Shown here: positions 1 through 64,000 of the stretch, piece by piece
Numbering within the stretch: the stretch's first letter is position 1
Layout: every line of letters begins with the position of its first letter
Origin: Candidatus Saccharimonadota bacterium
Lineage (GTDB): Bacteria; Patescibacteriota; Saccharimonadia; Saccharimonadales; UBA10212
Direction: 5' to 3'
DNA: 64,000 nucleotides
NCBI GenBank assembly: GCA_022841445.1
Contig: JALHRM010000003.1
Span: forward strand, 343 to 64,342
The notes under the pieces: generated by a model
Database searches by the model: none
Told to the model about the DNA's origin: nothing
What the model saw: only the letters and a program-made list of their open reading frames with translations
Program-made: the position numbers and the translations under genes

Positions 1-2
1 CT

Positions 3-3000
3 TCGTCGACAACCAACGTTAATGTTGGCAGTACGATTGCCGGAACTACGACGCTACAGTCGGCCGGCGGTGTTATTGTTTCAGCACTCGCCACCGCAGA
101 TACGTCAACATACCTATGCCGAAATTCAACGAATCGAATAGCAACTTGTACGGCAGGTGCAAATACTCTCCAAGCAGCATATGATGCAGACGCCGATGGT
201 AGCGATAGTGTTATCGCTCTCACGACAGCTGATGATGGTCTTGTCATCCGCAATCCTAGTTCAGGGGGAAGTGACAGCACTTATAACCTAACTATCGATC
301 AGTTGTCGACTGGTGCTCGTGGTGGGCTAAGCATTCAATCCGCTGGAACAGGCAACCTGTTGCTTGTTACTGATACAACCGCTACAGCTCGCGATGTGCT
401 CGCTATTGCCGACGGGGGAGCTGCTACCTTTAGGAATCAGACTGATTCGACTTCTGCCTTTGGTATCCAAAACGCTGCCGGGACCTCTCTCCTCACTGCC
501 GATACTACTAATCTAGATATTGCTGTTAACGGTCGCCTTGCAGCGACCAAGTCAACTGCTATAAATCAGGACTGGACAAAGATCTCCGGCACCGCCGGCA
601 CCATCGGCGGCAACGGTACCGGCATTGATGGTATGCAAACAGCTGCAGTCTACAACGGTGCACTCTATTTCGGAATAGAAGTGACGGATGCGGCTGCGAT
701 CTACCGCTATGATGCCAACGGAGTATGGACGAGCGTTTCTGGCACTGCCGGCACAGTCGGTGGTGGAGCCACAACCGGTATTGATGGTATACGCGACATG
801 GTCGTTCACAATGGCCAGTTATTTGTTGGCACCGACAAAGCAAATGAAGCCGAAGTCTACCGTTACGACGGTGGCAGCAGTTGGACAAAGATCTCCGGCA
901 CCGCCGGCACCATTGGTGGCAACCCCACTGGCAGCATCAATCGCGCCAATACATTGATCAGTTACAACGGTTCACTGTATGTAGGAACAGAAGAAGCCGA
1001 CAGCGCCGAAGTCTACCGTTACGACGGTGGCAGCAGTTGGACAAAGATCTCCGGCACCGCCGGCACCATTGGTGGCAACCCCACCACACTTATCAATTCC
1101 GTAAAAAGCATGGCTGTGTATAGTGGCTCGCTCTACTTAGGAACCCAGGAATCAAACTCCGCCGAAGTCTACCGTTACGACGGTGGCAGCAGTTGGACAA
1201 AGATCTCCGGCACCGCCGGCACCATTGGTGGCAACCCCACCACTACCATTACGGCGGTGAGCGATCTTGCATCGCATAACGGCAATCTATATGCCGGTAC
1301 CAACAAGACCGACCAGGCCGAAGTCTACCGCTACGATAGCGGTACGACGTGGACTCGGGTCAGCCATACTACTGCCGGAACGATTGTTAGCGGTGGTACT
1401 TCAAGTGTGGATGCTGCCAATGAGTTAGAAGTCGTCAATGGTAGCCTTTACCTTGGAACGTATACGACCAACAGTCAGGGCGAAGCGTACCGCTATGACA
1501 ATGCCGTCGGAGCCTGGACAAAAATCTCTCAAACTACCGCTGGTACCGTTGCAGCGAGCGGGACTGCCAATATAGATGAGATTCAACGACTGGTTGGATT
1601 CGGTGGCTCGCTCTACGCTGGAAGTTTCGAAACAGATGGTGCAGAGGTATACCGTTATGGCGACAACACCCTCGAAGCCCGCTCCACCGAAACCCTCGGT
1701 ACCTTCAGCTTGTCTGGCACTGGTACTGCTTCATTCCAGAACTCTACTAACTCTACTATTGCATTCGATGTCCAAAATGCTGGCGGAGCATCACTATTCA
1801 ACATTGATTCCACCAATGCAGGCAACATTACCCTGCTTGGTGGTAATAGCGGAGAGACGAGTGCATGGCAGATCAATGCCAGTGGTCTGACCACAGCTCT
1901 CAGGGAAAGTTCAACGGTTACCGCCAATGGCTATGTATATATGTTAGGCGGAGTGAACGGTAGTAATGTGGGCGTCACGACCGTCTCCTACGCCAAAATA
2001 AATGCCAATGGCTCGATTGGCAGCTTTACTGCTACCAGCAGTCTGCCATCGGTTCGTACCGGGCACACTTCGGTAGTTGCCAACGGTTACATTTATGTAC
2101 TTGGTGGTCTGGACGCCGAAGCCGGTACCCCACAAGCAACTTCCTATTACGCCAAGATTAATACTGACGGCACCCTCGGTAGCTGGACAATTACGACCAG
2201 CCTTAGTGCAGCTACCGCTCACCATTCCAGTGTCGTCGCCAATGGCTATGTCTATGTCATCGGTGGTCGCAACACCGGCTCAACGCTCACCATATCCACC
2301 GTTTCGTATGCTAAGCTCAACGCCGACGGCACCATCGGTGCCTGGAGTGCCACCTCTAGCCTTGTTACTACTACCGGACTGGCCGCTGCCAGTATTGCTA
2401 ACGGCTACGTTTATATACTAGGTGGTCGTTCCGACACTGCGACTACTGGTGGCCGACAAAACGTCCAGTATGCTGCGCTCAACCCTAACGGTACTGTCGG
2501 AACTTGGACGGATGTTGCTAGTGCCTTGCCGGCTGCCCGAGCAGTACTGACATCAGCTGTTCAAAATGGCTACCTGTACGCCATCGGCGGACGCTTAAGC
2601 GGGACATCAAACACGACCGTCTATTACGCCCAACTTAATGCCAATGGGAGCTTTGGTAACTTTGCCACATCTGCCAATGCACTCCCCGAAGGCCGCGATG
2701 CCCACACAACTATTGCTGCCAATGGCTACCTCTATGCGCTGGGCGGTGAACTCAGTAACACAGAAGCCAGTACCATCTACTACACTTCCACCTCACGAGT
2801 AAGTATTGGCGGCAGTCTAGACTTAGTTGGATTGTCGGGTGAGAACTTGAGCGATGGCGGTGGTGGCAGTCTTACTGCTGGTGATACAGCGATTGTTGGT
2901 ACCTTGAACGTTCAGGAACAGGCTAATTTCTGGGATGCCGTATATGTGGCCAGCGACCTAAGCATCGGCAATAGCCTTGAAGTTACTGGACAGCTTCGCT

Positions 3001-6000
3001 CAGCCGCTATAGGTGATCTTACGCAGGCTGAAGGTGGTGGTGCTGGGCCAGACTCGGTTGCTATCAAGGGCAAATATGCTTATGTGACAAGTTATGATGG
3101 TGACCTGCTTCAAATCGTCGATATTACTGATCCAACCAACCCTGATGATGTCAGTAACGTGACCGTTGGCGATGCACCCGAATCAGTGGCGGTGCAGGGT
3201 AACTATGCATATGTCGGTACAACCGGTATTCCGGGATCGCTCGTAGTGGTTGATATAAGCAACCCATCATCACCAAGAGTCGTTAGTTCGATTAATGCCG
3301 GTACCGATCCATTCCATGTGCAGGTGCAGGGCAGCTATGCCTACGTGTTAAGTCAAAACAGCGACGGAATAAATGTTTTCGATGTTTCAAACCCAAGTGC
3401 ACCGGTACTCGTAAGTACATTCACAACGAGCGTTAATGGCCCACAAGATGCCTACATACAGGGCAATTATATGTATGTTGCCAATAATGATGGTCAAAAC
3501 CTGCAGGCTATTGATATCTCCAATCCTCGAGCGCTGGCTCATGTTGGATCGGTAGGCTTTGCCACTTTGCCACTGTCAGTAGTTGTATCGGGCAGCTACG
3601 CCTATGTCACCGATGAGACTACATTGATGTATGTGGTCGACATCAGTAACCCTGCAAGCATGTCATCACTGGGCAGTTATTTCGCTGACGCTGATATCGA
3701 AGACATGGTGCTACAGGGTCGCTACATCTATGGAGTGAGCAACCAGGGGGCGACGAGCAAGCTGTACGCCTACGACATTACCAACCCAACAACTCCGGAA
3801 GATGTCATGAACATCCCAGTTGGCACAAACCCGTATCATTTGGCAGTCAGTGGCAGGTATGCGTATGTCACCAGCTACACCAGCGATTTGTTGCAGGTGT
3901 TTGATCTTGGTGGCGGCTATGTACAACAACTTGAAGCCGGTGGTTTGCAGGCAACAACAATTAACGTCCAAGATGTTTTGGTGAATAATCGGCTTGATGT
4001 TGGCGGTAGCATAAGTGTCGGCACCAACTTAAGTGTCGGCGGTAATTTATCTATTGGGCGTATTGCCAGCAATATTTTGCCAGCAGCTGCAGCTACAACA
4101 TCGGCAACCAGTGCGGTAACTACCACACTTGATAGCGCCAACGATGTCGGTAACCAGGGTAGTATGAAACTTGGCTCTGACGGTATGCCAATAATCGCGC
4201 ACCACGACGAAACTAACGGTACGCTCCGCATAACGCACTGCTCGACAAGTTCGTGTAGCTCGTCAACAACCGTTACTGCTTATGATACCGCTAATGATGT
4301 CGGTGAATTCCCCGATATAGCTATTGGCAAAGACGGCCTTCCAGTTATCAGTTTCTATGATCGTACAGCGGGCGATCTGTATTCACTGAAATGTACAAAT
4401 GCTACTTGTACTGGTAGCTATATCACGACGTTACTTGAATCGGCTACTAATGCTGGCGGACAAAGCTCAATCGCTGTTGCTCCAGACGGTCTGCCAATCA
4501 TTGCTTTCCTAGATGACACCAATGACAACCTAATGACGCTTAAGTGTAGTAATGTGGCATGTAGTGATACTACGGGAGACACACTGACCACCGTTGAATC
4601 AACAGGGGTTGTCGGTTTTGATCCAGACATTGTCATTGCACCTGATGGCCTGCCTTTCATCGCTCATTATGATTTCACAGGTAACCTTAATCTAAGGACA
4701 GTAAAGTGTGGAAACGCAACTTGCTCATCAGGAAACGTTGTTAACGCACCTGATACCACAAACGATGTTGGTAATCGTCCAGCGGTTGCTATTGGTTCCG
4801 ACGGTCTGCCGATAATCGCCCACCACGATGATACTAACGGTGACTTACGAGTTACCAAATGTGCCGACATAGACTGCAACGTAAGCAGTACCAGCACGCT
4901 TGATTCGACTAATGATGTCGGCGATCAGGCCTCAATAACTATTGGTGCTGACGGTTACCCGCTGATTGTTTACCGTGAAGAAGTTTCTGGCGCAGATCAT
5001 GATGTGAGGGCTATGAAATGTACATCGCTCGACTGTGTTTCAAACACTACGACAGATGTTTACAGTAGCGGAGTTTCCGGCGGTTCAACACAAGTAATAT
5101 TCGGCACAGACGGCTTGCCCGTTGTGTCATTCCAGGATGGTAGCGGTGACGACTTGCTCGCGGTGCGCTGTGGAAACACATCATGTAGCGGCTCCGGTAC
5201 AGCGCTGAGCGGTGGTATTCAACTTGGTTCATCGAGCGTGCCGGTTCAAACCGCTTACATAGGTAACTTGCAAACTGGATCAGCTGCTGAATCTCTAACA
5301 CTCGGTACTAATGGCGTTACTCGACTAACTGTAGATACGTCAGGCAATAGTACGTTTCGGGGTAATATCTTAGCCGCTAGTTCACCAACTTCATCATCTA
5401 CTACTCGCACGCAAACCAGCATTACTGATGCTAATACCGTTGGACAGTGGAGCTCAATTATAATTGGTACCGACGGCTTACCAGTCATTTCTTATTATGA
5501 TCAGAGCGGCGGCGATCTGGCGGTTCTGAAATGTGGAAACGCCGCTTGCACATCTGGCAATACTTCAACCAAAATTTCTGATGGCGGTGGAGATACATGG
5601 GGCCAATGGACATCGATTGCCATAGGCTCAGACGGCTATCCGATTATTTCGCACTACAACTCGACCGATACAGACCTAGCGATTACTAAGTGTAGCAATG
5701 CCAGCTGTAGTTCGAATTCGACTACCAAGTTTGCCGACGGCCTCTATGCTGATGCTCAAGCAAGAGGCACCTATTCGGCTATTACGATAGGTGATGATGG
5801 CTTACCAATAGTGGTTTATAACCAAGACGATGGTGTTTCAGACCGCGATCCGTTTGTCGTCCAATGTACTACCACATCATGCACTGCTCTCGCTAACTAC
5901 ACAGCCATAAATGATGCTGGCGAAAGCCATGGTAGTTTTGCCGACGTTACTATCGGCTCCGACGGCTTGCCGGTGGCGGTTTACCGTAACGCAACTGACC

Positions 6001-7361
6001 AGGCCATTGCAGTAACTCGCTGTACGTTGGCAGATTGCTCAACAACCGCAACACAGGCGAATGTCTATGACACTGCCCAAAACATCGCTCTTGACATGTC
6101 GATCGCAATCAGCCCCGACGGTTATCCAGTGATAAGCGGTCATAATAACGCCACGTTTGACCTGACCGTCACAAAGTGTACGGCTGTCGATTGTAGCACT
6201 TCATCGAGTACTGAAATTGGCGATGGTGGTGGTGATCAAATCGGGTTCTGGTCGTCAATCGCCATCAGTACCGACGGCTATCCGATTATCTCATCAGAAA
6301 ACAGAACTGACAGTGATCTGCATATCATTAAGTGTGGTAATGCAACTTGTACTTCCGGCAATACAACTACTAACCTCGGAACGGTTGACACCGATTTCTA
6401 CACATCAATTGCTATCGGAGCTGATGGTTTACCGGTTATTTCTCACTGGGACTTTACGACCGTCAACAACTTAGCAGTTACAAAATGTGCAGATATTACT
6501 TGTAGTTTGGCGAACTCGTCAACATCCAGTGGTGGTTATAACATAGGTAGTTCAACCAACTACTTCAACAATATCTACGCCAACCAGTACTACGGCAAGA
6601 ACTTCAGTATTGCTAATTTCGACCTTGCCGAGGAATACGCAGTTGAGGATTTGTCACTGGCCGCGGGAGAGATCGTGGCGCTAAACCCAGCTAGCGGTAA
6701 ACTAAAACGAGCAACTTTGAGCGAACGCCAGAACATCATGGGAATTGTTTCGACAAGTCCTGGTTTGGCATTGCGTGACTACGAAGCAAATCGTACGGAT
6801 ACACGACTGATTGCTTTAGTCGGTCGTGTCCCACTTAAAGTGAAAGGCCCAGTCGCCATCGGTGATCCAATCACCATTTCAGAAACTGACGGCGTCGGTA
6901 TAAGGGCTGACTCTGCTGGGTTAATTGTTGGTCGGGCGCTGCAGTCTACCCAAAGCGACGGTACAGTTGATGTGTTTGTTCAGACCCAGTACTACGTTCC
7001 GTCAGTTGAACTCCAGGGTATCAGTTTCAGTAAGTTCCAGGATCTGCTTATCGGTGGGGAACTACAGGCCGAATCATTGGTAGTGAACACAGTTGCTACG
7101 TTCAAGAGCGGTATTATTATCTTTGGCCACATCACTGGCAACGATGATACTCGGGGCACTGTCACTTTGTTGGCGGGTCAAAGTAGCATCACAAAACCAT
7201 TCAACACTGCCTACCTGACGCCGCCGACGGTCGTTGCTTCACCAACCATAAACACTGGCGGTAACAATTTCTGGGTAGTAAAAACCGAAAACGACTTCAC
7301 TATCTATGTTGCCAACCCAACTACTAGTAACATAACTTTCGATTATCTCATCCAGCAGTAG
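3..7361 (+). CDS. Giant multi-repeat cell-surface protein, 5'-truncated (at least 2,352 aa in the window). Order of regions: beta-helix-like N-terminal repeats, a 52-aa WTKISGTAGTIGG/EVYRYDGG repeat, Kelch blades (ANGYVYVLGG), LVIVD blades, 14 copies of a ~50-aa Cys-pair repeat, and an orphan C-terminal domain.
   Basis: The frame beginning at nt 3 has no stop, so the gene continues upstream of the window and the TTG at 303 is not the true start. The translated sequence shows recognisable Kelch and LVIVD periodicities. The ORF is long, uninterrupted, and low in hydrophobic segments apart from its repeats. Confidence 0.85.
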   Translation, partial: SSTTNVNVGSTIAGTTTLQSAGGVIVSALATADTSTYLCRNSTNRIATCTAGANTLQAAYDADADGSDSVIALTTADDGLVIRNPSSGGSDSTYNLTIDQLSTGARGGLSIQSAGTGNLLLVTDTTATARDVLAIADGGAATFRNQTDSTSAFGIQNAAGTSLLTADTTNLDIAVNGRLAATKSTAINQDWTKISGTAGTIGGNGTGIDGMQTAAVYNGALYFGIEVTDAAAIYRYDANGVWTSVSGTAGTVGGGATTGIDGIRDMVVHNGQLFVGTDKANEAEVYRYDGGSSWTKISGTAGTIGGNPTGSINRANTLISYNGSLYVGTEEADSAEVYRYDGGSSWTKISGTAGTIGGNPTTLINSVKSMAVYSGSLYLGTQESNSAEVYRYDGGSSWTKISGTAGTIGGNPTTTITAVSDLASHNGNLYAGTNKTDQAEVYRYDSGTTWTRVSHTTAGTIVSGGTSSVDAANELEVVNGSLYLGTYTTNSQGEAYRYDNAVGAWTKISQTTAGTVAASGTANIDEIQRLVGFGGSLYAGSFETDGAEVYRYGDNTLEARSTETLGTFSLSGTGTASFQNSTNSTIAFDVQNAGGASLFNIDSTNAGNITLLGGNSGETSAWQINASGLTTALRESSTVTANGYVYMLGGVNGSNVGVTTVSYAKINANGSIGSFTATSSLPSVRTGHTSVVANGYIYVLGGLDAEAGTPQATSYYAKINTDGTLGSWTITTSLSAATAHHSSVVANGYVYVIGGRNTGSTLTISTVSYAKLNADGTIGAWSATSSLVTTTGLAAASIANGYVYILGGRSDTATTGGRQNVQYAALNPNGTVGTWTDVASALPAARAVLTSAVQNGYLYAIGGRLSGTSNTTVYYAQLNANGSFGNFATSANALPEGRDAHTTIAANGYLYALGGELSNTEASTIYYTSTSRVSIGGSLDLVGLSGENLSDGGGGSLTAGDTAIVGTLNVQEQANFWDAVYVASDLSIGNSLEVTGQLRSAAIGDLTQAEGGGAGPDSVAIKGKYAYVTSYDGDLLQIVDITDPTNPDDVSNVTVGDAPESVAVQGNYAYVGTTGIPGSLVVVDISNPSSPRVVSSINAGTDPFHVQVQGSYAYVLSQNSDGINVFDVSNPSAPVLVSTFTTSVNGPQDAYIQGNYMYVANNDGQNLQAIDISNPRALAHVGSVGFATLPLSVVVSGSYAYVTDETTLMYVVDISNPASMSSLGSYFADADIEDMVLQGRYIYGVSNQGATSKLYAYDITNPTTPEDVMNIPVGTNPYHLAVSGRYAYVTSYTSDLLQVFDLGGGYVQQLEAGGLQATTINVQDVLVNNRLDVGGSISVGTNLSVGGNLSIGRIASNILPAAAATTSATSAVTTTLDSANDVGNQGSMKLGSDGMPIIAHHDETNGTLRITHCSTSSCSSSTTVTAYDTANDVGEFPDIAIGKDGLPVISFYDRTAGDLYSLKCTNATCTGSYITTLLESATNAGGQSSIAVAPDGLPIIAFLDDTNDNLMTLKCSNVACSDTTGDTLTTVESTGVVGFDPDIVIAPDGLPFIAHYDFTGNLNLRTVKCGNATCSSGNVVNAPDTTNDVGNRPAVAIGSDGLPIIAHHDDTNGDLRVTKCADIDCNVSSTSTLDSTNDVGDQASITIGADGYPLIVYREEVSGADHDVRAMKCTSLDCVSNTTTDVYSSGVSGGSTQVIFGTDGLPVVSFQDGSGDDLLAVRCGNTSCSGSGTALSGGIQLGSSSVPVQTAYIGNLQTGSAAESLTLGTNGVTRLTVDTSGNSTFRGNILAASSPTSSSTTRTQTSITDANTVGQWSSIIIGTDGLPVISYYDQSGGDLAVLKCGNAACTSGNTSTKISDGGGDTWGQWTSIAIGSDGYPIISHYNSTDTDLAITKCSNASCSSNSTTKFADGLYADAQARGTYSAITIGDDGLPIVVYNQDDGVSDRDPFVVQCTTTSCTALANYTAINDAGESHGSFADVTIGSDGLPVAVYRNATDQAIAVTRCTLADCSTTATQANVYDTAQNIALDMSIAISPDGYPVISGHNNATFDLTVTKCTAVDCSTSSSTEIGDGGGDQIGFWSSIAISTDGYPIISSENRTDSDLHIIKCGNATCTSGNTTTNLGTVDTDFYTSIAIGADGLPVISHWDFTTVNNLAVTKCADITCSLANSSTSSGGYNIGSSTNYFNNIYANQYYGKNFSIANFDLAEEYAVEDLSLAAGEIVALNPASGKLKRATLSERQNIMGIVSTSPGLALRDYEANRTDTRLIALVGRVPLKVKGPVAIGDPITISETDGVGIRADSAGLIVGRALQSTQSDGTVDVFVQTQYYVPSVELQGISFSKFQDLLIGGELQAESLVVNTVATFKSGIIIFGHITGNDDTRGTVTLLAGQSSITKPFNTAYLTPPTVVASPTINTGGNNFWVVKTENDFTIYVANPTTSNITFDYLIQQ
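849..1240 (+). repeat. Three identical 80-bp direct repeats (849-928, 1005-1084, 1161-1240; period 156 bp) that encode successive 52-aa repeat units of the giant protein.
   Basis: The exact string gccgaagtctaccgttacgacggtggcagcagttggacaaagatctccggcaccgccggcaccattggtggcaaccccac is read three times. A partial fourth copy lies near 579-620. Confidence 0.9.
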
Positions 7362-7421
7362 CTTTACCCGGAGTGTACCCATTTGTAACGATAAGCGTGT
7401 TTGTGGTAGTCTGGTTAGGTA

Positions 7422-7925
7422 ATGGGCAAGATAAAAAAGCTCGGAGTGTATCTGTTAATGTTTACCATTGTCGGGATGGTTGGCGGAGGCACGGCCTGGT
7501 ACCAATACGGCAGGGAAGAGCCGTTGCCTGATGATGTCGCTGATCAACTTAGCTTTGCCCCATATAAAATTATCAGCACCGACGACGTAAAACCGGTCAA
7601 ACCAGTCAATTATGATTCCAATGTGCAACTGCTTACCTACCAATTAAGTGTTAAAGGCATCAAGGTAGTGGTGAGTCAGCAGCCGATCCCGGCAAATTTT
7701 AAAGAAGTCGAAAATCCGTTCGAGCAGTTATCTAAACAAATGAATGTCGAACAGTATTTTAAAAGTAAGAACGGGGTAGTGAGTATCACCTATCCAAACG
7801 GCCCAAATGCCCAGCAAACGGCACTGCTGAATAACGACAAAGCACTGTTGTTGGCACGACCAGACAAAAACTTAACGGTCAGTGAGTGGAAAGAACTTTT
7901 TGCCAGTTTTAGCGTAGAAAAATAG
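7422..7925 (+). CDS. Small secreted or membrane-anchored hypothetical protein (167 aa) with an N-terminal TM/signal helix.
   Basis: Clean ORF immediately downstream of the giant gene. The N-terminus has a hydrophobic stretch (LGVYLLMFTIVGMVGGG). Confidence 0.5.
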   Translation: MGKIKKLGVYLLMFTIVGMVGGGTAWYQYGREEPLPDDVADQLSFAPYKIISTDDVKPVKPVNYDSNVQLLTYQLSVKGIKVVVSQQPIPANFKEVENPFEQLSKQMNVEQYFKSKNGVVSITYPNGPNAQQTALLNNDKALLLARPDKNLTVSEWKELFASFSVEK

Positions 7926-7942
7926 CGATAAGGATATGCTTT

Positions 7943-8563
7943 GTGGGTCAAACTCGTAAAACATCGCACCGCCCCAAGTCCGCATCTCAACATAATAAAA
8001 AACGTACAACTTCGCGCCCAAAATCTATTTCTAAACTGATATCTCGTCACAAATTGGCTTTTACGGGGCTTAATTTACTGGTGGCTGCAGCCATATTCTC
8101 AAATATTTTTGCACCAGACATGAAACCATCGAGCGTTATACGGGTCGAAGCCCAATCCATTAGTGAAGTTAACCTTGATGATCCGGTGAACGAAGGGCCT
8201 GTTGCCGACGATACGTCGGTCAATCAAGGAGACATCCTCACTAACGAAAGTGCGTCGGTGACACCAGGGGTGGGGAGTGGGAGTGTCAATAGTGACGGTT
8301 TGGCAGAGTTACAAGAAATCGAAACTCTGAATACATCTGAAAAGCTGGAAATAGATGACACTGGTGCTGGCGAGACTACATCTGATACCAACCTGATTGG
8401 CGGCTCTGCTGGACTAACCACCTATAGTGCATTGGTGAGTGATCTTGATATGAAGGAAAAACTAGTACTTGCATATGCAGTAATGTCGTTCATATTTTTC
8501 ACCGGAGCAACAGCTTATTTCGTTATACGTCAGGAGCTGTGGTTTTTATCACCCAAGCGCTAG
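7943..8563 (+). CDS. Hypothetical membrane protein (206 aa). It has a basic N-terminus, an internal TM, an acidic Ser/Thr-rich segment and a C-terminal TM.
   Basis: ORF with two predicted TM helices (LNLLVAAAIFSNIF and LVLAYAVMSFIFFTGATAYFVI). Confidence 0.45.
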   Translation: MGQTRKTSHRPKSASQHNKKRTTSRPKSISKLISRHKLAFTGLNLLVAAAIFSNIFAPDMKPSSVIRVEAQSISEVNLDDPVNEGPVADDTSVNQGDILTNESASVTPGVGSGSVNSDGLAELQEIETLNTSEKLEIDDTGAGETTSDTNLIGGSAGLTTYSALVSDLDMKEKLVLAYAVMSFIFFTGATAYFVIRQELWFLSPKR

Positions 8564-8650
8564 ACTTGCGCCATCCCAACCGGTGGTCTCGCTTGGCTTT
8601 AAGGGGCGGACTTTGATAAGCTTAAGCATAGCAGGGATTTAAATACACAC

Positions 8651-9412
8651 ATGGCAAAACGTATCATAGCAGTCATAAACCAAAAGGGCGGTGTTGGAAA
8701 AACGACGAGCGTGATTAATATTGCTGCTGGTTTAGCCAGTGCAAATAAACGAGTACTAGTCTGTGACCTTGACCCACAAGGAAACGCTACGAGCGGACTA
8801 GGTATAGACAAACAGCAGCTAATCACAACATTGTACGACGTACTATTTTCACGTGCCGAGGCAATGGCAGTTATCCAACCGCTACGTATCAATAATTTGT
8901 TTATATTGCCAAGTAATTCTCAGCTGGCAGCTGCAGAAGTTGAACTTGTGCCGATTGAATCGCGCGAGTTTGCCTTAAAGAAAGTTCTTGAACCACTTGC
9001 GTTTGACTACATTCTGATTGACTGTCCGCCGTCCCTTGGACTGCTGACAATTAACGCTCTGACGGCAGCTGACGATGTTATCATTCCGCTGCAGACCGAA
9101 TACTATGCGCTTGAAGGGTTAGGGCAACTACTCGATGTTATGCAGATGATTCGCCAAAACATCAATCCAACCCTGGAACTCCTTGGAGTGCTGCTTACTA
9201 TGTATGATCGTCGCAATTCACTATCTGAACAGGTAAAACACGAAGCGCAGCGGCATTTTGGCGACAAGGTATTTCACACCACAATACCGCGCAACGTTCG
9301 TCTTGCAGAAGCACCAAGCTTTGGTAAAACAATCTATGAGCATGATAAATGGAGCAAAGGTTCACGAGCTTACAAAGCGCTAGTAAAGGAACTGGAAAAG
9401 AGGATAATGTAA
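8651..9412 (+). CDS. parA: Chromosome partitioning ATPase ParA/Soj.
   Basis: Deviant Walker A motif KGGVGKTT at the N-terminus (MAKRIIAVINQKGGVGKTTSVINIAAGLA). Length 253 aa, typical for ParA. Confidence 0.92.
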   Translation: MAKRIIAVINQKGGVGKTTSVINIAAGLASANKRVLVCDLDPQGNATSGLGIDKQQLITTLYDVLFSRAEAMAVIQPLRINNLFILPSNSQLAAAEVELVPIESREFALKKVLEPLAFDYILIDCPPSLGLLTINALTAADDVIIPLQTEYYALEGLGQLLDVMQMIRQNINPTLELLGVLLTMYDRRNSLSEQVKHEAQRHFGDKVFHTTIPRNVRLAEAPSFGKTIYEHDKWSKGSRAYKALVKELEKRIM

Positions 9413-9414
9413 CT

Positions 9415-10269
9415 ATGGTAAAGCAAGCATTGGGCCGAGGGTTTGATAGTCTAATTCCGAAAGACTTTGATCGCCAATTACTAGGTAATAATCAACACCG
9501 AGTACAAAATGTACTCATTAGCGACATTTTACCAAATAGTGAACAGCCACGGAACACATTTCGTGATCAAGAATTACATGAGCTTACTCAATCGGTACAA
9601 ACTCATGGTGTGTTGCAGCCAATAATTGTCGTACGTCAAAAAAATAATAAATATAAGATTGTCGCCGGCGAGCGCCGTTGGCGCGCCGCTAGCGCCGCCG
9701 GTCTAACACATATTCCAACTATTGTCCGCAGCCTCCAAGATCTTGAGCAGGCCGAAATTGCGCTCATTGAGAACATTCAACGTGTCGATCTTTCACCACT
9801 TGAACAAGCATTAGCAATCGAACGACTACAGCAACATTTCAACCTAACGCTCGAACAAATTGCTCAAAAATTAGGTCGTGCCATCAGTACTGTCAGTAAC
9901 ACGACCCGACTTCTAAAGTTGCCACAGGATGCGGCTCGCGCACTGGCCGAGGGTCGAATATCAGAAGCACATGCCAGAGCTATATTGTCACTGACAAATC
10001 ATCCAAATCTGCAGCAACAGCTACTGGATAATATCTTAACCAATAACTGGACGGTTCGTCAGGCAGAACAATTTGCCGTTGCCGCCAAACAAGGCGAGGC
10101 GTCCCAGCGCGCTAAAGCTCGAACGGAAAGCGAGACTCCCTATACTAAAGCAGTTAGCAAGAAACTTGCCGCACCGGTAAGTGTTCGCCACACCGCCAAA
10201 GGTGGGCAACTTATAATTAAATTTACTTCCGAAAAAGACTTAAAACGAATCATCAAACAAATAGGCTAG
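9415..10269 (+). CDS. parB: Chromosome partitioning protein ParB/Spo0J.
   Basis: ParB box KIVAGERRWRAA and an HTH region are present. I placed the start at ATG 9415 (MVKQALGRGFDSLIP), 2 nt after the parA stop; the six-frame ORF opens earlier at 9349 in the same frame. Confidence 0.9.
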   Translation: MVKQALGRGFDSLIPKDFDRQLLGNNQHRVQNVLISDILPNSEQPRNTFRDQELHELTQSVQTHGVLQPIIVVRQKNNKYKIVAGERRWRAASAAGLTHIPTIVRSLQDLEQAEIALIENIQRVDLSPLEQALAIERLQQHFNLTLEQIAQKLGRAISTVSNTTRLLKLPQDAARALAEGRISEAHARAILSLTNHPNLQQQLLDNILTNNWTVRQAEQFAVAAKQGEASQRAKARTESETPYTKAVSKKLAAPVSVRHTAKGGQLIIKFTSEKDLKRIIKQIG

Positions 10270-10361
10270 CTGACCTGCTTGGTCTGTGCCACTAATTGAC
10301 ACGAACTCTCTGTAAGCATAAGCTTGGCGTAGAGATTTATTAAGTTTGCTTAATATGAGAA

Positions 10362-11864
10362 TTGGTGATTCGTATGGCGCAAGCAACAAAACGTTCGAAA
10401 AAAACAAATAAGTCCGTGGCTGTGCGAAAAAATAACAAAGGACGCAGTAGTCAGAGGCTGGTGCGATCTTACAATGACCGTAAGTTTATTCAGCTGTTTC
10501 ACCACATGCCGTTTGGGCTATCGTTGTGCATAGCATTGCTTATGGCCTTTGTTGCAGCCTTCGCCATATTTTCTAACCAGCCAACTACGACCGCCCAATC
10601 AAAGGCACCACTACTATTTGACGGCAGTAAAGTCGCAAATTGGGGAAATTCACAGGTTGGGAGTAAATGCGGTTCGTCTATTCGCGATATAAGCGAAGTA
10701 CCTCCTGGTAAAAGTGGTACATCAATTCAAGTAACACTTGCTGACAACTGCATATCCAGCATAGATCTGGGCAAGAACCCGAGAGAACGGGCAGAACTGC
10801 TTATGCCAATTGATAAGCTTCAATTCAAAGAAGGTACGGTGTGGTACGTCGATTTTTGGCAGCGGTTTGACCAATTAGCTAGTGGCAGTGGTGATTGGGA
10901 CATTTGGCATCAGCATCATTATTACAGAGGCGGTCAGCCCAACATTATTTTTGCTTCAGACAGCGGTAAGCGCATGAAGTTTAAAACTTCAATCGGTTGT
11001 GGCCATAGCACGCACTGGAATGGCCCCGCCATAGAAACGGGCAAATGGTATCACTTTACTCTGGGTGTTAAGTATGCCGATCTGGCCGCTAACGGCTGGA
11101 TAGAATTAAAAGTTGACGGTCAAACTGTGGTGAAACAAAAACCAGTTGCTACGCTTAATTCATCACAATCAGTTTGCTCCGGAAACTTTGATGGTAACAA
11201 GGGATATCCTAAGAAAGGTATCTACCGTAATGCGGCATTCTCGGGTACCGAGCAGAACACAACATACGGCTTTAGAATTTATGGCGGACAACCGCCCGCC
11301 AGTACTCCCAACCCCTCGCCTGATCCTACACCTGCACCACCACCATCAAACCCCAACCCAGATCCATATCCCGATCCAGACCCTGAGCCAGCTCCTCCAG
11401 AAGCGCCAAAGCCCCAAATAACGGTACGGGGTGGAGATATTACGAGCTGCAAGACCCCCTCAGAGTTCATACCCAATGGTTGTGCCGACCGGATTATTGA
11501 TGATCCACTTGCTCAAGGTCAAAGAACGCTCACCATTGGCCGGAAAGTCTTGCCCGTGTACCATACGTTTACAGCTGCCGAAACCGATGATTACCGAATT
11601 GGCTACAGTCTGCGAAGCAAAGATTACCGTGGACCAGCTAAAATAAATGTTTATCTTGATGGCAAATTGGTAAAAGAAAATGTAACAATTGACGGCAGTA
11701 AGTACAATTACTATTACCTAACCAGAAAATTAGCTGTTGGAAAGCACACTTTCAAGGTAGAGTTCATCAATGATAAATGCGGTAACTTCATACCGAGGGA
11801 ACCATGCGACGGCAAGCACGATCGTAATCTTCTTGTTGATTACTGGAAGCTCATACAGCTATAG
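10362..11864 (+). CDS. Secreted or membrane-anchored protein with an N-terminal TM anchor, a ConA-like/polysaccharide-lyase-like domain, a Pro-rich linker (PDPTPAPPPSNPNPDPYPDPDPEP) and a C-terminal carbohydrate-binding-like beta-sandwich domain.
   Basis: The Trp/His-rich core (WYVDFWQRF...WHQHHYY...GKWYHFTLGVKY...GWIELKVDG) resembles ConA-like lectin/glucanase and polysaccharide-lyase folds. The linker composition is typical of extracellular multidomain enzymes. The start may instead be ATG 10374 (MAQATKR). Confidence 0.5.
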   Translation: MVIRMAQATKRSKKTNKSVAVRKNNKGRSSQRLVRSYNDRKFIQLFHHMPFGLSLCIALLMAFVAAFAIFSNQPTTTAQSKAPLLFDGSKVANWGNSQVGSKCGSSIRDISEVPPGKSGTSIQVTLADNCISSIDLGKNPRERAELLMPIDKLQFKEGTVWYVDFWQRFDQLASGSGDWDIWHQHHYYRGGQPNIIFASDSGKRMKFKTSIGCGHSTHWNGPAIETGKWYHFTLGVKYADLAANGWIELKVDGQTVVKQKPVATLNSSQSVCSGNFDGNKGYPKKGIYRNAAFSGTEQNTTYGFRIYGGQPPASTPNPSPDPTPAPPPSNPNPDPYPDPDPEPAPPEAPKPQITVRGGDITSCKTPSEFIPNGCADRIIDDPLAQGQRTLTIGRKVLPVYHTFTAAETDDYRIGYSLRSKDYRGPAKINVYLDGKLVKENVTIDGSKYNYYYLTRKLAVGKHTFKVEFINDKCGNFIPREPCDGKHDRNLLVDYWKLIQL

Positions 11865-11900
11865 CCTATCTATATGAAATTGAACTGCTGAAAATGAACC

Positions 11901-12575
11901 CTAGAACCGCTCAGCATTGTCGAGCGGCAGGATTCGGAGCGAAAGTTTACCAACAATCTGATCGGCAGTGATTGGACCAAACTCACGTGAATCAGCCGAA
12001 TTTGCCCGGTTGTCACCGACAACAAATATCTGATTATCTTTAAGGGTGAAGTCAACGTCGTTAGGCGTGGTGCGAGAAGTAATGGTGTATAAGCCACTTT
12101 TGTCGGGGTTGAATCCATTAGGCTCTTCTTGATTGTAAACGGTTAACGAGCCATCCTTAACCACCACACGTTCACCTGGCAAACCGATCACTCGTTTGAT
12201 GAGTTGCCGCTCACCACCTTGCCCAATACCAAGTAAGCCGCTTTGGTTGAATATGATAATTTCACCACGATGCGGAATATAAGGGTTTTTGGTGATTCGT
12301 GACCAAGTGCGTGGAATTTTATCGACAATTAGCCGATCTCGATGCTGCAGGGTTGTTTCCATGCTTTCGCCGTCAACCTCGTACGATTGGAACATAAATG
12401 TCGTTACCGAAATCGCGATAATGGGGGCGAGTAAAAACAATAGAATTGTCGACACCGCCGAAGATTTACGGTCTTTTATCTTTGGTTCTTTTTCGGGTTC
12501 GACATCAGAAACCCTATTAAAAGGCTGTGGTGCCGTGGGCTGTGTAGGTGATGGTTGGTTTTGTTGTGGCGGCAT
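11901..12575 (-). CDS. lepB: Signal peptidase I (S26 family).
   Basis: Motifs GESMETTL (catalytic Ser) and GDNRANSADSR are present, with an N-terminal TM anchor. Confidence 0.9.
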   Translation of the reverse strand: MPPQQNQPSPTQPTAPQPFNRVSDVEPEKEPKIKDRKSSAVSTILLFLLAPIIAISVTTFMFQSYEVDGESMETTLQHRDRLIVDKIPRTWSRITKNPYIPHRGEIIIFNQSGLLGIGQGGERQLIKRVIGLPGERVVVKDGSLTVYNQEEPNGFNPDKSGLYTITSRTTPNDVDFTLKDNQIFVVGDNRANSADSREFGPITADQIVGKLSLRILPLDNAERF

Positions 12576-12819
12576 ACAAGTTGCTATTATAGCCTGCCAT
12601 CATTCAATATGCGAGCGACCGATTGTATTAACTGGTGTTGTGACAAAAACTAAGGCATAAACAGTTTTAGGGTTTCACCAGTGAGCACAAGTGCTATACT
12701 GGTAAGCGTCTCCGCTATATTCGTGTGTATCTGTTAGGAGACCAAATAAGCTAGTTTTTTATGTATATAATACAAATAACGAATCATCATAGTATCGTCT
12801 TGTCGAACGGAGTAGCCAG

Positions 12820-14511
12820 GTGAACCCGGATTTTAAAAGACGTAGTCAGTATTCATCTCCACCACCATCGCTGGATGGTCTTTTGAGTCGACCGGCTCAG
12901 CATGCAAATCGACCCCAACCGCAGTTCCGATCCGCCGGAGCGGAGGCACCACGTCAAGCACCGGCTGCAGTCCGACTGGATAGTTTTTCAAGTCCGGATG
13001 GATTCCGAGCATCATCAGGTCCGTCAATGGATGGATTCCGATCAAATACGCCAACTAGCACTATTGATCCTTCGGCAAATGCCGCTCATTCTAGCTTACC
13101 CCAGCCGCATGATCCAACGGATGTGCCGCATAAACCAGTAAAAAAACACAAACGTCGTCGAGTATCGGTATTCAAAATATTTCGTCGGGTAGGACTCGCT
13201 GCCACAGTATTGATCATTGCCGGCGGGTCTTACTTTGGTGTAAAACTGTACCTGACCGGGAGGAATGTGCTGCAGGGTGGTGTTAGTGCTCCAGCGTTAG
13301 CCAGTACCGTTGATGCCTCGCAGTTGAGCGGTGAAGGCGATGGCCGTGTGAATGTGCTGTTGATCGGCAAGGGTGGCGACAACCACCCAGGCGGACAGTT
13401 AACCGACACGTTGCTTATCGCCAGCATTGATCCGGTTAATAAAAAAGCCGCAGTGGTCAGTATACCGCGTGATTTTTGGATGAAAGTTGCTGGCACAAGC
13501 AGTTACCAAAAAGTAAATTCTGTCTATAATCTTGGTAAAGAAAAATCAACGGCCAAAACCAAAAACCAAGAAGAAACAGATGGCGTAAAGCTACTTTCTG
13601 ACACCATGAGCCAGACGCTCGGCATCCCGATCCAGTACTATGCCATGTTTGATTTTACTGGCTATAAAGAACTAGTAGACACAGTCGGCGGTATTGACAT
13701 TAAAATCGATGAACCGATTTTTGATCCGAATTTTGACGGTCAATATGGGAGAAATGCACTCCGTCTACCGGCCGGCAACGTACATCTCAGTGGCACACAA
13801 GCATTGCTACTTGGCCGCGCTCGTGGTGTGGCAGGCGGCTACGGTGTAAGTTCTGACTTTGATCGCAATGAAAATCAGCGCAAAATGATTGTTGCACTCA
13901 AGGATAAGCTCTTAAGCAGTGGCACATACACTAACCCTGTCAAGATCAATCAATTGGTGACAACGCTTGGCGACAATGCGAAAACAAGTTTTTCGGCTGG
14001 TGAAATAATTCGCCTAAATCAGATTTTTAAGCAAATTAAGCCTGCCGACATCGCATCGATTGATTTTGTGACGCCGCCAAATGACCTGCTAACTACCGGC
14101 AATATAGCCGGCCAGTCTGTTGTTTATCCAAAAGCCGGTATTACTAATCTTGGTCCAATTCAAAACTATCTGCGTAATACACTGAAGGACGGATTCTTGC
14201 AGCAAGAAAGTGCAAAAGTGGCGGTTTATAACGACACCAATATCAGCGGACTAGCCGGCAAGCAGGCCGAAATACTGCGGTCATTTGGCTACACTGTAAC
14301 TACAGTTACTGACGCTCCTGGCAAACAGAATAGTCCTACCACGACAGTTGTAGACCTTACTGGTGGTACAAAGAAGTTTACTAAACGATATTTGGAACAG
14401 CGCTTTAAGGTAACGGCGATTGCCAAGCCGGCAAATGTGCAAATTCCGGCAGACCCGACAACAGTTGATTTTATTGTTATAGTAGGTCAAGATGCAGCGA
14501 ATACTCCGTAA
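12820..14511 (+). CDS. LytR-CpsA-Psr (LCP) family cell-envelope glycopolymer transferase. It has a long disordered Pro/Ser-rich N-terminus and a single TM.
   Basis: LCP core VNVLLIGKGGDNHPGGQLTDTLLIASIDPVNKKAAVVSIPRDFW plus a LytR_C-like C-terminus. GTG start. Confidence 0.8.
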   Translation: MNPDFKRRSQYSSPPPSLDGLLSRPAQHANRPQPQFRSAGAEAPRQAPAAVRLDSFSSPDGFRASSGPSMDGFRSNTPTSTIDPSANAAHSSLPQPHDPTDVPHKPVKKHKRRRVSVFKIFRRVGLAATVLIIAGGSYFGVKLYLTGRNVLQGGVSAPALASTVDASQLSGEGDGRVNVLLIGKGGDNHPGGQLTDTLLIASIDPVNKKAAVVSIPRDFWMKVAGTSSYQKVNSVYNLGKEKSTAKTKNQEETDGVKLLSDTMSQTLGIPIQYYAMFDFTGYKELVDTVGGIDIKIDEPIFDPNFDGQYGRNALRLPAGNVHLSGTQALLLGRARGVAGGYGVSSDFDRNENQRKMIVALKDKLLSSGTYTNPVKINQLVTTLGDNAKTSFSAGEIIRLNQIFKQIKPADIASIDFVTPPNDLLTTGNIAGQSVVYPKAGITNLGPIQNYLRNTLKDGFLQQESAKVAVYNDTNISGLAGKQAEILRSFGYTVTTVTDAPGKQNSPTTTVVDLTGGTKKFTKRYLEQRFKVTAIAKPANVQIPADPTTVDFIVIVGQDAANTP

Positions 14512-15241
14512 AATAAAGCCACTCAAAGGCTTTTCACACCCACTCCACATACTATTCAAAATATTGCTACCAATCCTAGTATTTGTACTGGTTCGTATTG
14601 ATTTTCTGAGCTTGGCGATTATCCTCATTTTACTAAGTAAATGGCGATTATTTGCTGTGCGCCCAAGGTATTGGGCGGTAAACGTTGTTAGCAATGGCGT
14701 TGATATTTTGGTTGGCGTTTCGCTGGCCGTATTTATGGCCAATACTGGATCGGAATGGTGGCAACTGTTTTGGGTGGCGGTATATGCTGGTTGGCTGGTG
14801 TGGCTTAAACCTCGTTCAGATGCTTTCTCGGTCAGTATGCAGGCGTTGCTTGGCCAACTGGTGGCCTTGTCGGCTTTTTATCTAAAATTCAGTGATATAT
14901 CACTACTGGGTTTGGTGGCCGGAACTAGTGCTATTGCCTATATTTCGGCACGACACTTCATTAGTAGTTTTGACGAATCACACCCTGGACTTGTATCAAA
15001 CGTTTGGACGTACTTTGCTGCTGGGTTGGCGTTTGTGCTTGGTCATTGGTTGTTGTTTTACAGCGTTATTGCGCAGATTACATTGTTTTTGACTGTTATA
15101 GGTATTGGTGTCGGAACATTATATTATTTACATAAATATGACCGACTCTCAGGAAAAATTCAGCGCCAAATCGTAGGCTTGCTGTGTGCCGTGCTGGTCA
15201 TTGTCCTAATATTTTCAAACTGGACTGCCACACCGGTGTAG
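14492..15241 (+). CDS. Polytopic integral membrane protein, hypothetical (about 7 TM).
   Basis: Very hydrophobic 249-aa ORF that overlaps the end of the LCP gene by 20 nt. Confidence 0.5.
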   Translation: MQRILRKIKPLKGFSHPLHILFKILLPILVFVLVRIDFLSLAIILILLSKWRLFAVRPRYWAVNVVSNGVDILVGVSLAVFMANTGSEWWQLFWVAVYAGWLVWLKPRSDAFSVSMQALLGQLVALSAFYLKFSDISLLGLVAGTSAIAYISARHFISSFDESHPGLVSNVWTYFAAGLAFVLGHWLLFYSVIAQITLFLTVIGIGVGTLYYLHKYDRLSGKIQRQIVGLLCAVLVIVLIFSNWTATPV

Positions 15242-15290
15242 TAATTGATTGAGTAAGTTTAGTAGCAAATTAGGTAGGATTATAATTTAT

Positions 15291-16505
15291 ATGGAAGAAC
15301 CATCAAACAGCACAAAATCAGTATCAACACAGCGTCCGCCAAAAACCAACACCACTAAAACGGGTGGCAACCGGATTGCGCTGCTGCTACTGGCGTGTTT
15401 GAGTGCCGGCTTTGTTGGTGGTTGGTTTGGTAATTCTGCGCGGCCGGAAACTTCATTGCAGTCCAGTAATCAAGCCCAGCGTGAAGTCATAAGTTCAGAG
15501 GGTCAACTCATCAGTTCAATCGCCAAAGATGTCGGCGAAAGTGTCGTATCAATCGATGTGCAGAGCCAATCTGCTGGTCAGGATTTCTTCGGTTATAGTC
15601 GGAGCGTTGAGCAGCAAAGTGCCGGCACCGGTTTTATCATTAGTAGTGATGGTGTGGTGGTTACAAATCGCCACGTCATTCCACGGGGTACCACCGGTAT
15701 AAGTGTCACATTGAGTGACGGTACTAAACTAGATAACGTTGAGGTCATCGGTCGTACGCTGGACAGCGACTCGCTTGATGTCGCATTTCTTAAGATAACC
15801 GACAAAAAGGGTAAGACACTTAAACCGGCAGTGCTAGGTGATTCTTCCAAGGTAGAGGTGGGCAACCGTGTGATTGCCATCGGTAACGCGCTTGGTCAGT
15901 TCCAAAACACCGTCACAAGTGGCATTATCTCTGGGTATGGTCGTGACATTGTGGCTGGGGGCGTCTATGGCGGCGATCAAGAATCACTGACCAACTTATT
16001 TCAGACGGACGCAGCCATCAACGAAGGCAATTCTGGTGGTCCACTTGTCAACACTAACAGCGAAGTTATTGGAATAAACACCGCGGTGGCGGCCGGACAA
16101 GCACAAAATATAGGGTTCGCTATTCCGATCAATGATATCAAGGGGTTGATTACATCCGTCCTCGAAAAAGGCAAACTTGAAAAGCCGTACATGGGCGTAC
16201 GTTATGTTTCACTAACTGATGATCTAGCATATGAGCTTAACCTCGAAACAAAACGAGGAGCTTACTTGGCACCGGCCGGACAGACGGGCCAACCAACCGT
16301 TTTACCGGATAGTCCTGCCGCCAAAGCTGGTCTAAAAGAAAAAGACATCATCACCAAAGTTGGCAACACTAACATTGATGAAAAAACCAGCCTTAACAGT
16401 GCTCTTAGCAAATCAAAAGTAGGTGACACCGTAACGCTGACTGTTTTGCGGGATGGCAAACAACAGACAATAAAAGTCACATTAGCCGCTCAATCCCAAG
16501 AGTAG
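15291..16505 (+). CDS. htrA: HtrA/DegP-family serine protease with a C-terminal PDZ domain.
   Basis: Catalytic His (VVVTNRHVI), Asp and Ser (NEGNSGGPLVN) motifs, followed by a PDZ domain. I used the first ATG at 15291; the six-frame ORF opens at 15249. Confidence 0.9.
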   Translation: MEEPSNSTKSVSTQRPPKTNTTKTGGNRIALLLLACLSAGFVGGWFGNSARPETSLQSSNQAQREVISSEGQLISSIAKDVGESVVSIDVQSQSAGQDFFGYSRSVEQQSAGTGFIISSDGVVVTNRHVIPRGTTGISVTLSDGTKLDNVEVIGRTLDSDSLDVAFLKITDKKGKTLKPAVLGDSSKVEVGNRVIAIGNALGQFQNTVTSGIISGYGRDIVAGGVYGGDQESLTNLFQTDAAINEGNSGGPLVNTNSEVIGINTAVAAGQAQNIGFAIPINDIKGLITSVLEKGKLEKPYMGVRYVSLTDDLAYELNLETKRGAYLAPAGQTGQPTVLPDSPAAKAGLKEKDIITKVGNTNIDEKTSLNSALSKSKVGDTVTLTVLRDGKQQTIKVTLAAQSQE

Positions 16506-16540
16506 TATTCTAGATTAATGCAATTACAGAGAAAAGCATA

Positions 16541-17368
16541 GTGACACTGGGTAAGGCTGAGGGGCTGGTTGCAACTGAAGGAACTCCAGCACGCTATGCT
16601 AGTCGAGATCAGTTAATTGGCCGCTTTTCTATACTATTGCCCCACATCCCGCTTGGTAGGCAGAATTTTGAAGGGCAAGGAACAGATACGCTGAGTCGGC
16701 GAGTTGACGAAGTCGCACTTTTAACTCAAGGCCTGCTAGCTGTTCGCTCGCCAGAAGATATAGATGATCATGAGGTTATGTGTGCCACAGAATACACCGT
16801 CTCCTGGTTACTTATGGTGCTCCAGCCGGTTACAGCAAGCGTCAAGGGTAAGTACTTTAATGCCGGTACTGGTCGATCAGACGCTGATGATTTTGAACAA
16901 ATAATGCACATGCAACTAATCACGGAAATACTGCCAAAGTTTGATCCCGCTCGAGCAAGTTTCTTGAAGTTTTTTGGCGGTATAGCTAGAAGTCGCGTAG
17001 TAGATAGGATTCGCAAAGAGCAGCTTGATACACGAATTAATGGCAAGTCGCTTAATCATTTGTTCGAAGAGCCAGGTTCAGATGAAGATAAATCGAATTT
17101 AGTTCCGGTTTCACCTGATGAGGCACATGACACAGCCGTCTTTTACGAACGGATACGACTGCTTGTGAATATGTTAAGCAGAGTGACTGAAGAACAAAAA
17201 CAGGCTTACATTGCCATCGCGCTTAACGGTTCAACTGACGCAGAGTATGCAAAAAGAACCGGCGTACCGCTTGGTACAATTAAATCAAGAGTACGCACTG
17301 CTCGCCAAAAAATTATCAGAAAGATGGAGCTACTTGGTCATACTGACTACGCTGCGGACACCCCGTAG
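16541..17368 (+). CDS. Divergent sigma-70/ECF-family RNA polymerase sigma factor with a ~130-aa N-terminal extension.
   Basis: Region-2-like FLKFFGGIARSRVVDRIRKE and region-4 HTH DAEYAKRTGVPLGTIKSRVRTARQKI are present. GTG start. Confidence 0.55.
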   Translation: MTLGKAEGLVATEGTPARYASRDQLIGRFSILLPHIPLGRQNFEGQGTDTLSRRVDEVALLTQGLLAVRSPEDIDDHEVMCATEYTVSWLLMVLQPVTASVKGKYFNAGTGRSDADDFEQIMHMQLITEILPKFDPARASFLKFFGGIARSRVVDRIRKEQLDTRINGKSLNHLFEEPGSDEDKSNLVPVSPDEAHDTAVFYERIRLLVNMLSRVTEEQKQAYIAIALNGSTDAEYAKRTGVPLGTIKSRVRTARQKIIRKMELLGHTDYAADTP

Positions 17369-17369
17369 T

Positions 17370-18203
17370 TTATCGAGTATTTTTTATGGTGAAAACTTGA
17401 ATGAAATCATCGGTTTTTAAGAGCTTATAGTTTGATGTAGCCGCAATTTTCTGTAACGTCTGGTGCTGTGGCGGCAATGATTCTGTGAGTACAAACTTCG
17501 GCTTTTGTTCTCGTTGTTTAATTTGTACGAACAATTCACGGTACAAGTCCAATCCATCTTTGCCGCCGAAGATTGCCAATCTTGGTTCATGAGCGGCTGC
17601 TTCGTTGATGTGCCAGTCATCTGGCACGTACGGTAGATTACAAAGTAGTACATCGGCACTATGCTCATAATTTTTTAATAAATCAGATTGCAGTAACTCC
17701 GCCTCCGTATCATGCCGAACTAGGTTTTCTTCTGCTACTGCGAGGCAGTGTTTATCGATGTCGATAAGCACAACTCGCGCTTTCATAATCTCAAGCCTGG
17801 CGGTAATGCCAAGTGCGCCCGAGCCGGTCCCCACATCAACAACTTTCCAAGGAGCCTCCTTGGAAATGAAGTAGATAGACAATTCATTTTTTAGTAGGTC
17901 AATCATTGTTTCGCTTTCTGGTCTTGGTTCAAGCACGTGCTTATTAACGATGAACTCACGGCCGTAAAACTCGGTTTTACCGCGAATGTAGGCCAATGGC
18001 TCATGTTTCGCACGCCGTTTGATTTGATCATCCAGTTTTTTTATCTGTGTTTTGGTGAGTTCATGCTCCGGGTGCGCCAATAACCAGCCCCGATCTTTCC
18101 CGGTTACGTCTTCCAGAATCACCAAACAATCTAGCCGGGCAGTGCCAACCCCCGCTTCACTTAGTTTCTGGTACGCTGTCTTAAGCCAAACGCTGCCGTT
18201 CAT
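17370..18203 (-). CDS. prmC: Release-factor glutamine N5-methyltransferase PrmC/HemK.
   Basis: SAM-binding [13 protein letters not shown] and the N(L)PY variant of the NPPY motif (CNLPYVPDD). It overlaps prfA by 4 nt, the classical prfA-prmC operon arrangement. Confidence 0.85.
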
Positions 18204-19252
18204 TCTTGGCTGATAAGTTGGCGGTCGGCTTCGTGGAGCTTTTCAATAATGTCATCAATATCGCCGTCCAGCGCGGCAGGCAGGTTACTCCGGGAGTATC
18301 CAATACGGTGGTCGGTAATACGGTCCTGTGGGTAGTTGTACGTCCGGATTTTTTCACTACGGTCACCTGATCCGATCAGTTTTTTGCGGGCATCAGATAG
18401 TTCCTTTTGTTCGTCGTCGATCTTTATTTGTAGTAGGCGAGAACGCAGTACGCTCAGCGCTTTGGCCTTATTTTTTATCTGGGATTTCTCGTCCTGATTG
18501 GCAACAACTAAGCCAGTGGGTAGGTGTGTAATACGTACCGCTGAATCAGTCGTGTTGACTGATTGTCCACCGTGGCCGCCACTGCGGAAGACGTCAATGC
18601 GCAGGTCGGATTCTTTGATCTCTATGTCCGTTTCTTCGGCTTCAGGCATGACAGCCACTGTCGTTGTACTGGTATGGATGCGCCCCTGGCTTTCGGTAAC
18701 TGGCACCCGTTGAACGCGGTGCACGCCGGCCTCGAACTTAAGCATGCGGTAAGCATCTTCGCCACGTACCATAAAAATCACTTCCTTAAATCCGCCAGAC
18801 TCGTTGGCGCTTTCACTGATAAGTTCGGCTTTATAATTATGTTTTTCAGCCCAACGCATGTACATGCGGTATAAATCACCAGCAAATATAGCCGACTCAT
18901 CACCACCGGCTGCACCGCGAATTTCAATAACAACGTCCTTTTCGTCGTTTGGGTCTTTTGGCGTCAACGCCTCTTCAAGTGCGGCTGTAGTTGTCTTTTG
19001 CTTTTGTTCTATTTCGGTAAGTTCCAGCTCTGCAAGCTCGGCTAACTCTCCGCCGGATGCAACCATTTCCTGAGAAGATGTACGGTCGCCCGCGAGCTTT
19101 TTAAGCGTGTCGAAAAGAGCTAGTGTATCCTCCAAATATTTCTGACGTCTGGCTAATTTCGGGTAAGATGGGTCTGAATAAATGCCTGGATCACTCAGCT
19201 TTTCCTGAATCTGCTCGTACTCTTCGCGTAAGTTTTGTTCTTTTTGCTGCAT
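18200..19252 (-). CDS. prfA: Peptide chain release factor 1.
   Basis: GGQ motif ([24 protein letters not shown]) and the RF1-type P(V)[10 protein letters not shown] tripeptide region. Confidence 0.93.
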
Positions 19253-19306
19253 AAGCTACGCTACAGTATAGCAATCTATGACTAATATGCCTCGGGGTGG
19301 TTTCAT

Positions 19307-19876
19307 ATGGCAAACAGCTTCGCCTACTTATTAATATTCGGTTTTGCAGCATCCAGTTACGCTGTGCTTATCTATCAGCTAGTTAAAAACCAGTACCAAC
19401 CTAGTTTTTTTAGCCGCCTTGTCTGGTTTGCGCAGACGATAATTAGCCTCATAACCGTCGTATTGTCGGATGGTTCACCATCGGCTATTCTGTTAGCGTC
19501 AGTATTCGTTGCTGGAAATATACCAGTTGCTATATTAAGTTATTACAAAGGCTCAAGGGAATTTAACAGTGTAGAAAAAATAAGCACCGTTATGCTTGTG
19601 CTCACTGTAATAGCTTGGTTGTCGCTCGACTCAGCCTTTATAGGTTTGGCTGGTAGTCTGCTCACGCATTTTATTGGTGGCTTGCCGACCATCTGGCGAG
19701 TGATCAAGAATCCAAAAAAGGAACGAGCAGTGCATTGGTATTTTCTGCTGGCTGCAGCGTTGGTTAGTTTGATGGCCTCAGACGGCTACTCACTTAAAGC
19801 CGCACTACTTCCCCTATACTTCACACTATTCGACATGCTGATAGTTGGGCTTTCGTTGAGACCAAGCAAGAAGTAG
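19307..19876 (+). CDS. Hypothetical integral membrane protein (189 aa, about 6 TM).
   Basis: Hydrophobic ORF lying divergent from prfA. Confidence 0.45.
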   Translation: MANSFAYLLIFGFAASSYAVLIYQLVKNQYQPSFFSRLVWFAQTIISLITVVLSDGSPSAILLASVFVAGNIPVAILSYYKGSREFNSVEKISTVMLVLTVIAWLSLDSAFIGLAGSLLTHFIGGLPTIWRVIKNPKKERAVHWYFLLAAALVSLMASDGYSLKAALLPLYFTLFDMLIVGLSLRPSKK

Positions 19877-19887
19877 TAAGGTTATAA

Positions 19888-20238
19888 TTAAGCCGATTTT
19901 TTTGGGGCAGGAGTTGCACCGAGCTTCTGTGATTCGGTTTTGGCGCCTTTTCTAGTCTTGGTAGCGGCTTTTTTACGAGCTTCCAGAGCATTGGCTGCGG
20001 CTTCGCGGCGGGCTTTGAACTTGTCGACGCGGCCTTCGATGTCGATCATTTTCTCTTGACCGGTGTAGAAGGGGTGCGAACTGCTGCTGATGTGTACTTT
20101 TACTAGCGGGTATTCTGTGCCATCGAGCTTGATAGTTTCGTCAGTTGCTACAGTAGAGCGCGTCAGAAACGTCGTATTGTCATTCAAATCTTGAAAAACA
20201 ACGTGACGGTAGTTGTTAGGGTGTAAATCTTTTTTCAT
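19888..20238 (-). CDS. rpmE: 50S ribosomal protein L31, type B (lacks the Zn-binding Cys), with a Lys/Ala-rich C-terminal extension.
   Basis: [15 protein letters not shown]...TRSTV...[36 protein letters not shown] matches L31. Confidence 0.9.
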
Positions 20239-20336
20239 AGTCGGTTTCCGATTATATCTGTTTTATGAAGTTTGGTCAACAAACCCAGAGACCTTATATT
20301 GCAATTGTATAGTTAATATGTTAAAATATTTGTGTA

Positions 20337-20960
20337 ATGTTGAGTATTTATCAGAATTTAGGTCGGGAAATCCCGATGACATCATCGCCATCGCCACATC
20401 AGGTTGGTCTTTTACGTTGGCGCGAAAAAGAACTCAGGCGTTTTAACGATGAAGATGAAGCACTACGTGATCTAGATGATCGACTTGAGGCATATAAGTT
20501 TAATAAACAAGGTGCGGAACTTGCGAGAATCATAGGTGAAAAGACTGCGGAACTTGCCGATTTTGCACTTGCGACAAGCCTAGATGTCGGCGAAATTAAC
20601 GATCCCCGTAGGATTGTGAATGTTAGCAGCAACGATCCCCGTTATGATGAGCGTTATATTATTACTGCATTAGACGAGAATCTGACACCATGTGCTCCTC
20701 GCACAGCCTCAAACTTTAGGGTTGCGCTTCAAGACAGGAGAATTGATACAGTTCCTTATCCTGGCGCTTTTATAGATGACCCGCGATTTAGTTTTACTAT
20801 TGGCGGTAGTATGCTCCCAGAGCGGTGGGAACCTGAAGGACTTGTCCAAATGGAAGATGTACTCGAGCTCTACAATGATGCGATAAAAGCTCTAGTACTT
20901 AGTGCGACTGACGGCAATCTTAATCAACAGATTTCGACAGCTTCAGGTAGTGTCACATAG
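20337..20960 (+). CDS. Hypothetical cytoplasmic protein (207 aa), acidic, with no recognised domain.
   Basis: Clean ORF immediately upstream of, and co-directional with, the 581-aa HExxH protein. Confidence 0.45.
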   Translation: MLSIYQNLGREIPMTSSPSPHQVGLLRWREKELRRFNDEDEALRDLDDRLEAYKFNKQGAELARIIGEKTAELADFALATSLDVGEINDPRRIVNVSSNDPRYDERYIITALDENLTPCAPRTASNFRVALQDRRIDTVPYPGAFIDDPRFSFTIGGSMLPERWEPEGLVQMEDVLELYNDAIKALVLSATDGNLNQQISTASGSVT

Positions 20961-21035
20961 AAGAAGTAATTTAACGTAAAATTGACCAAAATAAAAACTT
21001 ATGCTAAAGTAGTAGTGTTAAATAAACACAAAAAT

Positions 21036-22727
21036 ATGCCAGAACGACTACCACAAGACCAATCAATTGATCCAACCTCGCCACACGTTGCCACTGATTT
21101 GCAGATGCAAGTCTTTGATGCTGACCCGTTACAGCCACGAAAAATTCATAGCCACCGTCGAGGTATGGCAGCTTCATTTTTAGCAGTCGCAGCACTAGGT
21201 ATGCTGGGCAAGGAAGTTGTAGCTCCAGCACTGGCTGCTGGCAAAGCTGGCGTGCCCGAAACTGGCCATGTTGGTCACGAACACGGAGATGTAGTAACAC
21301 CTCAAAAGGCCGATGAACAGATAAAGACGTATTCTATGTCCGATTTTCATAGACTAGTAAAGGCAGGGGCAAAGAAGCCGGCAATTGAGCGATCAAAGAC
21401 TTCTCCCTATGGAACCAAAAATGTCTTAACCCTCATGCAAAAATCAGACATCGAAGGCATGTACGGCGTTCTTACGAAACCGGAAAACGATCCTACCCTG
21501 GAAACGCTGTTTTTTCAGCGAGACAGTGTACTTTACGATATTGTCATGATGACTGAAGGAAATATTCAGACGCGGGCTATATCACGATATCGAGCCTATC
21601 TTGATGAAACAACCCCTCCTGAATTAAAGGCCAAATTGGGAGAAAGCTTTACGGCTGAATCAGCATTTTGGGAGAGGCAGAAAGAATTGTCTTCAACTGT
21701 TGGTTTTGAATACGCTAACCCGGCCGCAGCCATACAAGGTATTTTGGATGCACCTAATCCGGAAGAAGCATTAGCAGTAATGAATAGAGAACTGCTTGTC
21801 AAATTTGGCACTGAAGCAAAATTTTCTGACGACATTGCCACACAACTGGTCAGCGATTTAAAGAATACATACACCTGGGAAGATGTAGTCAGTAGTCCCA
21901 TTGATAGAAGCCCGGATGGCACAAAGAGGTTGAAGATAGCTATGGCACTCATTGCACATGGTTTAGCGAACACACCAGTTGACACTATGCCCAACACTTC
22001 GACCATTTATTTGACCCATAACTTCCAGAGAGGTTCAAGTGGTGCACCATCTAGGGTTGGAGCTGACGGTGTTTTAGCACCTCAGGTTGATATTGCGGGT
22101 ATGGTGCTGGAAGTAATAGACAAGAAACCGCGCCGACAGAATGACGCAATACTTATTTATGACATAGGCGATGTTATCGGCTGGGGGGAGGTAGATGGGT
22201 CGGATGCATTTGTATTACACGAAGCGGAGCACGTTGAAGACTTAAACGGTTTTGATAAAACAAACGCATTCAAAGTCAACCGCGCAAGAGCTACTCTGGA
22301 ACCATCGGTGCGTTATAAAAATCCATCAAAACCGAAAAGTAATATACCATTGCAGGCCACCAGTTTCTCATATTCGATTGGATGGAATCGGTACAACAAG
22401 CGTGCAGGAGTATTCAATCCTGATGGCACGCCTGGGCCGAATGCTTTTACCGTTTATACGTCGCCCTATGGAACAAATAATAATATAGAAGATTTCGCCG
22501 AGTCGACTTCAGACTTGAAAACCCGGCCGCAAAACTTCATTTATAAACTTATGAATCGACAAATTGGTGAGCTAGAGCCGGTAGACCTTAAGCGCCTAAG
22601 TTATCTCGACGCCCAGTCCGATATGAAACGTTGGCGAGCACCTTTGAGCGGCGCAACAAACCAGCGTCTTCGAACCGTAGTCTTCAATGCAGGCAAGGGC
22701 GGTGAGCTACCTGGCAGTATGAAATAG
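21036..22727 (+). CDS. Hypothetical membrane-anchored or secreted protein (about 560 aa) carrying a HEAEH (HExxH) zincin-like motif. Possibly a metallo-hydrolase.
   Basis: Signal-anchor-like helix MAASFLAVAALGMLG and HEAEH at 22218-22232. No other family signature was recognised. The start is uncertain: the ORF opens at 20982 and ATG 21036 is also available. Confidence 0.45.
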   Translation: MPERLPQDQSIDPTSPHVATDLQMQVFDADPLQPRKIHSHRRGMAASFLAVAALGMLGKEVVAPALAAGKAGVPETGHVGHEHGDVVTPQKADEQIKTYSMSDFHRLVKAGAKKPAIERSKTSPYGTKNVLTLMQKSDIEGMYGVLTKPENDPTLETLFFQRDSVLYDIVMMTEGNIQTRAISRYRAYLDETTPPELKAKLGESFTAESAFWERQKELSSTVGFEYANPAAAIQGILDAPNPEEALAVMNRELLVKFGTEAKFSDDIATQLVSDLKNTYTWEDVVSSPIDRSPDGTKRLKIAMALIAHGLANTPVDTMPNTSTIYLTHNFQRGSSGAPSRVGADGVLAPQVDIAGMVLEVIDKKPRRQNDAILIYDIGDVIGWGEVDGSDAFVLHEAEHVEDLNGFDKTNAFKVNRARATLEPSVRYKNPSKPKSNIPLQATSFSYSIGWNRYNKRAGVFNPDGTPGPNAFTVYTSPYGTNNNIEDFAESTSDLKTRPQNFIYKLMNRQIGELEPVDLKRLSYLDAQSDMKRWRAPLSGATNQRLRTVVFNAGKGGELPGSMK

Positions 22728-22756
22728 TTGCTAGATTCACTTAACAGAGGTATAAT
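22728..22756 (+). promoter_or_regulatory. Sigma-70-type promoter for rpsB: TTGCTA (-35), 17-nt spacer, TATAAT (-10). It is followed by a ~105-nt leader.
   Basis: ttgctagattcacttaacagaggtataat sits directly after the stop of the upstream gene. Confidence 0.5.
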
Positions 22757-22863
22757 ACCCTTCGTAATTAATTAAGCAGCGGGACAAATCAATCCTCCTG
22801 GCAACTACCGTGTAGGGGCTGTCGGGTAATCGTCCTCGCGAAGTGAAAGGATTTGTAAAAATC

Positions 22864-23766
22864 ATGGCATCAAAGATTGATGTTGATATTAAGCAGTTGC
22901 TCCAGTCTGGGGCGCATTTTGGTCACAAAACCAGCCGTTGGCACCCGAAGATGGCGCCGTATATTCACAGCAAAAAAAATGGCAGTCATATTATTGATCT
23001 GACTACGACGGTAGAAAAACTAGAGATTGCCCTCAACTTTTTGACCGAAACCGCAGCAGCCGGCAAGCAGGTGCTACTAGTCAGTACCAAGCCGCAAGCT
23101 CAAGCGATAATCAAACAGACTGCCGAAGAACTTGGCATGCCGTATGTTGTCGAACGATGGCTCGGTGGTATGCTCACCAATCAAAACACCATCGGTGGGC
23201 GAATCAAATACCTAAAGAGCCTCGAAGAAAAAATGGCTAGTGGCGAGCTTGCCAACAAATACAACAAGCTCGAAGTCCAGCGCTTTGCCGAAGAAATCGA
23301 AGAAATGAATCACCTCTACGGCGGCATCAAAGACATGCATGCTAAACTGGGAGCCGTTTTTGTCATTGATGTCACGAACGATGTTAACGCAGTACGAGAA
23401 GCTAACAAACTTGGCGTGCCTGTTATCGGCTTGGCGGACACCAATGCCGACCCAACCGATTTAACATACTTCATTCCATGCAATGATGACGCTACTAAGA
23501 CAATTACGCTTGTCGTAGAGTACGTTAAGCAAGCTATCCAAGCCGGCAAATCGCGCGCCAAAGATGCGGCGCCAGCGAAAGAAGCGCCGAAGTCTGCGGT
23601 TCCTGATATCGCTAAAAAGTCAGCTACCGAAGAACCTAAAAGCGAAGTTAAAGAAGCAAAATCTGAAGAAAAGGTAGAAAAACCAGAACCCAAAGACGAA
23701 AAGCCAAAACCAGCTGCCAAAAAGCCAGAAGTAAAGAAGACTCCAGCCAAGAAAGAGGCGAAATAA
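22864..23766 (+). CDS. rpsB: 30S ribosomal protein S2 with a Lys/Glu/Ala-rich C-terminal tail.
   Basis: MASKIDVDIKQLLQSGAHFGHKTSRWHPKMAPYIH is a canonical S2 N-terminus. I used ATG 22864; the six-frame ORF opens at 22843. Confidence 0.93.
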   Translation: MASKIDVDIKQLLQSGAHFGHKTSRWHPKMAPYIHSKKNGSHIIDLTTTVEKLEIALNFLTETAAAGKQVLLVSTKPQAQAIIKQTAEELGMPYVVERWLGGMLTNQNTIGGRIKYLKSLEEKMASGELANKYNKLEVQRFAEEIEEMNHLYGGIKDMHAKLGAVFVIDVTNDVNAVREANKLGVPVIGLADTNADPTDLTYFIPCNDDATKTITLVVEYVKQAIQAGKSRAKDAAPAKEAPKSAVPDIAKKSATEEPKSEVKEAKSEEKVEKPEPKDEKPKPAAKKPEVKKTPAKKEAK

Positions 23767-23987
23767 TGGGCGGTAATGGCGGCGGTGCGGGTGCGCCGTC
23801 ACCCGGAGTATTAGACCACCCCCGAGTTGTTGATGCGCCTGGTATACCAGCAATCGTGCGAGATTTTATTGACAGTGGCGTTCCAAATGGGGTTGATGAA
23901 CTGGCAGCAGGAGGTCTATTAACAGATTTCTGTGTTGATTTAGCAACCAAAGGACTGCTACGAGCAACACAAGAAGGAGAGGTTTAA
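23766..23987 (+). CDS. Possible small Gly-rich protein (73 aa). Its ATG overlaps the rpsB stop (TAATG) and it ends just before the tsf RBS.
   Basis: ORF in the rpsB-tsf intergenic interval. No homology was recognised and it could equally be a non-coding spacer. Confidence 0.25.
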   Translation: MGGNGGGAGAPSPGVLDHPRVVDAPGIPAIVRDFIDSGVPNGVDELAAGGLLTDFCVDLATKGLLRATQEGEV

Positions 23988-23992
23988 AAGAT

Positions 23993-24592
23993 ATGGCAAC
24001 TATATCAATTGATGAAATTAAACGGCTACGCGAGCTCACCGGTGTTGGGATTACTGATGCAAAGCAGGCGTTAACCGAAGCCGATGGCGACTTTGATACG
24101 GCGCTAGCTGCGATGCGAAAAAAAGGCATGACCAAAGCCGAAAAGCGTGGTGAGCGCGAAGCTCGAGCCGGAGTAATCGGAAGCTATATACACGACAATC
24201 GGATTGGCGTTATTGTTGAAGTGAACTGCGAAACAGACTTTGTTGCTCGAAATGAAAAATTCACTGATCTTGTGAAGGATGTGGCAATGCACATCGCTGC
24301 CAGTTCTCCAGAATTTGTTAGTTCTGATGACATCACAGAAGATGTTAAAAAAGCTGCCGCGGCTGAGTTTAGTGAAAAAGCCAAAGCCGAAGGCAAACCC
24401 GAAAACATGATTGCTCAAATTGTTGAAGGCATGTTGAAAAAGCATTTTGCAGAACGCTGCTTGCTAGACCAACCATTCATCAAAAATCCTGACCAGACAG
24501 TCGGTGATTATGTGCGCGAAGCTAACGCCAAGCTTGGCGAAAACATCGTCGTGCGGCGTTTTAATCGCATGGCACTTGGCGAGCTAAACTAG
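23993..24592 (+). CDS. tsf: Elongation factor Ts (short form).
   Basis: N-terminal MATISIDEIKRLRELTGVGITDAKQALTEADGDFDTALAAMRKKG (UBA-like), then VNCETDFVARNEKF. RBS AAGGAGAG lies upstream. Confidence 0.93.
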   Translation: MATISIDEIKRLRELTGVGITDAKQALTEADGDFDTALAAMRKKGMTKAEKRGEREARAGVIGSYIHDNRIGVIVEVNCETDFVARNEKFTDLVKDVAMHIAASSPEFVSSDDITEDVKKAAAAEFSEKAKAEGKPENMIAQIVEGMLKKHFAERCLLDQPFIKNPDQTVGDYVREANAKLGENIVVRRFNRMALGELN

Positions 24593-24613
24593 ACTAAGTA
24601 CAAGCAGGAGTTA

Positions 24614-25369
24614 ATGAAAATGGCAGAGTATAGAGCTATTGCCCTAGATTTCGATGGCACACTAGCTGATAGCCCCAGAGTGCACCGGCTCGCTCGTGAG
24701 CAAGCCTATGACGCTTTGGCGCAGAACGACGAAAGGTTTTTGAAGTCGGCCGAACGGGATGCTGTGCTTGCTATAGCGCATAGACTGGGCACTACTTCTA
24801 TAGGCATCGAAGCTGAAATACTTCGAAGATTAGGTATTGTAGAGCCGGATGCCAACCCAAACAGCAACGCCACCATAACCGAAGTTGCCGGCATAAAGGG
24901 TGAGTTGTACCGAGCCATAGCGGCAAACGGTTTGCCGTCAAACCCGGGCGCAATAGATTTTGTGCGAGATGCTGCGGACGAGTTTGGGGTACGCGGCGTG
25001 GCGATTGTCACTACCGCTTCTAATGCCGAAGTTGATCCGTTCGTAGACCTGCACGGTATCGGTAGTTGTGTTGGATACGTCGTTTCTCGAGATTTTCGGG
25101 GAGGTATAGCACCGGAACAGCTCAAACCGCATCCGTATCAATATCAGCAGACAGCTCGCTTGCTAGGAATGACTGGTATTTTGGCTTATGAAATTGCTGC
25201 GGTGGAGGATAGTCCTGGGGGTATCGTTGCCGCAAAATTTGCTGGACTGGGTGCTGTTGGTCTTGCTACCACGCACGAGCCGGGCGAGCTTTTAGCAGCA
25301 GATGCTGTCGTTCATGATTTTACTGAGCTTCGTGGAGTAGTTTTGCCTGCGACTTCTCATGTACGTTAG
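24614..25369 (+). CDS. HAD-superfamily hydrolase/phosphatase.
   Basis: Motif I is present (IALDFDGTLADS). Confidence 0.7.
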   Translation: MKMAEYRAIALDFDGTLADSPRVHRLAREQAYDALAQNDERFLKSAERDAVLAIAHRLGTTSIGIEAEILRRLGIVEPDANPNSNATITEVAGIKGELYRAIAANGLPSNPGAIDFVRDAADEFGVRGVAIVTTASNAEVDPFVDLHGIGSCVGYVVSRDFRGGIAPEQLKPHPYQYQQTARLLGMTGILAYEIAAVEDSPGGIVAAKFAGLGAVGLATTHEPGELLAADAVVHDFTELRGVVLPATSHVR

Positions 25370-25446
25370 TTGACTTTTTGTCACTATCATGCTAGTGTTA
25401 ATATTAGATACTAAATAAAATCAAAAATAATCTAAGAGTAAAAAGG

Positions 25447-26172
25447 ATGCATATCATGTCAGAAAAAGGATCAGGAGGACCAAGCAGGCCAGAGGGTCGT
25501 CGAACCCGACGAGGCGTTCGGGTTGCAGTAAGTGCGTTAGCTGCTACTGTGGCTTTGGGAGCTGGATCAGCTACGGCCGTGGGTGGTGAAACATCTGCAC
25601 CACGTAGCCCAGAAGAAATCGCAAAGATCAGAGCCGAGCAGCGCGGTATAGAGAAGGATGTATTTGCCAGCTTCAAGGCGAATACGGATCGTATGCCGAC
25701 TGTATTTGACCAAGCCCTTCGGGCTTATGCAGCGAAAAAAGGTACAACCGCTGAAGGGTTCAAAGCTAGGGGAAGCGCCACTTATGATCTCAATATCACT
25801 ACTGGTGGCAATGAGGAAAATGGTTATAAATGGAAAGGTCTTCGAGCCCGTTATAACAACGGTCAGTTAAAGTCGATTATTGTAGCTGACGGCCTAAAAG
25901 CTCCTCTTCAGGCCGGTCAGCCTCCACGGACTAATGACAGCATAAGAATAGATCGTACTAACGGGGGCTGGGTTATTGAGACTACAACACCGGGACCTAG
26001 TCGAAGAGCTCCTTCTTCTAGTGTGGCTACCCGTAGTTTTGCCCTCTCTACGTTGCCTGCTATGAACATAGGTGACAGGATGGGTATTACAACTAGTCTA
26101 GACAGCCTGAATAAAGAAGTCGGCGGGGTGCTTGACATCTATAGTGAGCGGCTCGGCCTACAACCAGAATAG
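25447..26172 (+). CDS. Secreted hypothetical protein (241 aa) with a signal peptide ending AVSALAATVALGAGSATA.
   Basis: N-terminal Arg-rich n-region plus a hydrophobic core and an AxA site. The 5' part is locally GC-rich, and a candidate promoter TTGACT lies at 25370. Confidence 0.5.
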   Translation: MHIMSEKGSGGPSRPEGRRTRRGVRVAVSALAATVALGAGSATAVGGETSAPRSPEEIAKIRAEQRGIEKDVFASFKANTDRMPTVFDQALRAYAAKKGTTAEGFKARGSATYDLNITTGGNEENGYKWKGLRARYNNGQLKSIIVADGLKAPLQAGQPPRTNDSIRIDRTNGGWVIETTTPGPSRRAPSSSVATRSFALSTLPAMNIGDRMGITTSLDSLNKEVGGVLDIYSERLGLQPE

Positions 26173-26202
26173 TAATTAAGATTTTGTAGAGCCATGACAA
26201 AA

Positions 26203-26236
26203 ACAGGCCGACACACATACCGGCCTGTTTTTAATT
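26203..26236 (+). terminator. Rho-independent terminator: acaggccg-(10-nt loop)-cggcctgt followed by ttttaatt.
   Basis: Perfect 8-bp GC-rich inverted repeat followed by a T-run, between the 25447 ORF and frr. Confidence 0.7.
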
Positions 26237-26270
26237 GCGGTACAATAACTGTATAAACCAAGGAGCTTTA

Positions 26271-26834
26271 ATGGACGCAGAACAAGTGGCAAGCCAGAGC
26301 GAACAGAAACTAAAAAGTGCAGTTGAGCGTTTCAAAGAAGAACTCAAAAAACTACGAACTGGCCGAGCGCACCCCAGTATATTGGATGGTGTCACGGTTG
26401 AAGCATACGGCACCCCGATGCCACTCATACAAGTTGCTACCGTCACCGCACCTGAAGCGCAGCTTTTACAGATCAGTCCATTTGATCCGAATAATCTGCA
26501 GGCCATTGCCGCTGCCATTCGCGACAATCAGTCGCTAGGGCTTAATCCGGTAGATGACGGTCGGGTGGTGCGCATTCAGATGCCACCATTGACCGAAGAG
26601 CGTCGAGGTCAAATCGTCAAAGTGCTCCATGAAAAAGCCGAGGACAGCCTTATCAGCATGCGAGGCGTACGACACGAGGCGTTCAAAGTTATTGACCAAG
26701 CCAAAAAAGATAAAGATGTCAGCGAAGATGAAGCTAAACGGCTGGAAAAGCAAGTTGACGACCTCATGAACAAATACAAAGTTGAGGTTGAGTCAGCCAC
26801 CAAATCCAAAGAACAAGAATTGACCACGGTGTAG
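26271..26834 (+). CDS. frr: Ribosome recycling factor.
   Basis: RRF signature throughout (GRAHPSILDGVTVEAYGTPMPLIQVATVTAPEAQLLQISPFD). I used ATG 26271, preceded by AAGGAG; the ORF opens at 26235. Confidence 0.92.
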   Translation: MDAEQVASQSEQKLKSAVERFKEELKKLRTGRAHPSILDGVTVEAYGTPMPLIQVATVTAPEAQLLQISPFDPNNLQAIAAAIRDNQSLGLNPVDDGRVVRIQMPPLTEERRGQIVKVLHEKAEDSLISMRGVRHEAFKVIDQAKKDKDVSEDEAKRLEKQVDDLMNKYKVEVESATKSKEQELTTV

Positions 26835-26837
26835 TTC

Positions 26838-27536
26838 ATGGCTGAAGATGCGAAAGTGCCGAAACATGTCGGTATTATTATGGACGGTAACCGCCGTTGG
26901 GCTAAGGCGAACGGAATGCAGAGCATACAGGGTCACGCCAAGGGTGTCGAAGTGCTTCGCACTATTACTGAACATGCTGCTAAGTCCGGCGTAGAATTCT
27001 TGAGTGTTTATGCTTTTTCTACCGAAAATTGGCGTAGGACTGAAGAGGAAGTTGGTTTTTTGATGGGTTTGTTCGTGAAAAGTTTAGCCAAATACCTTGA
27101 AGAGTTGCATCAGCAAAATGTTCGACTAATGATGCTAGGGAGCCGCGATGGATTATCCGATAACTTACTTGAGGCATGGGAAAAGGCGGCTGAAAAAACT
27201 AAAAACAATACTGGAATAACCTTGGCAACTTGTTGGAATTATGGTGGTCAACAGGAAATAATTGATGGAGTAAAAGATCTAGTTGGGCAGGGCTTAGACG
27301 TATCGAAACTAACACCCGAAACGTTTGAATCGTTCCTGTACGGGGGGAGTGCGGTTCCTCCGGTTGACTACGTTATTCGAACGTCCGGTGAACAACGCAG
27401 CAGCGGATTTATGCTGTGGCGTGCAGCCTACGCCGAATTTTATGCAGTCGATAAATTGTGGCCGGAATTCTCCGAAGCAGATTTTGATATAGCACTGGCA
27501 GAGTACGCCACCCGCGGACGGCGCTTCGGTTCTTAG
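26838..27536 (+). CDS. uppS: Undecaprenyl diphosphate synthase (isoprenyl transferase).
   Basis: PKHVGIIMDGNRRWAKANG motif. The start is 4 nt after the frr stop. Confidence 0.92.
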   Translation: MAEDAKVPKHVGIIMDGNRRWAKANGMQSIQGHAKGVEVLRTITEHAAKSGVEFLSVYAFSTENWRRTEEEVGFLMGLFVKSLAKYLEELHQQNVRLMMLGSRDGLSDNLLEAWEKAAEKTKNNTGITLATCWNYGGQQEIIDGVKDLVGQGLDVSKLTPETFESFLYGGSAVPPVDYVIRTSGEQRSSGFMLWRAAYAEFYAVDKLWPEFSEADFDIALAEYATRGRRFGS

Positions 27537-27562
27537 TGTTGAGGTTTTTGTTTTCTTTCTAG

Positions 27563-27922
27563 TTAATTCAGCGTCTTATTTTTGCTGGAAAGTCGTAAGA
27601 ACAGAAATCTTATATCAATAATTAGAACTGCAATGCAAAGAATTGCTAGACCGATGAGTATAAAGGGGCCGAAGAACAGAATCATAAAAACACTCGTCAA
27701 TGCCTCATCTTCATTACCGACCGGCATATAGTCAAAATAATATAAACATCCTGCGATCACTAAAAATGGCAAGGCATTGGCAAGTAGTATCATCTTCCAA
27801 GACATACCTTTGTTTTGTGTATGAGTTCTCTGGTACGCAAGTGGCTGATTTGAGGATTGGAGGCTAATGTTAGCGGTATTGCCTTGCGATACTTGGCTTT
27901 CGTCTCGTTCTTGAGGGGACAT
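27563..27922 (-). CDS. Small hypothetical membrane protein (119 aa, 2-3 TM).
   Basis: Hydrophobic ORF on the minus strand at the position where cdsA would be expected. Confidence 0.4.
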   Translation of the reverse strand: MSPQERDESQVSQGNTANISLQSSNQPLAYQRTHTQNKGMSWKMILLANALPFLVIAGCLYYFDYMPVGNEDEALTSVFMILFFGPFILIGLAILCIAVLIIDIRFLFLRLSSKNKTLN

Positions 27923-28005
27923 AATAATTGTATTATAGTAGCTTTTCTTTTAAATCTAGAAATAACTTCGCATATGAGAACTATCCCCACATGTTAGAAT
28001 AAACA

Positions 28006-29208
28006 GTGACTATGGCGTTACTTCTATCATTTTTGGGTGTGCTGCTATTTATTGGGCTTATTTTAGTCCATGAATACGGCCACTATAAAGTTGCTATCCG
28101 AAACGGTGTTAAAGTCGAAGAATTTGGACTTGGTTTGCCGCCACGGGCGTGGGGCAAGAAACTCAAAAGCGGCATGCTGTTAAGTCTCAACTGGCTGCCA
28201 CTCGGTGGCTTTGTAAGACTGAAGGGCGAGACAGATTCCGATACCCGAAAAGGCAGCTTTGGCGCCGCGAGCATGTGGGTAAAGACTAAGATTATGCTCG
28301 CCGGTGTGGCTATGAACTTGATCACCGCGTTAGTGCTATTCACCCTATTGGCGCTTATTGGACTACCGACGATATTTAACAAACAAACGCTTGGTCAAGA
28401 CCAGTTTACCATTGCATCAGACGAGCGTATTGCCCGGCAGGATTTGAAAGTTGGCTATGTCGAGCCAGGATCTCCGGCTGATAAAGCCGGGTTAGTAGCG
28501 CTGGATACATTGATAGCATACGGTGATTCACCTTGTAAGACGGGAGGCTGTGAGCCGTTTACCACCGCTGATGCACTACTTGCAACTACAGCGTCATTCG
28601 CTGGCCAGCAGCTTTATGTACAGTATGAACGGGACGGCCAAACATACTTTACGAATGCTACGCTGCGCGGTGAAGCAGAAGTTACCGTCAGCAAAAATAC
28701 CGACAACCCGAAAGGTTATTTTGGGCTGGCACCAACTGAGTTCGTCGTGAAACGATACACCTGGAGCGCCCCGGTAGTGGCGGTCGGTTTGACAGCCCAA
28801 CTTACGCAGTTGACTTTTCAGGGAATAGGCAAAGCCTTTGCCGGCATTGGGTCGGCACTCGCCGGACTGGTCACATCAAATCAAGAAGCGAGAGTAAACG
28901 GCCAAACTCAAGCCAGTGAACAGGTCGGCGGGCCGGTAGCGATATTTAAAATTCTTTTTGACAGTGGGTCTTTGGGGATAAATTTTATCCTGCTGCTTAT
29001 TGCGCTCCTATCACTAACACTAGCCATTATGAACGCTTTGCCAATCCCGGCCCTTGATGGTGGCAGGTTGTTTGTTACGTGGCTGTTCCGACTAGTAAAA
29101 AAGCCGCTCACAAAGCCGCTCGAAGAACGAATTCATGGCACTGGCATGGCGGTGCTGCTGTCCTTATTTGTACTGATCACGTATCTCGACATCAAAAGGT
29201 TCTTCTAG
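28006..29208 (+). CDS. rseP: RIP metalloprotease RseP (site-2 protease, M50 family) with a PDZ domain.
   Basis: HEYGHY zinc motif in TM1, a PDZ domain, and the NALPIPALDGGRL motif. The start is GTG 28006 or ATG 28012. Confidence 0.9.
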   Translation: MTMALLLSFLGVLLFIGLILVHEYGHYKVAIRNGVKVEEFGLGLPPRAWGKKLKSGMLLSLNWLPLGGFVRLKGETDSDTRKGSFGAASMWVKTKIMLAGVAMNLITALVLFTLLALIGLPTIFNKQTLGQDQFTIASDERIARQDLKVGYVEPGSPADKAGLVALDTLIAYGDSPCKTGGCEPFTTADALLATTASFAGQQLYVQYERDGQTYFTNATLRGEAEVTVSKNTDNPKGYFGLAPTEFVVKRYTWSAPVVAVGLTAQLTQLTFQGIGKAFAGIGSALAGLVTSNQEARVNGQTQASEQVGGPVAIFKILFDSGSLGINFILLLIALLSLTLAIMNALPIPALDGGRLFVTWLFRLVKKPLTKPLEERIHGTGMAVLLSLFVLITYLDIKRFF

Positions 29209-29228
29209 GGGTTATAGGGACTAGCTAT

Positions 29229-30044
29229 ATGCCGGCGCCGCTAAGAGAAACATTGCCGAAAGCAGCACTCGCAGCTCGCCCAGATGAACAAAAACCACCA
29301 AAAGAATCTCGCTTTCCTCATCCGCTGATCATTGTTGCCTTAACGGCTGGTGTTTTCATAGCCGCTCAGCTAGTGGCGTATTTCTTTTTGGCACTAATTA
29401 CGTCGGTGGTCGGGAGTGCAGAATCAAGTACAGAAAACCTCTTAGTTGATAATACGCTGGCTCAATTTGTGTATCTGGTAATCGCAAACGGACTTGTGTT
29501 CGGTATGGTTTGGCGGCTTTTGAAGGGCAGAGGGCTTCGTCTCAAAGATATCGGAATGAAGCGACCGAAGAAGAATGTTGCGATGGTAGCGGTACTTGGC
29601 CTAATTTGCTTCTACCTGCTTGCTGGAGTGTTGGGCGGTATTATTTTAAAGCTGCTGCCCGAAATTCCTACCAACCAAGAACAAAATATCGGATTTGAAG
29701 GGGTAACAGGGCTGGCATCACTCAGTCTGGTCTTTGCTAGTCTGGTGATTATAGTCCCACTTGGCGAAGAAATACTTACTCGTGGGTACCTATTTAGTGG
29801 ACTCCGGGCGAGGCTAAATTTTTTCTGGACGCTCTTAATTACCAGCGCTTTGTTTGGTATTGCACATCTGCAAACTGCCAGTGACGGCAATTTGTCATGG
29901 GCATTGGTTATTAATATATTCTTCCTGGCTGTGGTGCTCGGGTACTTGCGGGAAAAGACTGGAACTATCTGGGCGGGTGTGATCCTGCACGGGCTAAACA
30001 ACTGCGTAGCATTTTTGATTCGTTTCTCTGATTCTATCTTTTAA
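29229..30044 (+). CDS. CPBP-family intramembrane metalloprotease (CAAX protease/Abi).
   Basis: Motifs EEILTRGYLF, FGIAHL and ILHGLNN in a polytopic membrane protein. I used the first ATG after the rseP stop; the six-frame ORF opens at 29079. Confidence 0.8.
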   Translation: MPAPLRETLPKAALAARPDEQKPPKESRFPHPLIIVALTAGVFIAAQLVAYFFLALITSVVGSAESSTENLLVDNTLAQFVYLVIANGLVFGMVWRLLKGRGLRLKDIGMKRPKKNVAMVAVLGLICFYLLAGVLGGIILKLLPEIPTNQEQNIGFEGVTGLASLSLVFASLVIIVPLGEEILTRGYLFSGLRARLNFFWTLLITSALFGIAHLQTASDGNLSWALVINIFFLAVVLGYLREKTGTIWAGVILHGLNNCVAFLIRFSDSIF

Positions 30045-30059
30045 GCTATAATATAGCAA

Positions 30060-30863
30060 ATGAGTCAATATGCTGTTGATATAAAAGTCGGCACAACCTT
30101 AATGACTGCACGTGGGGCAGACCATAGCATTTCAGGTGTGATTCCAGGCATTATTGCTGCGCAAGTTCAAGAATTGAGGGAGTGTGGTTTTGATGTTTCG
30201 GTAACGACTTCTGGTGCCGTCGGGCAGGGCATTGACATGTTGTATCCGGGTGCCACCCGACAGCAGATACTGAGCGGTCTTAGTAAGGAGGCGGCGGCAG
30301 TGCGCTTGCGCACTTGTGCATCCGTTGGCCAGGCGGTGCTAATGGGAGTTTGGCGGGCTGCATTTGATGACACGGTTATCAGCCAGCATCTTATTACTAA
30401 CAGAGAGCTTGAAACCGAAGAGGGGTTTGCTTTTGCCGAAACACTGTATGACTGCATGTCACAGGGCATTGTGCCGATAATCAATGAAAACGATGGCATT
30501 TCAGATGATGAAATTCGAGTTGGTGATAATGACACTTTGGCGGCTAGGGCAGCGGCTGCTGTGCACCGATTAGGAAGACATGCATCGACTTCATTGGTGC
30601 TTCTCACTGACGTGGAGGGCTTTTTTGGTCAGCATGGCCGACTTGAGACACGTAGAGCCGTGCGTGATATACCACAGCTTCGAAAGTATGTTTCTGAAAA
30701 AGGGTCTACATATGGCACAGGCGGTATGGGTACGAAGTTGGACGCAGCCGAAATTGCTGGCGCGGCCGGAATCGACACATTTATTGCCCAAGGCAACAGA
30801 CCAAATAATATTCTTCGCGCACTTCGTGGTTATGCCGGCACGCATTTCTTTGTAGGTACTTGA
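30060..30863 (+). CDS. Amino-acid-kinase-family protein, glutamate-5-kinase (ProB)-like, with no PUA domain.
   Basis: N-terminal IKVGTTLMT and C-terminal GTGGMGTKLDAAEIAGAAGIDTFIAQG resemble ProB rather than PyrH or ArgB. Confidence 0.6.
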   Translation: MSQYAVDIKVGTTLMTARGADHSISGVIPGIIAAQVQELRECGFDVSVTTSGAVGQGIDMLYPGATRQQILSGLSKEAAAVRLRTCASVGQAVLMGVWRAAFDDTVISQHLITNRELETEEGFAFAETLYDCMSQGIVPIINENDGISDDEIRVGDNDTLAARAAAAVHRLGRHASTSLVLLTDVEGFFGQHGRLETRRAVRDIPQLRKYVSEKGSTYGTGGMGTKLDAAEIAGAAGIDTFIAQGNRPNNILRALRGYAGTHFFVGT

Positions 30864-30908
30864 TTGGCGTAGCTGGTATTATTGATTGTTAAGAGGATAC
30901 TTTTCACT

Positions 30909-32612
30909 ATGCGTGTTTCAAAACTTTTTGGTAAAACCAGTAAAACGGAAGGCGTCGACTATCAGATCGATTCGCATCGCTTGCTAACACAGGCTGGATA
31001 TATCCGCGAATCTGCCGCTGGTCGGTACTATTTGTTACCACTTGGTCTGCGAGTTCATGACAAAATTATTGCGATTATACGGACTCACATGGATAAAGCT
31101 GGTGCCCAGGAACTGCTCATGCCTACCTTGCACCCGCTTGAGCTATGGCAAGAAACAAACCGAACATCGACAACCGGATTTGAATTAATGAAAATTACTG
31201 ATCGTCGTGGTGGCGAGTTTGCGCTGGGCGGTACAGCCGAAGAAATGGCGGTTGACTTAGTCCGTAAGTTCAACATCAGTTACAAAGACTTGCCATTTAA
31301 CATCTACCAGTTTTCGATGAAATTCCGTGACGAGATGCGCGCCCGTGGGGGTTTGCTTCGCGTAAGAGAATTCATCATGAAGGACGGCTACAGCTTTGGC
31401 ACCGAAGAGCAGTTCAAGCAAATCTACCAGCAAATGTGGGATGCTTATCTTGCCATTTATAAAGATCTTGGGCTTGATGTTGATGTTGTGGCAGCTGACA
31501 ATGGCTATATAGGTGGAGAATATTGCCACGAGTTTGTGGCACCAAGTGACATTGGTGAAAGTCGTTATTTTGTTGATGCTAGGTCGGGTGAGGCTGCGCA
31601 CGAAGATGTTGCTAAAGTTATCGCCGATGATAAGAATTCTAGTGACAATATGCTTGAGCTTAAAGAAGTGCCAGCCGAGCGTGGCACAACCATGGAAGAC
31701 GGCGCAAAATTGCACGGTTTGCCAATGTGGCAACAAATTAAAGACGTTTTATATTTTGACGAAGCAAGTAAGCGTTATGTGCTGGCTGTCATCCGCGGCG
31801 ACTTTGATGTTAACGAAACAAAACTTACTCATGCCGCGGACGCCTGGGATCTGCGACCGGCAACCGAGCAGGAAATACGCGACGATTTAGGCAGCGAGCC
31901 TGGCTTTATCTCGCCAGTCGGTATTGCTAAAAAGGGTGCCAAAACTGGGTACCCACTCATCATAGTATCGGACGCGAGCCTTCGAACTATCAAGAATGCC
32001 TATGGCGGAGCAAATAAGAAATGCACTGATCTGCTCAATGTAAATATTGACCGTGACTACCAGCCGGACATCGAAGCTGACATTGCTATGGCAACCGGTA
32101 ATGATCAATTCGTCGAAAAGCGCGGCATCGAAGTTGGTAACATCTTCCAGCTTGGTTACCACTACAGTAACTTGATGCATGATGCCGAGTATACTGATCA
32201 AACCGGTAAACGTGAAAAGTACTACATGGGGTGTTACGGCATTGGCGTAGGCAGGACATTAGCAGCAATTATTGAAGCACATCATGATGACAAAGGAATC
32301 ATTTGGCCAAGCAATATTGCACCGTATCGCGTTTATCTGGCGCGTTTGTCATCGGATGAGGCGGTAGTCCAAAGGGCTGATGAGTTGTACGATAAGTTGA
32401 CGCAGGCCGGTATTGAAGTGTTGTATGATGACCGCGAAGGAGTACGGGCGGGCGAAATGTTTGCTGATGCAGACCTGATCGGTCTGCCGTGGCGGTTAAT
32501 TATTTCTCAGCGCACCATTGACGATAACAGGTACGAACTAAAAGCACGCACAGAAGCACAAGCTCAATCCCTAGATGAATCCGAACTTATGCAAACGCTA
32601 GCTGCGAAATAA
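30909..32612 (+). CDS. proS: Prolyl-tRNA synthetase (bacterial type).
   Basis: MRVSKLFGKTSKTE...YQFSMKFRDEMRARGGLLRVREF carries class II aaRS motifs. I used ATG 30909; the ORF opens at 30882. Confidence 0.92.
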   Translation: MRVSKLFGKTSKTEGVDYQIDSHRLLTQAGYIRESAAGRYYLLPLGLRVHDKIIAIIRTHMDKAGAQELLMPTLHPLELWQETNRTSTTGFELMKITDRRGGEFALGGTAEEMAVDLVRKFNISYKDLPFNIYQFSMKFRDEMRARGGLLRVREFIMKDGYSFGTEEQFKQIYQQMWDAYLAIYKDLGLDVDVVAADNGYIGGEYCHEFVAPSDIGESRYFVDARSGEAAHEDVAKVIADDKNSSDNMLELKEVPAERGTTMEDGAKLHGLPMWQQIKDVLYFDEASKRYVLAVIRGDFDVNETKLTHAADAWDLRPATEQEIRDDLGSEPGFISPVGIAKKGAKTGYPLIIVSDASLRTIKNAYGGANKKCTDLLNVNIDRDYQPDIEADIAMATGNDQFVEKRGIEVGNIFQLGYHYSNLMHDAEYTDQTGKREKYYMGCYGIGVGRTLAAIIEAHHDDKGIIWPSNIAPYRVYLARLSSDEAVVQRADELYDKLTQAGIEVLYDDREGVRAGEMFADADLIGLPWRLIISQRTIDDNRYELKARTEAQAQSLDESELMQTLAAK

Positions 32613-32718
32613 ACTATTGGTGCAGCTGGCCTGATTTTGGTACAATCTTCTGGTAACAGCACCCAGTGCTCTATTTACCAGTAGTACGCGGTGGAGTTAA
32701 TAAAGAGAGGACCGACCA

Positions 32719-33183
32719 ATGAAAAAACTATTTCGACTGACGCAGGCCGGTATTGACGAATTAAAACAAGAATTAGAACTACTCGTGTCGCAGCGTGCAC
32801 CGCTCGCTGAAGCGATTAAATCTGCTCGTGAACTAGGTGATTTATCCGAGAACGCCGAATACCAGACGGCTCGTGACGAGCAGGGCCGCGCCGAAGCGCG
32901 TATCGGCGAGATTGAGCACATTTTGCAAAATGTTGATGTTATCAAAAAGCCCAAAGGTGATAGCAAAGTTCAGCTTGGCTCGGTAGTAAAATTGAAGAGC
33001 GAAGAGGGTGGCGAAACAAAGCAGTTTCAGGTAGTTGGCACAGTTGAGGCAAATCCGCTGGAAGGTAAGATCAGCGACGAATCTCCAATCGGAAAGGCGC
33101 TTATCGGCCAAAAAGAGGGTGATGTCGTTGAAATTCAAACACCAGCTAAAGTCGGCAAATATAAAATCGTCGATATTGGTTAG
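32719..33183 (+). CDS. greA: Transcription elongation factor GreA.
   Basis: Coiled-coil N-terminal domain (LTQAGIDELKQELELL...DLSENAEYQTARDEQ) and a C-terminal FKBP-like domain. Confidence 0.9.
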   Translation: MKKLFRLTQAGIDELKQELELLVSQRAPLAEAIKSARELGDLSENAEYQTARDEQGRAEARIGEIEHILQNVDVIKKPKGDSKVQLGSVVKLKSEEGGETKQFQVVGTVEANPLEGKISDESPIGKALIGQKEGDVVEIQTPAKVGKYKIVDIG

Positions 33184-33232
33184 TCGTAACACTGGCAAAA
33201 CACCTTAAAATCAGCTAAGCTGGTCTGTAAGT

Positions 33233-34762
33233 ATGCAGTGGCTAAACAAAGTTATTGACCAGCTTGTTGCTCGTGGTATTGAACGGGAAATTATTATAGA
33301 ATCGGGAATTTCTCCGTCTGGTTCGTATCATATGGGTTACCTGCGCGAAATTCTGATATGTGACGCTATTTTACTTGCCTTGCGTGCTCGCGGTCATAAA
33401 GCCCGACATATTCATTTTGTAGATGACCAAGATGGATTCCGTAAAGTGCCCTCTAATTTACCTGCTGAATATGAAAAATACCTTGGTATGCCGCTTTGTG
33501 ATATGCCTGCACCCGATGGGTCTGATCAGAGTTATGCCGATTACGCACTGATTGACTTTTTAAGCAGTGTAAAAAAATTAGGTGTAGATTTTGAGCCGAT
33601 CCGCAGCCATGAACAGTACAGAGCCGGATTTTTTGTGCCGGCAATCGAACAAGTTCTCGAAAATATCGATGCCGTAAAGAAAGTCTTAGAAGATATCGCC
33701 GGCCGGAAGCTTAAAGACGACTGGTCGCCGATTCAAGTCAATGAAGACGGCTATTTGAAAAAACGGCCGTTTGTCGGCATTAATCTTGACACAAAAACAG
33801 TACAATATCGGGACAAAGACGGCGCTGAACAGACGATTAGTTACAGCAGCGGCGACGTAAAACTGGATTGGCGACTGGACTGGCCGGCCCGCTGGTGGCT
33901 TATGAAGGTTGACGTTGAACCATTTGGCCGTGACCATGGCACCAAGGGCGGATCATATGACACAGGGCGCGGACTTTTAAAATCGGTGTTTCATTCAGAC
34001 GCTCCTACACCAGTGCCTTATGACTTTATTAATAGGGCTGGCGATACTAAAAAAATGAGTGCCAGCAAGGGGAACGGGATTTTAATGTCCGAAGTCGTTT
34101 CGGTGTTGCCTGTCGAGGTGGTGCGGTATTTCGTATTACGGTCTGAGCCTGGCAAAGCGCTCTTTTTCGATCCGATTGACGGGGTGATACGACTTGTTGA
34201 CGAATATGCGGAGCTACTTGCTAAACCTGATAAGTCAGCAGGCGAAGAATTATTGATACAGCTCAGTACTAACGGACTGGAGTCGATTGTTAGCAGTGTG
34301 CCGTTTTCGCACTTGGTCACAAGTTATCAGGCTTCCTTAAAAGACCCAGCGGCAACGCTTGATGTCATCAAACGTAGTGAATACGGGGGCATCGTTGACG
34401 ACCAGTCCGATATTATCAAGAAAGAGCTAGCCTACATTGATCAGTGGTTAGAGAAGTGGGCGCCAGAGGACGTAAAATTTAGTCTTCAAGAAACTGTTGA
34501 TTCATCAAAATTTAACGACACCCAGAAAAATTTTATGTTGATGTTAGCAGAAAAAATATCTCAAGCCCCAGAAAACGCCGACGGTACTTGGTTCCATCAA
34601 GCAATATATGAGCTAAAAGATGAAACTGATCTTGCTCCAAAAGAGCTATTTACTACACTCTATCAAGCCATTATTGGCAAAGACTCTGGGCCGAGAGCCG
34701 GTTGGTTCCTTAGCCTGCTGCCACGGGACTGGCTAGTTAGTAGGCTGCGCTTAGAGTCGTGA
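33233..34762 (+). CDS. lysS: Class I lysyl-tRNA synthetase (archaeal-type LysRS-1).
   Basis: HIGH-type motif PSGSYHMGY and the KMSKS variant KMSASKG are present. The length and architecture fit LysRS class I. Confidence 0.85.
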   Translation: MQWLNKVIDQLVARGIEREIIIESGISPSGSYHMGYLREILICDAILLALRARGHKARHIHFVDDQDGFRKVPSNLPAEYEKYLGMPLCDMPAPDGSDQSYADYALIDFLSSVKKLGVDFEPIRSHEQYRAGFFVPAIEQVLENIDAVKKVLEDIAGRKLKDDWSPIQVNEDGYLKKRPFVGINLDTKTVQYRDKDGAEQTISYSSGDVKLDWRLDWPARWWLMKVDVEPFGRDHGTKGGSYDTGRGLLKSVFHSDAPTPVPYDFINRAGDTKKMSASKGNGILMSEVVSVLPVEVVRYFVLRSEPGKALFFDPIDGVIRLVDEYAELLAKPDKSAGEELLIQLSTNGLESIVSSVPFSHLVTSYQASLKDPAATLDVIKRSEYGGIVDDQSDIIKKELAYIDQWLEKWAPEDVKFSLQETVDSSKFNDTQKNFMLMLAEKISQAPENADGTWFHQAIYELKDETDLAPKELFTTLYQAIIGKDSGPRAGWFLSLLPRDWLVSRLRLES

Positions 34763-35784
34763 GTAGCGCCCCGAATCTCCCAACGGGGGCGGGCATGAAT
34801 TTTTATCCATTTGCTTTGGAAAGAAACCCTGGAGCTGTACGTCAAATGGCGCGGCGAGCTACTATCTGCGGGGCAATTGCTCTATACGGAATTCTGAATT
34901 TAGGAATTGATCTGAATAAGGGTGAATTATCAAGATTCAGTTCTGGTGGTACGACATCCTTGGTTGAAGACAATGAACTGGTGTTGGTAAACGAAAATAC
35001 CGCACGACGACTTACATTTGCCGACAATGTAGGATTGATGCTTCGACACAACGCCGATATTGGTACGCTTCAGGAAGTGAGCCGGGATCATGCGCCTTTG
35101 TTTGTACAGCAGGTACCGGCTGCGACGGCAACATTTGCGAGAGCGGATATTTTCACGAGTCCGACAGATGGCGGACTCGGAGTAATGGCTATCGCTCGCG
35201 TACCGGAGGTACGAAGCTATATGCATCAGCTCGAAGGAGACATACGCGTGGAAGATGTATGGAAAGCCCTCAAATCTTTTAGTATAGAAGAATTTAAGGC
35301 AATTTATCAGGAGCGCCGGGCGGTGTTGGTTGGACTATACGAAGTAAATATCAGCGGCAAAAAGGTTCCGACACGCGTCATGGTTGTTCATAACGCTGGC
35401 TATGGCCGGGCTGCGCGAGCGCAAAGGGGTGCAATTACAAAAATTGTTGATGAAGAATTTGGCAAACGCGACGAACTGCGTATCATCGCAGGTGACTTTA
35501 ATGAACTACCTGACGAAGTACGGCAAATAATAGGAAGTGATTTTGTGGTAGCCGATATTGGCAGTACGTCGGTGGGGCGCAACCAGCAAATCGATCATTT
35601 TGCGTATAGTCCATATGTAGTGATTGACGGCATCAAATACCGAGTTATTGTATCAACCAAAGTTATAACAGACGTTCATAGCGACCATTACCCTTACGTT
35701 GCACGAGTAAGACTTAAGCCTGCGTTGCCATTTGAGCAAGAAGTCGGGGTGATAGTTGCTGCTGCTCAAAAATTCGGCAAATAA
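34759..35784 (+). CDS. Endonuclease/exonuclease/phosphatase (EEP) family protein.
   Basis: GDFNELP and a C-terminal IDHF/...SDHYP motif are typical of EEP hydrolases. The start overlaps the lysS stop (GTG 34759); ATG 34795 is an alternative. Confidence 0.55.
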   Translation: MSSAPNLPTGAGMNFYPFALERNPGAVRQMARRATICGAIALYGILNLGIDLNKGELSRFSSGGTTSLVEDNELVLVNENTARRLTFADNVGLMLRHNADIGTLQEVSRDHAPLFVQQVPAATATFARADIFTSPTDGGLGVMAIARVPEVRSYMHQLEGDIRVEDVWKALKSFSIEEFKAIYQERRAVLVGLYEVNISGKKVPTRVMVVHNAGYGRAARAQRGAITKIVDEEFGKRDELRIIAGDFNELPDEVRQIIGSDFVVADIGSTSVGRNQQIDHFAYSPYVVIDGIKYRVIVSTKVITDVHSDHYPYVARVRLKPALPFEQEVGVIVAAAQKFGK

Positions 35785-35889
35785 ACAACCACGGGTAAAC
35801 CCGTGGTACTCTGGCCTTCGGCAAATTATAGAAACAGCAATAGGCACACATAAATAAGCTATACTACAATTACTAGGGAGTAACCGTTT

Positions 35890-36600
35890 ATGATCGAGGT
35901 AAAAAACATCACTAAGACTTACGGCAAAAAGGACAATGTCTTTACAGCTCTTTCGGAGGTCAGCTTTTCGGCGCCGGAAGGCAGTAGTGTTGCTATTATT
36001 GGTAAGTCAGGGAGTGGCAAGAGTACGCTTATGCACATTATGAGTGGACTTGATAAGGCGGATAGCGGAGAAGTATTAATGGGTGGTCATGACATCCAAA
36101 AACTAAAGCGAAAACAAGCTGACAATTTTCGGGCAAACGAAATGAGTTTTATCTTTCAGTCGTTCTTTGTGGAAGGTAATCAAACGGTGTATCAGAATGT
36201 TGCCTTGCCGCTCGAAATTGCTGGCGTAGCGCCCAGGCGTCGGAAGCAACTTATTGAGACTGCCCTAAAAAACGTTGAACTCATTGATAAGATAAACAGC
36301 AAAGCCAAAAACCTTTCCGGCGGTCAGAAACAGCGTCTGGCGATAGCCCGGGCTATTGTCAATAATCCAAAGTATATTTTCGCCGACGAGCCGACAGGTA
36401 ATCTGGACAGTGTCACTGGAGCGCGTATCGTGGAACTACTGTTTAGTATAAAGGACAGTATTGGGAGCACCTTGTTTATTGTTACGCATGATCACGAATT
36501 GGCCGAAAAATGTGACCAGCAGGTTCGAATGAGTGATGGCCGCGCGATTGATATTCATCAGAAGCCAGCTCAGCGACCTGTACGAAAGGTGATGCTTTAA
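35890..36600 (+). CDS. ABC transporter ATP-binding protein (MacB/LolD/FtsE-like).
   Basis: Walker A GKSGSGKST, signature LSGGQKQRLAIARA and Walker B IFADEPTGNLD. Confidence 0.92.
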   Translation: MIEVKNITKTYGKKDNVFTALSEVSFSAPEGSSVAIIGKSGSGKSTLMHIMSGLDKADSGEVLMGGHDIQKLKRKQADNFRANEMSFIFQSFFVEGNQTVYQNVALPLEIAGVAPRRRKQLIETALKNVELIDKINSKAKNLSGGQKQRLAIARAIVNNPKYIFADEPTGNLDSVTGARIVELLFSIKDSIGSTLFIVTHDHELAEKCDQQVRMSDGRAIDIHQKPAQRPVRKVML

Positions 36601-37977
36601 ATGCGTATTATAGATATTATCAGGCGTAGCGGGCGGAATTTAAAATCTTCCAAAACTCGAACTATCTTGACTGCGTTGGCAATTGCCGTAGGAGCATTTA
36701 CGCTGGCACTAACGCTTGCGGCTAGTAACGGGATTCGTAGCTACACCGATGAGCTGATTTCGAGCAGCTTTGATCCGGCCGAACTAATTGTCGGTCGCGA
36801 TAAGGAAATATCGAATACTGGTGCCCCATCTGATAAGCCTCAAGAATATGATGAATCGGTCGCTTCTATATCATTTGGTGGTCCGGGTACGAGCTTGCAG
36901 GTAAAGCGGGTGAGTCTGGCTGACATCGAAGCCATGAGAAAGCTCCCCTATGTCGAACAAGTTCGAGAAAATTTTCAAATCAATATTCGCTACATTACTT
37001 CATCAGCAAATGATAAGAAATACACTGGCAGCGCTGATGTTTATAATTCTGCCCAAAAGCCAGAAATTTCTGCCGGAATGCTACCGAGTAGTGGTGATAT
37101 TAAAAAAGGTACGCTACTACTGCCGGAAACATACTTGTCTGCTCTGGGGTTTGGTTCGGCCCAGGATGCGATTGGTAAGCAAGTTCGCTTGAGCGTGCAA
37201 AAGCCATTTTCGGCCGAAAGTATCCAGCAGCTGTTAGTAAGCGCTGCGACAGGAAGCGCACCGCAAGACCAAGCGCAGGAACTGCAAAAAGTCTTTAGCT
37301 ACACAATTGGTGGTGTTACTAAAAAAGCCGCAACCGATTTTGGAACAGGCATTATGCCGCTCAGCCTTAGCCTAGGCGATGCCAGGGAACTTTATGACTA
37401 CACTGTTCAGGGAACGGCTGATTACGAAAAATTTTTGTATGTTTTTGCGCGCATAAAAAACGGTGATAATAAGCAAAATATCGCCGACGCTAAAGCCGAT
37501 TTAGTACAAAAGGGCTACTTTGTACAAAGCACTGAAGACTTGCAAAAAGCTGTCGGACAATTCGTCGACATCCTAACAATTATGATTGGTGTTTTTGGCC
37601 TGATCACGGTTATCGCTTCGGTGTTTGGAATCGTTAATACTCAGTACATTAGTGTTCTAGAACGGACTCGCGAAATTGGACTTATGAAAGCTCTTGGCAT
37701 GTCGCGCTCCGGTGTGAGCCGGTTATTTATGTTAGAAGCAACCTGGATCGGATTTATGGGGGCGGTGCTGGGGGTTTTGGGAGCGTACGGGCTCAGCGTG
37801 CTGCTCAATCCAGTGATTACGAAGCAGATAAATCTTGACGATAACTTGTTAGTGTTCCAGCCTGTGCAAATTGCCATACTTATATTGGCGTTGATGTTGG
37901 TCGCGACTGTGGCTGGATTATTACCGGCCAGAAAAGCTGCCAAGCTTGACCCTATCGAAGCGCTACGGAGTGAGTAA
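36601..37977 (+). CDS. ABC transporter permease of the FtsX/MacB type with a large extracytoplasmic domain.
   Basis: N-terminal TM, a ~260-aa periplasmic domain, and a C-terminal FtsX 3-TM bundle (GLMKALGMSRSGVSRLF). The start abuts the ATPase stop. Confidence 0.88.
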   Translation: MRIIDIIRRSGRNLKSSKTRTILTALAIAVGAFTLALTLAASNGIRSYTDELISSSFDPAELIVGRDKEISNTGAPSDKPQEYDESVASISFGGPGTSLQVKRVSLADIEAMRKLPYVEQVRENFQINIRYITSSANDKKYTGSADVYNSAQKPEISAGMLPSSGDIKKGTLLLPETYLSALGFGSAQDAIGKQVRLSVQKPFSAESIQQLLVSAATGSAPQDQAQELQKVFSYTIGGVTKKAATDFGTGIMPLSLSLGDARELYDYTVQGTADYEKFLYVFARIKNGDNKQNIADAKADLVQKGYFVQSTEDLQKAVGQFVDILTIMIGVFGLITVIASVFGIVNTQYISVLERTREIGLMKALGMSRSGVSRLFMLEATWIGFMGAVLGVLGAYGLSVLLNPVITKQINLDDNLLVFQPVQIAILILALMLVATVAGLLPARKAAKLDPIEALRSE

Positions 37978-37978
37978 A

Positions 37979-39823
37979 ATGCTGAGGAACTTGTCGCTGT
38001 TGCGACAAACACACCTATCTCAACTAGAGACCTCGCCCCTTATTGCTTGGCTCCGGATAGTCTTGCTGGGTGTGTTTGTTACCTCTACGCTACTTATTAT
38101 TTTGACGGTGATTCCAGTCAGGTCAGTACATGCTGACGTGAACGATTTTGATGTAACAAGCTTTAAGGCTGACTACTACCTTGGTAAGCAATCACCCCAT
38201 GGCAGCATGCGAATCACGGAACGGATTTCAGTCGATTTTAGAGGTCAGAATCACGGTATATTGCGAGCGATTCCAAAATCATATAACGACCATCCGCTTA
38301 ATATTAAAATTGCATCGGTAAAAAAAGCTGATGGTTCGGTGTGGCCATATACGACGTACGACCAGGCTGGCAACTTGGTGCTAAAGATTGGCGACCCTGA
38401 CAGTACCGTTACGGGTCAGCAGCAGTTTAACATTGATTATTCGGTTGAAAACGTAGCAACATTTTACGATACTCATGATGAATTGTTCTGGGATATTAAT
38501 GGCGATCAGTGGTCGCAAAAATTCTTGAATGTTGAAGCAAATTTTCATCTTGGTGAAGGAGTGCTACTCAAGCCTTCGGCGGGCGGAATATCATCGATGT
38601 GTTTGACGGGTAAGTTCGGTTCAAACGAAAGCGCCTGCATAATAGACATCAATGAGAGGCGTGATCTCATTTCGGTGGCATCGACGCGGTCGCTTTACCC
38701 GTTCGAAACGATGAGCGTGGTGTTGGCATTTGATAAGGGGACGTTCGCACCGTATACTTGGCGCGACACTATCCGAGAGCATCTGGCGGATATCATCATC
38801 GGCGCGGCCGCCTTGGTTCTTCTAGTTGCCATAGTCACCTATTTTTGGCGAGTGGGGAAAGACTACGATTTAAAAGCCGGTGTCGTCGCAGAATACGGTC
38901 CGCCTAAAGGTGTTGACGTATTGCAGGCCGGTATATTGGATGATTATAAAATAGATGGTCGTGATATAACGGCCGGAGTTATCGATTTGGCGGTTCATGG
39001 CTATGTGCGAATCAAAGAGGTCGACCATCGAATTCTGAAGATATTCAAACGTACCAAAGTTGATCTGGTACTTATTAACGCTGACACTTCCAAACTCAGT
39101 GAATCACGAGTAGATATATTGAAAGCTTTTTTTCCGGGTATGACCAAAGATGAAGTCACGCCACTTGGTACCTATCAGCCTGCACTTGCCAAAGCGATAC
39201 AGAAGATCGAAGAACAACTAGCTAAGGATTTAACTGACGCAGGAATGTTTGATAAGAACCCCAAAAAGACAAGTGGCAAAATGATTATTTTGATGATTAT
39301 TGCGATTGCGCTTTGTGTACTGTGCATTTTCTTTACGGCTTTCATTGCTTTGATTGTTTCTATTATCGCGGTGATAACGTCGATTGTGTTAATGGCCAAG
39401 ATTCCACGCCGTAGCCGAGCAGGTCAGCGGACGCATCAGGATTTGCAAGGTCTGAAACTATATATCAAGACTGCCGAAAAAGACCGTCTGGCTGCGTTAC
39501 AAAGCAGTAGCGCGCCCTTGGCGGTCAACGCCCATGAACCGGTGCGCAGCGTTGAATTATTCGAAAAACTACTGCCATACGCTATCATTTTTGGGCTCGA
39601 AAAAACTTGGGCTAAGCAGTTCGAATCCATCTACAATACACCACCTGACTGGTACGTCGGTAACTGGGCTACCTTCAGTGCGCTCAGTCTGACCAATAGT
39701 ATTAATACGGCATCAACGGCCATGAGCAGCAGCTTCACGGCTCCGAGTAGCAGTGGCGGATCAGGCTTTAGCGGCGGTAGCGCAGGCGGCGGTGGCGGAG
39801 GGGGCGGCGGCGGTGGCTGGTAA
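37979..39823 (+). CDS. DUF2207-like membrane protein with a large extracellular domain, several TM helices and a C-terminal poly-Gly tail ending in W.
   Basis: The architecture and the GGSGFSGGSAGGGGGGGGGGGW terminus are typical of DUF2207. The start is 2 nt after the ftsX-like stop. Confidence 0.65.
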   Translation: MLRNLSLLRQTHLSQLETSPLIAWLRIVLLGVFVTSTLLIILTVIPVRSVHADVNDFDVTSFKADYYLGKQSPHGSMRITERISVDFRGQNHGILRAIPKSYNDHPLNIKIASVKKADGSVWPYTTYDQAGNLVLKIGDPDSTVTGQQQFNIDYSVENVATFYDTHDELFWDINGDQWSQKFLNVEANFHLGEGVLLKPSAGGISSMCLTGKFGSNESACIIDINERRDLISVASTRSLYPFETMSVVLAFDKGTFAPYTWRDTIREHLADIIIGAAALVLLVAIVTYFWRVGKDYDLKAGVVAEYGPPKGVDVLQAGILDDYKIDGRDITAGVIDLAVHGYVRIKEVDHRILKIFKRTKVDLVLINADTSKLSESRVDILKAFFPGMTKDEVTPLGTYQPALAKAIQKIEEQLAKDLTDAGMFDKNPKKTSGKMIILMIIAIALCVLCIFFTAFIALIVSIIAVITSIVLMAKIPRRSRAGQRTHQDLQGLKLYIKTAEKDRLAALQSSSAPLAVNAHEPVRSVELFEKLLPYAIIFGLEKTWAKQFESIYNTPPDWYVGNWATFSALSLTNSINTASTAMSSSFTAPSSSGGSGFSGGSAGGGGGGGGGGGW

Positions 39824-39832
39824 GGCCGACGT

Positions 39833-40366
39833 TTAAGCCTGTCTCAACTTCGCTTTGAATTTCTCGCGGAATTTCTGTAACTTCGGATTGATGATTATCT
39901 GGCAGTAGCCAACTTGCTGGTTATCCCGATAGAAATTCTGATGATGATCCGGCGCTGGCCAGAATTTCTCCAAAGCTTCTATTTGGGTAACAACTGGATC
40001 ATCCCAAAGCTGTGTTGCGAATATACGCGTCATTTCTTCGGCGATTCGCTTCTGAGTTTCATCATGATAAAAAATTACTGACCGGTATTCGTCTCCAACG
40101 TCGTTACCTTGACGATTAAGCGTTGTCGGATCATGCAAGGTAAAAAATATTTCCAAAATTTCTTTGTAAGTAATAACGTCCTTATCAAAAGTGATCTGTA
40201 CTACTTCTGCATGTCCAGTATCACCTTCATATACCCGCTTGTCTGTCGGACTTTCGACGGTACCGCCGGAGTATCCAGACACAACGGAGCTGACGCCGAT
40301 AACTTCTTGGTATATTGCTTCCAAGCACCAAAAACATCCGCCACCAATTGTTGCAATCTGTTGCAT
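39833..40366 (-). CDS. msrA: Peptide methionine sulfoxide reductase MsrA.
   Basis: GGGCFWCLEAIY active-site motif. I used the second Met (MQQIATIGGG) as the start. Confidence 0.9.
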   Translation of the reverse strand: MQQIATIGGGCFWCLEAIYQEVIGVSSVVSGYSGGTVESPTDKRVYEGDTGHAEVVQITFDKDVITYKEILEIFFTLHDPTTLNRQGNDVGDEYRSVIFYHDETQKRIAEEMTRIFATQLWDDPVVTQIEALEKFWPAPDHHQNFYRDNQQVGYCQIIINPKLQKFREKFKAKLRQA

Positions 40367-40459
40367 ATTATAAGTATAACTTAGATAAAAAACCACCGTG
40401 CTGGCGGGGATGTCAGCACGGTGGATCTCTCCGACCAGGCATATTTTGTTTAAATAAAG

Positions 40460-40954
40460 CTACATGGGTGCGTGACCATGGCTGCCGCGACTACCAAAGC
40501 CGCCTTCGCCACGGGCTGGCATGATAACGCTCAGGTCTATGCCGTTTTCAGCAGCCCACTTGTCCAACTCAGCTTTTTTAGCTTCCATCTCAGCCCGTGT
40601 GGGTCGGGTGCCACTATCACGGTTAGCTTCGCGCTCGGCCTTCATCGTAGAAAATTTTTCGATAATCAAAGTCTTTTGCTCAGCGGTGATTTTGCCTTGG
40701 CTTACCAAAGCATCCAGCCGTTCGTTAAATCTTTGTTCGTGTTCAACCCGATGTTCAGCGCGAGCTTCGTCGAAGACTTTCTGAACCTCGGCTTTGTCGA
40801 CGTTAAACTTATCGGCAATTTTCTGTACCAGCGACGACATTGGACTGCTATTGGCATTAGTATTGTCAGCAGCCAGCGCCGTGCCAGCAACGCCGGTTAG
40901 ACCAATAACTCCAGCGGTCATTGCTCCGGCTACTAATTTTTTGTTAACTCGCAT
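40460..40954 (-). CDS. Secreted CpxP/Spy-like (LTXXQ-motif) periplasmic protein.
   Basis: Signal peptide ending AGTALA, then a helical Glu/Lys/Arg-rich body with KITAEQKTLI and VDKAEVQKVF LTxxQ-like motifs. It is transcribed divergently from the OmpR/HK pair. Confidence 0.5.
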   Translation of the reverse strand: MRVNKKLVAGAMTAGVIGLTGVAGTALAADNTNANSSPMSSLVQKIADKFNVDKAEVQKVFDEARAEHRVEHEQRFNERLDALVSQGKITAEQKTLIIEKFSTMKAEREANRDSGTRPTRAEMEAKKAELDKWAAENGIDLSVIMPARGEGGFGSRGSHGHAPM

Positions 40955-41111
40955 TGGCTTTTCCTCTCTATTATTTAGTGATACACACATCTATGCAATG
41001 TGTGTGGTTGGTAGTATGGAGTTCGGCTCTGAGAGTTTTCTTAAATGCGAAAGATTTTTTCTCAGAATGTTTTCAGTAATATATTGCTAGTATGAATATA
41101 CGAAAGAGCCT

Positions 41112-41795
41112 ATGCGAATACTTGTAGTAGAAGATGAAGTAAAAATAGCCGGCGCCATCAAGCGCGGCCTGGAACAAGAAGCCTATGCAGTGGATATGGA
41201 ACATGACGGCGATAGTGGATTAGGCGCTGCAAAGAGTCAGCCCTATGATTTGATTATTCTTGACCGTATGCTCCCGGGAGGATTTGATGGCATTGCGATT
41301 GCCCGTGAGCTCAGGGCAAGTGGTAAAAAAGTTCCGGTGCTCATGCTCACTGCTAAGGATGCGGTGTCTGATAGGGTCGGAGGCTTGGATGCTGGCGCCG
41401 ATGATTATTTGGTTAAACCATTTGCTTTTGAAGAACTGCTGGCCAGAGTTCGGGCGCTGTTGAGACGACCTGAGCCACAATCTGCAGGTGTTCTTACTTA
41501 CAAGGATATCGAAGTAAATATCGTCACAAAGGCAGTTAAGCGAGCAGGGCGATCGATAGATTTAACCCGGAAAGAGTATGCTCTATTGGAATATTTTCTA
41601 CGTAACCCGGAAGTTGTTCTGTCGAAGCAACAACTCACTGAACACGTTTGGAATTTTGACGCTGATATATTACCCAATACTGTCGAGGTCTATGTCGGTT
41701 ATTTGCGCAGCAAAGTCGAAAAGCCATTTAATGATAAGCCACTGTTGTTCCATACTAAACGAGGGTTTGGATACATCATGAAAGAACAGGTCTAG
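41112..41795 (+). CDS. OmpR-family two-component response regulator.
   Basis: Receiver domain (MRILVVEDE...DLIILDRMLPGGFDG) plus a winged-helix output domain. Confidence 0.92.
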   Translation: MRILVVEDEVKIAGAIKRGLEQEAYAVDMEHDGDSGLGAAKSQPYDLIILDRMLPGGFDGIAIARELRASGKKVPVLMLTAKDAVSDRVGGLDAGADDYLVKPFAFEELLARVRALLRRPEPQSAGVLTYKDIEVNIVTKAVKRAGRSIDLTRKEYALLEYFLRNPEVVLSKQQLTEHVWNFDADILPNTVEVYVGYLRSKVEKPFNDKPLLFHTKRGFGYIMKEQV

Positions 41796-41796
41796 T

Positions 41797-42804
41797 ATGA
41801 ACGTCTTTAGCGCCGCAGTGCGTAAATTAACACTGCAATATCTGGCCGTCATCATGGTGCTGAGTCTGATATTCAGTTTTGTACTGTACCAAGTTGCCAA
41901 CCGCGAAATCACCGGCAGTATTCGAGGTCAAGGCCGCATGATTATAGAACGTAGCGGTGGATTTTTAGACCGCAGGGAGATCAACCGCATTCTTCAGCGT
42001 GAGCAGACACTCGCTCGTCAGCGGCTGGTTGGAAGACTTATTGTGTTCAATGTCGTGGTACTCGGTGCAGGGGCATTAGCCAGCTACTATTTAGCGAGGG
42101 AAACAATGGTACCTCTGGAAAAATCGGTGGAAGCTCAAGCGCGCTTTACTGCTGATGCTAGCCACGAACTACGCACACCACTTACTGCTATGCGAACCGA
42201 AATTGAGGTCGCACTGCGGTCTAAAAAACTATCGACCAGTGAAAGTAAACAACTATTAACGAGTAATTTGGAAGAGGTAAATCGTCTCGAATCGCTCGTT
42301 GGCGGGCTGCTTGCACTGGCTCGACTACCGGGCGGTTCAGTGATTAAGCAGAAGGTAGAGCTTGCCCCGATTGTTGACAAGGTTGTGCTACGACTGCGAC
42401 CAATAAGTGACCAGCGTTCAATCACTGTGCAAACCAGTATTCCACAAAGCCTTGCCGTTATTGCCAGCAATGACGCTGTTGATCGGACGCTTACAATTCT
42501 TTTGGATAATGCCATCAAGTACAGTTTAAAGGGTGGTATGATCGATATCCGAGCGTCACGTTACGTAAAGCAAGTACGGATTTCAGTCACTGACAGTGGT
42601 GTGGGTATTAAGCCATCAGACCAGGCACATATTTTTGAGCGGTTTTACCGGGCTGATCAGTCTCGCACGACAAGCGGCCAGAGTGGGTATGGGTTGGGAC
42701 TAGCTATTGCTCGTGAAACAGTTGAACTATATGGCGGTAGAATAGTCGTAAAAAGCCAACCCGGCAAAGGGAGTACGTTTACAGTCAGCTTGCCGAGTGC
42801 ATAA
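41797..42804 (+). CDS. Sensor histidine kinase (HisKA + HATPase_c) with two N-terminal TM helices.
   Basis: H-box FTADASHELRTPLTAM plus N, G1 and G2 boxes (GYGLGLAIARE). The start is 2 nt after the RR stop. Confidence 0.92.
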   Translation: MNVFSAAVRKLTLQYLAVIMVLSLIFSFVLYQVANREITGSIRGQGRMIIERSGGFLDRREINRILQREQTLARQRLVGRLIVFNVVVLGAGALASYYLARETMVPLEKSVEAQARFTADASHELRTPLTAMRTEIEVALRSKKLSTSESKQLLTSNLEEVNRLESLVGGLLALARLPGGSVIKQKVELAPIVDKVVLRLRPISDQRSITVQTSIPQSLAVIASNDAVDRTLTILLDNAIKYSLKGGMIDIRASRYVKQVRISVTDSGVGIKPSDQAHIFERFYRADQSRTTSGQSGYGLGLAIARETVELYGGRIVVKSQPGKGSTFTVSLPSA

Positions 42805-42851
42805 TTGCAGGTGCATGCTATACTAATCGTGTTAGTGTTTAACAATTTGAA

Positions 42852-42958
42852 ATATCAAGAGTGCAGTGAAGGGAACGAGCCCGTTAGTAAGCTGCCGGCA
42901 ACCTGGTTTTTATGCTAAGGTGCCAATTCTCGCCCGAAGCCGGGAAAGATGTGCATAT
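42852..42958 (+). promoter_or_regulatory. SAM-I (S-box) riboswitch in the metK leader.
   Basis: ATCAAGAGtGcaGtGAAGGGAacgaGCCCgttagtaaGCtgccGGCAACC ... AAGGTGCCAATTCtc ... AAAGATG matches the SAM-I P1/P2/P3/P4 consensus blocks. Confidence 0.8.
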
Positions 42959-42962
42959 CAAC

Positions 42963-43004
42963 AATCCTTTCCGGTTATACAAAATAACTTCGAAAGGATT
43001 TTTT
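42963..43004 (+). terminator. Intrinsic terminator / riboswitch expression platform (aatcctttc ... gaaaggatt + TTTT).
   Basis: 9-bp inverted repeat followed by a T-run that ends 2 nt before the metK ATG. Confidence 0.6.
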
Positions 43005-43005
43005 A

Positions 43006-44109
43006 ATGTCACATCATTTTGCATCAGAATCAGTCTGCGCCGGTCACCCGGATAAAATTTGCGATCAAATCAGCGATGCTATTGTCGATGCAGCGCTTCA
43101 GCAAGATCCAAATGCTCGGCTTGGTATTGAGACGATGGCTGGACATAATCAAGTAATTTTAGCCGGTGAAATACGTACTACCGCCAAGCTTGACTATGAA
43201 GCCATCGCTCGTGAGCAAATAAAAAAACTAGGCTACACCAAACCGGAATGGAATTTTAGCGACCAGTCGCCTGTGCAAGTATTGATCCACGAACAGTCAC
43301 CAGAAATCGCTGTTGGTGTTGATGCTGAAGGGGCGGGCGACCAGGGCATGATGTTCGGCTATGCCGTCAAGGATACTCCCGAGCTTATGCCGCTACCTAT
43401 CTTGCTGGCACACCGGCTTACCAAGGCTATCGATGATGCCCGGGAGACCGGCAAGCTCGCTTATTTGCGCCCGGACGGCAAAGCCCAAGTTGTTGTCGAA
43501 TACGAAAACGACAAACCAATCGGTATTTCGCATGTCACAACCGCTGTGCCACATGACGAAGATATAACCCTCGAACAGGTAAAACAGGATGTGTACGATC
43601 AGATTGTGAGCCCTGTTCTGGATCAATATGGTTATGGTGTTGATCTAGAGCAATTGATTGTAAATGGGACTGGGGTCTGGCATCACCCGGGTCCGGATTC
43701 GGACGCTGGTCTGACTGGTCGCAAAATTGTTGTTGATACGTACGGCGGCTATGCCCGAGTTGGCGGCGGCGCATTTAGTGGTAAAGATCCGAGCAAGGTC
43801 GACCGTTCTGGTGCCTATGCCGCTCGTTACATCGCAAAAAATATTGTAGCTCATGATCTGGCCGGCGAAGCCGAAGTTCGCTTAGCATACTACATCGGCG
43901 GCAAAGCGCCGGTGATGCTCGATATCGAAACCTTTGGGAGCGCAAAGAGCAGTGAAAAAGCTATCGCTGACTTTGCAGCTGGACTCCTCACGCCATCCGT
44001 TTCCGGAATTATTGAAGCACTTGATTTACGTCGACCTATCTATCTAAATACCGCCGCATACGGTCACTTTGGCCGCAATGACTTCCCGTGGGAAGCTATC
44101 ACTCACTAG
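43006..44109 (+). CDS. metK: S-adenosylmethionine synthetase.
   Basis: ESVCAGHPDKICDQISDAIVDA and GGGAFSGKDPSKVDRSGAYAARY motifs. Confidence 0.93.
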   Translation: MSHHFASESVCAGHPDKICDQISDAIVDAALQQDPNARLGIETMAGHNQVILAGEIRTTAKLDYEAIAREQIKKLGYTKPEWNFSDQSPVQVLIHEQSPEIAVGVDAEGAGDQGMMFGYAVKDTPELMPLPILLAHRLTKAIDDARETGKLAYLRPDGKAQVVVEYENDKPIGISHVTTAVPHDEDITLEQVKQDVYDQIVSPVLDQYGYGVDLEQLIVNGTGVWHHPGPDSDAGLTGRKIVVDTYGGYARVGGGAFSGKDPSKVDRSGAYAARYIAKNIVAHDLAGEAEVRLAYYIGGKAPVMLDIETFGSAKSSEKAIADFAAGLLTPSVSGIIEALDLRRPIYLNTAAYGHFGRNDFPWEAITH

Positions 44110-44179
44110 TATCTGCTAAAAACCTTAGCTACGACAAAAAGCACTCATGCTTGCCGATAAAAGCAATAAGTAGTAGTAT

Positions 44180-45013
44180 TTGTCAAATATGAGTGAAGTA
44201 CCAGCGGGCGTCGCCTTTAAGTCGCACGAGGGACTAAGAGATCCCTTCGCCAATACACCCGAAGCCCTGGCGGCAACACGCGTTCTTGGGCGCGTAATCC
44301 CATTCACACTTGGACATCTGGCTTCACAGTTGGTAGAAAGAGGTGAAATCCAGCCGTCGCGAAGAGCAGTTTGTGATTATTTAGCTATTACGCCCGAAGA
44401 ATTGGGTGATAGTTATGTATATTCGGACAGAGAGCAAGTCCGGCGATTTATTTATAGACAGATAGACCGCGCCAAAGTAGAGCTCGATCCTGGCTATAGG
44501 CTACATGTTGCACATATAGGGGCTGAACTCGAAGGCTACAAAGTAACAGATGAGGAAAAAGTAATCGCTGTGGCTAAGGTTGAAAGACGGATAGATGAGT
44601 CTGAAGCGACATATGCTCTGCAGGACGCCGTCGACGAACAAAACGCCGGACACCGCATGAGGGAACCCGTAGAAGTCATTCCACCAGAAGTACAACGTGA
44701 ACTCTTCATACTTCGCATGAAGAGTAGTGCATTGAGAACTGGCATCGCAGCTCCGTTGTCCGCAGTGCTTGGTGCTGCGCTCAGTTATGAGGGCTATACC
44801 CCCTTCTCTAGTGCGGATATAGTCGACGCGGTTGATGATATTGTGTTTGCCGCAGGTGATCTAGATCCAGATCTGCCACTATCTGAAGTAACTCTCGGTC
44901 AATGGGAAATCGACTCATTCCTTGAAGGCCTGCATCGAGCTTTCAGGAGCATATACTGGATGCGCGGAATGAAAAAAGTGGACATCCTCGAATCACTCAT
45001 CTATACATCGTAA
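44180..45013 (+). CDS. Hypothetical protein (277 aa), no recognised domain. The 5' half is GC-rich (about 60%).
   Basis: Clean ORF with coding-like codon structure. Confidence 0.45.
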   Translation: MSNMSEVPAGVAFKSHEGLRDPFANTPEALAATRVLGRVIPFTLGHLASQLVERGEIQPSRRAVCDYLAITPEELGDSYVYSDREQVRRFIYRQIDRAKVELDPGYRLHVAHIGAELEGYKVTDEEKVIAVAKVERRIDESEATYALQDAVDEQNAGHRMREPVEVIPPEVQRELFILRMKSSALRTGIAAPLSAVLGAALSYEGYTPFSSADIVDAVDDIVFAAGDLDPDLPLSEVTLGQWEIDSFLEGLHRAFRSIYWMRGMKKVDILESLIYTS

Positions 45014-45022
45014 AGCGTGCAA

Positions 45023-45397
45023 CTACTCAGTAGCTTGTAGTACATATTTGCCAAGAGCCTCGGCGTAATTCCATTCCCGGGGCAGTATCTCGCCGCGTTG
45101 ATGGTGAGGAGAAACAAGTAATGTATCGAATCCATCAGGTTTAAATGTAACTAAAAAGTTAAGCAGATTTAAGGCGGGATCATGGCTGTGTCGACGCCAG
45201 GCATCCACTCTATACTTAATTTCTCCAGTTCGGTCTACGATAGGACTGATGGCAACGTCGGTTGGGGGTCGTTCTTCTGTCCAACCCTCAGCAGCAATAA
45301 TTAAAAAAAGAGGCCTGCGTAAGGCCTCGATGTCGAGCGTTGGACTTGGCGGCGTGTACGTCTCGTTTCCCGGGAAGTAAAAATGCAGATCTGCCAT
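45023..45397 (-). CDS. Hypothetical protein (124 aa).
   Basis: ORF on the minus strand, convergent with the 44180 gene. Confidence 0.4.
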   Translation of the reverse strand: MADLHFYFPGNETYTPPSPTLDIEALRRPLFLIIAAEGWTEERPPTDVAISPIVDRTGEIKYRVDAWRRHSHDPALNLLNFLVTFKPDGFDTLLVSPHHQRGEILPREWNYAEALGKYVLQATE

Positions 45398-45434
45398 ACT
45401 TAATTATAAACATGTCGCTAAGAATATAAAACGC

Positions 45435-45683
45435 ATGCATGACAGAAGGAAAGTAACCATGGACAAAAAGACGGACAAAAAAGTAACTCGTACCAACCCT
45501 GAATTATGGGAAGATTGCAAAATAGAAGCTCTGGAAAAAATGAACGGCGTGTTCTCGGCGCGGGCGATGCAATATGCCGTCCAGCTCTACAAAAAACGCG
45601 GGGGTGGTTATACAGGAGAAAAAAGCCCGATTAATTCGCTCGACTCATGGCAGAAGCGGCAAAGTAAGTCCGATAAATCCTGA
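45435..45683 (+). CDS. Small conserved basic protein (82 aa) with a YKKRGGG motif (DUF5872-like).
   Basis: ...AMQYAVQLYKKRGGGYTGEK...LDSWQK resembles a small-protein family common in phages and small genomes. Confidence 0.4.
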   Translation: MHDRRKVTMDKKTDKKVTRTNPELWEDCKIEALEKMNGVFSARAMQYAVQLYKKRGGGYTGEKSPINSLDSWQKRQSKSDKS

Positions 45684-45716
45684 TCAAGTTGCGGTTACGC
45701 TTGCCATTACTTTAGA

Positions 45717-46367
45717 ATGATGGATATGGGCAAGGGAAAAGTCGTTGGTTTGGTGTTTGGGTGCCTAGTGGCAAGCTTTGGATTAACTATTGGCGGATTA
45801 TACGGCTGGCAAGAATTAAAACAGCTCCAAGCTAGTCGCTCTGGTACGGTAGATGACGGCCTGCAGCTAGCGTCTGGCGCTGTTAATGCGATTAACCCTG
45901 CCAAAACACTGGCCGCAAATGATACCAAAAGCGATCCACTTAATGACGCTACTTCTACAGCGACAGACGGTATCGCTTCTTCTGTTCCGAAACCAAGCGA
46001 ATTCAAACAATATGATAAGTACAAAGATGCCAAAGATGCCTTGTTTGGTGATATCAAGGTGGGAACCGGCAATGATATAAAGGCCGGCAGCAAAGTAACG
46101 ATTGTTTATAAAGGCTGGCTAACGGATGGTACAGTATTTGATGAAAGCAAACCGACTGGGCCTAACGGTCGCTTAGTGGGGTTACAATTTACCGAAGGCA
46201 ACCATGAGGTCATTGCAGGGATGGAGCAGGCCATCTTTGGCGCAAAAGCCGGAGGTGTAAGGCGTTTAATTATTCCACCGGCCGTCGGCTACGGGGCGCT
46301 TGGGCAGGGAAACGTGCCGGGCAATAGTGTGCTAATTTTCGATGTCGAAATTATTTCAGTCGAATGA
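45717..46367 (+). CDS. FKBP-type peptidyl-prolyl cis-trans isomerase with an N-terminal membrane anchor.
   Basis: VTIVYKGWLTDGTVFDES...GVRRLIIPPAVGYGALG...LIFDVEI matches the FKBP fold. Confidence 0.88.
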   Translation: MMDMGKGKVVGLVFGCLVASFGLTIGGLYGWQELKQLQASRSGTVDDGLQLASGAVNAINPAKTLAANDTKSDPLNDATSTATDGIASSVPKPSEFKQYDKYKDAKDALFGDIKVGTGNDIKAGSKVTIVYKGWLTDGTVFDESKPTGPNGRLVGLQFTEGNHEVIAGMEQAIFGAKAGGVRRLIIPPAVGYGALGQGNVPGNSVLIFDVEIISVE

Positions 46368-46440
46368 TGTTCATTTTGTTAGTTTTGCAATAACCTTATT
46401 AGGGTGGTACCATGCCCTCATAAACTTAAACATAAAAAAT

Positions 46441-47052
46441 ATGAAGCAAACAAAAAACTCAAACGGATTTTCGCACCAGATACTAATTGCGCTAATAGTA
46501 ATTGTAGGATTTGTCGGATTCGCCGGCGGGTATGTCTACAATGTCCAGCAAAAGCAAGCTGCTGAAAATCGGGCAGCTGAAGCTGCCCGAGATAAGGACG
46601 CCCAGCAGATAAAAGTAAAAACAACCGAAACAGCCGAAAAGACAGTAGAAATTCCGCAGCCGGTAGCCGAAACAAAACCGGTCGAGACTGCTCCTGCACC
46701 CGCTCCGGCACCAACAAAAACTACAAAAACAGAACCGGCAAAAACAAAGACCCAACCCACGATCACATACGTCACAATTACATCAGTCAGTGCCGATGTG
46801 AGCACGGAAAATGTCATTATAAACGCCGTATTGCCTGGTAATTACAGTGGGTACTGTAAGGTATTGGTCAAAATGGAAGACGGCAGCAATGCCCAGTGGT
46901 TCGAAAACGCGTTTGGCCCGGGCAGTAGCTGTGGCGTGGCAGTGCCTAAGTCTAAGTTGATTGCTTCGACTACTTGGAAATATTACACCTATATGAAAAC
47001 TTCCGACGGTCTCACTAAAGGCGAAGCCGCTCCTGCTAGTTTCTCCCTATAA
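46441..47052 (+). CDS. Membrane-anchored hypothetical protein with an Ala/Pro/Thr/Lys-rich linker and a C-terminal globular domain.
   Basis: TM helix ILIALIVIVGFVGFAGG followed by low-complexity PAPAPAPTKTTKTEPAKTKTQP. I used ATG 46441; the ORF opens at 46342. Confidence 0.45.
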   Translation: MKQTKNSNGFSHQILIALIVIVGFVGFAGGYVYNVQQKQAAENRAAEAARDKDAQQIKVKTTETAEKTVEIPQPVAETKPVETAPAPAPAPTKTTKTEPAKTKTQPTITYVTITSVSADVSTENVIINAVLPGNYSGYCKVLVKMEDGSNAQWFENAFGPGSSCGVAVPKSKLIASTTWKYYTYMKTSDGLTKGEAAPASFSL

Positions 47053-47256
47053 GACCTGCATACCCGAGCTTTAAGTCCTTAATTCAAAATGTATGTTTCA
47101 TTACAGCCACACCAAGCTTATGTGGATATACTCAAACTCATGCTGTTTTTTCGACGACTCATTACATATCGATTACTGTTTAGTGTAGGGTTTAAACTTG
47201 CCCGCTGGCTGTGGCAAAAGAACCAGGCTGCCAAACACCGCCCCAGATAGGATTTT

Positions 47257-47649
47257 TCAGACAACAGCTACAAGTTCGATATCGAAAACTAACGCAGAAT
47301 TTGGCGGGATATTGGCTGCTGGAGATGAGCTGCCGTAGGCCATTTCGGCTGGAATAATAAGCCGGCGTGTGCCGCCTACTTTCATGCCTGGCACTCCATC
47401 ACCCCAGCCTTGAATGACTTGATTGAGGCTAAATGTAATTGGCTCGCCAAAGTCGTGTGAGCTTTGAAAAATCGTGCCATCCGCCACCAATGCGCCTGTA
47501 TAGTGGGCGGTAATCGTAGCACCTTCAGGGACGACATCACCACTGCCTTCGATTGAATCAATAATTTGTAATTGAGTGACACTTGGGAGCGGGGTGAACC
47601 CGGCTAGCAGCGTGCCTTCTAGTTTTTGATCGCTTGAGTTTTTATCCAT
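47257..47649 (-). CDS. FKBP-type peptidyl-prolyl cis-trans isomerase (cytoplasmic, 130 aa).
   Basis: ATITAHYTGALVADGTIFQSS...GTRRLIIPAEMAYG...LVFDIELV. Confidence 0.88.
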   Translation of the reverse strand: MDKNSSDQKLEGTLLAGFTPLPSVTQLQIIDSIEGSGDVVPEGATITAHYTGALVADGTIFQSSHDFGEPITFSLNQVIQGWGDGVPGMKVGGTRRLIIPAEMAYGSSSPAANIPPNSALVFDIELVAVV

Positions 47650-47701
47650 TCCTCTATTTTACTACAGGAAACTAGTACAGGCTTGCTGCTAGAATATAGG
47701 C

Positions 47702-49123
47702 ATGAGTGTTATGGGTAATCCATTAGTATTTATTGATGTTGAAACGTCTGGGATGGCCAGCTACAACAGTCGGGTGATCGAAGTCGGGGCGCTGCGAGTT
47801 GAAGATGGCAAAGTCGTCAGCAAAATAAACACACTCATTAACCCTGAAGGGCATGTTAATCCCTACATCCAGAAGATCACAGGCATCGACCTTTCGAGAT
47901 TAGGTAGTGCTCCAGTCTTTGCCGACATAGCAAAAGATTTATACGAAATGCTAGAGGGAGCATTGTTCATTGCCCATAATGTGCGTTTTGACCACAGTTT
48001 CATAAAAAATGAATTTAAACGTGTTGGCACCAACTACAGAACAAAAATGTTGTGCAGTGTTCGGCTGTCGAGGGCGCTGTATCCGCACTATCGGCGTCAT
48101 GGTCTTGACCACGTGATCGAGCGGCACAACATCCAAATCACTAACCGGCACCGAGCGTATGATGATGCGAAAGCGGTCTGGGAATTCTTCAAAATCGCTC
48201 GCGCAGAAAACAGCATCGAAGCATTTGAAAGTGCTATCCGTGCACAGGTTCGCCAGCCATCGCTGCCATCAAATTTACCTCCAGATTTTACCAAGAATCT
48301 ACCAGAATCCACGGGCGTGTACATATTTGAAGACAACGCCGCCAAACCACTATACGTCGGTAAAAGTATCAATATAAAAAAGCGCGTATTAAGCCACTTT
48401 TCAGATGATCATGCATCAACCAAAGAGCTAAAAATTTCACAGCAGGTCAGCGGTATCACCGTTCATAAAACAGTCACCGAACTACAGGCCTTGCTGCTTG
48501 AATCACGACTCGTAAAAGACCTTCAGCCGCTTTTTAATCGCCAACTTAGGCGAACAAGTAAGCTTGTTCTAGCGAAATGTCGCACTACGGATTCGGGGTA
48601 TCAAACTATCATGCTGCAAGAAGCAAATAGCGACGAATTACTGCCGGATTCAATGGAGCAGGTCATGGCTGTCTATACCACTCGCGGTAAGGCCAGGCAG
48701 GCGCTCGAATCATACGTTAAATTGTACGAACTCTGCCCTAAAATGCTTGGTTTGGAATCGGGTGCTGGGGTATGCTTTCTTCGGCAGCTCAAAAAATGCC
48801 ACGGAGCCTGCGAAGGAGTTGAAACAGTTGCTCGCCATAATTTTCGATTGCAAACGGCGTTTGCCACATCGCGCATTAAAGCCTGGCCATACAAGGGCGC
48901 AATTATCGTTAGCGAACCACAATCGAGCGGCGGGGTTATTGTCGATCAGTGGTGTGTTATTGGTGAAATAAATGAGCAGGAAAATTGTGATCAGATAGCA
49001 CAAAGCATAGGCACGCGGTTTGACCTGGACACTTATAAAATACTTACATCGTACTTGGCTCGCAAAAAGTCCAAACTCTTGATTAGACCGCTGCAAACCG
49101 AGCAATTGGCAATGGTTTTATGA
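47702..49123 (+). CDS. DnaQ-like 3'-5' exonuclease (DEDDh) fused to a GIY-YIG (UvrC/Cho-like) nuclease domain.
   Basis: Exo motifs FIDVETSG, HNVRFD and YDDAKAV, then GIY-YIG GVYIFEDN...PLYVGKSINIKKRVLSHF. Confidence 0.8.
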   Translation: MSVMGNPLVFIDVETSGMASYNSRVIEVGALRVEDGKVVSKINTLINPEGHVNPYIQKITGIDLSRLGSAPVFADIAKDLYEMLEGALFIAHNVRFDHSFIKNEFKRVGTNYRTKMLCSVRLSRALYPHYRRHGLDHVIERHNIQITNRHRAYDDAKAVWEFFKIARAENSIEAFESAIRAQVRQPSLPSNLPPDFTKNLPESTGVYIFEDNAAKPLYVGKSINIKKRVLSHFSDDHASTKELKISQQVSGITVHKTVTELQALLLESRLVKDLQPLFNRQLRRTSKLVLAKCRTTDSGYQTIMLQEANSDELLPDSMEQVMAVYTTRGKARQALESYVKLYELCPKMLGLESGAGVCFLRQLKKCHGACEGVETVARHNFRLQTAFATSRIKAWPYKGAIIVSEPQSSGGVIVDQWCVIGEINEQENCDQIAQSIGTRFDLDTYKILTSYLARKKSKLLIRPLQTEQLAMVL

Positions 49124-49209
49124 ACTCGCACCTGGTTGCGCGAAAAACTTCGCTATAATAACCAAATAGTTCATAAAACAAAGGTAAGTTTATCAGGAGG
49201 TTGTAGTAT

Positions 49210-49815
49210 ATGGCGGTAGACGTAAGCGGGGAGGTCAGGACTGGGACGATAGCGACAATAGCTAGTGGAATTGAGGATTTGCACCAAGAATTTGGTGACG
49301 TTTACGGCACCGGGCAGATGCCACTCCTAACAACCGCGGAAGGTTATTACTGGCCCGGTCTTCAGCGGGCACCACAGAGCGGTAACTTGCGTACAGAAGT
49401 TTTTCTGCGTATTGCTCAGGATGAGCCAGACACATGGCGGGCTGATATGGTGAGCAGGCTGGTCGATCTTAGTGATTCAAATGCTGCGCCTGTGTTGGTT
49501 GGTGTTGCGGCCGCGTATTTTGCGATCAGAGGTAATGAGATAGGTGTACGAAACAGGGATTATTACCCACCTCATGGAATTCGCGCGCCACGCTTAATTC
49601 GCTCACCTCGCGCGGTTAGGCGAGATGTCCAGGTAGCTGAAACAATCGCCAGATTTTCAGTTGAAGAGTTGAATGATGTCGTAACCAGACGTGCCGGTGA
49701 ACTGGATGTCGCTAACCTTTCCGTGCGCAGAACTGCAATCACTGCGCCACGAAGCGGTCGATGGGCAATGCTACTTACCGGATTACACCAAGACCACCCA
49801 GCATGGCGCAACTAA
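49210..49815 (+). CDS. Hypothetical Arg-rich protein (201 aa).
   Basis: ORF of slightly elevated GC with no motif recognised. Confidence 0.4.
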   Translation: MAVDVSGEVRTGTIATIASGIEDLHQEFGDVYGTGQMPLLTTAEGYYWPGLQRAPQSGNLRTEVFLRIAQDEPDTWRADMVSRLVDLSDSNAAPVLVGVAAAYFAIRGNEIGVRNRDYYPPHGIRAPRLIRSPRAVRRDVQVAETIARFSVEELNDVVTRRAGELDVANLSVRRTAITAPRSGRWAMLLTGLHQDHPAWRN

Positions 49816-49845
49816 ATCGATTACCCGTGCAGTACAATTAGATGC

Positions 49846-50223
49846 ATGATTCATATTGAAGATGAAGTGTTTGAAAAAATAGTGGCTGACGGGATTGACG
49901 CTATTCCAGAAAAATACGGCCAGCACATCGATAACGTAGCGTTCGTGGTGGAAGATCAACCCAGCGAGCAGCAGCGCAAGAAGCTTGGGCTACGCTGTCA
50001 TGAAACACTATTTGGTCTGTATGAAGGAGTACCGCTGACCAGAAAGGGCGGCAATTACCCGTACATGCTGCCAGATAAAATTACTATATTTAAGAAACCA
50101 ATTGAAGCGGTTAGTCAAACGCTTGAAGATGTGCGGCAGCAAGTCCGAAAAACCATCTGGCACGAGGTTGCTCATTATTTTGGTCTCGACCACGACCAGA
50201 TCCATGCGCTAGAATCTAAATAA
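49846..50223 (+). CDS. Small zincin-like metallopeptidase-family protein (DUF1025-like).
   Basis: C-terminal WHEVAHYFGLDHDQI (HExxH + GLxxD) in a 125-aa protein. Confidence 0.55.
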   Translation: MIHIEDEVFEKIVADGIDAIPEKYGQHIDNVAFVVEDQPSEQQRKKLGLRCHETLFGLYEGVPLTRKGGNYPYMLPDKITIFKKPIEAVSQTLEDVRQQVRKTIWHEVAHYFGLDHDQIHALESK

Positions 50224-50244
50224 TGATAAAGCGGGTGGCTTGTT

Positions 50245-50751
50245 GTGGCAGGGTATAAAGGGCATATCACTGGAGCAGTGGTGGTTGGCAGTGCCTATGC
50301 TGCCGGACTAAGGTTTTTACCGGGAGAAAACTGGCGCGAAACCAGTAATTTATTAGTTGACTGGCAACTGTTGATTGGGCTGATTGTTATCGCTGTGTTG
50401 TTTGGTCTGTTTCCTGATATCGACACTAATTCCATGGGGCAGAATATTTTTTATGGATTGGCATTTGTGGGTGACATAATTTTGATTGCTACAGGCCACA
50501 TCGAAGCCGCTGCTTACCTGGGCTTACTCGCCATGACGCCAATTGTCGGTAAGCACCGTGGCTGGACGCATAGCAAGATTGCAATGCTGCTTGTGCCGCT
50601 GCCAATTGTGCTAGTGCCATATCTACACCGCGAAAGCGTGCTGGATACGGCGCTTATTGTGTATGGCGCAGCGGTGGCTGGCTACTTCAGTCATTTGCTG
50701 CTAGATGGATTAATCATTCGTCGTTTTGCTATTCGTTCGCACCGCCGATAG
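50245..50751 (+). CDS. Membrane-bound metal-dependent hydrolase, YdjM/DUF457 family.
   Basis: N-terminal GHITGAVVVG and HRGWTHS motifs in a 4-TM protein. GTG start. Confidence 0.55.
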   Translation: MAGYKGHITGAVVVGSAYAAGLRFLPGENWRETSNLLVDWQLLIGLIVIAVLFGLFPDIDTNSMGQNIFYGLAFVGDIILIATGHIEAAAYLGLLAMTPIVGKHRGWTHSKIAMLLVPLPIVLVPYLHRESVLDTALIVYGAAVAGYFSHLLLDGLIIRRFAIRSHRR

Positions 50752-51181
50752 TTTGTTTGTATAGCGCTATATTTTCGGCGTGGTCGAAAGCAATTTGATC
50801 GATTGACGGTAGTTTATCAAGTGGGAACCAACGCTGCTCAGTGCTTTCGTTATCAGGCTCACCAGTTTTTTTAGTCGCAGTGCAAACGTAAACAAATGAA
50901 ACGTTTTGCCTGTTTTCACCCTTACGTACTCCATCGTTGACGCGAAGCAATGTTATGTCGGCAACTTCCCAGCCGGTTTCTTCGTAAACTTCTCGGGAAA
51001 AGCCTTCGGTGGTAGTTTCGTCCAGTTCTAAAAACCCACCAACCAACGCCCATTTACCGGCTTCACTTAGATGCGCTGCACGTTTTATGAGTAAAATTTT
51101 ATTACCAACAATGACTAATCCATCGACAACGACATGGCGTAAGTTTGCCGTATTACCATCTTCAAATGTGCAATTGATCAT
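50729..51181 (-). CDS. NUDIX hydrolase.
   Basis: Nudix box GGFLELDETTTEGFSREVYEETGWEV. Confidence 0.88.
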   Translation of the reverse strand: MINCTFEDGNTANLRHVVVDGLVIVGNKILLIKRAAHLSEAGKWALVGGFLELDETTTEGFSREVYEETGWEVADITLLRVNDGVRKGENRQNVSFVYVCTATKKTGEPDNESTEQRWFPLDKLPSIDQIAFDHAENIALYKQTIGGANE

Positions 51182-51252
51182 AGAAGTTTATTATAGAGCG
51201 AAGAGGTGTAAATTTGCCATCTATTGCCGAGGCGGATACACTAGTATGCATT

Positions 51253-52134
51253 ATGGCTACAAAACGAAAGTCCGACACCAAATCCGAAAAAACCAAGAAG
51301 AAAAAAAATATCGAAGTGGCGGTTGCCGAAGCGAAAGCGACTGTGAAAAAAACCAATAAGCGTCAGCCAATGACCAGCAAGCGCTTTAATCTACTTATTG
51401 CTCTGCTGCATTTTGTGCAAGGACTTATCATCCTGGTCATGGGCGGAATCGACCGAGCACTTGTACCAATCACGACATTGTTTGCAACCAAGGACGAATT
51501 GGCTTCTCAGGCAGCTGGCGAAACTGTTTTGGCGAGCGCTGCCGAACACTTGTTTGATCTACCGCTATCTGTTGCTATTGCTTCATTCTTTTTCGTTGCC
51601 GGGCTGACTCACGTGTTACTGGCGACTCGATACCGCACTAAATATGAGGCAGAAAGAGCAGTAGGTTTTAATGTTACTCGTTCAGTTGGTTACGCATTCG
51701 TAGCTGGCCTGATGGCAGTAACGGTAGGTCTCGCAGTAGGGGTATGGAGCTTGCCTGTAATCATTCTTATTCTTGGAGCTGTCGTGGCCGGCAATGCTTT
51801 TCATTTACTTATGGATACGCATAACCGCGGTTCTCGGCCGACAAAGTGGTGGCCCTATTGGTTGTCAATCAAAAATGGTCTATTAGCATGGGTAGTAATT
51901 GGGCTGTATATTCTAGCTGCGATTGTTCACGGTAACGGTTTGCCAATGTACGCGTATGTTGCCGCGGGGGTGACCTTCCTTTTCTTTGCTCTGTTTGCCG
52001 CTATAAGCTACAAACATCATAAAAAGCAGGGCAAATGGGCATCGTTCTTGTATGTCGACCGCGCTTTTACGTATCTAAACCTTATCGCAGTCGCCGTGCT
52101 GGGCTGGTTGTTGTTTGCACTAGCTATTGTTTAA
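51253..52134 (+). CDS. Hypothetical polytopic membrane protein with a Lys-rich N-terminus.
   Basis: Six or more hydrophobic helices. I used ATG 51253 (MATKRKSD); the ORF opens at 51214. Confidence 0.45.
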   Translation: MATKRKSDTKSEKTKKKKNIEVAVAEAKATVKKTNKRQPMTSKRFNLLIALLHFVQGLIILVMGGIDRALVPITTLFATKDELASQAAGETVLASAAEHLFDLPLSVAIASFFFVAGLTHVLLATRYRTKYEAERAVGFNVTRSVGYAFVAGLMAVTVGLAVGVWSLPVIILILGAVVAGNAFHLLMDTHNRGSRPTKWWPYWLSIKNGLLAWVVIGLYILAAIVHGNGLPMYAYVAAGVTFLFFALFAAISYKHHKKQGKWASFLYVDRAFTYLNLIAVAVLGWLLFALAIV

Positions 52135-53416
52135 TCGCACTCCATTGAAACATCCGCTGAGCGAAGTAGTTGTTATAGAAAAGTTGGTTCATGGCGGTCA
52201 AGGTATGGGACGGCTGGCAGACGGGCGAGTGGTATTTGTTTGGAACGCTTTGCCGGGCGAAACGGTCAGGGCAAATATATATAAACGCAAGCGCGATTAC
52301 GTAGAATCGATAGCAGTCGAAATTATTGAAGCATCGCCGGAGCGTATTGCCCCCCGTGAGGCGGACAGTTTTTTAGCCACCAGCCCCTGGCAGATGATGA
52401 GCTTTGCTACTGAAAATAGCTACAAAAAAGCGATTATTGCGGAGACGTTTGAGCGTGAAAAAATAACGCTGCCGGATTTTGCATTAGTTTCAGACGGCAT
52501 GGAGTACGGCTACCGTAACAAAATGGAGTACAGTTTTTTTGGCGATGATAATGGGCTGCATCTGGCACTTCATCACCGTGGATCGCACCGCAAAATGATT
52601 GTCAAAGGCAGTGCTTTGGCACAAGCAGCAATTGATCAAGCTGGCAACAAACTCATTGAACTATTAAACGGTCTGAATGTGCGGGCAGCCGATTTGAAAT
52701 CTGTTATTATCCGCTGCAGCCAAGATAAAAAGGTCGCGGCCAGCCTGTTTGTTAAAACAGAGACATTTGCTGATATGAGCCTCGTATCTTCATTTATGAA
52801 TGGCATGGATGTGTACTATTCGAACCCGAAAAGTCCAGCCTCGGTCGCTACCAAAGTACTGCAATCAGTCGGGTCTACCGTACTAACCGATAATCTTACG
52901 GGTAAAGGTTTCGATTATAGCGTGAATTCGTTTTTTCAAGGAAACATCCCAGTTTTTGAGTTAGCGCTAGCCAAAATAAAACAACACACTGACCAGGGCG
53001 ATATTACCGACATGTTTTGTGGTGTAGGGGTTATCGGACTAAGTATTGGTTCACGCAAAGTAAGCCTGATAGAATCTGATCCTGCGAATGCAGTAATGCT
53101 GCGTGGTAATGCCAAACATAGCAAGCTGGACACACAGGTAATAATTGCTCCTGCCGAAAAAGCTACTGAGCACATTGATCCAGATAAGATTTTAATTGTC
53201 GATCCGCCCCGGGCAGGGCTCCATAGTGATGTAGTGGCTGCTATCAACAGCGCGTTACCGCCAAAAGTTGCGTACCTCAGCTGCAATCCGTCCACCCAGG
53301 CGAGAGACCTGGCACTGCTGCATAAAAATTATCGAGTGACATTTTTTGAAGGCTATAACTTTTTTCCGCGGACTCCCCACATTGAATCGCTTGCTATACT
53401 TAAGCGGATTGCATAA
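52127..53416 (+). CDS. rlmD: TRAM-domain RNA (uracil-5)-methyltransferase of the RlmD/RumA/TrmA family.
   Basis: N-terminal TRAM (VVIEKLVHGGQGMGRL...VFVWNALPGETV) and C-terminal SAM MTase motifs (FCGVGVIGL, DPPRAGL). TTG start overlapping the upstream gene. Confidence 0.75.
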   Translation: MFNRTPLKHPLSEVVVIEKLVHGGQGMGRLADGRVVFVWNALPGETVRANIYKRKRDYVESIAVEIIEASPERIAPREADSFLATSPWQMMSFATENSYKKAIIAETFEREKITLPDFALVSDGMEYGYRNKMEYSFFGDDNGLHLALHHRGSHRKMIVKGSALAQAAIDQAGNKLIELLNGLNVRAADLKSVIIRCSQDKKVAASLFVKTETFADMSLVSSFMNGMDVYYSNPKSPASVATKVLQSVGSTVLTDNLTGKGFDYSVNSFFQGNIPVFELALAKIKQHTDQGDITDMFCGVGVIGLSIGSRKVSLIESDPANAVMLRGNAKHSKLDTQVIIAPAEKATEHIDPDKILIVDPPRAGLHSDVVAAINSALPPKVAYLSCNPSTQARDLALLHKNYRVTFFEGYNFFPRTPHIESLAILKRIA

Positions 53417-53456
53417 ATAAGCCCGGGGTGGTTTACTGATTGCTATAGGAGTTACA

Positions 53457-54170
53457 ATGCCGCAATCAGAATTAAATGAGTACATTCAAAAAGCCCGCGA
53501 ACGGGGTATTGATGATGCCACAATCAGAAACAATCTTACCAGCGCCGGTTGGCCAGACGCCGACGTAAACACCGCACTGCTTGGTGATGTGCCTGTTCCT
53601 GTACCGCCGCATCACGGTGGACATCATGCGCAGACCCATCCATCAGCGATGCCGCATGGCGGATTTGTACAACATAATCCACAGCAGCCGATAGCGGTTG
53701 TTCAAAACCTCAGCGTACGTGGCTTTGAGTACAGTATTATGTTCATCACTCTGTTAATCAGTGCTTTTTCTGTCGGCGGCTTATTGCATGCCCTGGTTGA
53801 TACGATGTTTAGCGGAAACGAAACATACGCCTATAGCGACAGTTCCGGTGGATTTCAGACTATCGCGATCACGCTTTTGATCGTTAGCTTCCCCATCTTT
53901 GCGTACATGTTTATAAGACTCAAAAAGGCTGAACTGCGTGATCCTTCCATTCGTCGCGATCCTTCGCGTCGAAAGTGGACACAGTTCACCCAACTGGCTT
54001 GTTTTATTGTTGGATTGATTTACGCAGTAACCTTTGTCTATTTCATTATCGAGGGGGATGATGAGACATCACTTGTAAAGCAAATGTTACACACGGCCAT
54101 TACACTCATCATAGTCGGCGGCATTTTTGCTTACTACTGGCGTGAGGATCATCGTGCTGAACGATCCTAA
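53457..54170 (+). CDS. Hypothetical membrane protein with one N-terminal GWP helical repeat, a His/Pro-rich linker and 4 TM. It is a paralogue of the 54719 gene.
   Basis: ELNEYIQKARERGIDDATIRNNLTSAGWPDADV, then PVPVPPHHGGHHAQTHP, then TM helices. Confidence 0.5.
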   Translation: MPQSELNEYIQKARERGIDDATIRNNLTSAGWPDADVNTALLGDVPVPVPPHHGGHHAQTHPSAMPHGGFVQHNPQQPIAVVQNLSVRGFEYSIMFITLLISAFSVGGLLHALVDTMFSGNETYAYSDSSGGFQTIAITLLIVSFPIFAYMFIRLKKAELRDPSIRRDPSRRKWTQFTQLACFIVGLIYAVTFVYFIIEGDDETSLVKQMLHTAITLIIVGGIFAYYWREDHRAERS

Positions 54171-54711
54171 AGCCTCGTCGGCGAGTATTCGGAAATACTA
54201 TATCGTATTTGGAGCACTGGTGTTGTTTATTGTGGTATTGATAGGCTTTTCGTTATTGCAAAGCCGTGGAAAAATACTTGACAATGAAATAGCAAATCGC
54301 TTGGCTGATGTATGGTACGACATCGAATATAAACAGTACGGTAGTGGCGGCTTACCGGTGTCTCTAAATAAGGCAACTAATAGAAACACTAAAGACCTTA
54401 CATACTATCGACTTGACGAAAGAACGTACATGCTTTGTGCTGAATTCGAAACAAAGAGCGGCACCACAAAACCAGACGCGCTGAATGACCGGCAGCGCGC
54501 GCTAATAGAAGATGCCGGCCAATCACTAACAGCTACGACTTACCATTCTTCAAAAAGCGATAACTACGGTTATGTGGACATTTATGTTCGCCAAGAAGGC
54601 CGCAATTGCTACATAAACGAGCTCGAAATTTTACCGGATGACTCGCTCAAGCTCAATAACTATGAGAACTATGAGTCCGAGGATGCGAATTTACCATCAT
54701 CAGAAATATAG
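54127..54711 (+). CDS. Hypothetical secreted or membrane-anchored protein (about 180 aa).
   Basis: ORF overlapping the upstream gene end. The start is uncertain (TTG 54127 or GTG 54142/54154). A TM anchor is followed by a soluble domain. Confidence 0.4.
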   Translation: MLTTGVRIIVLNDPKASSASIRKYYIVFGALVLFIVVLIGFSLLQSRGKILDNEIANRLADVWYDIEYKQYGSGGLPVSLNKATNRNTKDLTYYRLDERTYMLCAEFETKSGTTKPDALNDRQRALIEDAGQSLTATTYHSSKSDNYGYVDIYVRQEGRNCYINELEILPDDSLKLNNYENYESEDANLPSSEI

Positions 54712-54718
54712 TTAAGCA

Positions 54719-55426
54719 ATGGAAATAGATCAGGCGCTTGTAGATTTCGTACGTGAGGCTAAAGTCTATGGTTTATCGAACGAAGAGATAGTTGGCGAGT
54801 TAGTACAAAGTGGGTGGCCGGCACCGTATCTGCAAGTATTAAACACGGATTCTGATTTACTGAATTACATTGGTGAAGCTCGTGCTCAGGGGGTCAGTGA
54901 AGAATCGATTGCCCAAGAACTTGTAGGGCAGGGTTGGCCAACCGATTACCTGCGACTGGCATTTATGCTTCATCCGCCGCTCTTTGTAGCTACCCCAAAA
55001 CCTCAACCGAACCCTCAATCTCAGCGGCAACATCCTCCCGAGCAACCGCAACGTCCAAGTGTTCAGACGCTTCCTGTTCAACGCAAACCCAGCAACTACA
55101 CCTATGGTTTGAGTGTAGTAAGCCTTGCATTGCTGCTACCGGCAGCTGTAACGACCGTGTTGTTTTTGCGAGCAATGGTGCTGAGTTGGCTCGGCACACC
55201 AACGGCCTCGGAACTGCTTGATTTAATCGTTTTGCCAATGGTATTAAGCGGTATATTTGTGCCGGTAGGTTTGTTTGCTTCGGCCACCGCCAGTCATCGG
55301 CTCGTTGCACTTGCAACGAAAGATCTAGGGAAGACTATTTATGTAACATTCGCGGTGTATCAGACGTTAACAGTTTTGATCGCGAGCGGCTGGTTGGTAT
55401 TTTTGATTGGTCGGTTTGTGGGCTAG
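54719..55426 (+). CDS. Hypothetical membrane protein with two N-terminal GWP helical repeats, a Pro/Gln-rich linker and 4 TM.
   Basis: ALVDFVREAKVYGLSNEEIVGELVQSGWPAPYL and LLNYIGEARAQGVSEESIAQELVGQGWPTDYL. Confidence 0.5.
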   Translation: MEIDQALVDFVREAKVYGLSNEEIVGELVQSGWPAPYLQVLNTDSDLLNYIGEARAQGVSEESIAQELVGQGWPTDYLRLAFMLHPPLFVATPKPQPNPQSQRQHPPEQPQRPSVQTLPVQRKPSNYTYGLSVVSLALLLPAAVTTVLFLRAMVLSWLGTPTASELLDLIVLPMVLSGIFVPVGLFASATASHRLVALATKDLGKTIYVTFAVYQTLTVLIASGWLVFLIGRFVG

Positions 55427-55438
55427 AATGGTGAGGCT

Positions 55439-56158
55439 ATGAAACTGCATCGCTTCTACACTGGGCAGCTCCATGACAAGCGCGGACATACCGAGCTCAC
55501 TGACCACATATGGGTGCATGACCAGCACTTACTTAATCAGTGGTTAAAAGTATTGCGCTTTCGTGAAGGCGACGAATTATCCTTGTTTGATGGAAGCGGG
55601 ATTGAAAAGTTGTATAAGGTTGCGGTTATCGAACCGCTTTCCGTAAAGCTTGAACTGGTGACTGAGCTTCATAAAAGCCTGCCAACCCGGCATCGCTATC
55701 TGCTATGGTCACTACTAAAGGCTGACAAAAATGATCTGGTTATACAAAAAGCTACTGAGATTGGCATTACCAATTTCGTACCCTTAGTTGCAGCCCGTAC
55801 CGAAAAAACCGGTTTTGATGAGCAGAGGGCGATGCGCATTGCTATTGAAGCGGCTGAACAGTGTGGGCGGGTTGACATCCCGCATATCCGCGAACCGATT
55901 TTGGTTGCCGAAGCCATAAAAGAGTACACATCCAATATTCAATTATTAGTAGCCGAACAGGGCAATTTGTCGATGACCCAAGACCAAAGTTCCGAGGAAG
56001 AACATCCGATAGGAGTTTTGATCGGGCCAGAAGGTGGATGGACCGACGAAGAACTACAGCTGTTCAGCGATAACAAACTTGCTCACATTGGACTTGGCGC
56101 CTACACCTTACGCGCCGAAACCGCCGCCATCACCGCTGCGGCGCAACTGCTACAATAA
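55439..56158 (+). CDS. rsmE: 16S rRNA (uracil1498-N3)-methyltransferase RsmE.
   Basis: MKLHRFYTG N-terminus and GPEGGWTDEE SPOUT motif. Confidence 0.85.
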   Translation: MKLHRFYTGQLHDKRGHTELTDHIWVHDQHLLNQWLKVLRFREGDELSLFDGSGIEKLYKVAVIEPLSVKLELVTELHKSLPTRHRYLLWSLLKADKNDLVIQKATEIGITNFVPLVAARTEKTGFDEQRAMRIAIEAAEQCGRVDIPHIREPILVAEAIKEYTSNIQLLVAEQGNLSMTQDQSSEEEHPIGVLIGPEGGWTDEELQLFSDNKLAHIGLGAYTLRAETAAITAAAQLLQ

Positions 56159-56165
56159 ACAAATA

Positions 56166-56987
56166 ATGATTGAAGCATCCCTATACATACTCATCTGGTC
56201 GGCAATGCTTGTTTTTGGCTACATTGTCTATCGATACTTATTCAAAGCAAAAAAACTAGAAACAGGCGTCATTAAAATTACTACGGGATCAAGCCAAACA
56301 TCATACTCATATATTATCGGAGACAATCTATCGTGGCCTGAATATGGCAGAGTTTTTTCGGGTATAGAGGTATTATTACCTAAAAGCATTCCCCATATAT
56401 ATTTAGATTCACACCACAATGATTCCAATACCAACCCCAAGCTTCTCATTGACAAGCCTGAAAAACTTTCACTAGAAGGTGATTTTAATAAGCATTTTCA
56501 AGCCTTTGCGAACAGCAAGTATTCAACCCTTGCTCTGAGTATACTGAGTCCGGACACACTACAAACACTAATTGACTGTAACCGTTTTGATATTGAACTT
56601 TACGACAATAAACTACGATTAATAACTGGATACAAAGTCCAATCAGACCCAGAAATCAAAAATTCGCTTATAAAATCCTCCCATGCTGTATTACTAGAAA
56701 TAGCGCATCGATTAAAAAGCCTGAATGTATCAAAACAGGATGTTGTCGCCAGTAGGATACCGGTAATTGAGTATGATGTAGTAAAAGTTGGTAAGCGTTC
56801 CTATGTTTCTGGTAGCGGTCTAAAAGTTGCTGTCTTTACATTCACACTTGGTGTAGTAATGTGGGTATGGGGTATTAGTATGTTGATATCCGGTGAAGAT
56901 ATCTTAATGGTTGCGACAGCGATAGGTGGGGGGCTTATAATCTTCCCCATAAGCTACCTTTTTATCCGTACTTACATCAGGTTCTGA
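56166..56987 (+). CDS. AT-rich (about 35% GC) hypothetical membrane protein with one N-terminal TM, a ~200-aa soluble domain and two C-terminal TM.
   Basis: Clean 273-codon ORF whose composition is markedly lower than its neighbours at about 48-50% GC. I used ATG 56166, directly after the rsmE stop; the ORF opens at 56034. Confidence 0.5.
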   Translation: MIEASLYILIWSAMLVFGYIVYRYLFKAKKLETGVIKITTGSSQTSYSYIIGDNLSWPEYGRVFSGIEVLLPKSIPHIYLDSHHNDSNTNPKLLIDKPEKLSLEGDFNKHFQAFANSKYSTLALSILSPDTLQTLIDCNRFDIELYDNKLRLITGYKVQSDPEIKNSLIKSSHAVLLEIAHRLKSLNVSKQDVVASRIPVIEYDVVKVGKRSYVSGSGLKVAVFTFTLGVVMWVWGISMLISGEDILMVATAIGGGLIIFPISYLFIRTYIRF

Positions 56988-56994
56988 TTGTCAT

Positions 56995-57009
56995 ATGTGC
57001 GTCGCACAT
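56995..57009. promoter_or_regulatory. 15-bp perfect palindrome ATGTGCG-T-CGCACAT between the AT-rich membrane gene and the Cas4-like nuclease gene.
   Basis: Read directly from the sequence. Its statistical weight is low, since about four 7-1-7 palindromes are expected by chance in 64 kb. Confidence 0.2.
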
Positions 57010-57026
57010 CCTGCTACAATAGGCGG

Positions 57027-57827
57027 ATGGGTAGTTACGGGTATCAACGCACACAGCCATACACGCCTGGTCAGAAAGCGTCGTTCAAAATCAGTCGTAG
57101 CAAGATTGATCTGTTTATGCAATGCCCGCGGTGTTTCTGGCTGGATGCACGGCTAAAAATTAAGCGGCCGTCGAGTCCGCCATTTCGCATTAACAGTGCT
57201 ATCGACGAGCTGTTCAAAAAAGAATTCGATATCCACCGCGAAGCCCAGACGAAGCATCCACTCAGTGAAGCATTCGGGCTTGATCTTGTGCCGTTCAAAC
57301 ATGAAAAAATGGATGAATGGCGTGACGCCCTGCGACGTGGAGTGACGTATCTTCACCCCCAGACTAATTTATTGATTACCGGCGGCGTCGACGATGTATG
57401 GGTTGATCACAAAACAGGCGAAATTGTTATTGTTGACTACAAAGCTACCTCAAAAAATGGTGAGGTGAGCCTCGACGCCGATTGGCAAGTTACGTACAAA
57501 CGCCAGATCGAAGTCTACCAGTGGCTGTTCAGGCGCAATGACTTTAAGGTTTCAGATACTGGTTATTTCGTATACACTAACGGCCGTCTGGACGCTGATG
57601 GATTTTACGATAAGTTGGAATTTAAGACGAAAATTATTCCCTATAAAGGCAATGATAGCTGGATCGAGCCGTCGGTTATGAAACTGAAAGCCTGCTTAGA
57701 AGGCGACATGCCCGAAGTCGGCACTGCCGCCATGGGAGGCGTGTGTGAACATTGTTCATACGCAAAGGCCAGAACAATGCTGAGCCTCGAAGCAATCCAA
57801 TCTCACCGCCATAACAAAAAACGGTAG
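57027..57827 (+). CDS. Cas4/DUF83-like PD-(D/E)XK nuclease with four Fe-S-cluster Cys residues.
   Basis: N-terminal S..IDLFMQCPRCFWL, nuclease core GGVDDVWVDHKTGEIVIVDYKAT and QIEVYQWLF, and C-terminal C-x15-C-x2-C (CLEG...VCEHC). The start is either TTG 56988, immediately after the upstream stop, or ATG 57027. Confidence 0.7.
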   Translation: MGSYGYQRTQPYTPGQKASFKISRSKIDLFMQCPRCFWLDARLKIKRPSSPPFRINSAIDELFKKEFDIHREAQTKHPLSEAFGLDLVPFKHEKMDEWRDALRRGVTYLHPQTNLLITGGVDDVWVDHKTGEIVIVDYKATSKNGEVSLDADWQVTYKRQIEVYQWLFRRNDFKVSDTGYFVYTNGRLDADGFYDKLEFKTKIIPYKGNDSWIEPSVMKLKACLEGDMPEVGTAAMGGVCEHCSYAKARTMLSLEAIQSHRHNKKR

Positions 57828-57829
57828 CG

Positions 57830-58483
57830 CTACTCAATCACAGCTTCAAGCGGTTGGTCGTCGGTGCGAAAGTTCAGTATTCGCCAGTCATCGGGAGTTT
57901 TCTCTAAGATTACTCGAATGTAATAAGTATCATCTTCGTTACCGGGTAGTTCATATATGACCACTGCTCGAACGGTGCCATCATCAGACTTTTGAATAGT
58001 ACTTAACGTGCTTTCGGTCGGACTGCCAAGCAGCGGCCCGACTTGTTCAAATATTAGCTGCAACTCGTCTTGGCTAGTTTCATTCTTAAACTGCTCTGCT
58101 ACCAGGGTGTAGGCGGTTTTGGCGTCTTGATCAACCATGGCTGTAATCATGCGGTCGCTGACCGCAACCGCGTCTGGCAGGCTTGCTTCTTGCATCCGTA
58201 GGTACACGAGTGTGGCAGCTACGATAGCTATGCTAATCACGACCAACATGATACCGATAAGTAGTATTTTTTTACCGGAAGATTTTTTATTATGAGGCGA
58301 AATTGGAGCTGCAGTATTGGTAGGATAAGGTGGTTCCGGCAAGCTGCTGTAGGCCGGTTGTTGTGGAATTTGGTTAGTCGGTTTTTGTACTTGTTGATTA
58401 GCAGGGGGTTGCCATGTGGGTGTAAACCACTGGTTGGGGTCGGGTTGTCGGCGCTCCGGCCGATACGGTTCTCGTGGCTCCAT
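57830..58483 (-). CDS. Hypothetical membrane-anchored protein with a Pro/Gln-rich N-terminus, one TM and a ~120-aa extracytoplasmic domain.
   Basis: ORF on the minus strand with the TM helix ILLIGIMLVVISIAIVAATLVYL. Confidence 0.45.
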   Translation of the reverse strand: MEPREPYRPERRQPDPNQWFTPTWQPPANQQVQKPTNQIPQQPAYSSLPEPPYPTNTAAPISPHNKKSSGKKILLIGIMLVVISIAIVAATLVYLRMQEASLPDAVAVSDRMITAMVDQDAKTAYTLVAEQFKNETSQDELQLIFEQVGPLLGSPTESTLSTIQKSDDGTVRAVVIYELPGNEDDTYYIRVILEKTPDDWRILNFRTDDQPLEAVIE

Positions 58484-58554
58484 AATTACAATTAAGTATA
58501 AGCGCTATCAAACTTGCCTGCAATCCGCCTATTATTTTCTGTATACTATAGGCA

Positions 58555-59862
58555 ATGATTGACTTGCAGTTTGTCCGTGACAATCCAGAGTTGGTGAAAG
58601 AAAAATCCGCTCAAAAAGGGTACACAGTCGATATCGACCGCTTACTTGAGCTTGATAAAAAACGTCGTGAGTTAGTTGGTATAATCGAAGAAAAGCGTGC
58701 TCATCGCAATGAGCTTTCGTCCGCGGCGAAGGGTTCCAGGCCAACACCGCAGCAGATTGAACAAGGCAAAAAACTCAAAGATGACATAGCCAAATTTGAA
58801 GTCGATCTTCAGCCCGTTGAAGCAGAACTTGTTTTACTGCACAAAAACGTGCCAAACATGCCACTGGATGGTGTTCCAATCGGCGCTAGCGAAGATGAAA
58901 ATGTTGAGATAAAAGTCGTTGGAGAAGTTCCACAGTTTGATTTTCAACCAAAAAGCCATGCCGAACTTGGTGAGCTCAACGGATGGATAGATAAAGAACG
59001 AGCCGCAAAAGTAGCCGGTGCTCGTTTTGCCTACCTAAAGGGCGACCTGGTCAAGTTGCAATGGGCGCTGATGCAGTTTGGCATCGACGTGCTGACTGAC
59101 GAAGACACCCTCAAGAAAATTGCGGAAGATGCTGGAATTAGAGGTGTGAGCACCAAACCATTTGTTCCGGTGTTGCCGCCGCTGATGATCCAAACTGAAC
59201 TATACGATGCCATGGATCGTTTGCAGCCAAGTGATGACCGTTACAAAATTGAAGGCGAAGAACTGTGGCTGCAAGGCAGCGCCGAGCATGTGCTTGGTTC
59301 GATGCATGCCAACGAAATATTCGACGAAGCTGAACTGCCTATTCGCTACGTCGGCTACGCCACTAGTTTTCGCCGCGAAGCGGGAACATACGGCAAGGAC
59401 ACCGAGGGCATCATTCGCATGCATCAATTCGATAAACTGGAAATGGAAAGCTTTACTACCAAAGAAAATTCGCTTAAGGAACATCTATTTATGGTTGCTA
59501 TACAAGAATATTTGGTCGCTCAGCTAGGGCTGCCATATCACGTGCTAGAAAAATGCACTGCTGATATCGGTAAGCCAAATGCCAAAGGTGTTGATATCGA
59601 AGTATGGATGGCCTCTCAGGGCAAATACCGCGAAACACATACTGCCGACTACATGACTGACTACCAAGCACGCCGACTCAAGACAAGAGTTCGACGAGCC
59701 AGCGGAGACATTGAACTTGTTCATACCAATGATGCAACTGCTTTCGCACAGCGGCCGCTTATCGCTATTTTGGAGAATAACCAAACCCTAGAGGGAAAGG
59801 TAGTAGTCCCCGAAGTATTACAAAAATATTTAGGAGGCAAACAAGAGTTAGGTCAAATATAA
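58555..59862 (+). CDS. serS: Seryl-tRNA synthetase.
   Basis: MIDLQFVRDNPELVKEKSAQKG N-terminal coiled coil and class II motifs (FRREAGTYGKDTEGIIRMHQF). Confidence 0.93.
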   Translation: MIDLQFVRDNPELVKEKSAQKGYTVDIDRLLELDKKRRELVGIIEEKRAHRNELSSAAKGSRPTPQQIEQGKKLKDDIAKFEVDLQPVEAELVLLHKNVPNMPLDGVPIGASEDENVEIKVVGEVPQFDFQPKSHAELGELNGWIDKERAAKVAGARFAYLKGDLVKLQWALMQFGIDVLTDEDTLKKIAEDAGIRGVSTKPFVPVLPPLMIQTELYDAMDRLQPSDDRYKIEGEELWLQGSAEHVLGSMHANEIFDEAELPIRYVGYATSFRREAGTYGKDTEGIIRMHQFDKLEMESFTTKENSLKEHLFMVAIQEYLVAQLGLPYHVLEKCTADIGKPNAKGVDIEVWMASQGKYRETHTADYMTDYQARRLKTRVRRASGDIELVHTNDATAFAQRPLIAILENNQTLEGKVVVPEVLQKYLGGKQELGQI

Positions 59863-59872
59863 AGGAGGTTCT

Positions 59873-60241
59873 ATGATCAAGCGTATCGAAATATCCGGCG
59901 TTCACTACGATGTAAGTGATGATCTCAAAAAGTATACTCGTCGCAAAATTGGCAAGCTTGATCGTTATTTGCCTCGAGCTGCACGTCAATCCGCCCACCT
60001 TGAAATAAAATTCCAAGAAAGTAAAAAGAAAGATAAAAAACACTGCGCCTGCGAAGTAACGCTGCATCTACCAAACGAAACTATCAACGTTCATGAAGCA
60101 ACTGTTAATATGTTTGCGGCAGTTGATATTATTGAAGCCAAGCTCAAAAACCAGATTAAACGCTATAAAGACAAACATGCTCCAGCTCGCCATCGAGCTA
60201 TTATCCGCAAAGTTGCCAGCGCCCTCAAGCAAGGAAACTGA
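59873..60241 (+). CDS. hpf: Ribosome hibernation promoting factor (HPF/RaiA, short form).
   Basis: MIKRIEISGVHYDVSDDLKKYTRRKIGKLDRYL is typical of HPF. It lies immediately upstream of secA, as in Bacillus (yvyD-secA). Confidence 0.88.
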   Translation: MIKRIEISGVHYDVSDDLKKYTRRKIGKLDRYLPRAARQSAHLEIKFQESKKKDKKHCACEVTLHLPNETINVHEATVNMFAAVDIIEAKLKNQIKRYKDKHAPARHRAIIRKVASALKQGN

Positions 60242-60379
60242 ACGGAAATTTCCCCCTGGGGCACTTTTTATAACAAAATACGCCTATAGGCAATGATTCT
60301 ACCGCTATTATGCGGTACAATATAGAAAGCTAAATGAAATAAGTGAGGAAGGTGCCGTAGCTACAGGAGTGGTTTGATT

Positions 60380-62989
60380 ATGAAAAAAATAGTGAAGAAA
60401 ATTCTTGGTGACCCTCAGACAAAAACTATTAAGCGGTTGCGCAGGCGCGTTAAGCAAGTGAACGCTCTGGCGCCGAAGTATGAAAAAATGTCTGATGCCA
60501 AGCTGAAATCTCAGACTAAAGAGCTAAAAGAGAAGCTTGCCAAAGGCGCTGATCTGGACAAAATTCTACCTGAAGCGTTCGCTACCGTTCGTGAAGCTGC
60601 CAGTCGCACTATCAAACAGCGACACTTTGATGTGCAATTGATCGGCGGTATGGTGCTACACGAAGGCAATGTGGCCGAAATGAAGACCGGGGAAGGCAAA
60701 ACTTTGGTTGCCACGCTCGCGGTGTATCTCAATGCGCTGAGCGGAAAAGGCGTACATGTCGTGACGGTGAACGACTATCTGGCGCAGCGTGATGCCGGCT
60801 GGATGTCCGAAATTTACCACTATCTTGGGCTGTCAGTCGGTGTGATTATTCCGGAAGAGTCATATGTTTTTGATCCTGAGTATGTCAACGAAAGCCACTT
60901 TGACAAGCGTATGCAGCACCTGAAACCAGCGACTCGCCAAGAAGCCTATGCCGCCGATATCACCTACGGCACCAACAACGAATACGGTTTTGATTACCTG
61001 CGCGACAACATGGTGCGAGAAGCCGACCAGCTTCGTCAGCGGCCGCTTAACTACGCAATCGTTGATGAGGTTGACTCTATTCTTATTGATGAAGCTCGCA
61101 CACCACTGATTATTAGTGCGCCGGCTACGGCTAGTGGCGCCGCCTATGCTCAGTTTGCAAAAGTAGTACGTCCTTTGAAAGAACATGATCACTACGAAAA
61201 AGACGAAAAACGTCGTAGCGTTGTACTGACCGACGCTGGTATCGACCAAGTAGAAAAAACACTTGGAGTCACTAATTTGTATAGTACCGATAATATCCGC
61301 ACCATCTATCACCTAGAGCAAGCCCTTAAGGCTCAAACCCTGTTTAAGCGTGACAAAGACTACGTTGTTACCAAAGAAGGCGAAGTGGTGATCGTAGATG
61401 ACTTTACTGGTCGTTTATTACCCGGCCGCCGTTACAACGAAGGTCTTCATCAGGCCATAGAAGCCAAAGAAGGCGTCGAAGTTCAGGAAGAATCAATGAC
61501 GCTGGCTACCATTTCATTCCAGAACTATTTCCGCTTGTATGACAAATTAGCCGGTATGACCGGTACGGCCATGACCGAATCCGAAGAATTTCACCAGATT
61601 TACAAAGTAGACACTGTGGAAATTCCGTCTAACCGAAAAATTGTTCGTGACGACCGCTCCGATCGTATTTACAAAACTGAAACAGGCAAATACAAGGCGA
61701 TCACCAACGAAATCAAGCGCTTACACGAACGTGGCCAACCGGTTTTGATTGGTACTGTCAGTGTCGAAAAGAACGAACTGCTAAGCAACATGCTCAAAAA
61801 GGCCAATGTACCTCACGAAATTCTGAACGCCAAGAATAACGAACGTGAGGCAGCAATTGTAGCGAAAGCCGGCGAAAAAGGTGCTGTAACCCTAGCGACA
61901 AACATCGCCGGACGAGGAACAGACATTGTTCTAGGCGAAGGTGTTAAGGAACTGGGAGGCCTATTCGTGCTTGGATCAGAGCGACACGAATCTCGCCGTA
62001 TCGATAACCAGTTGCGTGGTCGAGCCGGTCGACAGGGCGACCCTGGTGTCACGCAGTTTTATGTGTCTTGCGAAGACGACCTGATGCGAATTTTCGGTGG
62101 CGAACGCATCGCCACTATCATGGATCGGCTAAAAGTTGATGATGAAACACCAGTCGAAAATCGCATCATCAGTAAATCTTTAGAAGGCGCCCAGAAAAAA
62201 GTCGAAGGTTTTAACTTTGATACCCGTAAGCATGTTGTGCAATATGACGATGTCATGAACCGCCACCGCCGCGCCACCTACAGTTTGCGCCGCGAAATAT
62301 TGGAACGCAGTGACATCAGCTACCGCGTAAAGCAGTTTATCGACGAAGAAGCTGACTACATGACAAACCATCCAGAAGCAGCCAGTGAGGAATTTGAAAC
62401 GTTCCTTACGGAAGTATTTCCACTCGACGAACCTGTCTTAGACAAACTGTTTGACACGGAGGCCAGCAAGTTCGGTGCAGCACTAAAAGCCGAGGCTCAT
62501 AAACTGTATAAAGAGCGTGAAGAGCTATTCGGCGCTCCGACTATGCGTAAAGTCGAACGTGACATCTACTTACAAATTCTTGATAACATGTGGATGCAGC
62601 ATCTTGAAAACATGTCACATCTAAAAGAAGGAATTCACTGGATAAGTGTCGGCCAGCGTGACCCATTGGTCGAATACCGCAAGCAAGGTCAGCGGATGTT
62701 CGAAGAAATGCAAGGGGAACTACGTCACGAAATTATTCGTTCTATCTTCCACGCTCGACCACTCAGCGAAGAAGAAATGCAGCGCAGCGTCGAAACAGAA
62801 TTAACCAGAGCGGCACGATCTTCAGTTGATAATGCCGATCAGATCACAGAAGCTGAAATTATTGATTCGACTGACTTTGTACCAGAAAAGGTTGAAAAAG
62901 CAGCCCAGGCTCATTCAGCAAACGAACGTCGTAAAGTACGAAAGGCCGAGCGGCAACGCAAGGCTAAAGGCAAAAAGCGTAAAAAGTAG
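60380..62989 (+). CDS. secA: Preprotein translocase ATPase SecA.
   Basis: QLIGGMVLHEGNVAEMKTGEGKTLVATL (Walker A) and DEVDSILIDEARTPLIIS. I used ATG 60380 with AGGAG 9 nt upstream; the ORF opens at TTG 60374. Confidence 0.95.
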   Translation: MKKIVKKILGDPQTKTIKRLRRRVKQVNALAPKYEKMSDAKLKSQTKELKEKLAKGADLDKILPEAFATVREAASRTIKQRHFDVQLIGGMVLHEGNVAEMKTGEGKTLVATLAVYLNALSGKGVHVVTVNDYLAQRDAGWMSEIYHYLGLSVGVIIPEESYVFDPEYVNESHFDKRMQHLKPATRQEAYAADITYGTNNEYGFDYLRDNMVREADQLRQRPLNYAIVDEVDSILIDEARTPLIISAPATASGAAYAQFAKVVRPLKEHDHYEKDEKRRSVVLTDAGIDQVEKTLGVTNLYSTDNIRTIYHLEQALKAQTLFKRDKDYVVTKEGEVVIVDDFTGRLLPGRRYNEGLHQAIEAKEGVEVQEESMTLATISFQNYFRLYDKLAGMTGTAMTESEEFHQIYKVDTVEIPSNRKIVRDDRSDRIYKTETGKYKAITNEIKRLHERGQPVLIGTVSVEKNELLSNMLKKANVPHEILNAKNNEREAAIVAKAGEKGAVTLATNIAGRGTDIVLGEGVKELGGLFVLGSERHESRRIDNQLRGRAGRQGDPGVTQFYVSCEDDLMRIFGGERIATIMDRLKVDDETPVENRIISKSLEGAQKKVEGFNFDTRKHVVQYDDVMNRHRRATYSLRREILERSDISYRVKQFIDEEADYMTNHPEAASEEFETFLTEVFPLDEPVLDKLFDTEASKFGAALKAEAHKLYKEREELFGAPTMRKVERDIYLQILDNMWMQHLENMSHLKEGIHWISVGQRDPLVEYRKQGQRMFEEMQGELRHEIIRSIFHARPLSEEEMQRSVETELTRAARSSVDNADQITEAEIIDSTDFVPEKVEKAAQAHSANERRKVRKAERQRKAKGKKRKK

Positions 62990-63044
62990 CATCTGACACT
63001 TAAACGCTGCAGTAAAAAATATAAACAAGGCCATCCCCACGTAA

Positions 63045-64000
63045 ATGAAACACACGGTAGAACAAATTAAACTTAGTAACGGTGCTGAAGGATTATTTAT
63101 CCATGTTCCTAGAGCGAGAGTGATGAGTTACGAGTTTAATTTCCGAGCCGGAGAATATTTGGTAGAACGTGATAAATGGGAGGTGCCGCACCTTATGGAG
63201 CATGTCATCCTTGGTGCCAATAAGCGTTACCGCGATGCCCGCGGGTTCCAGGCGGAGTTGCAAAAAAACGGCGCATATACCAACGCATATACTAGTTACT
63301 ATTCAGTCAGCTATGTAGGTGAAGTCGCCGATGTGGAATGGGATCGAGTTATTAGGCTACAGTTATTAGCGCTGGCGCAGCCGTTATTCTTACTAAAGGA
63401 ATTCAAGGCAGAATGGGGAAACATTCGCGACGAGCTAACAGCTTACTGCAATAATCACTTTAGGCATCTTGGTGGTGAACTGGGCAAAACATTTGGTTTT
63501 ACTAATCCAACTGACGCCGAACGCATCAAGCTAATGAAGTCGGCAGTTCGTAAGGACTTAGTCGAACACTGGAAGCGTACGCATCTAGCTGCCAATATGC
63601 GCTTTGTGATTGCCGGTAACTTACGTGGTCGTCGTGATAAATTGAAACAAATTATCGAAAATTGTGGATTACCTGCGGGCACTGCCCGATTTGCTTTGCC
63701 GGCAGAAACTGCTAAAAAACCTGAAAAGCCCGTCTACATTCACAACGAAACTGTACCAAATATGTATTTATATATTGATAGCTACGCCAGTGATATTATC
63801 ACCCAAGAAGAAGACGATGCACTTAGCCTAGCCAGGATAATGCTGACCGAAACACTTCATTCGCGTATTTTTGGGCAAGCACGCGAAAAAGGCCTAGTTT
63901 ACTCTGTGAATTCTAATCACTACTACGCGAGTGCGTATTCCGAATGGTGGTTGTCTGCGCAAGTTATCGCTGCTAATGCACCGGCGCTATGCGATATTAT
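63045..64000 (+). CDS. M16-family (pitrilysin-like) zinc peptidase, 3'-truncated at the window end.
   Basis: Inverted zinc motif HLMEHVIL (HxxEH) near the N-terminus. The ORF runs off the window. Confidence 0.7.
   Translation, partial: MKHTVEQIKLSNGAEGLFIHVPRARVMSYEFNFRAGEYLVERDKWEVPHLMEHVILGANKRYRDARGFQAELQKNGAYTNAYTSYYSVSYVGEVADVEWDRVIRLQLLALAQPLFLLKEFKAEWGNIRDELTAYCNNHFRHLGGELGKTFGFTNPTDAERIKLMKSAVRKDLVEHWKRTHLAANMRFVIAGNLRGRRDKLKQIIENCGLPAGTARFALPAETAKKPEKPVYIHNETVPNMYLYIDSYASDIITQEEDDALSLARIMLTETLHSRIFGQAREKGLVYSVNSNHYYASAYSEWWLSAQVIAANAPALCDI

What the first reader, a model, noticed from the sequence alone, without database searches (positions are those of the whole stretch)
3..7361. 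Giant, 5'-truncated multi-propeller surface protein built from at least four repeat classes
One uninterrupted reading frame spans the first 7.3 kb and continues upstream of the window. Its product strings together beta-helix-like repeats, a 52-aa WTKISGTAGTIGG/EVYRYDGG repeat, about six Kelch blades (ANGY[VIL]Y[VA][LI]GG), about eight LVIVD blades (AYV...LLQIVDITDPTNP), 14 Cys-pair repeats and an orphan C-terminal domain. Proteins of this size and architecture are typical adhesins or host-interaction proteins of small-genome episymbionts and are usually lineage-specific. It is immediately followed by two small membrane/secreted ORFs that may be partners.
Basis: partly seen in the sequence, partly recalled or inferred. 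Interest (0 to 1): 0.7.

Follow-up and report, generated by a model that had tools for sequence, protein, structure and literature searches.

The report
Giant phage-fibre-like surface protein, Saccharibacteria
The first 7.3 kb of the window encode the last 2,452 residues of a giant cell-surface protein of a Saccharibacterium (an ultrasmall bacterium that lives attached to other bacteria): five beta-propeller domains are followed by a folding and trimerisation module otherwise found at the ends of phage tail spikes, which makes it a candidate host-recognition fibre.

Summary
One frame is open from base 3 to the stop at 7359-7361 (2,452 codons) and runs off the 5' end.

It encodes five beta-propellers:
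- 7 x 52-aa "WTKIS" blades
- 6 Kelch blades
- 7 LVIVD blades (not about 8)
- 2 x 7 CxxxxC blades

Fibre-like linkers separate them.

Three parts of the interpretation need correcting.
- No repeat class is lineage-specific. Only the combination is.
- The two small downstream membrane ORFs are absent from every orthologous locus.

New context: the gene fills a conserved slot directly upstream of parA-parB in at least four other Saccharibacteria-type genomes. There, 2,450-3,870 aa positional counterparts carry different propeller sets. Complete ones start with a short cytoplasmic tail and one TM anchor.

Best reading: an N-terminally anchored, probably trimeric, possibly self-cleaving modular adhesin. 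Trimerisation, cleavage and ligand are inferred, not shown.

The parts
3..7361 (+). Giant ORF, C-terminal 2,452 codons plus stop; the 5' end lies outside the window
3..557 (+). aa 1-185: Thr/Ser/Gly-rich fibre-like segment with one Cys pair (C39, C49). It ends in the recurrent linker motif 'STSAFGIQNAAGTSLLTADTTN'
   Evidence: aa 55-176 are 70% identical to L001 giant aa 883-1005.
573..1682 (+). aa 191-560: propeller 1, 7 x ~52-aa WTKIS/EVYRYDGG repeats. It includes a 156-bp DNA tandem array at 769-1336
   Evidence: PF03478 Beta-prop_KIB1-4 scores 28.7 bits against a cut-off of 27.4. At least 386 homologs, mostly LamG + propeller proteins. No structure was predicted.
1683..1820 (+). aa 561-606: second copy of the linker motif ('STIAFDVQNAGGASLFNIDSTN')
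1821..2792 (+). aa 607-930: propeller 2, 6 Kelch blades (ANGY[VIL]Y..GG)
   Evidence: 41-45% identical to the Kelch propellers of L001, L003, L008 and L012.
2793..3047 (+). aa 931-1015: fibre-like linker 'SRVSIGGSLDLVGLSGENLSDGG...LNVQEQANFWD', conserved after the Kelch propeller in all positional counterparts
3048..3932 (+). aa 1016-1310: propeller 3, 7 LVIVD blades
   Evidence: PF08309 E 1.1e-38. 51% identical to L012/P0251.
4119..5216 (+). aa 1373-1738: propeller 4, 7 Cys-pair (KCxxxxC) blades
   Evidence: AF2 pLDDT 87, pTM 0.85, 28 strands. Fold searches. At least 936 homologs.
5217..5417 (+). aa 1739-1805: linker between the two Cys-pair propellers. It starts with 'GGIQLGSSSVPVQTAYIGN', a variant of the junction motif that precedes the autochaperone
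5418..6533 (+). aa 1806-2177: propeller 5, 7 Cys-pair blades
   Evidence: Blades are about 28% identical within and between blocks, so this is not a recent duplication.
6531..6989 (+). aa 2177-2329: phi29 gp12 D4-like (Peptidase_G2-type) intramolecular chaperone module, preceded by the tail-fibre junction 'GGYNIGSSTNYFNNIYA'
6621..6632 (+). D2207-L-A-E2210: counterpart of the 'DFAE' that opens the cleaved gp12 fragment. The predicted autocleavage bond is F2206|D2207
   Evidence: DxAE in 220 of 236 family modules. Cleavage itself is inferred.
6990..7127 (+). aa 2330-2375: linker ('LLIGGELQAESLVVNTVATFKSGIIIFGH')
7128..7358 (+). aa 2376-2452: terminal ~80-100-aa beta-rich domain shared with P0001/P0250, L001, L003, L007 and many family members
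   Evidence: The AF2 model here is low-confidence.
7422..7925 (+). 167-aa ORF with an N-terminal TM/signal anchor. Not conserved at orthologous loci, so probably not part of the system
7943..8563 (+). 206-aa ORF with a basic N-terminus and two predicted TM segments. Not conserved at orthologous loci
8651..10269 (+). parA (8651-9412) and parB (9349-10269): the conserved downstream boundary of the giant-gene slot

Best explanation
This is the distal 2,452 residues of a giant (probably more than 3,000 aa) cell-surface fibre of a Saccharibacterium. It is encoded in a conserved chromosomal slot directly upstream of parA-parB.

By analogy with complete positional counterparts, the missing N-terminus is a short cytoplasmic tail, a single transmembrane anchor and a long tail-fibre-like shaft.

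The part in the window presents five beta-propellers: a 7-blade 52-aa-repeat propeller, a 6-blade Kelch, a 7-blade LVIVD and two 7-blade Cys-pair propellers. Short fibre-like linkers separate them. These propellers are the likely ligand- or glycan-contacting heads.

Near the C-terminus sits a phi29 gp12 D4-type intramolecular chaperone. In phage tail spikes this module nucleates trimer assembly and is then cut off at the bond before its conserved D-x-x-E. I infer that it does the same here. After export it would drive the three chains into register, and it may self-cleave at F2206|D2207, releasing the last 246 residues.

Different strains carry different propeller sets between conserved ends, in the way phage receptor-binding proteins do. 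This fits a role in recognising the host bacterium's surface.

Shown: the ORF, the repeat anatomy, the propeller fold of the Cys-pair block, the fold and motif of the autochaperone module, the family size, the synteny and the mosaicism.

Inferred: membrane anchoring of this particular protein, trimerisation, cleavage, ligand, and a role in host attachment.
For: ORF and repeats:
-. Kelch and LVIVD score above the Pfam cut-offs.
- The Cys-pair block folds as a 7-blade propeller with pLDDT 87 and pTM 0.85. Its nearest solved folds include the bacterial lectins PLL, PHL, BP39L and CV39L.

C-terminal module:
- PHROG tail-fibre families, E 1.8e-11 to 2.9e-8.
- Homologs P0002-P0009 are 227-479 aa phage-fibre-like proteins, four with Mtd_N, that end in this module.
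- The profile aligns 'DlAE' to residue 1 of that fragment ('DFAEYFE') and to 'DYAEYFE' of a tailspike 'chaperon domain D4'.
- DxAE is kept in 220 of 236 modules of 147 family representatives.
- The module occurs in virion structural proteins of Pseudomonas PA5oct-like, Campylobacter CP220-like and Sinorhizobium phages.

Literature:
- D4 is a trimerisation autochaperone, and homology to 'some bacterial adhesion proteins' has been noted (bioRxiv 10.1101/216911).
- Mature gp12* ends at residue 691 (PMC6542822).

Family:
- 4,644 relatives, mostly 1,000-3,900 aa.

Synteny:
- Giant gene, then parA, parB, SPase(-), lytR in L001, L003/L009, L008 and L012.
- In L012 both flanks are housekeeping genes.

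N-terminal anchor in complete relatives:
- L003, L008, P0251 and P0276.

Mosaicism:
- The autochaperone module is 76% and the LVIVD propeller 51% identical to L012. Yet L012's ParA, ParB and LytR are only 60%, 45% and 43% identical.
- The closer genome L001 lacks both modules.

Biological context:
- Giant membrane proteins of CPR bacteria are thought to mediate host attachment (PMC8080830).
- Several surface adhesins are essential for epibiotic growth of a Saccharibacterium (PMC10633639).
Against: - The N-terminus of this protein is not in the window. It could not be recovered, so anchoring and secretion are by analogy only.
- The window's module does not reach Pfam PF11962 even at E<=10. Only 2 of 10 close relatives touch it, best E 3e-4.
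- Unlike gp12, the module is not terminal: 123 residues follow it. It is preceded by a propeller rather than a long beta-helix.
- Many family members carry two such modules, with a median of 235 residues after the last one. That is not the simple 'cleave off the last domain' arrangement.
- No oligomer prediction could be run.
- Propellers strung on a trimeric shaft are unproven here.
- No expression or localisation data exist.
Confidence: 0.6

Rival explanations
1. A monomeric 'beads-on-a-string' surface adhesin. The gp12-like module would be just another beta-sandwich/beta-tulip interaction or spacer domain that neither trimerises the chain nor cleaves.
For: The module is internal, with 123 residues following it. 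It is often duplicated in the family. Beta-tulip domains also serve as general interaction modules (10.1101/216911). Propellers fold autonomously and need no trimer. No coiled coil or long triple beta-helix was detected by Pfam.
Against: The D-x-A-E motif at the exact position of the gp12 cleavage site is kept in 93% of modules. That is hard to explain for a passive spacer. The junction motif 'GNIGSSTNYFN' and the inter-propeller linkers resemble those of phage fibre proteins that end in the same module. All the closest structural relatives are trimer-forming.
Confidence: 0.2
2. A cell-anchored polysaccharide-degrading machine, analogous to a phage tailspike depolymerase. One or more propellers would be lyases or hydrolases that open the host cell envelope, rather than lectin-type binders.
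Confidence: 0.12
3. An S-layer or general envelope-scaffold protein with no role in partner recognition.
For: The protein is very large, Thr/Ser/Gly-rich and repetitive, and it is encoded in a conserved chromosomal position next to housekeeping genes.
Against: No SLH or other S-layer domain was found. Domain content differs radically between positional counterparts, which is unexpected for a lattice-forming scaffold. Complete relatives have a single N-terminal TM anchor.
Confidence: 0.05
4. A tail-fibre gene of an integrated prophage, or an assembly chimera.
For: The C-terminal module is phage-like. The gene lies at the window edge, and in L001 at a contig end.
Against: No other phage genes were found. 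In L012 the gene is flanked on both sides by ftsZ/nrd/L21 and by parAB/lytR/htrA. The same slot is occupied in four other loci. The frame is intact and co-linear with P0251.
Confidence: 0.03

Closest known systems
Bacillus phage phi29 gp12 pre-neck appendage (tail spike), C-terminal D4 autochaperone (MEROPS/Pfam Peptidase_G2, PF11962; PDB 3gqh, 3gq7)
   Different: It is not detected by the Pfam model. It is not terminal, since 123 residues and a further domain follow. It is preceded by a beta-propeller, not a beta-helix. The host protein is a chromosomal, membrane-anchored bacterial giant protein. Cleavage and ATP dependence are untested.
Giant membrane/surface proteins of CPR episymbionts (for example the 1,392-4,163 aa proteins of Vampirococcus lugosii, PMC8080830; essential adhesins of Southlakia epibionticum, PMC10633639)
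   Same: Same lineage type, size, modular interaction domains and presumed host-attachment role.
   Different: Those papers list WD40/TPR/PKD or VCBS/dockerin/FN3 domains. They do not describe the gp12-type autochaperone, the five-propeller line-up or the conserved slot upstream of parAB. No direct homology to the named genes was tested.
Photorhabdus PLL/PHL and Burkholderia/Chromobacterium BP39L/CV39L seven-bladed propeller lectins
Pfam DUF1936 (PF09151) and the widespread single-propeller 'Cys-pair' proteins of Chloroflexota, Nitrospirota, Actinomycetota, CPR and DPANN archaea
   Same: Same repeat consensus: 'VG.YTSIAIG.DGLPVISYYD.TNGDLKVA.CGN..CSSGNT'. 35-44% identity over a whole propeller.
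   Different: Those are mostly 400-700 aa proteins with one propeller. Here two copies are embedded in a giant protein. The window's copies do not score against PF09151 themselves. The family is uncharacterised, and no paper mentions DUF1936.
Mosaic phage receptor-binding proteins (tail fibres and spikes)
   Same: Conserved attachment and assembly ends with exchangeable receptor-binding modules. Shared junction motif and C-terminal chaperone.
   Different: Here the 'attachment end' is a membrane anchor in a cell, and the gene is chromosomal and syntenic with housekeeping genes.

Membership tests
phi29 gp12 D4 / Peptidase_G2 intramolecular chaperone | Tandem beta-tulip fold of the D4 fragment | tested here: met
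phi29 gp12 D4 / Peptidase_G2 intramolecular chaperone | Significant match to Pfam PF11962 | tested here: not met
   No hit for the window protein even at E<=10. 2 of 10 relatives match, best E 3e-4.
phi29 gp12 D4 / Peptidase_G2 intramolecular chaperone | Conserved acidic motif (D-x-x-E) at the N-terminal boundary, where gp12 is cut after residue 691 | tested here: met
   D2207-L-A-E2210. The profile aligns it to residue 1 of 3gqh ('DFAE'). It is invariant in A1/A3 and present in 220 of 236 family modules. Mature gp12* ends at 691 (PMC6542822).
phi29 gp12 D4 / Peptidase_G2 intramolecular chaperone | Lies at the extreme C-terminus of a trimeric beta-helical spike | tested here: not met
   123 residues follow the module, and a propeller precedes it.
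phi29 gp12 D4 / Peptidase_G2 intramolecular chaperone | Drives trimerisation and is removed by autoproteolysis | not testable with these tools
   No multimer prediction or experiment was available.
Kelch-repeat beta-propeller | Pfam Kelch models above the gathering score; six blades | tested here: met
   Kelch_6 49.5 bits against 25.3; Kelch_1 41.7 against 20.1; PF24681 54 against 50. Six ANGY.Y..GG units.
LVIVD-repeat beta-propeller (PF08309) | Pfam LVIVD above the gathering score, repeated | tested here: met
   130.7 bits against 20.2, 5 scored stretches. Seven units by motif.
Beta-prop_KIB1-4 (PF03478), for the 52-aa repeat block | Pfam match above the gathering score | tested here: inconclusive
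   28.7 bits against 27.4, E 1.2e-6, which is marginal. Some homologs carry precomputed PF03478 hits. No structure model was made.
PLL/PHL seven-bladed propeller lectins | Seven-bladed propeller fold | tested here: met
PLL/PHL seven-bladed propeller lectins | Sequence homology, and the two-Trp sugar sites between blades (PMC5584973) | tested here: not met
   No PDB sequence match at E<=10. There are 0 Trp in propeller 4 and 5 in propeller 5.
Pfam DUF1936 (PF09151) | Match above the gathering score (25 bits) | tested here: not met
   None for the window's blocks. 10 of 32 homologs match, through summed short stretches of the 34-position profile.
S-layer protein | SLH or another known S-layer anchoring/lattice domain | tested here: not met
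   No such Pfam or NCBIfam hit.
Trimeric autotransporter adhesin | C-terminal YadA-type membrane anchor; Hep_Hag/HIM repeats | tested here: not met
   No hits. The protein ends in a soluble beta-rich domain, and complete relatives are anchored at the N-terminus.

The most novel reading that the evidence does not exclude
Saccharibacteria, and possibly other CPR bacteria, keep a dedicated chromosomal slot next to parAB for a cell-anchored, phage-receptor-binding-protein-like fibre. The fibre would be assembled as a trimer by a gp12-type self-cleaving chaperone. Its propeller 'heads' would be swapped between lineages as cassettes and would determine which host bacterium the epibiont can attach to. 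That makes it a cellular counterpart of phage tail-fibre mosaicism, and perhaps evidence of module exchange between CPR bacteria and phages.
Probability: 0.25. Interest if true: 0.8.

Novelty: new variant of a known kind. Interest (0 to 1): 0.55.

Why it matters
How ultrasmall episymbiotic bacteria recognise and hold on to their specific host bacteria is an open question. Genetics has so far implicated type IV pili and a few poorly defined adhesins.

This locus offers a concrete and easily located candidate: the gene upstream of parA. It has a testable assembly mechanism (D2207/E2210-dependent cleavage and trimerisation). Its modular architecture could be compared with host range across strains.

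The work also gives a first structural assignment, a seven-bladed propeller, to a very widespread uncharacterised Cys-pair repeat. And it shows that the phage gp12-type autochaperone is the hallmark of a family of thousands of giant bacterial proteins.

Tried and rejected
- **Recovering the missing 5' end.** Exact-protein look-ups of the 167-aa ORF and of ParA found nothing. The genome and metagenome scans returned relatives only, best segments 38-40% identical, and not the contig itself.
- **Whole-protein self-BLAST.** It returned only the identity hit. I replaced it with 60-aa tiles.
- **Sequence searches of PDB.** Searches with the single segments found nothing meaningful. Only the trimmed family profile reached 3gqh, at E 0.015.
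- **Prophage origin.** Rejected from gene content and synteny.
- **S-layer or autotransporter assignment.** Rejected for lack of any defining domain.
- **Small ORFs as conserved partners.** Rejected by tblastn against 12 loci.
- **Taxonomy of the wider family.** The cluster look-up gave one name only, Ca. Dojkabacteria.
- **The terminal ~120 residues.** AF2 gave pLDDT below 55 with the shallow alignment, so that domain's fold is unassigned.
Full report
**1. Observation**

Translating from base 3 gives 2,452 codons without a stop, ending at TAG 7359-7361. The first in-frame start listed by the ORF finder is a TTG at 303. However, the frame is open to the window edge. The residues before 303 are homologous to internal parts of relatives. 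The gene is therefore truncated at its 5' end by the window.

The product is rich in Thr, Gly, Ser and Ala (45% together). It has 30 Cys, and 28 of them form 14 CxxxxC pairs.

Tiled self-comparison and motif anchoring give the following anatomy:

| Residues | Feature |
|---|---|
| 1-185 | fibre-like segment |
| 191-560 | seven ~52-aa WT[KSR][IV]S...EVYRYDGG repeats |
| 561-606 | short linker repeating the motif 'ST.AF.[VI]QNA.G..L...D..N', also present at aa ~150 |
| 607-930 | six Kelch blades |
| 931-1015 | fibre-like linker |
| 1016-1310 | seven LVIVD blades |
| 1373-1738 | seven Cys-pair blades |
| 1806-2177 | seven Cys-pair blades |
| 2177-2452 | C-terminal region |

Pfam confirms LVIVD (E 1e-38) and Kelch (E 1e-11 to 1e-14) above their gathering scores.

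At the DNA level only three 52-aa repeats form a recognisable tandem array (156-bp period, 76-88% identity). Assembly collapse is therefore unlikely. The Cys-pair blades are about 28% identical to one another both within and between blocks, so these are old repeats.

**2. What genome this is**

The rest of the window is ordinary bacterial chromosome. It holds parA, parB, signal peptidase I, LytR-CpsA-Psr, HtrA, a sigma factor, PrmC, RF1, S2, an M50 protease, ProRS, class-I LysRS, MetK and SecA. No tRNA genes were found.

A scan of one genome per species found the best relatives of the giant protein in Candidatus Saccharibacteria/Saccharimonadia MAGs. The contig itself is in none of the searchable collections.

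**3. The 'orphan' C-terminal domain**

Pfam, NCBIfam and single-sequence PDB searches were silent. PHROGs, however, matched aa ~2180-2315 to the C-termini of phage tail-fibre families (E 1.8e-11, 2.2e-8, 2.9e-8).

A word-indexed homolog search found one close relative with Cys-pair repeats (P0001). It also found eight 227-479 aa phage-fibre-like proteins, four of them starting with the Mtd N-terminal domain. All end in the same ~120-aa module after a shared junction 'GNIGSSTNYFNTVFA...YADLAE.Y'.

A profile of the trimmed module aligns its invariant D-L-A-E to the very first residues of that fragment ('DFAEYFE'). It also aligns to 'DYAEYFE' of a deposited tailspike 'chaperon domain D4'.

Published work supplies the mechanism:
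- D4 is a tandem beta-tulip 'autochaperone' needed for trimerisation of the spike. Rossmann and colleagues had noted homology to 'some bacterial adhesion proteins' (10.1101/216911).
- It is cleaved off after folding (PMC3357383).
- Mature gp12* ends at residue 691 (PMC6542822).

In the window protein the corresponding bond would be F2206|D2207.

**4. Size of that family**

An exhaustive phmmer search of 1.84 billion cluster representatives with the last 283 residues returned 4,644 proteins at E<=1e-3, and 1,278 at E<=1e-10. Most are 1,000-3,900 aa long, with the match near the C-terminus.

In the 147 best hits:
- 89 carry two modules and 57 carry one.
- The last module is followed by a median of 235 residues.
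- D-x-A-E is present in 220 of 236 modules, mostly after Phe or Tyr.

One hit is named as Ca. Dojkabacteria. Among isolated phages the module occurs in virion or baseplate proteins of PA5oct-like Pseudomonas jumbo phages, CP220-like Campylobacter phages and a Sinorhizobium jumbo phage.

The last ~80-100 residues of the window protein form a further domain. It is shared with P0001/P0250 and with the giant proteins of L001, L003 and L007, and with many hits that align to the very end. Its model was poor and its fold is unassigned.

**5. The two unannotated propeller types**

They come from Chloroflexota, Nitrospirota, Actinomycetota, CPR and DPANN archaea. Most are 400-700 aa proteins with a single seven-repeat unit, and all Cys are invariant.
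- A third of them score against the 34-position Pfam DUF1936. The window's copies do not.
- No paper mentions DUF1936.
- AF2 gives a confident model (pLDDT 87, pTM 0.85) with 28 strands, which means seven four-stranded blades.
- Foldseek ranks the Photorhabdus PLL/PHL lectins first (E 1e-14, TM ~0.8 on the target).
- The two-Trp sugar sites that define PLL/PHL (PMC5584973) are absent.

The fold is therefore settled. Whether it binds or catalyses is not.

*52-aa WTKIS block.* It has at least 386 homologs in Planctomycetota, Latescibacteria, Gemmatimonadota, CPR and others. Typically these are ~550 aa LamG + propeller proteins. The block marginally passes PF03478. I could not model it.

**6. Genomic context and counterparts**

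tblastn of the window's neighbours against the fetched loci shows the same order in L001, L003/L009, L008 and L012: giant gene, then parA, parB, SPase (opposite strand) and lytR.

L012 is a 164-kb contig. There the 3,870-aa P0251 lies between ftsA-ftsZ-nrdR-RNR-L21 and parA-parB-SPase-lytR-HtrA-prmC-RF1. This excludes a prophage.

Complete counterparts begin with a short cytoplasmic segment and one TM helix. In L003, L008 and P0276 that segment is a CxxC...CxxC zinc-ribbon-like motif plus a Pro/Ser/Thr-rich linker. A long shaft with tail-fibre-like motifs follows.

Domain content differs between counterparts:
- L003 and L008 have four Kelch propellers and no LVIVD, Cys-pair or gp12-like module.
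- L001 has Kelch plus one Cys-pair propeller and a different C-terminal region.
- L012 has Kelch, LVIVD, one Cys-pair propeller and the gp12-like module.
- Only the window has the 52-aa propeller and two Cys-pair propellers.

Similarity is incongruent with the housekeeping neighbours. The gp12-like module is 76% and the LVIVD propeller 51% identical to L012, yet L012's ParA, ParB and LytR are only 60%, 45% and 43% identical. The closer genome L001 (66%, 53%, 58%) lacks both modules but shares the N-terminal segment at 70%. This points to cassette gain, loss or exchange at conserved linkers.

The two small ORFs after the giant gene are predicted membrane proteins. They have no family hits and no counterpart in any of the 12 loci. 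The interval between the giant gene and parA is variable:
- empty in L003;
- a 498-aa ORF in L012;
- two dockerin proteins (PA14, GHL15) in L001.

**7. Mechanism**

The best-supported reading is a membrane-anchored, phage-receptor-binding-protein-like fibre. The propellers would contact the partner cell's surface. Assembly would be nucleated from the C-terminal side by the gp12-type chaperone, with possible self-cleavage at F2206|D2207.

The fold, the motif and its family-wide conservation are shown. Trimerisation, cleavage, anchoring of this particular protein and the ligand are inferred.

The module's internal position and its frequent duplication in the family are real departures from the phage paradigm. 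They keep a non-cleaving, monomeric reading alive. A depolymerase-type function for one or more propellers cannot be excluded from fold data.

Published context makes a host-attachment role plausible but does not test it:
- CPR giant membrane proteins are presumed to attach to hosts (PMC8080830).
- Several adhesins are essential for epibiotic growth of a Saccharibacterium (PMC10633639; PMC11665869).

**8. Novelty and verdict**

Giant modular surface proteins of CPR bacteria are a known kind. The gp12 D4 link to 'bacterial adhesion proteins' was noted in 2009. As far as the searchable literature shows, the following are new:
- the specific architecture;
- the identification of the 'orphan' end as a gp12-type chaperone heading a family of thousands of giant proteins;
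- the seven-bladed fold of the Cys-pair (DUF1936-type) repeat;
- the conserved slot upstream of parAB with mosaic occupants.

I rate it a new variant of a known kind, of moderate to good interest. It turns 'some giant adhesin' into a locus with a specific, testable assembly and host-recognition hypothesis.

Noticed in passing
window 10362-11864 (+): Directly after parB lies a 500-aa protein with a polysaccharide-lyase-like domain (PF14099, E 7e-10), a weak CBM60/Big_7-like C-terminus and a Pro-rich linker. In L001 the interval between the giant gene and parA holds two dockerin proteins (PA14; GHL15). Secreted glycan-active genes seem to gather around this slot.
   Followed up: partly
L003 7450-8400; L008 3031-3900; P0276 N-terminus: Several complete giant counterparts start with a cytoplasmic CxxC...CxxC zinc-ribbon-like motif ('KTCVVCNQPF..KTCSARCRKR'). 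A long Pro/Ser/Thr-rich linker and the TM anchor follow. There is no Pfam hit. A cytoplasmic zinc ribbon on a giant surface protein hints at inside-out coupling or regulation.
   Followed up: no
proteins P0252-P0398: Most members of the wider family (89 of 147 examined) carry two gp12-like modules in tandem, ~130-250 aa apart, followed by a further ~120-250 aa. This arrangement is not known from phage spikes.
   Followed up: partly
P0003, P0005, P0006, P0007: These are small (227-380 aa) phage-fibre-like proteins. They combine the N-terminal domain of the Bordetella phage Mtd tropism determinant with the gp12-type C-terminal chaperone, in place of Mtd's variable C-type-lectin domain.
   Followed up: no
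L007 460-3836 (CAYMJR010000025.1, labelled Gammaproteobacteria MAG): A gene interrupted by an N-run has a Kelch propeller, a fibre, a 'GGADYSEYF' gp12-like module, a coiled segment and the same terminal domain. Either the contig is mis-binned or the family extends beyond CPR.
   Followed up: partly
window 9349-9412: The listed parA and parB ORFs overlap by 64 nt. tblastn matches to ParB in relatives begin at residue ~23, so the true parB start is probably downstream of 9349.
   Followed up: no
window ~10000-14000: Cumulative GC skew is flat or slightly negative up to ~12 kb and rises steadily afterwards. This coincides with parAB and with the only early strand switch (SPase on the minus strand). 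It might mark proximity to the replication origin, but no dnaA was seen.
   Followed up: no
window 20337-22727 (+); 14492-15241 (+); 19307-19876 (+): ORFs of 207, 581, 249 and 189 aa have no Pfam hit at E<=1e-5. The 249-aa ORF after lytR has a positional counterpart of 253 aa in L012.
   Followed up: no
window 33233-34762 (+): A class-I lysyl-tRNA synthetase (PF01921, E 4e-96). This type is unusual for bacteria.
   Followed up: no
L001 90-7460: The L001 giant gene also runs off its contig start and contains an N-run. Together with the truncated window this suggests that these repetitive genes often break assemblies, so their lengths are under-reported.
   Followed up: no

Follow-up and report, generated by a model that had tools for sequence, protein, structure and literature searches.

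A predicted, slightly atypical SAM-I (S-box) riboswitch upstream of metK in a member of the Saccharibacteria

The S-box or SAM-I riboswitch in front of metK represents a regulatory system that has been known since the late 1990s. Among the described examples, the yitJ and metK leaders of Bacillus subtilis and the metF aptamer of Thermoanaerobacter tengcongensis (PDB 2GIS) share the P1-P4 junction and the pseudoknot with the metK leader described here, which is located in a 64-kb stretch of DNA that was analyzed as a whole and is referred to as the window. The S-box systems of Rfam family RF00162 and the window leader also have in common the core elements AGAG, GCAACC, GGUGC and GAAAGAU with the ligand contacts, the location upstream of metK and aptamer, antiterminator and terminator helices that exclude one another, the P1 3' strand being shared. 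The window leader differs from these systems by a score that is 2.4 bits below the family threshold, by a P1 of 5 bp and a P4 of 4 bp, by an irregular 3x8 loop in place of the tandem G·A kink-turn, by a terminator that adjoins the start codon and has the Shine-Dalgarno (SD) sequence within it, and by its host, which belongs to the Saccharibacteria within the CPR and not to the Bacillota.

A further comparison is provided by the SAM-I riboswitch of the Xanthomonas campestris met operon, in which the SAM-bound form of a platform hairpin sequesters the SD sequence and exerts translational control (PMC7270179). The window leader likewise has a platform hairpin with the SD sequence inside, whereas its terminator-typical U-run distinguishes it from the Xanthomonas element. 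In the latter, the kink-turn is kept, the AUG is also sequestered and the anti-SD sequence binds uncharged initiator tRNA (PMC7270179), all of which are features that are not evident in the window. The architecture of the window leader from the promoter box to the AUG recurs in the metK leaders of other Saccharimonadales (L085, L087, L089, L091, L093-L095, L217 and metagenome copies), with the shared order of promoter box, TTAACAA, aptamer, antiterminator, SD-containing hairpin and AUG. Unlike the window, most of these leaders contain the kink-turn CGA/GNNGAC, the pseudoknot CUAG/CUAG and a P2b helix GAG/CUC.

The regulated gene extends from position 43006 to 44109 on the forward strand and was recognized as metK, encoding a methionine adenosyltransferase of 367 amino acids, in agreement with the first-pass annotation of this DNA; the open reading frame scored 452.6 bits with the equivalog model TIGR01034 (cutoff 309.4 bits). 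The element is thereby placed in front of a gene of methionine and SAM metabolism. The nearest source-annotated homologues of MetK (about 70% identity) and of SecA (about 80%) were mostly assigned to Candidatus Saccharibacteria or Saccharimonadales, and an exact look-up returned no entry identical to the MetK protein of the window. A SecA protein identical to that of the window is encoded on an NCBI contig of 88.5 kb. The region upstream of the leader is occupied by genes for a response regulator of the OmpR type and for a histidine kinase, the latter ending at position 42804. The window also contains a class-I LysRS, a LytR-CpsA-Psr protein and nearly one-directional genes, a composition that is, in our own reading, compatible with the Saccharibacteria.

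The sequence blocks that had been named as hallmarks of a SAM-I aptamer were all found in the proposed order between positions 42854 and 42951. Read from the sequence of the forward strand, on which all features described here are located, they comprise ATCAAGAG (42854-42861), GAAGGGA (42868-42874), GCCC (42879-42882), GCCGGCAACC (42894-42903), AAGGTGCCAATTC (42918-42930) and AAAGATG (42945-42951). According to the cmscan alignment and the counts of paired bases, helix P1 is formed by AUAUC (42852-42856) and GAUGU (42948-42952) and comprises 5 bp including one U·G pair, the three outer consensus pairs being mismatched in the NC line of cmscan. Inspection by eye suggested that P1 of the window might be extended outwards only weakly (UUGA/UCAA across a 2x5 loop), and this extension was not adopted. 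The P2 arm (42861-42896) consists of P2a (42863-42867/42891-42895) and P2b (GGG 42871-42873/CCC 42880-42882) and includes an irregular 3x8 internal loop, with GAA opposite GUUAGUAA, at the usual site of the kink-turn. The sequence CGAG in the P2 loop (42876-42879) forms a covariation-supported pseudoknot with CUCG in J3/4 (42929-42932). Helix P3 (42897-42924) contains the invariant GGCAACC...GGUGCC core with the contacts C44, A45, U57 and G58 (2GIS numbering), and P4 (42928-42947) is composed of the outer pair U42928-A42947, the stem CCCG (42933-42936)/CGGG (42941-42944) and the loop AAGC. The helices P1, P2, P3 and P4 follow each other in this order around a four-way junction, with P4 as part of the core.

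The numbering refers to the 2GIS sequence, which agrees with all 23 positions listed in PMC3764141. In that study, 23 positions were described as highly conserved in SAM-I (PMC3764141), and the pocket positions were taken from the same source and mapped onto the window by means of the cmscan alignment. The window keeps 19 of the 23 highly conserved positions, including A6, U7, G11, C44, A45, U57, G58, A87 and U88. The pocket nucleotides, consisting of A6-U88 and U7-A87 in P1, G11 in J1/2 and C44, A45, U57 and G58 in P3, are all present and correspond to positions 42854, 42855, 42859, 42899, 42900, 42921, 42922, 42949 and 42950. The four positions that are not kept comprise U4, with an inverted base pair, and three nucleotides of the kink-turn's tandem G·A pairs (G19, G35 and A36). 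Folding of the isolated aptamer with RNAfold did not recover P1 and P2b, and the predicted stability was not unusual (z=-0.89).

A default Rfam scan of the window yielded no matches. Under permissive conditions, cmscan detected RF00162 at positions 42849-42955 of the forward strand over the full length of the model (positions 1-108) with a score of 42.0 bits, a shortfall of 2.4 bits from the curated gathering score of 44.4 bits, and the blank default scan was therefore dismissed as a refutation of SAM-I. The E-value was 2.3e-08 locally and 3.7e-06 over the whole 64-kb window, in which RF00162 was the sole Rfam match at E<=1 on either strand, so that a chance match can be discounted. The window contains a single copy of the aptamer. 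The missing bits can be attributed to the three mismatched outer pairs that reduce P1 to 5 bp (AUAUC/GAUGU), to the P4 of 4 bp, to insertions near the P2 internal loop and to the pseudoknot, which is invisible to covariance-model scoring. A lineage-specific covariance model, R2, was built from 13 relatives with both the window and the closest relative L216 left out; it assigned 63.5 bits (E about 8e-17) to the window copy and also detected bona fide S-boxes in Halobacillus and in another genome of the Bacillota. Accordingly, the homology to SAM-I stands apart from the Rfam threshold. The R2 model was used in place of an earlier model, R1, whose score of 82.5 bits for the window was discarded as circular, the window being part of its seed.

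A score below the RF00162 gathering threshold had been named in the first-pass annotation as the finding that would count against its reading, and such a score was formally obtained; the identification as SAM-I survives it on evidence beyond that annotation, namely the homologues, the covariation and the independent model. The assignment to a SAM-I/S-box aptamer with the layout of an OFF switch was upheld, whereas the term canonical does not fit an element in which P1 is limited to 5 bp and P4 to 4 bp and the tandem G·A pairs are absent. Of the features expected of SAM-I, the leader lacks two, namely a score at the curated level and the signature of the kink-turn, whereas the P4-containing four-way junction, the pseudoknot, the nucleotides of the pocket, the genomic context and the logic of antiterminator and terminator are present. 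These data point to a genuine, slightly atypical or derived SAM-I (S-box) riboswitch in front of metK, as predicted from the sequence and its relatives.

The conservation of the element was examined in the contigs of ten MetK relatives that were obtained by exact protein look-up, a sampling in which the RNA played no part. The same element was present directly upstream of metK in all ten of them, with RF00162 scores of 39-57 bits, and, together with the window, in 11 of 11 RNA-independent metK leaders. A metagenome search with the pattern GCAACC..GGTGC..ATCCTTTC proved to be too loose, the true homologues amounting to seven matches in six of 120 loci, and the copies found in this way are of no use for arguing the conservation of the three fixed blocks of the pattern. 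The homologous copies precede metK with one exception, and a GerE-type gene on L163 is a candidate for a further member of the regulon. The RF00162 scores of 17 clade copies, including six of the metagenome copies, ranged from 39.4 to 57.3 bits; most relatives pass the Rfam threshold at 45-57 bits, and five copies remain below it (window 42.0, L216 41.7, L186 41.6, L163a 40.8 and L082 39.4 bits). A MetK search of genome contigs returned, among the matches listed, relatives of at most 60% identity. In the leaders of the distant MetK relatives L001 and L002, no Rfam SAM match was detected at E<=0.01, and the L001 leader scored 36 bits with R2.

When 16 copies were aligned with the aid of the model, 91.5% of the cells contained standard pairs, in comparison with 35-47% after sliding of the 3' partners, although an alignment fitted to the model favours the structure. 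Double-sided changes were observed in 23 of the 35 pairs, including three of the four pseudoknot pairs, and none of the shuffles reached the observed value for any of five pairing measures. Every helix is supported by covariation across the 16 homologues, with all four stem pairs of P4 covarying. The same trend emerged from eight protein-anchored copies aligned with MAFFT only, with 91.4% paired cells and ten pairs with double changes. A MAFFT alignment of the whole leaders (A1), in which P4 and the platform were misaligned, was replaced by the aptamer-only and model-based alignments. The pseudoknot occurs as CGAG/CUCG in the window and in L216, as CUAG/CUAG in most of the clade and as UUGG/CCAA in L082, and 96.8% of its cells are paired; this covariation is especially informative, since the covariance model ignores the pseudoknot.

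The kink-turn pairs G19·A36 and A20·G35 (2GIS numbering) are absent from the window. The P2 strands read 5' GCAG-UGAA-GGG and 3' CCC-GUUAGUAAG-CUGC, the 3' strand being devoid of a GA step, whereas most clade members display the textbook kink-turn 5' GCAG-CGA-GAG and 3' CUC-GNN-GA-C-CUGC. The kink-turn is considered to be important for the pseudoknot to form (PMC3764141, PMC3064774), and its loss therefore constitutes the main structural reservation. The closest relative with a leader obtained, L216, whose MetK is 73% identical, lacks the tandem G·A pairs as well, its P2 being folded into an uninterrupted helix from which four nucleotides, GUUA, bulge out. The window and L216 have in common the GGG/CCC helix P2b, the CGAG/CUCG pseudoknot and the missing G·A tandem; accordingly, the deviation represents a trait of a sub-lineage and not an assembly error. 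Since the pseudoknot was kept by compensatory change in this sub-lineage, P2 presumably still bends without the tandem pairs. We tentatively consider that the window and L216 might represent a natural SAM-I sub-lineage with a replaced P2 kink-turn, combined with a minimal dual-level switch that is conserved across the Saccharibacteria, a combination that appears possible and somewhat short of probable. If this holds true, the switch would join a very small number of native regulatory RNAs that have been documented for CPR bacteria, and it would provide a ready ligand-controlled expression tool for these organisms. The kink-turn-less variants represent a natural test of the dispensability of the motif in SAM-I.

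The absence of a kink-turn is reminiscent of the SAM-IV and SAM-I/IV families, and the site is overlapped by a lower-scoring match to a different SAM-clan family, so both observations would suit an element that belongs to one of these families and not to SAM-I. The best-scoring clan member at the site is, however, RF00162; the core P4 hairpin is present and covaries, the relatives differ freely in the sequence and length of the P3 loop (6 to about 70 nt), and close relatives with a canonical kink-turn exceed the RF00162 threshold. The criteria separating SAM-I from SAM-IV and SAM-I/IV were taken from PMC7270179. The extra pseudoknot, which SAM-I does not have, was not seen in the leaders by eye, the region 3' of P1 containing no conserved complement of the P3 loop, and membership in SAM-IV or SAM-I/IV is regarded as extremely improbable. 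The score of 42.0 bits below the gathering score, the missing tandem G·A pairs, the P1 of only 5 bp and the unremarkable stability of the isolated aptamer could alternatively be explained by a decaying SAM-I relic that no longer binds SAM. Such decay is at odds with the compensatory changes that keep the pairing relative to the clade (A-U to G-C in P2b and U-A to G-C in the pseudoknot), with the same variant P2 and pseudoknot in L216 despite a MetK identity of only 73%, with the integrity of every ligand-contact position and with the intact complementarity of both antiterminator and terminator; a non-functional relic is thus very unlikely. We infer that the RNA of positions 42849-42955 binds SAM and that regulation proceeds in the OFF direction, and the leader very probably acts as a functional SAM-responsive OFF switch of metK. 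The first-pass annotation had regarded the sequence as direct evidence of SAM-responsive control, which overstates evidence that is inferential in nature.

The expression platform contains the 9-bp stem and the T-run next to the metK ATG that had been proposed for this leader. The stem is formed by AAUCCUUUC (42963-42971) and GAAAGGAUU (42992-43000), the run of six U spans positions 42999-43004 and serves both as predicted terminator tail and as spacer between SD sequence and AUG, and the start codon is located at 43006-43008. RNAfold extended the stem to a bulged 15-bp hairpin (42963-43000), composed of the outer helix 42963-42971/42992-43000 and the inner helix 42973-42978/42984-42989, with an AU-rich stem. 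An SD-like sequence AAAGGA lies in the 3' arm of this hairpin (42993-42998), 7 nt before the AUG, and the 5' arm represents an anti-SD sequence that is common to the antiterminator. The 5' strand of the putative antiterminator/anti-sequestrator, CCGGGAAAGAU (42940-42950), extends over the 3' strand of P4, J4/1 and the first part of the 3' strand of P1, and it is complementary at 10 of 11 positions to AUCCUUUCCGG (42964-42974), which corresponds to the hairpin 5' arm. Antiterminator and terminator are mutually exclusive, with the P1 3' strand engaged in the former, and their predicted energies are -15.1 and -13.5 kcal/mol, respectively.

The platform is maintained in the relatives. The arrangement AUCCUU(U)C...GAAAGGAU followed by a short U-run and the AUG was found in nine of the ten protein-anchored relatives, and in these nine as well as in the window the hairpin follows the aptamer within a distance of about 15-20 nt. 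In the relative L081, with a MetK identity of 93%, the hairpin differs by a single change, located in the loop. Leaders of the hairpin type keep the sequence GAAAGGAU, with the variants GAGAGGAU in L093 and GAAAGGUU in L095, and the resemblance of GAAAGGAU to an SD sequence could be forced in part by mimicry of GGAAAGAU of the aptamer. All hairpin-type leaders are predicted to form an antiterminator, which in 12 of 14 equals or exceeds the terminator in stability. Its flanks change together (CCGGG/CCGG, GGCCGG/CGGCC, CAUGGG/UCAUG and others). In a comparison of the arm duplexes of 16 leaders, the cognate combinations averaged -15.2 kcal/mol versus -11.3 kcal/mol for the non-cognate ones, a difference of 3.9 kcal/mol that was attained in none of 20000 permutations, and the pairs at the foot of the hairpin stem covary (p about 0.0006); kinship among some leaders inflates both statistics, the direction being clear. 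Duplex energies were used in place of a fixed-column count of antiterminator pairs, which was abandoned on account of the differing register (bulged C or A·C mismatch).

In the predicted mechanism, binding of SAM would lock the four-way junction P1-P4 together with the pseudoknot that links the P2 loop to J3/4, and the locked junction would hold CCGGGAAAGAU (42940-42950) within P4, J4/1 and P1. The released sequence AUCCUUUCCGG (42964-42974) could then pair with GAAAGGAUU and give rise to the hairpin 42963-43000 followed by six U, which most likely brings RNA polymerase to a halt a few nucleotides ahead of the AUG. In transcripts that are read through, the same hairpin most likely buries the SD sequence. 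At low SAM levels, the P1 helix of only 5 bp and P4 would open, CCGGGAAAGAU would pair with AUCCUUUCCGG, and the antiterminator/anti-sequestrator would leave the SD sequence free, so that metK would be transcribed and translated. Dual control by one hairpin, combining termination with sequestration of the SD sequence, is the favoured reading of this layout, which we hold with middling confidence. The proposed attenuation of metK is retained in so far as the hairpin, the U-run and the antiterminator are arranged for it; given the SD sequence in the hairpin 3' arm, attenuation alone represents only one of the conceivable read-outs.

Control exerted purely by transcription attenuation, with the hairpin and the U-run acting only as terminator and an incidental overlap with the ribosome binding site, would agree with the classical S-box terminator/antiterminator layout, with the covarying stem base and with a U-run of 4 to 6 nucleotides (at least four after the stem in nearly all relatives) that is atypical of SD spacers in this genome. 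It is rather unlikely in view of AAAGGA in the 3' arm at a distance of 7 nt from the AUG, which would be occluded on full-length RNA. The location of AAAGGA implies that the SAM-bound fold must also occlude ribosome binding. The AU-rich and bulged stem likewise speaks against a terminator as the sole function, as does the lack of enrichment of terminator-like sites, consisting of a hairpin and a U-run, in the window (21 versus 20.7 expected; 26 versus 22.2), and the relative L082 manages without any terminator. The leader of L082 has neither hairpin nor terminator; the A of the AUG is the last nucleotide of the P1 3' strand, and the SD sequence is provided by the P4 3' strand and J4/1, which identifies it as a purely translational design by prediction.

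This leader, with both SD sequence and AUG inside the aptamer, together with the SD sequence inside the hairpin 3' arm of the window and the documented precedent of the Xanthomonas SAM-I (PMC7270179), would be consistent with a purely translational mode also in the window, in which the hairpin only sequesters the SD sequence and the U-run is an A/U-rich spacer; the missing window-wide terminator signal points in the same direction. The conserved U-run that directly follows a stable stem is, however, the signature of an intrinsic terminator, and a spacer with a run of at least four U was found in only one of the 14 SD-bearing genes of the window, namely metK itself, which argues for selection of the U-run as a terminator tail. 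Exclusively translational control is therefore considered doubtful, and dual control by termination and SD sequestration continues to be preferred. Window-wide terminator usage was uninformative as a discriminator of the level of control. Many genes in the window are devoid of a recognizable SD sequence.

In terms of mechanism and descent, the element is a textbook S-box/SAM-I riboswitch on metK, and its value lies mainly in the context. The Saccharibacteria are epibionts with reduced genomes that do not synthesize methionine and depend on their hosts. The element at metK in 11 of 11 leaders suggests that they retain riboswitch feedback on the synthesis of SAM. About a third of the clade elements score below the Rfam gathering score, so that routine annotation under-reports them in this phylum, and the lineage-specific model recovers the sub-threshold elements cleanly. 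Copies above the threshold would already surface in Rfam-based annotation. In the literature searched, which comprised one library, no description of a native riboswitch in the Saccharibacteria was found, and mentions were confined to synthetic-riboswitch tools. A perspective from 2024 considers riboswitches to be a tool worth having for inducible expression in Patescibacteria (PMC11665869), for which a native, compact and predicted SAM-responsive leader could be a starting point.

The sequence TTAACAA is located just 5' of P1 (42839-42845) and is present in nearly all Saccharibacterial metK leaders. A convincing complementary partner in the leaders was not found by eye. The window contains six copies in comparison with about 14 expected by chance, so that the box was rejected as a general promoter or start element. 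As it is not enriched in the window, TTAACAA appears to be specific to the metK leader, and it probably lies near the 5' end of the transcript. The metK leader promoter was putatively assigned to an extended -10-like box, TGCTATACT, at positions 42816-42824, on the basis of the sequence and the relatives; boxes of the TGnTAnAnT type occur at the equivalent place in most of the latter (L085, L093, L094, L095, L082, L184, L163b and L216).

The SAM-I aptamer located upstream of metK in the related locus L082 (positions 1332-1503) carries an insertion of approximately 70 nt in helix P3, along with a P4 helix of 2 bp. The respective leader is devoid of a terminator hairpin, the A of the metK AUG codon represents the end of the 3' strand of P1, and the Shine-Dalgarno (SD) sequence is composed of the 3' strand of P4 and the junction J4/1. 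Judged from this sequence arrangement, the aptamer itself appears to exert direct translational control in L082. A sub-lineage without the tandem G·A kink-turn is represented by L216 (93-193) and by the window (42861-42896). At this position, a plain GUUA bulge of 4 nt is seen in L216 and a 3x8 loop in the window, and the RF00162 scores of 41.7 bits for L216 and 42.0 bits for the window are below the Rfam gathering threshold of 44.4 bits. A match of 36 bits was detected upstream of metK in L001 (128-272) by means of R2, a covariance model derived from 13 saccharibacterial relatives, with the window and L216 left out. This locus belongs to a MAG labelled 'uncultured Gammaproteobacteria' whose MetK protein is 60% identical, and the matching region yielded no Rfam match at E<=0.01. 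Either the taxonomic label of this MAG or the divergence of the element is noteworthy in this respect.

The window additionally contains a TTAACAA box (42839-42845) that is located 3-6 nt 5' of P1 and 3' of an extended -10-like box. The TTAACAA sequence is conserved at equivalent positions in L082, L085, L087, L089, L093-L095, L184, L186, L163, L195, L216 and L217. Since the box shows no enrichment in the remainder of the window, with six copies observed versus approximately 14 expected, it is regarded as specific to the metK leader. Inspection of the metK leaders by eye revealed no pairing partner for it.

On contig L163, a second SAM-I copy (4426-4548, minus strand) was identified approximately 1.8 kb from the metK copy. 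This copy is followed by a gene (3888-4373, minus strand) whose 161-aa product contains an HTH domain of the GerE/LuxR type (PF00196, 30.6 bits), and a transcription regulator may therefore belong to the SAM regulon of some Saccharibacteria.

With respect to translation starts, L100 shows ATA at the metK start (approximately 166-168) in place of the ATG seen in all other leaders (TTTTTTATACCAAAT), which is attributable either to the use of a rare non-canonical start codon or to an error in sequencing. In a crude survey of window ORFs of at least 200 aa, 31 of 45 had no SD-like 4-mer at a distance of 4-10 nt upstream of an in-frame start codon anywhere in the first 60 codons, suggesting that this genome may make limited use of SD sequences.

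A 71-nt tRNA gene of identical sequence is located upstream of the metK leader, on the opposite strand, in L087 (1112-1182) and L091 (533-603), both minus strand; the window lacks this gene and contains no tRNA genes at all. Directly 3' of metK, the window encodes a 277-aa ORF (44180-45013) without a match in Pfam or NCBIfam. Further features of the window include a giant ORF of 2352 aa (303-7361, plus strand) and a class-I lysyl-tRNA synthetase (33233-34762; PF01921, 322 bits), the less common type of this enzyme in bacteria.

What the first reader, a model, noticed from the sequence alone, without database searches (positions are those of the whole stretch)
56166..57827. AT-rich (~35% GC) membrane gene abutting a Cas4-like Fe-S PD-(D/E)XK nuclease: candidate horizontally acquired two-gene defence or DNA-processing module
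The membrane gene is about 13-15 points lower in GC than its surroundings. Sampled lines give 32-42% against about 50%. Its stop at 56985-87 touches the next ORF, which opens at TTG 56988; an ATG lies at 57027. That ORF encodes a nuclease with the Cas4/DUF83 signatures: CPRCFWL, a D...D-Y-K core, QxxxY and a C-terminal C-x15-C-x2-C. A 15-bp perfect palindrome lies in the junction. No CRISPR array or cas genes are present, so the nuclease is standalone. A membrane protein paired with a nuclease is a recurrent layout in phage-defence and abortive-infection systems.
Basis: partly seen in the sequence, partly recalled or inferred. Interest (0 to 1): 0.6.

Follow-up and report, generated by a model that had tools for sequence, protein, structure and literature searches.

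The report
Core nuclease with inserted membrane gene
In this Saccharibacteria genome a conserved, vertically inherited Cas4-like DNA nuclease sits at its usual place before the seryl-tRNA synthetase gene, and an unrelated accessory membrane-protein gene lies just upstream of it, so the two do not form an imported defence module.

Summary
The nuclease (57027-57827) belongs to a highly conserved Saccharibacteria gene family. More than 8000 homologues were found, and the nearest are 60-91% identical. In 64 of 65 evaluable species genomes serS lies within 3.5 kb downstream. The gene has normal GC and its own conserved extended -10 promoter 6-9 nt before the ATG. Most genomes have the nuclease without any membrane gene.

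The membrane gene (56166-56987) is an accessory, fast-evolving, remote DUF3137-like protein. Its GC is 38.1% against a window mean of 46.9%, so the drop is about 9 points, not 13-15. It lies in an 853-bp stretch bracketed by an 11-bp perfect direct repeat, CTGCTACAATA. That repeat is the nuclease promoter, and its first copy also covers the last codons and stop of rsmE. The closest relative carries unrelated genes in this slot.

One thing remains unexplained. This membrane subfamily lies directly upstream of the nuclease in 13 of 15 contexts. That may be inherited synteny or a real functional link. No known defence-system model matches the membrane protein, and the nuclease scores only weakly against Cas4 models. 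The palindrome is at chance level. Overall interest is low to moderate.

The parts
55439..56158 (+). rsmE, a 16S rRNA methyltransferase gene and the upstream anchor gene. Its last codons, CTG CTA CAA TAA, carry promoter copy 1.
   Evidence: Pfam Methyltrans_RNA 4.2e-38 plus PUA_4. In 11 of 19 RsmE-nuclease genomes rsmE ends ...CTG/TTG CTA CAA TA[AG], and that sequence is the nuclease promoter.
56147..56157 (+). Direct-repeat copy 1, CTGCTACAATA. It contains an extended -10 element (TGCTACAAT, 56148-56156), overlaps the rsmE stop (56156-56158) and ends 9 nt before the membrane-gene ATG.
   Evidence: The 11-mer occurs exactly twice in 64 kb against 0.02 expected and was found as family D7. The promoter reading rests on the TGnTAnAAT consensus and its spacing and is an inference.
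56137..57010 (.). Variable slot. This segment has no DNA similarity to the closest relative, L001, which carries unrelated 54-aa and 245-aa genes here.
   Evidence: blastn of window against L001 breaks at 56136 and resumes at 57011. hhalign of the family profile against the L001 245-aa protein gives probability 0.3%, and BLASTP finds nothing.
56166..56987 (+). Accessory membrane-protein gene (273 aa). It has an N-terminal TM helix, a conserved alpha/beta domain of about 185 aa (predicted cytoplasmic by the positive-inside rule) and a C-terminal TM hairpin. It is a remote member of the DUF3137 superfamily.
   Evidence: The AF2 model has pLDDT 91.8 and pTM 0.83, with helices 2-26, 216-242 and 246-272. 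The family comprises 2977 cluster representatives at E<=1e-3. 19 of 38 relatives hit PF11335 weakly, but the window protein itself has no Pfam hit. GC is 38.1% and GC3 34.8%.
56995..57009 (.). 15-bp perfect palindrome inside the variable segment, 8 nt after the membrane-gene stop. It is probably incidental.
   Evidence: 10 such palindromes occur in the window against 4.6 +/- 2.1 expected, and it is absent from all relatives. The RNA fold has z -0.03.
57011..57021 (+). Direct-repeat copy 2, CTGCTACAATA. This is the nuclease's own extended -10 promoter (TGCTACAAT, 57012-57020), 6 nt before ATG 57027, which predicts a leaderless or near-leaderless mRNA.
   Evidence: 44 of 79 loci have a strict TGnTAnnAT, and 40 of those 44 lie 6-10 nt from the start; many others have near-matches, whatever the upstream gene. 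Homology to L001 resumes exactly here.
57027..57827 (+). Stand-alone Cas4/RecB-like PD-(D/E)XK nuclease (266 aa). The catalytic residues are D122/D123, D137-Y-K139 and Q160...Y164. The invariant cysteines are C33-x2-C36 and C240-x2-C243.
   Evidence: PDDEXK_1 scores 1.8e-11. An alignment of 34 orthologues has 69% mean column identity, and the listed residues are invariant. The AF2 model (pLDDT 86) matches RecE 3h4r, Cas4 SSO0001 4ic1, MGME1, lambda exonuclease and AddB.
58555..59862 (+). serS, the downstream synteny anchor of the nuclease locus.
   Evidence: Pfam tRNA-synt_2b and Seryl_tRNA_N. serS lies within 3.5 kb downstream of the nuclease in 64 of 65 evaluable species genomes.

Best explanation
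These are two independent genes that happen to be neighbours.

(1) The nuclease. The 57027-57827 gene is the local orthologue of a single-copy, vertically inherited gene of a large group of (mostly environmental) Saccharibacteria. It encodes a stand-alone RecB/Cas4-like PD-(D/E)XK nuclease with a four-cysteine metal or Fe-S site. It is transcribed from its own extended -10 promoter, placed so that the mRNA begins at or next to the ATG. From the fold and the intact catalytic residues I infer a Mg/Mn-dependent enzyme that processes DNA ends or single-stranded DNA, probably as a 5'-3' exonuclease. I infer that it serves general DNA metabolism (recombination, repair or turnover of DNA) in a reduced genome.

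(2) The membrane gene. The 56166-56987 gene is an accessory, fast-evolving gene for a membrane-anchored protein. Its conserved domain, predicted to be cytoplasmic, belongs remotely to the DUF3137 superfamily. It occupies a hypervariable slot at the very tight rsmE/nuclease junction. In many relatives the last codons of rsmE are themselves the nuclease promoter. In this genome 853 bp lie between two perfect copies of that 11-bp promoter. Copy 1 now precedes the membrane gene and copy 2 still serves the nuclease.

Shown: the conservation, synteny, promoter motif, repeat, boundaries of the variable segment and composition. Inferred: the enzymatic activity, the promoter function, the membrane topology, and whether the membrane gene was inserted here or is an old resident deleted elsewhere.
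For: Nuclease as a conserved resident gene.
- More than 8000 homologues were found, and the nearest are 60-91% identical.
- 346 species-representative genomes encode a relative, and nearly all of the best 80 are labelled Saccharibacteria.
- serS lies within 3.5 kb downstream in 64 of 65 loci and directly next in 31.
- The upstream neighbour varies: RsmE 18, TrmA 10, membrane family 4-5, others about 35.
- Its GC is 47.9%, normal for the window.
- It has its own promoter: 44 of 79 loci have a strict TGnTAnnAT, and 40 of those lie 6-10 nt from the ATG.
- Its fold is RecE/Cas4/MGME1/lambda-exo/AddB-like, and the catalytic residues are invariant.

Membrane gene as accessory.
- Only 5 of 80 species loci have it upstream, and 4 of 80 have a paralogue downstream.
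- It is scattered over the nuclease tree.
- Orthologues are about 40% identical where the nucleases are about 62% identical.
- The sister contig L001, whose nuclease is 91% identical, has unrelated genes in the slot.

Repeat and context.
- The 11-bp direct repeat lies exactly at the slot borders, with 2 copies against 0.02 expected.
- rsmE ends in this promoter in 11 of 19 RsmE-nuclease genomes.
- There are no defence hits for the membrane protein or the neighbours.
- Published phylogenomics found solo Cas4-family genes over-represented in small-genome CPR bacteria and mainly vertically inherited (PMC5704561).
Against: - The upstream-type membrane subfamily is directly 5' of the nuclease in 13 of 15 evaluable contexts. 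In L090 the two genes overlap by 4 nt. A second subfamily sits directly 3' of the nuclease. This is more regular than a random hotspot would give and could reflect a functional link.
- More distant nuclease homologues (44-54% identity) on IMG/VR contigs lie in defence islands, so a defence role for the family cannot be dismissed.
- The nuclease is not universal in the phylum. The cultured Southlakia epibionticum ML1 has no stand-alone PF12705 protein at serS (PMC10633639 Table S2).
- No experiment bears on the activity or on the promoter.
Confidence: 0.55

Rival explanations
1. The two genes form a functional pair. The DUF3137-like protein would be a lineage-specific membrane partner that tethers, sequesters or regulates the Cas4-like nuclease at the cytoplasmic face of the membrane. 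It could act, for example, on DNA entering through the competence machinery, or as a sensor-effector pair. It would be an optional add-on to a nuclease that also works alone.
For: The upstream-type subfamily is adjacent to the nuclease in 13 of 15 contexts, although the gene further upstream differs (RsmE, TrmA or others). Gaps run from -4 to 61 nt. A paralogous subfamily lies directly downstream of the same nuclease in about 10 loci. The conserved domain is predicted to be cytoplasmic by the positive-inside rule applied to the sequence. Saccharibacteria are naturally competent (PMC10633639).
Against: Most species have the nuclease without either paralogue. The nuclease has its own promoter between the two genes. 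There are two exceptions, L097 and L098. DUF3137-like relatives outside Saccharibacteria are not near a nuclease (L091 and L092; most loci). The pair never moves together to another locus. Simple inheritance of gene order at a well-conserved locus, with many losses, explains the adjacency equally well.
Confidence: 0.2
2. The nuclease is a stand-alone, lineage-fixed anti-foreign-DNA (defence) nuclease rather than a repair enzyme, and the membrane gene is unrelated to it.
For: Homologues at 44-54% identity lie in defence islands. L179 reads EcoRI-like MTase, GmrSD/HNH REase, nuclease, ThsB, ThsA, ThsB. L175 reads type IIG MTase, Ppl-like protein, nuclease, trypsin-like protease. The nuclease matches phrog_31195 at 5.8e-16. 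Saccharibacteria mostly lack CRISPR-Cas, and solo Cas4 has been proposed to have defence or repair roles (PMC5704561).
Against: The nuclease shows slow evolution (69% mean column identity), a fixed housekeeping locus, one copy per locus and no variable-island context. That pattern is unlike typical defence genes. The PADLOC Cas4 hits are weak. Association with a defence island is seen for only a few distant homologues.
Confidence: 0.2
3. One reading: both genes arrived together as a horizontally acquired membrane-plus-nuclease defence or abortive-infection module.
For: The membrane gene is low in GC, the two genes are adjacent, and the nuclease resembles Cas4.
Against: The nuclease has normal GC and lies in its ancestral position with its ancestral promoter. 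The break in homology with the sister contig covers the membrane gene only. There is no integrase, tRNA or transposase at the borders. No PADLOC model matches the membrane protein.
Confidence: 0.03

Closest known systems
Solo Cas4-family / PF12705 (PDDEXK_1) RecB-like nucleases of small-genome bacteria (Hudaiberdiev et al. 2017, PMC5704561)
   Same: It is a stand-alone PD-(D/E)XK nuclease with conserved cysteines, encoded outside CRISPR-cas. It is found in CPR bacteria and inherited mainly vertically. Its function is uncharacterised, with repair or defence proposed.
   Different: This orthologous group has a CxxC...CxxC cysteine arrangement, a fixed position upstream of serS and a promoter embedded in the end of rsmE. 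None of these was described in that paper's text as read here.
Cas4 SSO0001 (PDB 4ic1) and CRISPR-associated Cas4 (TIGR00372 / PF01930)
   Same: It shares the RecB-like fold (Foldseek E 6.2e-5, probability 1.00), the D...D/ExK and QxxxY motifs, and cysteines at both ends of the domain.
   Different: It falls below the family thresholds (24.3 bits against 65; no PF01930 hit). There is no cas1, cas2 or CRISPR array. The canonical C...CxxC-x5-C spacing (from my own knowledge of SSO0001 and AddB) is replaced, and the residue 5 positions after the CxxC is a conserved Arg.
RecE (3h4r), lambda exonuclease, human MGME1, AddB nuclease domain, Exo5
   Same: These are the best structural matches to the AF2 model (E 5e-5 to 1e-2, TM 0.3-0.54). 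All are enzymes that resect DNA ends or process single-stranded DNA.
   Different: Sequence identity is only 8-16%. No partner annealing protein or helicase is encoded next to the nuclease. RecE, lambda exonuclease and MGME1 lack the cysteine cluster (own knowledge).
DUF3137 (PF11335) membrane proteins, often next to LemA (e.g. SEML1_0901/0902 in S. epibionticum, PMC10633639 Table S2)
   Same: The membrane protein links through significant profile hits to proteins that carry PF11335. It shares the general build of TM anchor(s) plus an alpha/beta domain.
   Different: The window protein has no direct Pfam hit. It is shorter (273 aa against 330-390 aa) and has a C-terminal TM hairpin. No LemA gene is nearby. 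Its subfamily is tied to the nuclease locus.
TtfA, mycobacterial trehalose-monomycolate transport factor (PDB 6t84)
   Same: It is the only PDB fold match with appreciable probability (0.95). It is also an N-terminally membrane-anchored protein.
   Different: The match is weak (E 9e-3, TM 0.25/0.36, 7% identity). It is a lead only and not evidence of shared function.

Membership tests
Cas4 (CRISPR-associated; TIGR00372 / PF01930 DUF83) | Score above the curated family threshold | tested here: not met
   TIGR00372 gives 24.3 bits against a cut-off of 65. There is no PF01930 hit at E<=1. PADLOC Cas4 models reach 6.6e-8 at best.
Cas4 (CRISPR-associated; TIGR00372 / PF01930 DUF83) | PD-(D/E)XK catalytic motifs and QxxxY | tested here: met
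   D122/D123, D137-Y138-K139, Q160 and Y164 are invariant in 34 orthologues.
Cas4 (CRISPR-associated; TIGR00372 / PF01930 DUF83) | Four-cysteine Fe-S module with one N-terminal Cys and C-x2-C-x5-C at the C-terminus | tested here: not met
   Four cysteines are invariant, but they are arranged C33-x2-C36 ... C240-x2-C243. C223 is only nearly invariant, and the position 5 residues after the CxxC is Arg. Whether an Fe-S cluster or Zn is bound cannot be told from sequence.
Cas4 (CRISPR-associated; TIGR00372 / PF01930 DUF83) | Linkage to cas1/cas2 or a CRISPR array | tested here: not met
   The window has no array-like tandem repeat and no Rfam hit. The neighbours in about 90 loci are rsmE, trmA, serS, hpf and secA.
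PDDEXK_1 (PF12705) / solo Cas4-like nucleases | Pfam gathering score; stand-alone and vertically inherited | tested here: met
   The score is 44.9 bits against 22, covering 242 of 247 profile positions. Synteny is conserved.
DUF3137 (PF11335) | Match to the Pfam model | tested here: inconclusive
   The window protein has no hit at E<=1. 19 of 38 aligned relatives hit weakly, the best at 9.9e-6. The family profile finds P0206, which carries PF11335, at 3.1e-20.
Known membrane-plus-nuclease defence systems (PADLOC-DB 2.0) | Both components match models of one system | tested here: not met
   The membrane protein matches 0 families, and the nuclease matches only weak Cas4 models. Six neighbouring proteins match 0 families. 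DefenseFinder was not available.
Mobile genomic islet / horizontally acquired cassette | Presence or absence among close relatives, atypical composition, defined borders, mobility genes | tested here: inconclusive
   For the membrane gene alone: it is absent from the sister L001 and from the rest of its nuclease clade. Its GC offset is -8.8 against -2.1 +/- 2.2 in 12 other genomes, though L007 is at -7.4. An 11-bp direct repeat marks the borders. There are no mobility genes, and deletion between the repeats in other lineages would give the same picture. For the nuclease the feature is not met.

The most novel reading that the evidence does not exclude
A Saccharibacteria-specific branch of the DUF3137 superfamily could be a dedicated membrane partner of the conserved Cas4-like nuclease. 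It would hold or control the nuclease at the inner face of the membrane, for instance to process DNA taken up by these naturally competent, nucleotide-scavenging epibionts, or to trigger DNA degradation on infection. That would be the first functional context for DUF3137 and a new kind of solo-Cas4 accessory.
Probability: 0.15. Interest if true: 0.6.

Novelty: new member of a known kind. Interest (0 to 1): 0.3.

Why it matters
As found, the region is ordinary: a conserved solo Cas4-like nuclease of a reduced-genome bacterium, plus one of many fast-evolving membrane proteins of unknown function. Three by-products are modestly useful.

First, the nuclease family is a well-defined, highly conserved and completely uncharacterised enzyme of many Saccharibacteria. 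It has an unusual CxxC...CxxC site and relatives in defence islands, which makes it a reasonable target for biochemistry.

Second, the rsmE stop codon doubling as a leaderless-type promoter shows how compact these genomes are, and it gives a testable transcription start.

Third, the near-constant placement of two DUF3137-like subfamilies on either side of the nuclease is an unexplained regularity. It could give DUF3137 its first functional lead.

Tried and rejected
- Sequence searches of both proteins and both family profiles against PDB sequences gave only chance hits.
- The membrane protein has no hits in PHROGs, Pfam, NCBIfam or PADLOC.
- The L001 245-aa slot gene was tested as a diverged homologue and rejected.
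- The palindrome was tested as an operator or terminator and rejected: it is at chance frequency, not conserved, and its fold has z -0.03.
- Promoter and terminator consensus scans were at or below shuffle expectation.
- A look-up of the source record through P0121 found nothing.
- I looked for Tn-seq essentiality of an orthologue in Southlakia epibionticum, but that organism lacks the stand-alone nuclease, so there are no data.
- A co-divergence test of membrane protein against nuclease was uninformative overall (rho 0.04). Only the L006/L008/L090 clade is clearly vertical.
- Composition alone does not prove transfer. The membrane gene has lower GC3 than the nuclease in all 13 genomes, and L007 deviates almost as much as the window.
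- Literature on DUF3137 is essentially nil: two incidental mentions.
Full report
**What is in the sequence**

The window has a mean GC of 46.9%. Its gene content around the finding is heliorhodopsin, trmA-like, DUF5671, two unknown genes, rsmE, the two genes of the finding, a convergent 217-aa gene, serS, hpf and secA. The closest database matches are all Saccharibacteria (TM7, Patescibacteria) metagenome-assembled genomes.

The first ORF runs from ATG 56166 to TGA 56985-56987 (273 aa). The longer GTG 56034 version overlaps rsmE and is not supported. The second ORF can be opened at TTG 56988 or at ATG 57027 and ends at 57827.

**Checking the observation: composition**

The membrane gene has 38.1% GC. 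It is the lowest-GC 822-bp stretch in the 64 kb (z -3.8) and the lowest of 61 ORF-genes (z -3.3). Its GC3 is 34.8%, second lowest (z -2.4). Its codon-usage distance from the window average is ordinary (z +0.7). The drop is therefore real but is about 9 points, not 13-15.

The nuclease has 47.9% GC, which is normal. Its GC3 of about 52% is above the window mean of 43.9%, and this exaggerates the contrast between the two genes.

**Checking the observation: motifs**

The motifs quoted for the nuclease are present. In 34 orthologues the invariant residues include C33 and C36 (the CPRC), D122, D123, D137-Y138-K139, Q160, Y164, C240 and C243. C223 is only nearly invariant, and the spacing is C-x16-C-x2-C.

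The protein passes Pfam PDDEXK_1 (1.8e-11; 44.9 bits against 22). It does not reach Cas4 family thresholds: TIGR00372 gives 24.3 bits against 65, there is no PF01930 hit, and the best PADLOC Cas4 model gives 6.6e-8.

**Checking the observation: the palindrome**

The 15-bp palindrome is at 56995-57009. Ten such 7+1+7 palindromes occur in the window against 4.6 +/- 2.1 expected. It is absent from every relative, and its hairpin is no more stable than shuffled sequence (z -0.03).

**The nuclease is a conserved resident gene**

The best matches are 60-91% identical and come from Saccharibacteria. A scan of one genome per species found 346 genomes encoding a relative.

In the 80 best loci, serS lies within 3.5 kb downstream in 64 of the 65 that have enough sequence, and it is the very next gene in 31. 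hpf and secA usually follow. The upstream neighbour varies: rsmE in 18, trmA in 10, the membrane family in 4-5, and heliorhodopsin, HAD-like or other genes in the rest. Independent contigs found by exact protein look-up show the same order.

Many genomes read rsmE-nuclease-serS with nothing in between, for example L014-L017, L027, L029, L036, L061, L076, L077, L085 and L086.

The family is not universal in the phylum. The cultured Southlakia epibionticum ML1 has no stand-alone PF12705 protein upstream of its serS (PMC10633639, Table S2).

**The nuclease has its own promoter**

Aligning the DNA upstream of the start in 79 loci shows a strict extended -10 element, TGnTAnnAT (most often TGCTACAAT), in 44 of them. 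In 40 of those 44 it lies 6-10 nt before the ATG. Most of the remaining loci have near-matches. The element is present whatever gene lies upstream.

In the window the element is TGCTACAAT at 57012-57020, 6 nt before ATG 57027. This fixes the start at the ATG, as do the homologue N-termini. It also predicts a leaderless or nearly leaderless transcript. That prediction rests on the usual spacing between a -10 element and the transcription start, and it has not been measured.

In 11 of 19 genomes where rsmE directly precedes the nuclease, rsmE ends ...CTG CTA CAA TA(A/G). The last Gln codon and the stop codon of rsmE are then the -10 hexamer of the nuclease.

**The membrane gene is the variable part**

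DNA comparison with the closest relative, L001 (nuclease 91% identical), aligns window 51362-56136 and 57011-58615. It leaves 56137-57010 with no counterpart. L001 has 1230 bp in that slot, encoding 54-aa and 245-aa proteins. These are unrelated to the window protein (BLASTP nothing; hhalign probability 0.3%) and are partly low in GC as well. L001 in turn has an 897-bp insertion between the 217-aa gene and serS, which encodes a distant paralogue of the membrane protein.

The window slot is bracketed by an 11-bp perfect direct repeat, CTGCTACAATA, at 56147-56157 and 57011-57021. These are the only two copies in 64 kb, against 0.02 expected. Copy 1 is the end of rsmE plus the promoter and is now 9 nt before the membrane-gene ATG. 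Copy 2 is the nuclease promoter.

The arrangement is what one expects if 853 bp were placed into the compact rsmE/nuclease junction with duplication of the promoter. It is equally what one expects if the recipient junction and a donor both carried this conserved promoter. Recombination between the two copies would delete the gene cleanly, so the repeat does not tell the direction of the event. No such repeat flanks the gene in the other genomes that have it.

**What the membrane protein is**

A single-sequence search found only 10 relatives. The profile of those found 212 in the indexed database and 2977 cluster representatives in the exhaustive search: 95 at E<=1e-30 and 1892 at E<=1e-10.

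The more distant relatives are 300-390-aa proteins that include Microbacteriaceae proteins. 19 of 38 aligned members hit Pfam DUF3137 weakly, while the window protein itself has no Pfam, NCBIfam, PADLOC or PHROGs hit.

The AlphaFold model is confident (pLDDT 91.8, pTM 0.83). It shows an N-terminal helix (2-26), an alpha/beta domain with long strands and a long helix (about 30-215), and two C-terminal helices (216-242 and 246-272). Lys and Arg cluster after the first helix, before the second and after the third. By the positive-inside rule the conserved domain should therefore be cytoplasmic; this is an inference. The conserved residues of the family are all present, so the gene is intact.

Fold searches were limited to the PDB and viral libraries. 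The only hit of note is the mycobacterial TtfA (E 9e-3, TM 0.25/0.36), which is too weak to carry a functional claim. Literature on DUF3137 is essentially absent. In S. epibionticum a DUF3137 protein lies next to LemA.

**How the two genes relate**

The membrane family around this locus splits into two subfamilies.

The first is the 'upstream type', 197-290 aa, to which the window gene belongs. It lies directly 5' of the nuclease in 13 of 15 contexts that can be evaluated: the window, L006, L007, L008, L026, L045, L060, L066, L089, L090, L093, L096 and L100. Gaps run from -4 to 61 nt. In L097 one gene intervenes, and in L098 no nuclease lies within about 1 kb.

The second is the 'downstream type', about 280-330 aa. 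It lies between the nuclease and serS in about ten loci. L007 has three copies near the nuclease.

Relatives outside Saccharibacteria are not near such a nuclease.

Among species representatives only 5 of 80 loci have the upstream type and 4 of 80 the downstream type. These loci are scattered over the nuclease tree, apart from one small clade (L060, L008, L090, L006) where the two trees agree.

The pair has never been seen away from the serS locus. The membrane family is absent from 2.9 million viral contigs.

The simplest reading is that these genes arose and duplicated at this locus and have been inherited and lost there. Adjacency would then be a by-product of a very stable gene order. A functional link cannot be excluded, and I give it about 0.2.

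**Acquired or ancestral in this genome**

Three points favour acquisition. The window is the only member of its nuclease clade (the window with L001, L004, L005, L009-L011 and L013) that has the upstream-type gene. Its GC offset of -8.8 points is about 3 SD from the -2.1 +/- 2.2 seen in 12 other genomes. The border repeat is perfect.

Three points count against treating that as proof. The gene has lower GC3 than the nuclease in all 13 genomes. L007 deviates almost as much, at -7.4. No donor closer than about 43% identity exists.

I leave this at roughly even odds. It does not affect the main conclusion.

**What the nuclease probably does**

Its model (pLDDT 86) matches RecE, Cas4 SSO0001, MGME1, lambda exonuclease, AddB and Exo5, and all catalytic residues are intact. 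A metal-dependent nuclease that processes DNA ends or single-stranded DNA is therefore the best-supported activity. The four invariant cysteines form a CxxC...CxxC site that differs from the canonical Cas4/AddB spacing. Whether it binds Fe-S or zinc cannot be told here.

Its slow evolution (69% mean column identity), single fixed locus and strong promoter fit a general role in DNA metabolism. This agrees with the published picture of solo Cas4-family genes in small-genome bacteria (PMC5704561).

One caution applies. Homologues at 44-54% identity on seven IMG/VR contigs lie in defence-island contexts. In L179 the order is an EcoRI-like methylase, a GmrSD/HNH restriction enzyme, the nuclease, then ThsB-ThsA-ThsB. 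In L175 the order is a type IIG methylase, a Ppl-like protein, the nuclease, then a trypsin-like protease. The nuclease also matches a phage family of unknown function (phrog_31195, 5.8e-16). A defence role for the wider family, or even for this orthologue, therefore remains a live rival at about 0.2.

**Verdict**

The interpretation as an imported two-gene defence module is not borne out.

The nuclease is a conserved, vertically inherited, stand-alone Cas4-like enzyme. This kind of gene has already been noted in CPR bacteria. The membrane gene is a separate accessory member of a large uncharacterised superfamily, sitting in a hypervariable slot.

I rate the novelty as a new member of a known kind, and the interest as low to moderate at 0.3. 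What interest there is rests on three things: the unexplained regular placement of DUF3137-like genes around the nuclease, the promoter-in-stop-codon arrangement with its perfect duplication, and the defence-island relatives of the nuclease.

Noticed in passing
window 57012-57020 and 56148-56156; loci L001-L090 upstream of the nuclease start: A conserved extended -10 element (TGnTAnAAT, mostly TGCTACAAT) lies 6-9 nt before the nuclease ATG in 44 of 79 loci, with near-matches in many more. This implies a leaderless-type mRNA. In 11 of 19 rsmE-nuclease genomes the -10 hexamer is formed by the last Gln codon and the stop codon of rsmE. Three other window genes (starts near 20337, 28006 and 47702) show the same element 5-9 nt before their start.
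   Followed up: partly
window 56147-56157 and 57011-57021: An 11-bp perfect direct repeat, CTGCTACAATA, occurs only twice in 64 kb (0.02 expected). The copies lie exactly at the borders of the segment that has no homology to the sister contig. It could be a target or promoter duplication on insertion, or a substrate for precise deletion.
   Followed up: yes
L001 4755-5984 and 7584-8480: The closest relative has unrelated 54-aa and 245-aa genes (the latter 40% GC) in the rsmE/nuclease slot. It also has a separate 897-bp insertion, absent from the window, that encodes a DUF3137-like paralogue between the 217-aa gene and serS. Two variable slots therefore flank the nuclease.
   Followed up: partly
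L179 2690-7751; L175 3-7033; L173 2012-5714 (IMG/VR contigs): Nuclease homologues at 44-54% identity lie inside defence-island-like gene sets. L179 has an EcoRI-type methylase, a GmrSD/HNH restriction enzyme, the nuclease and a ThsB-ThsA(Macro)-ThsB Thoeris set. L175 has a type IIG methylase, a Ppl-like 948-aa protein, the nuclease and a trypsin-like protease. L173 has an SNF2 helicase next to the nuclease.
   Followed up: partly
L007 1784-2773, 4139-4954, 5649-6767: One contig carries three DUF3137-like paralogues within 5 kb around the nuclease, which suggests local duplication of this family.
   Followed up: no
window 20337-20960: This is another compositional outlier. The 207-aa ORF has the lowest GC3 in the window (32.9%), a high codon-usage distance, and a TGTTAAAAT element 9 nt before its ATG. 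The 20211-21032 stretch is the second lowest-GC 822-bp window (40.3%).
   Followed up: no
window 51214-52134: A heliorhodopsin gene (Pfam 2.6e-43) lies a few genes upstream. It recurs near the nuclease locus in many Saccharibacteria contigs.
   Followed up: no
window 769-1336: A 156-bp tandem repeat of about 3 copies (75-86% matches) sits in a higher-GC stretch (52-53%) at the start of the window. It is probably a repeat within a coding sequence.
   Followed up: no
window 1-64000: No Rfam family, including tRNA, reached its gathering score anywhere in the 64 kb.
   Followed up: no
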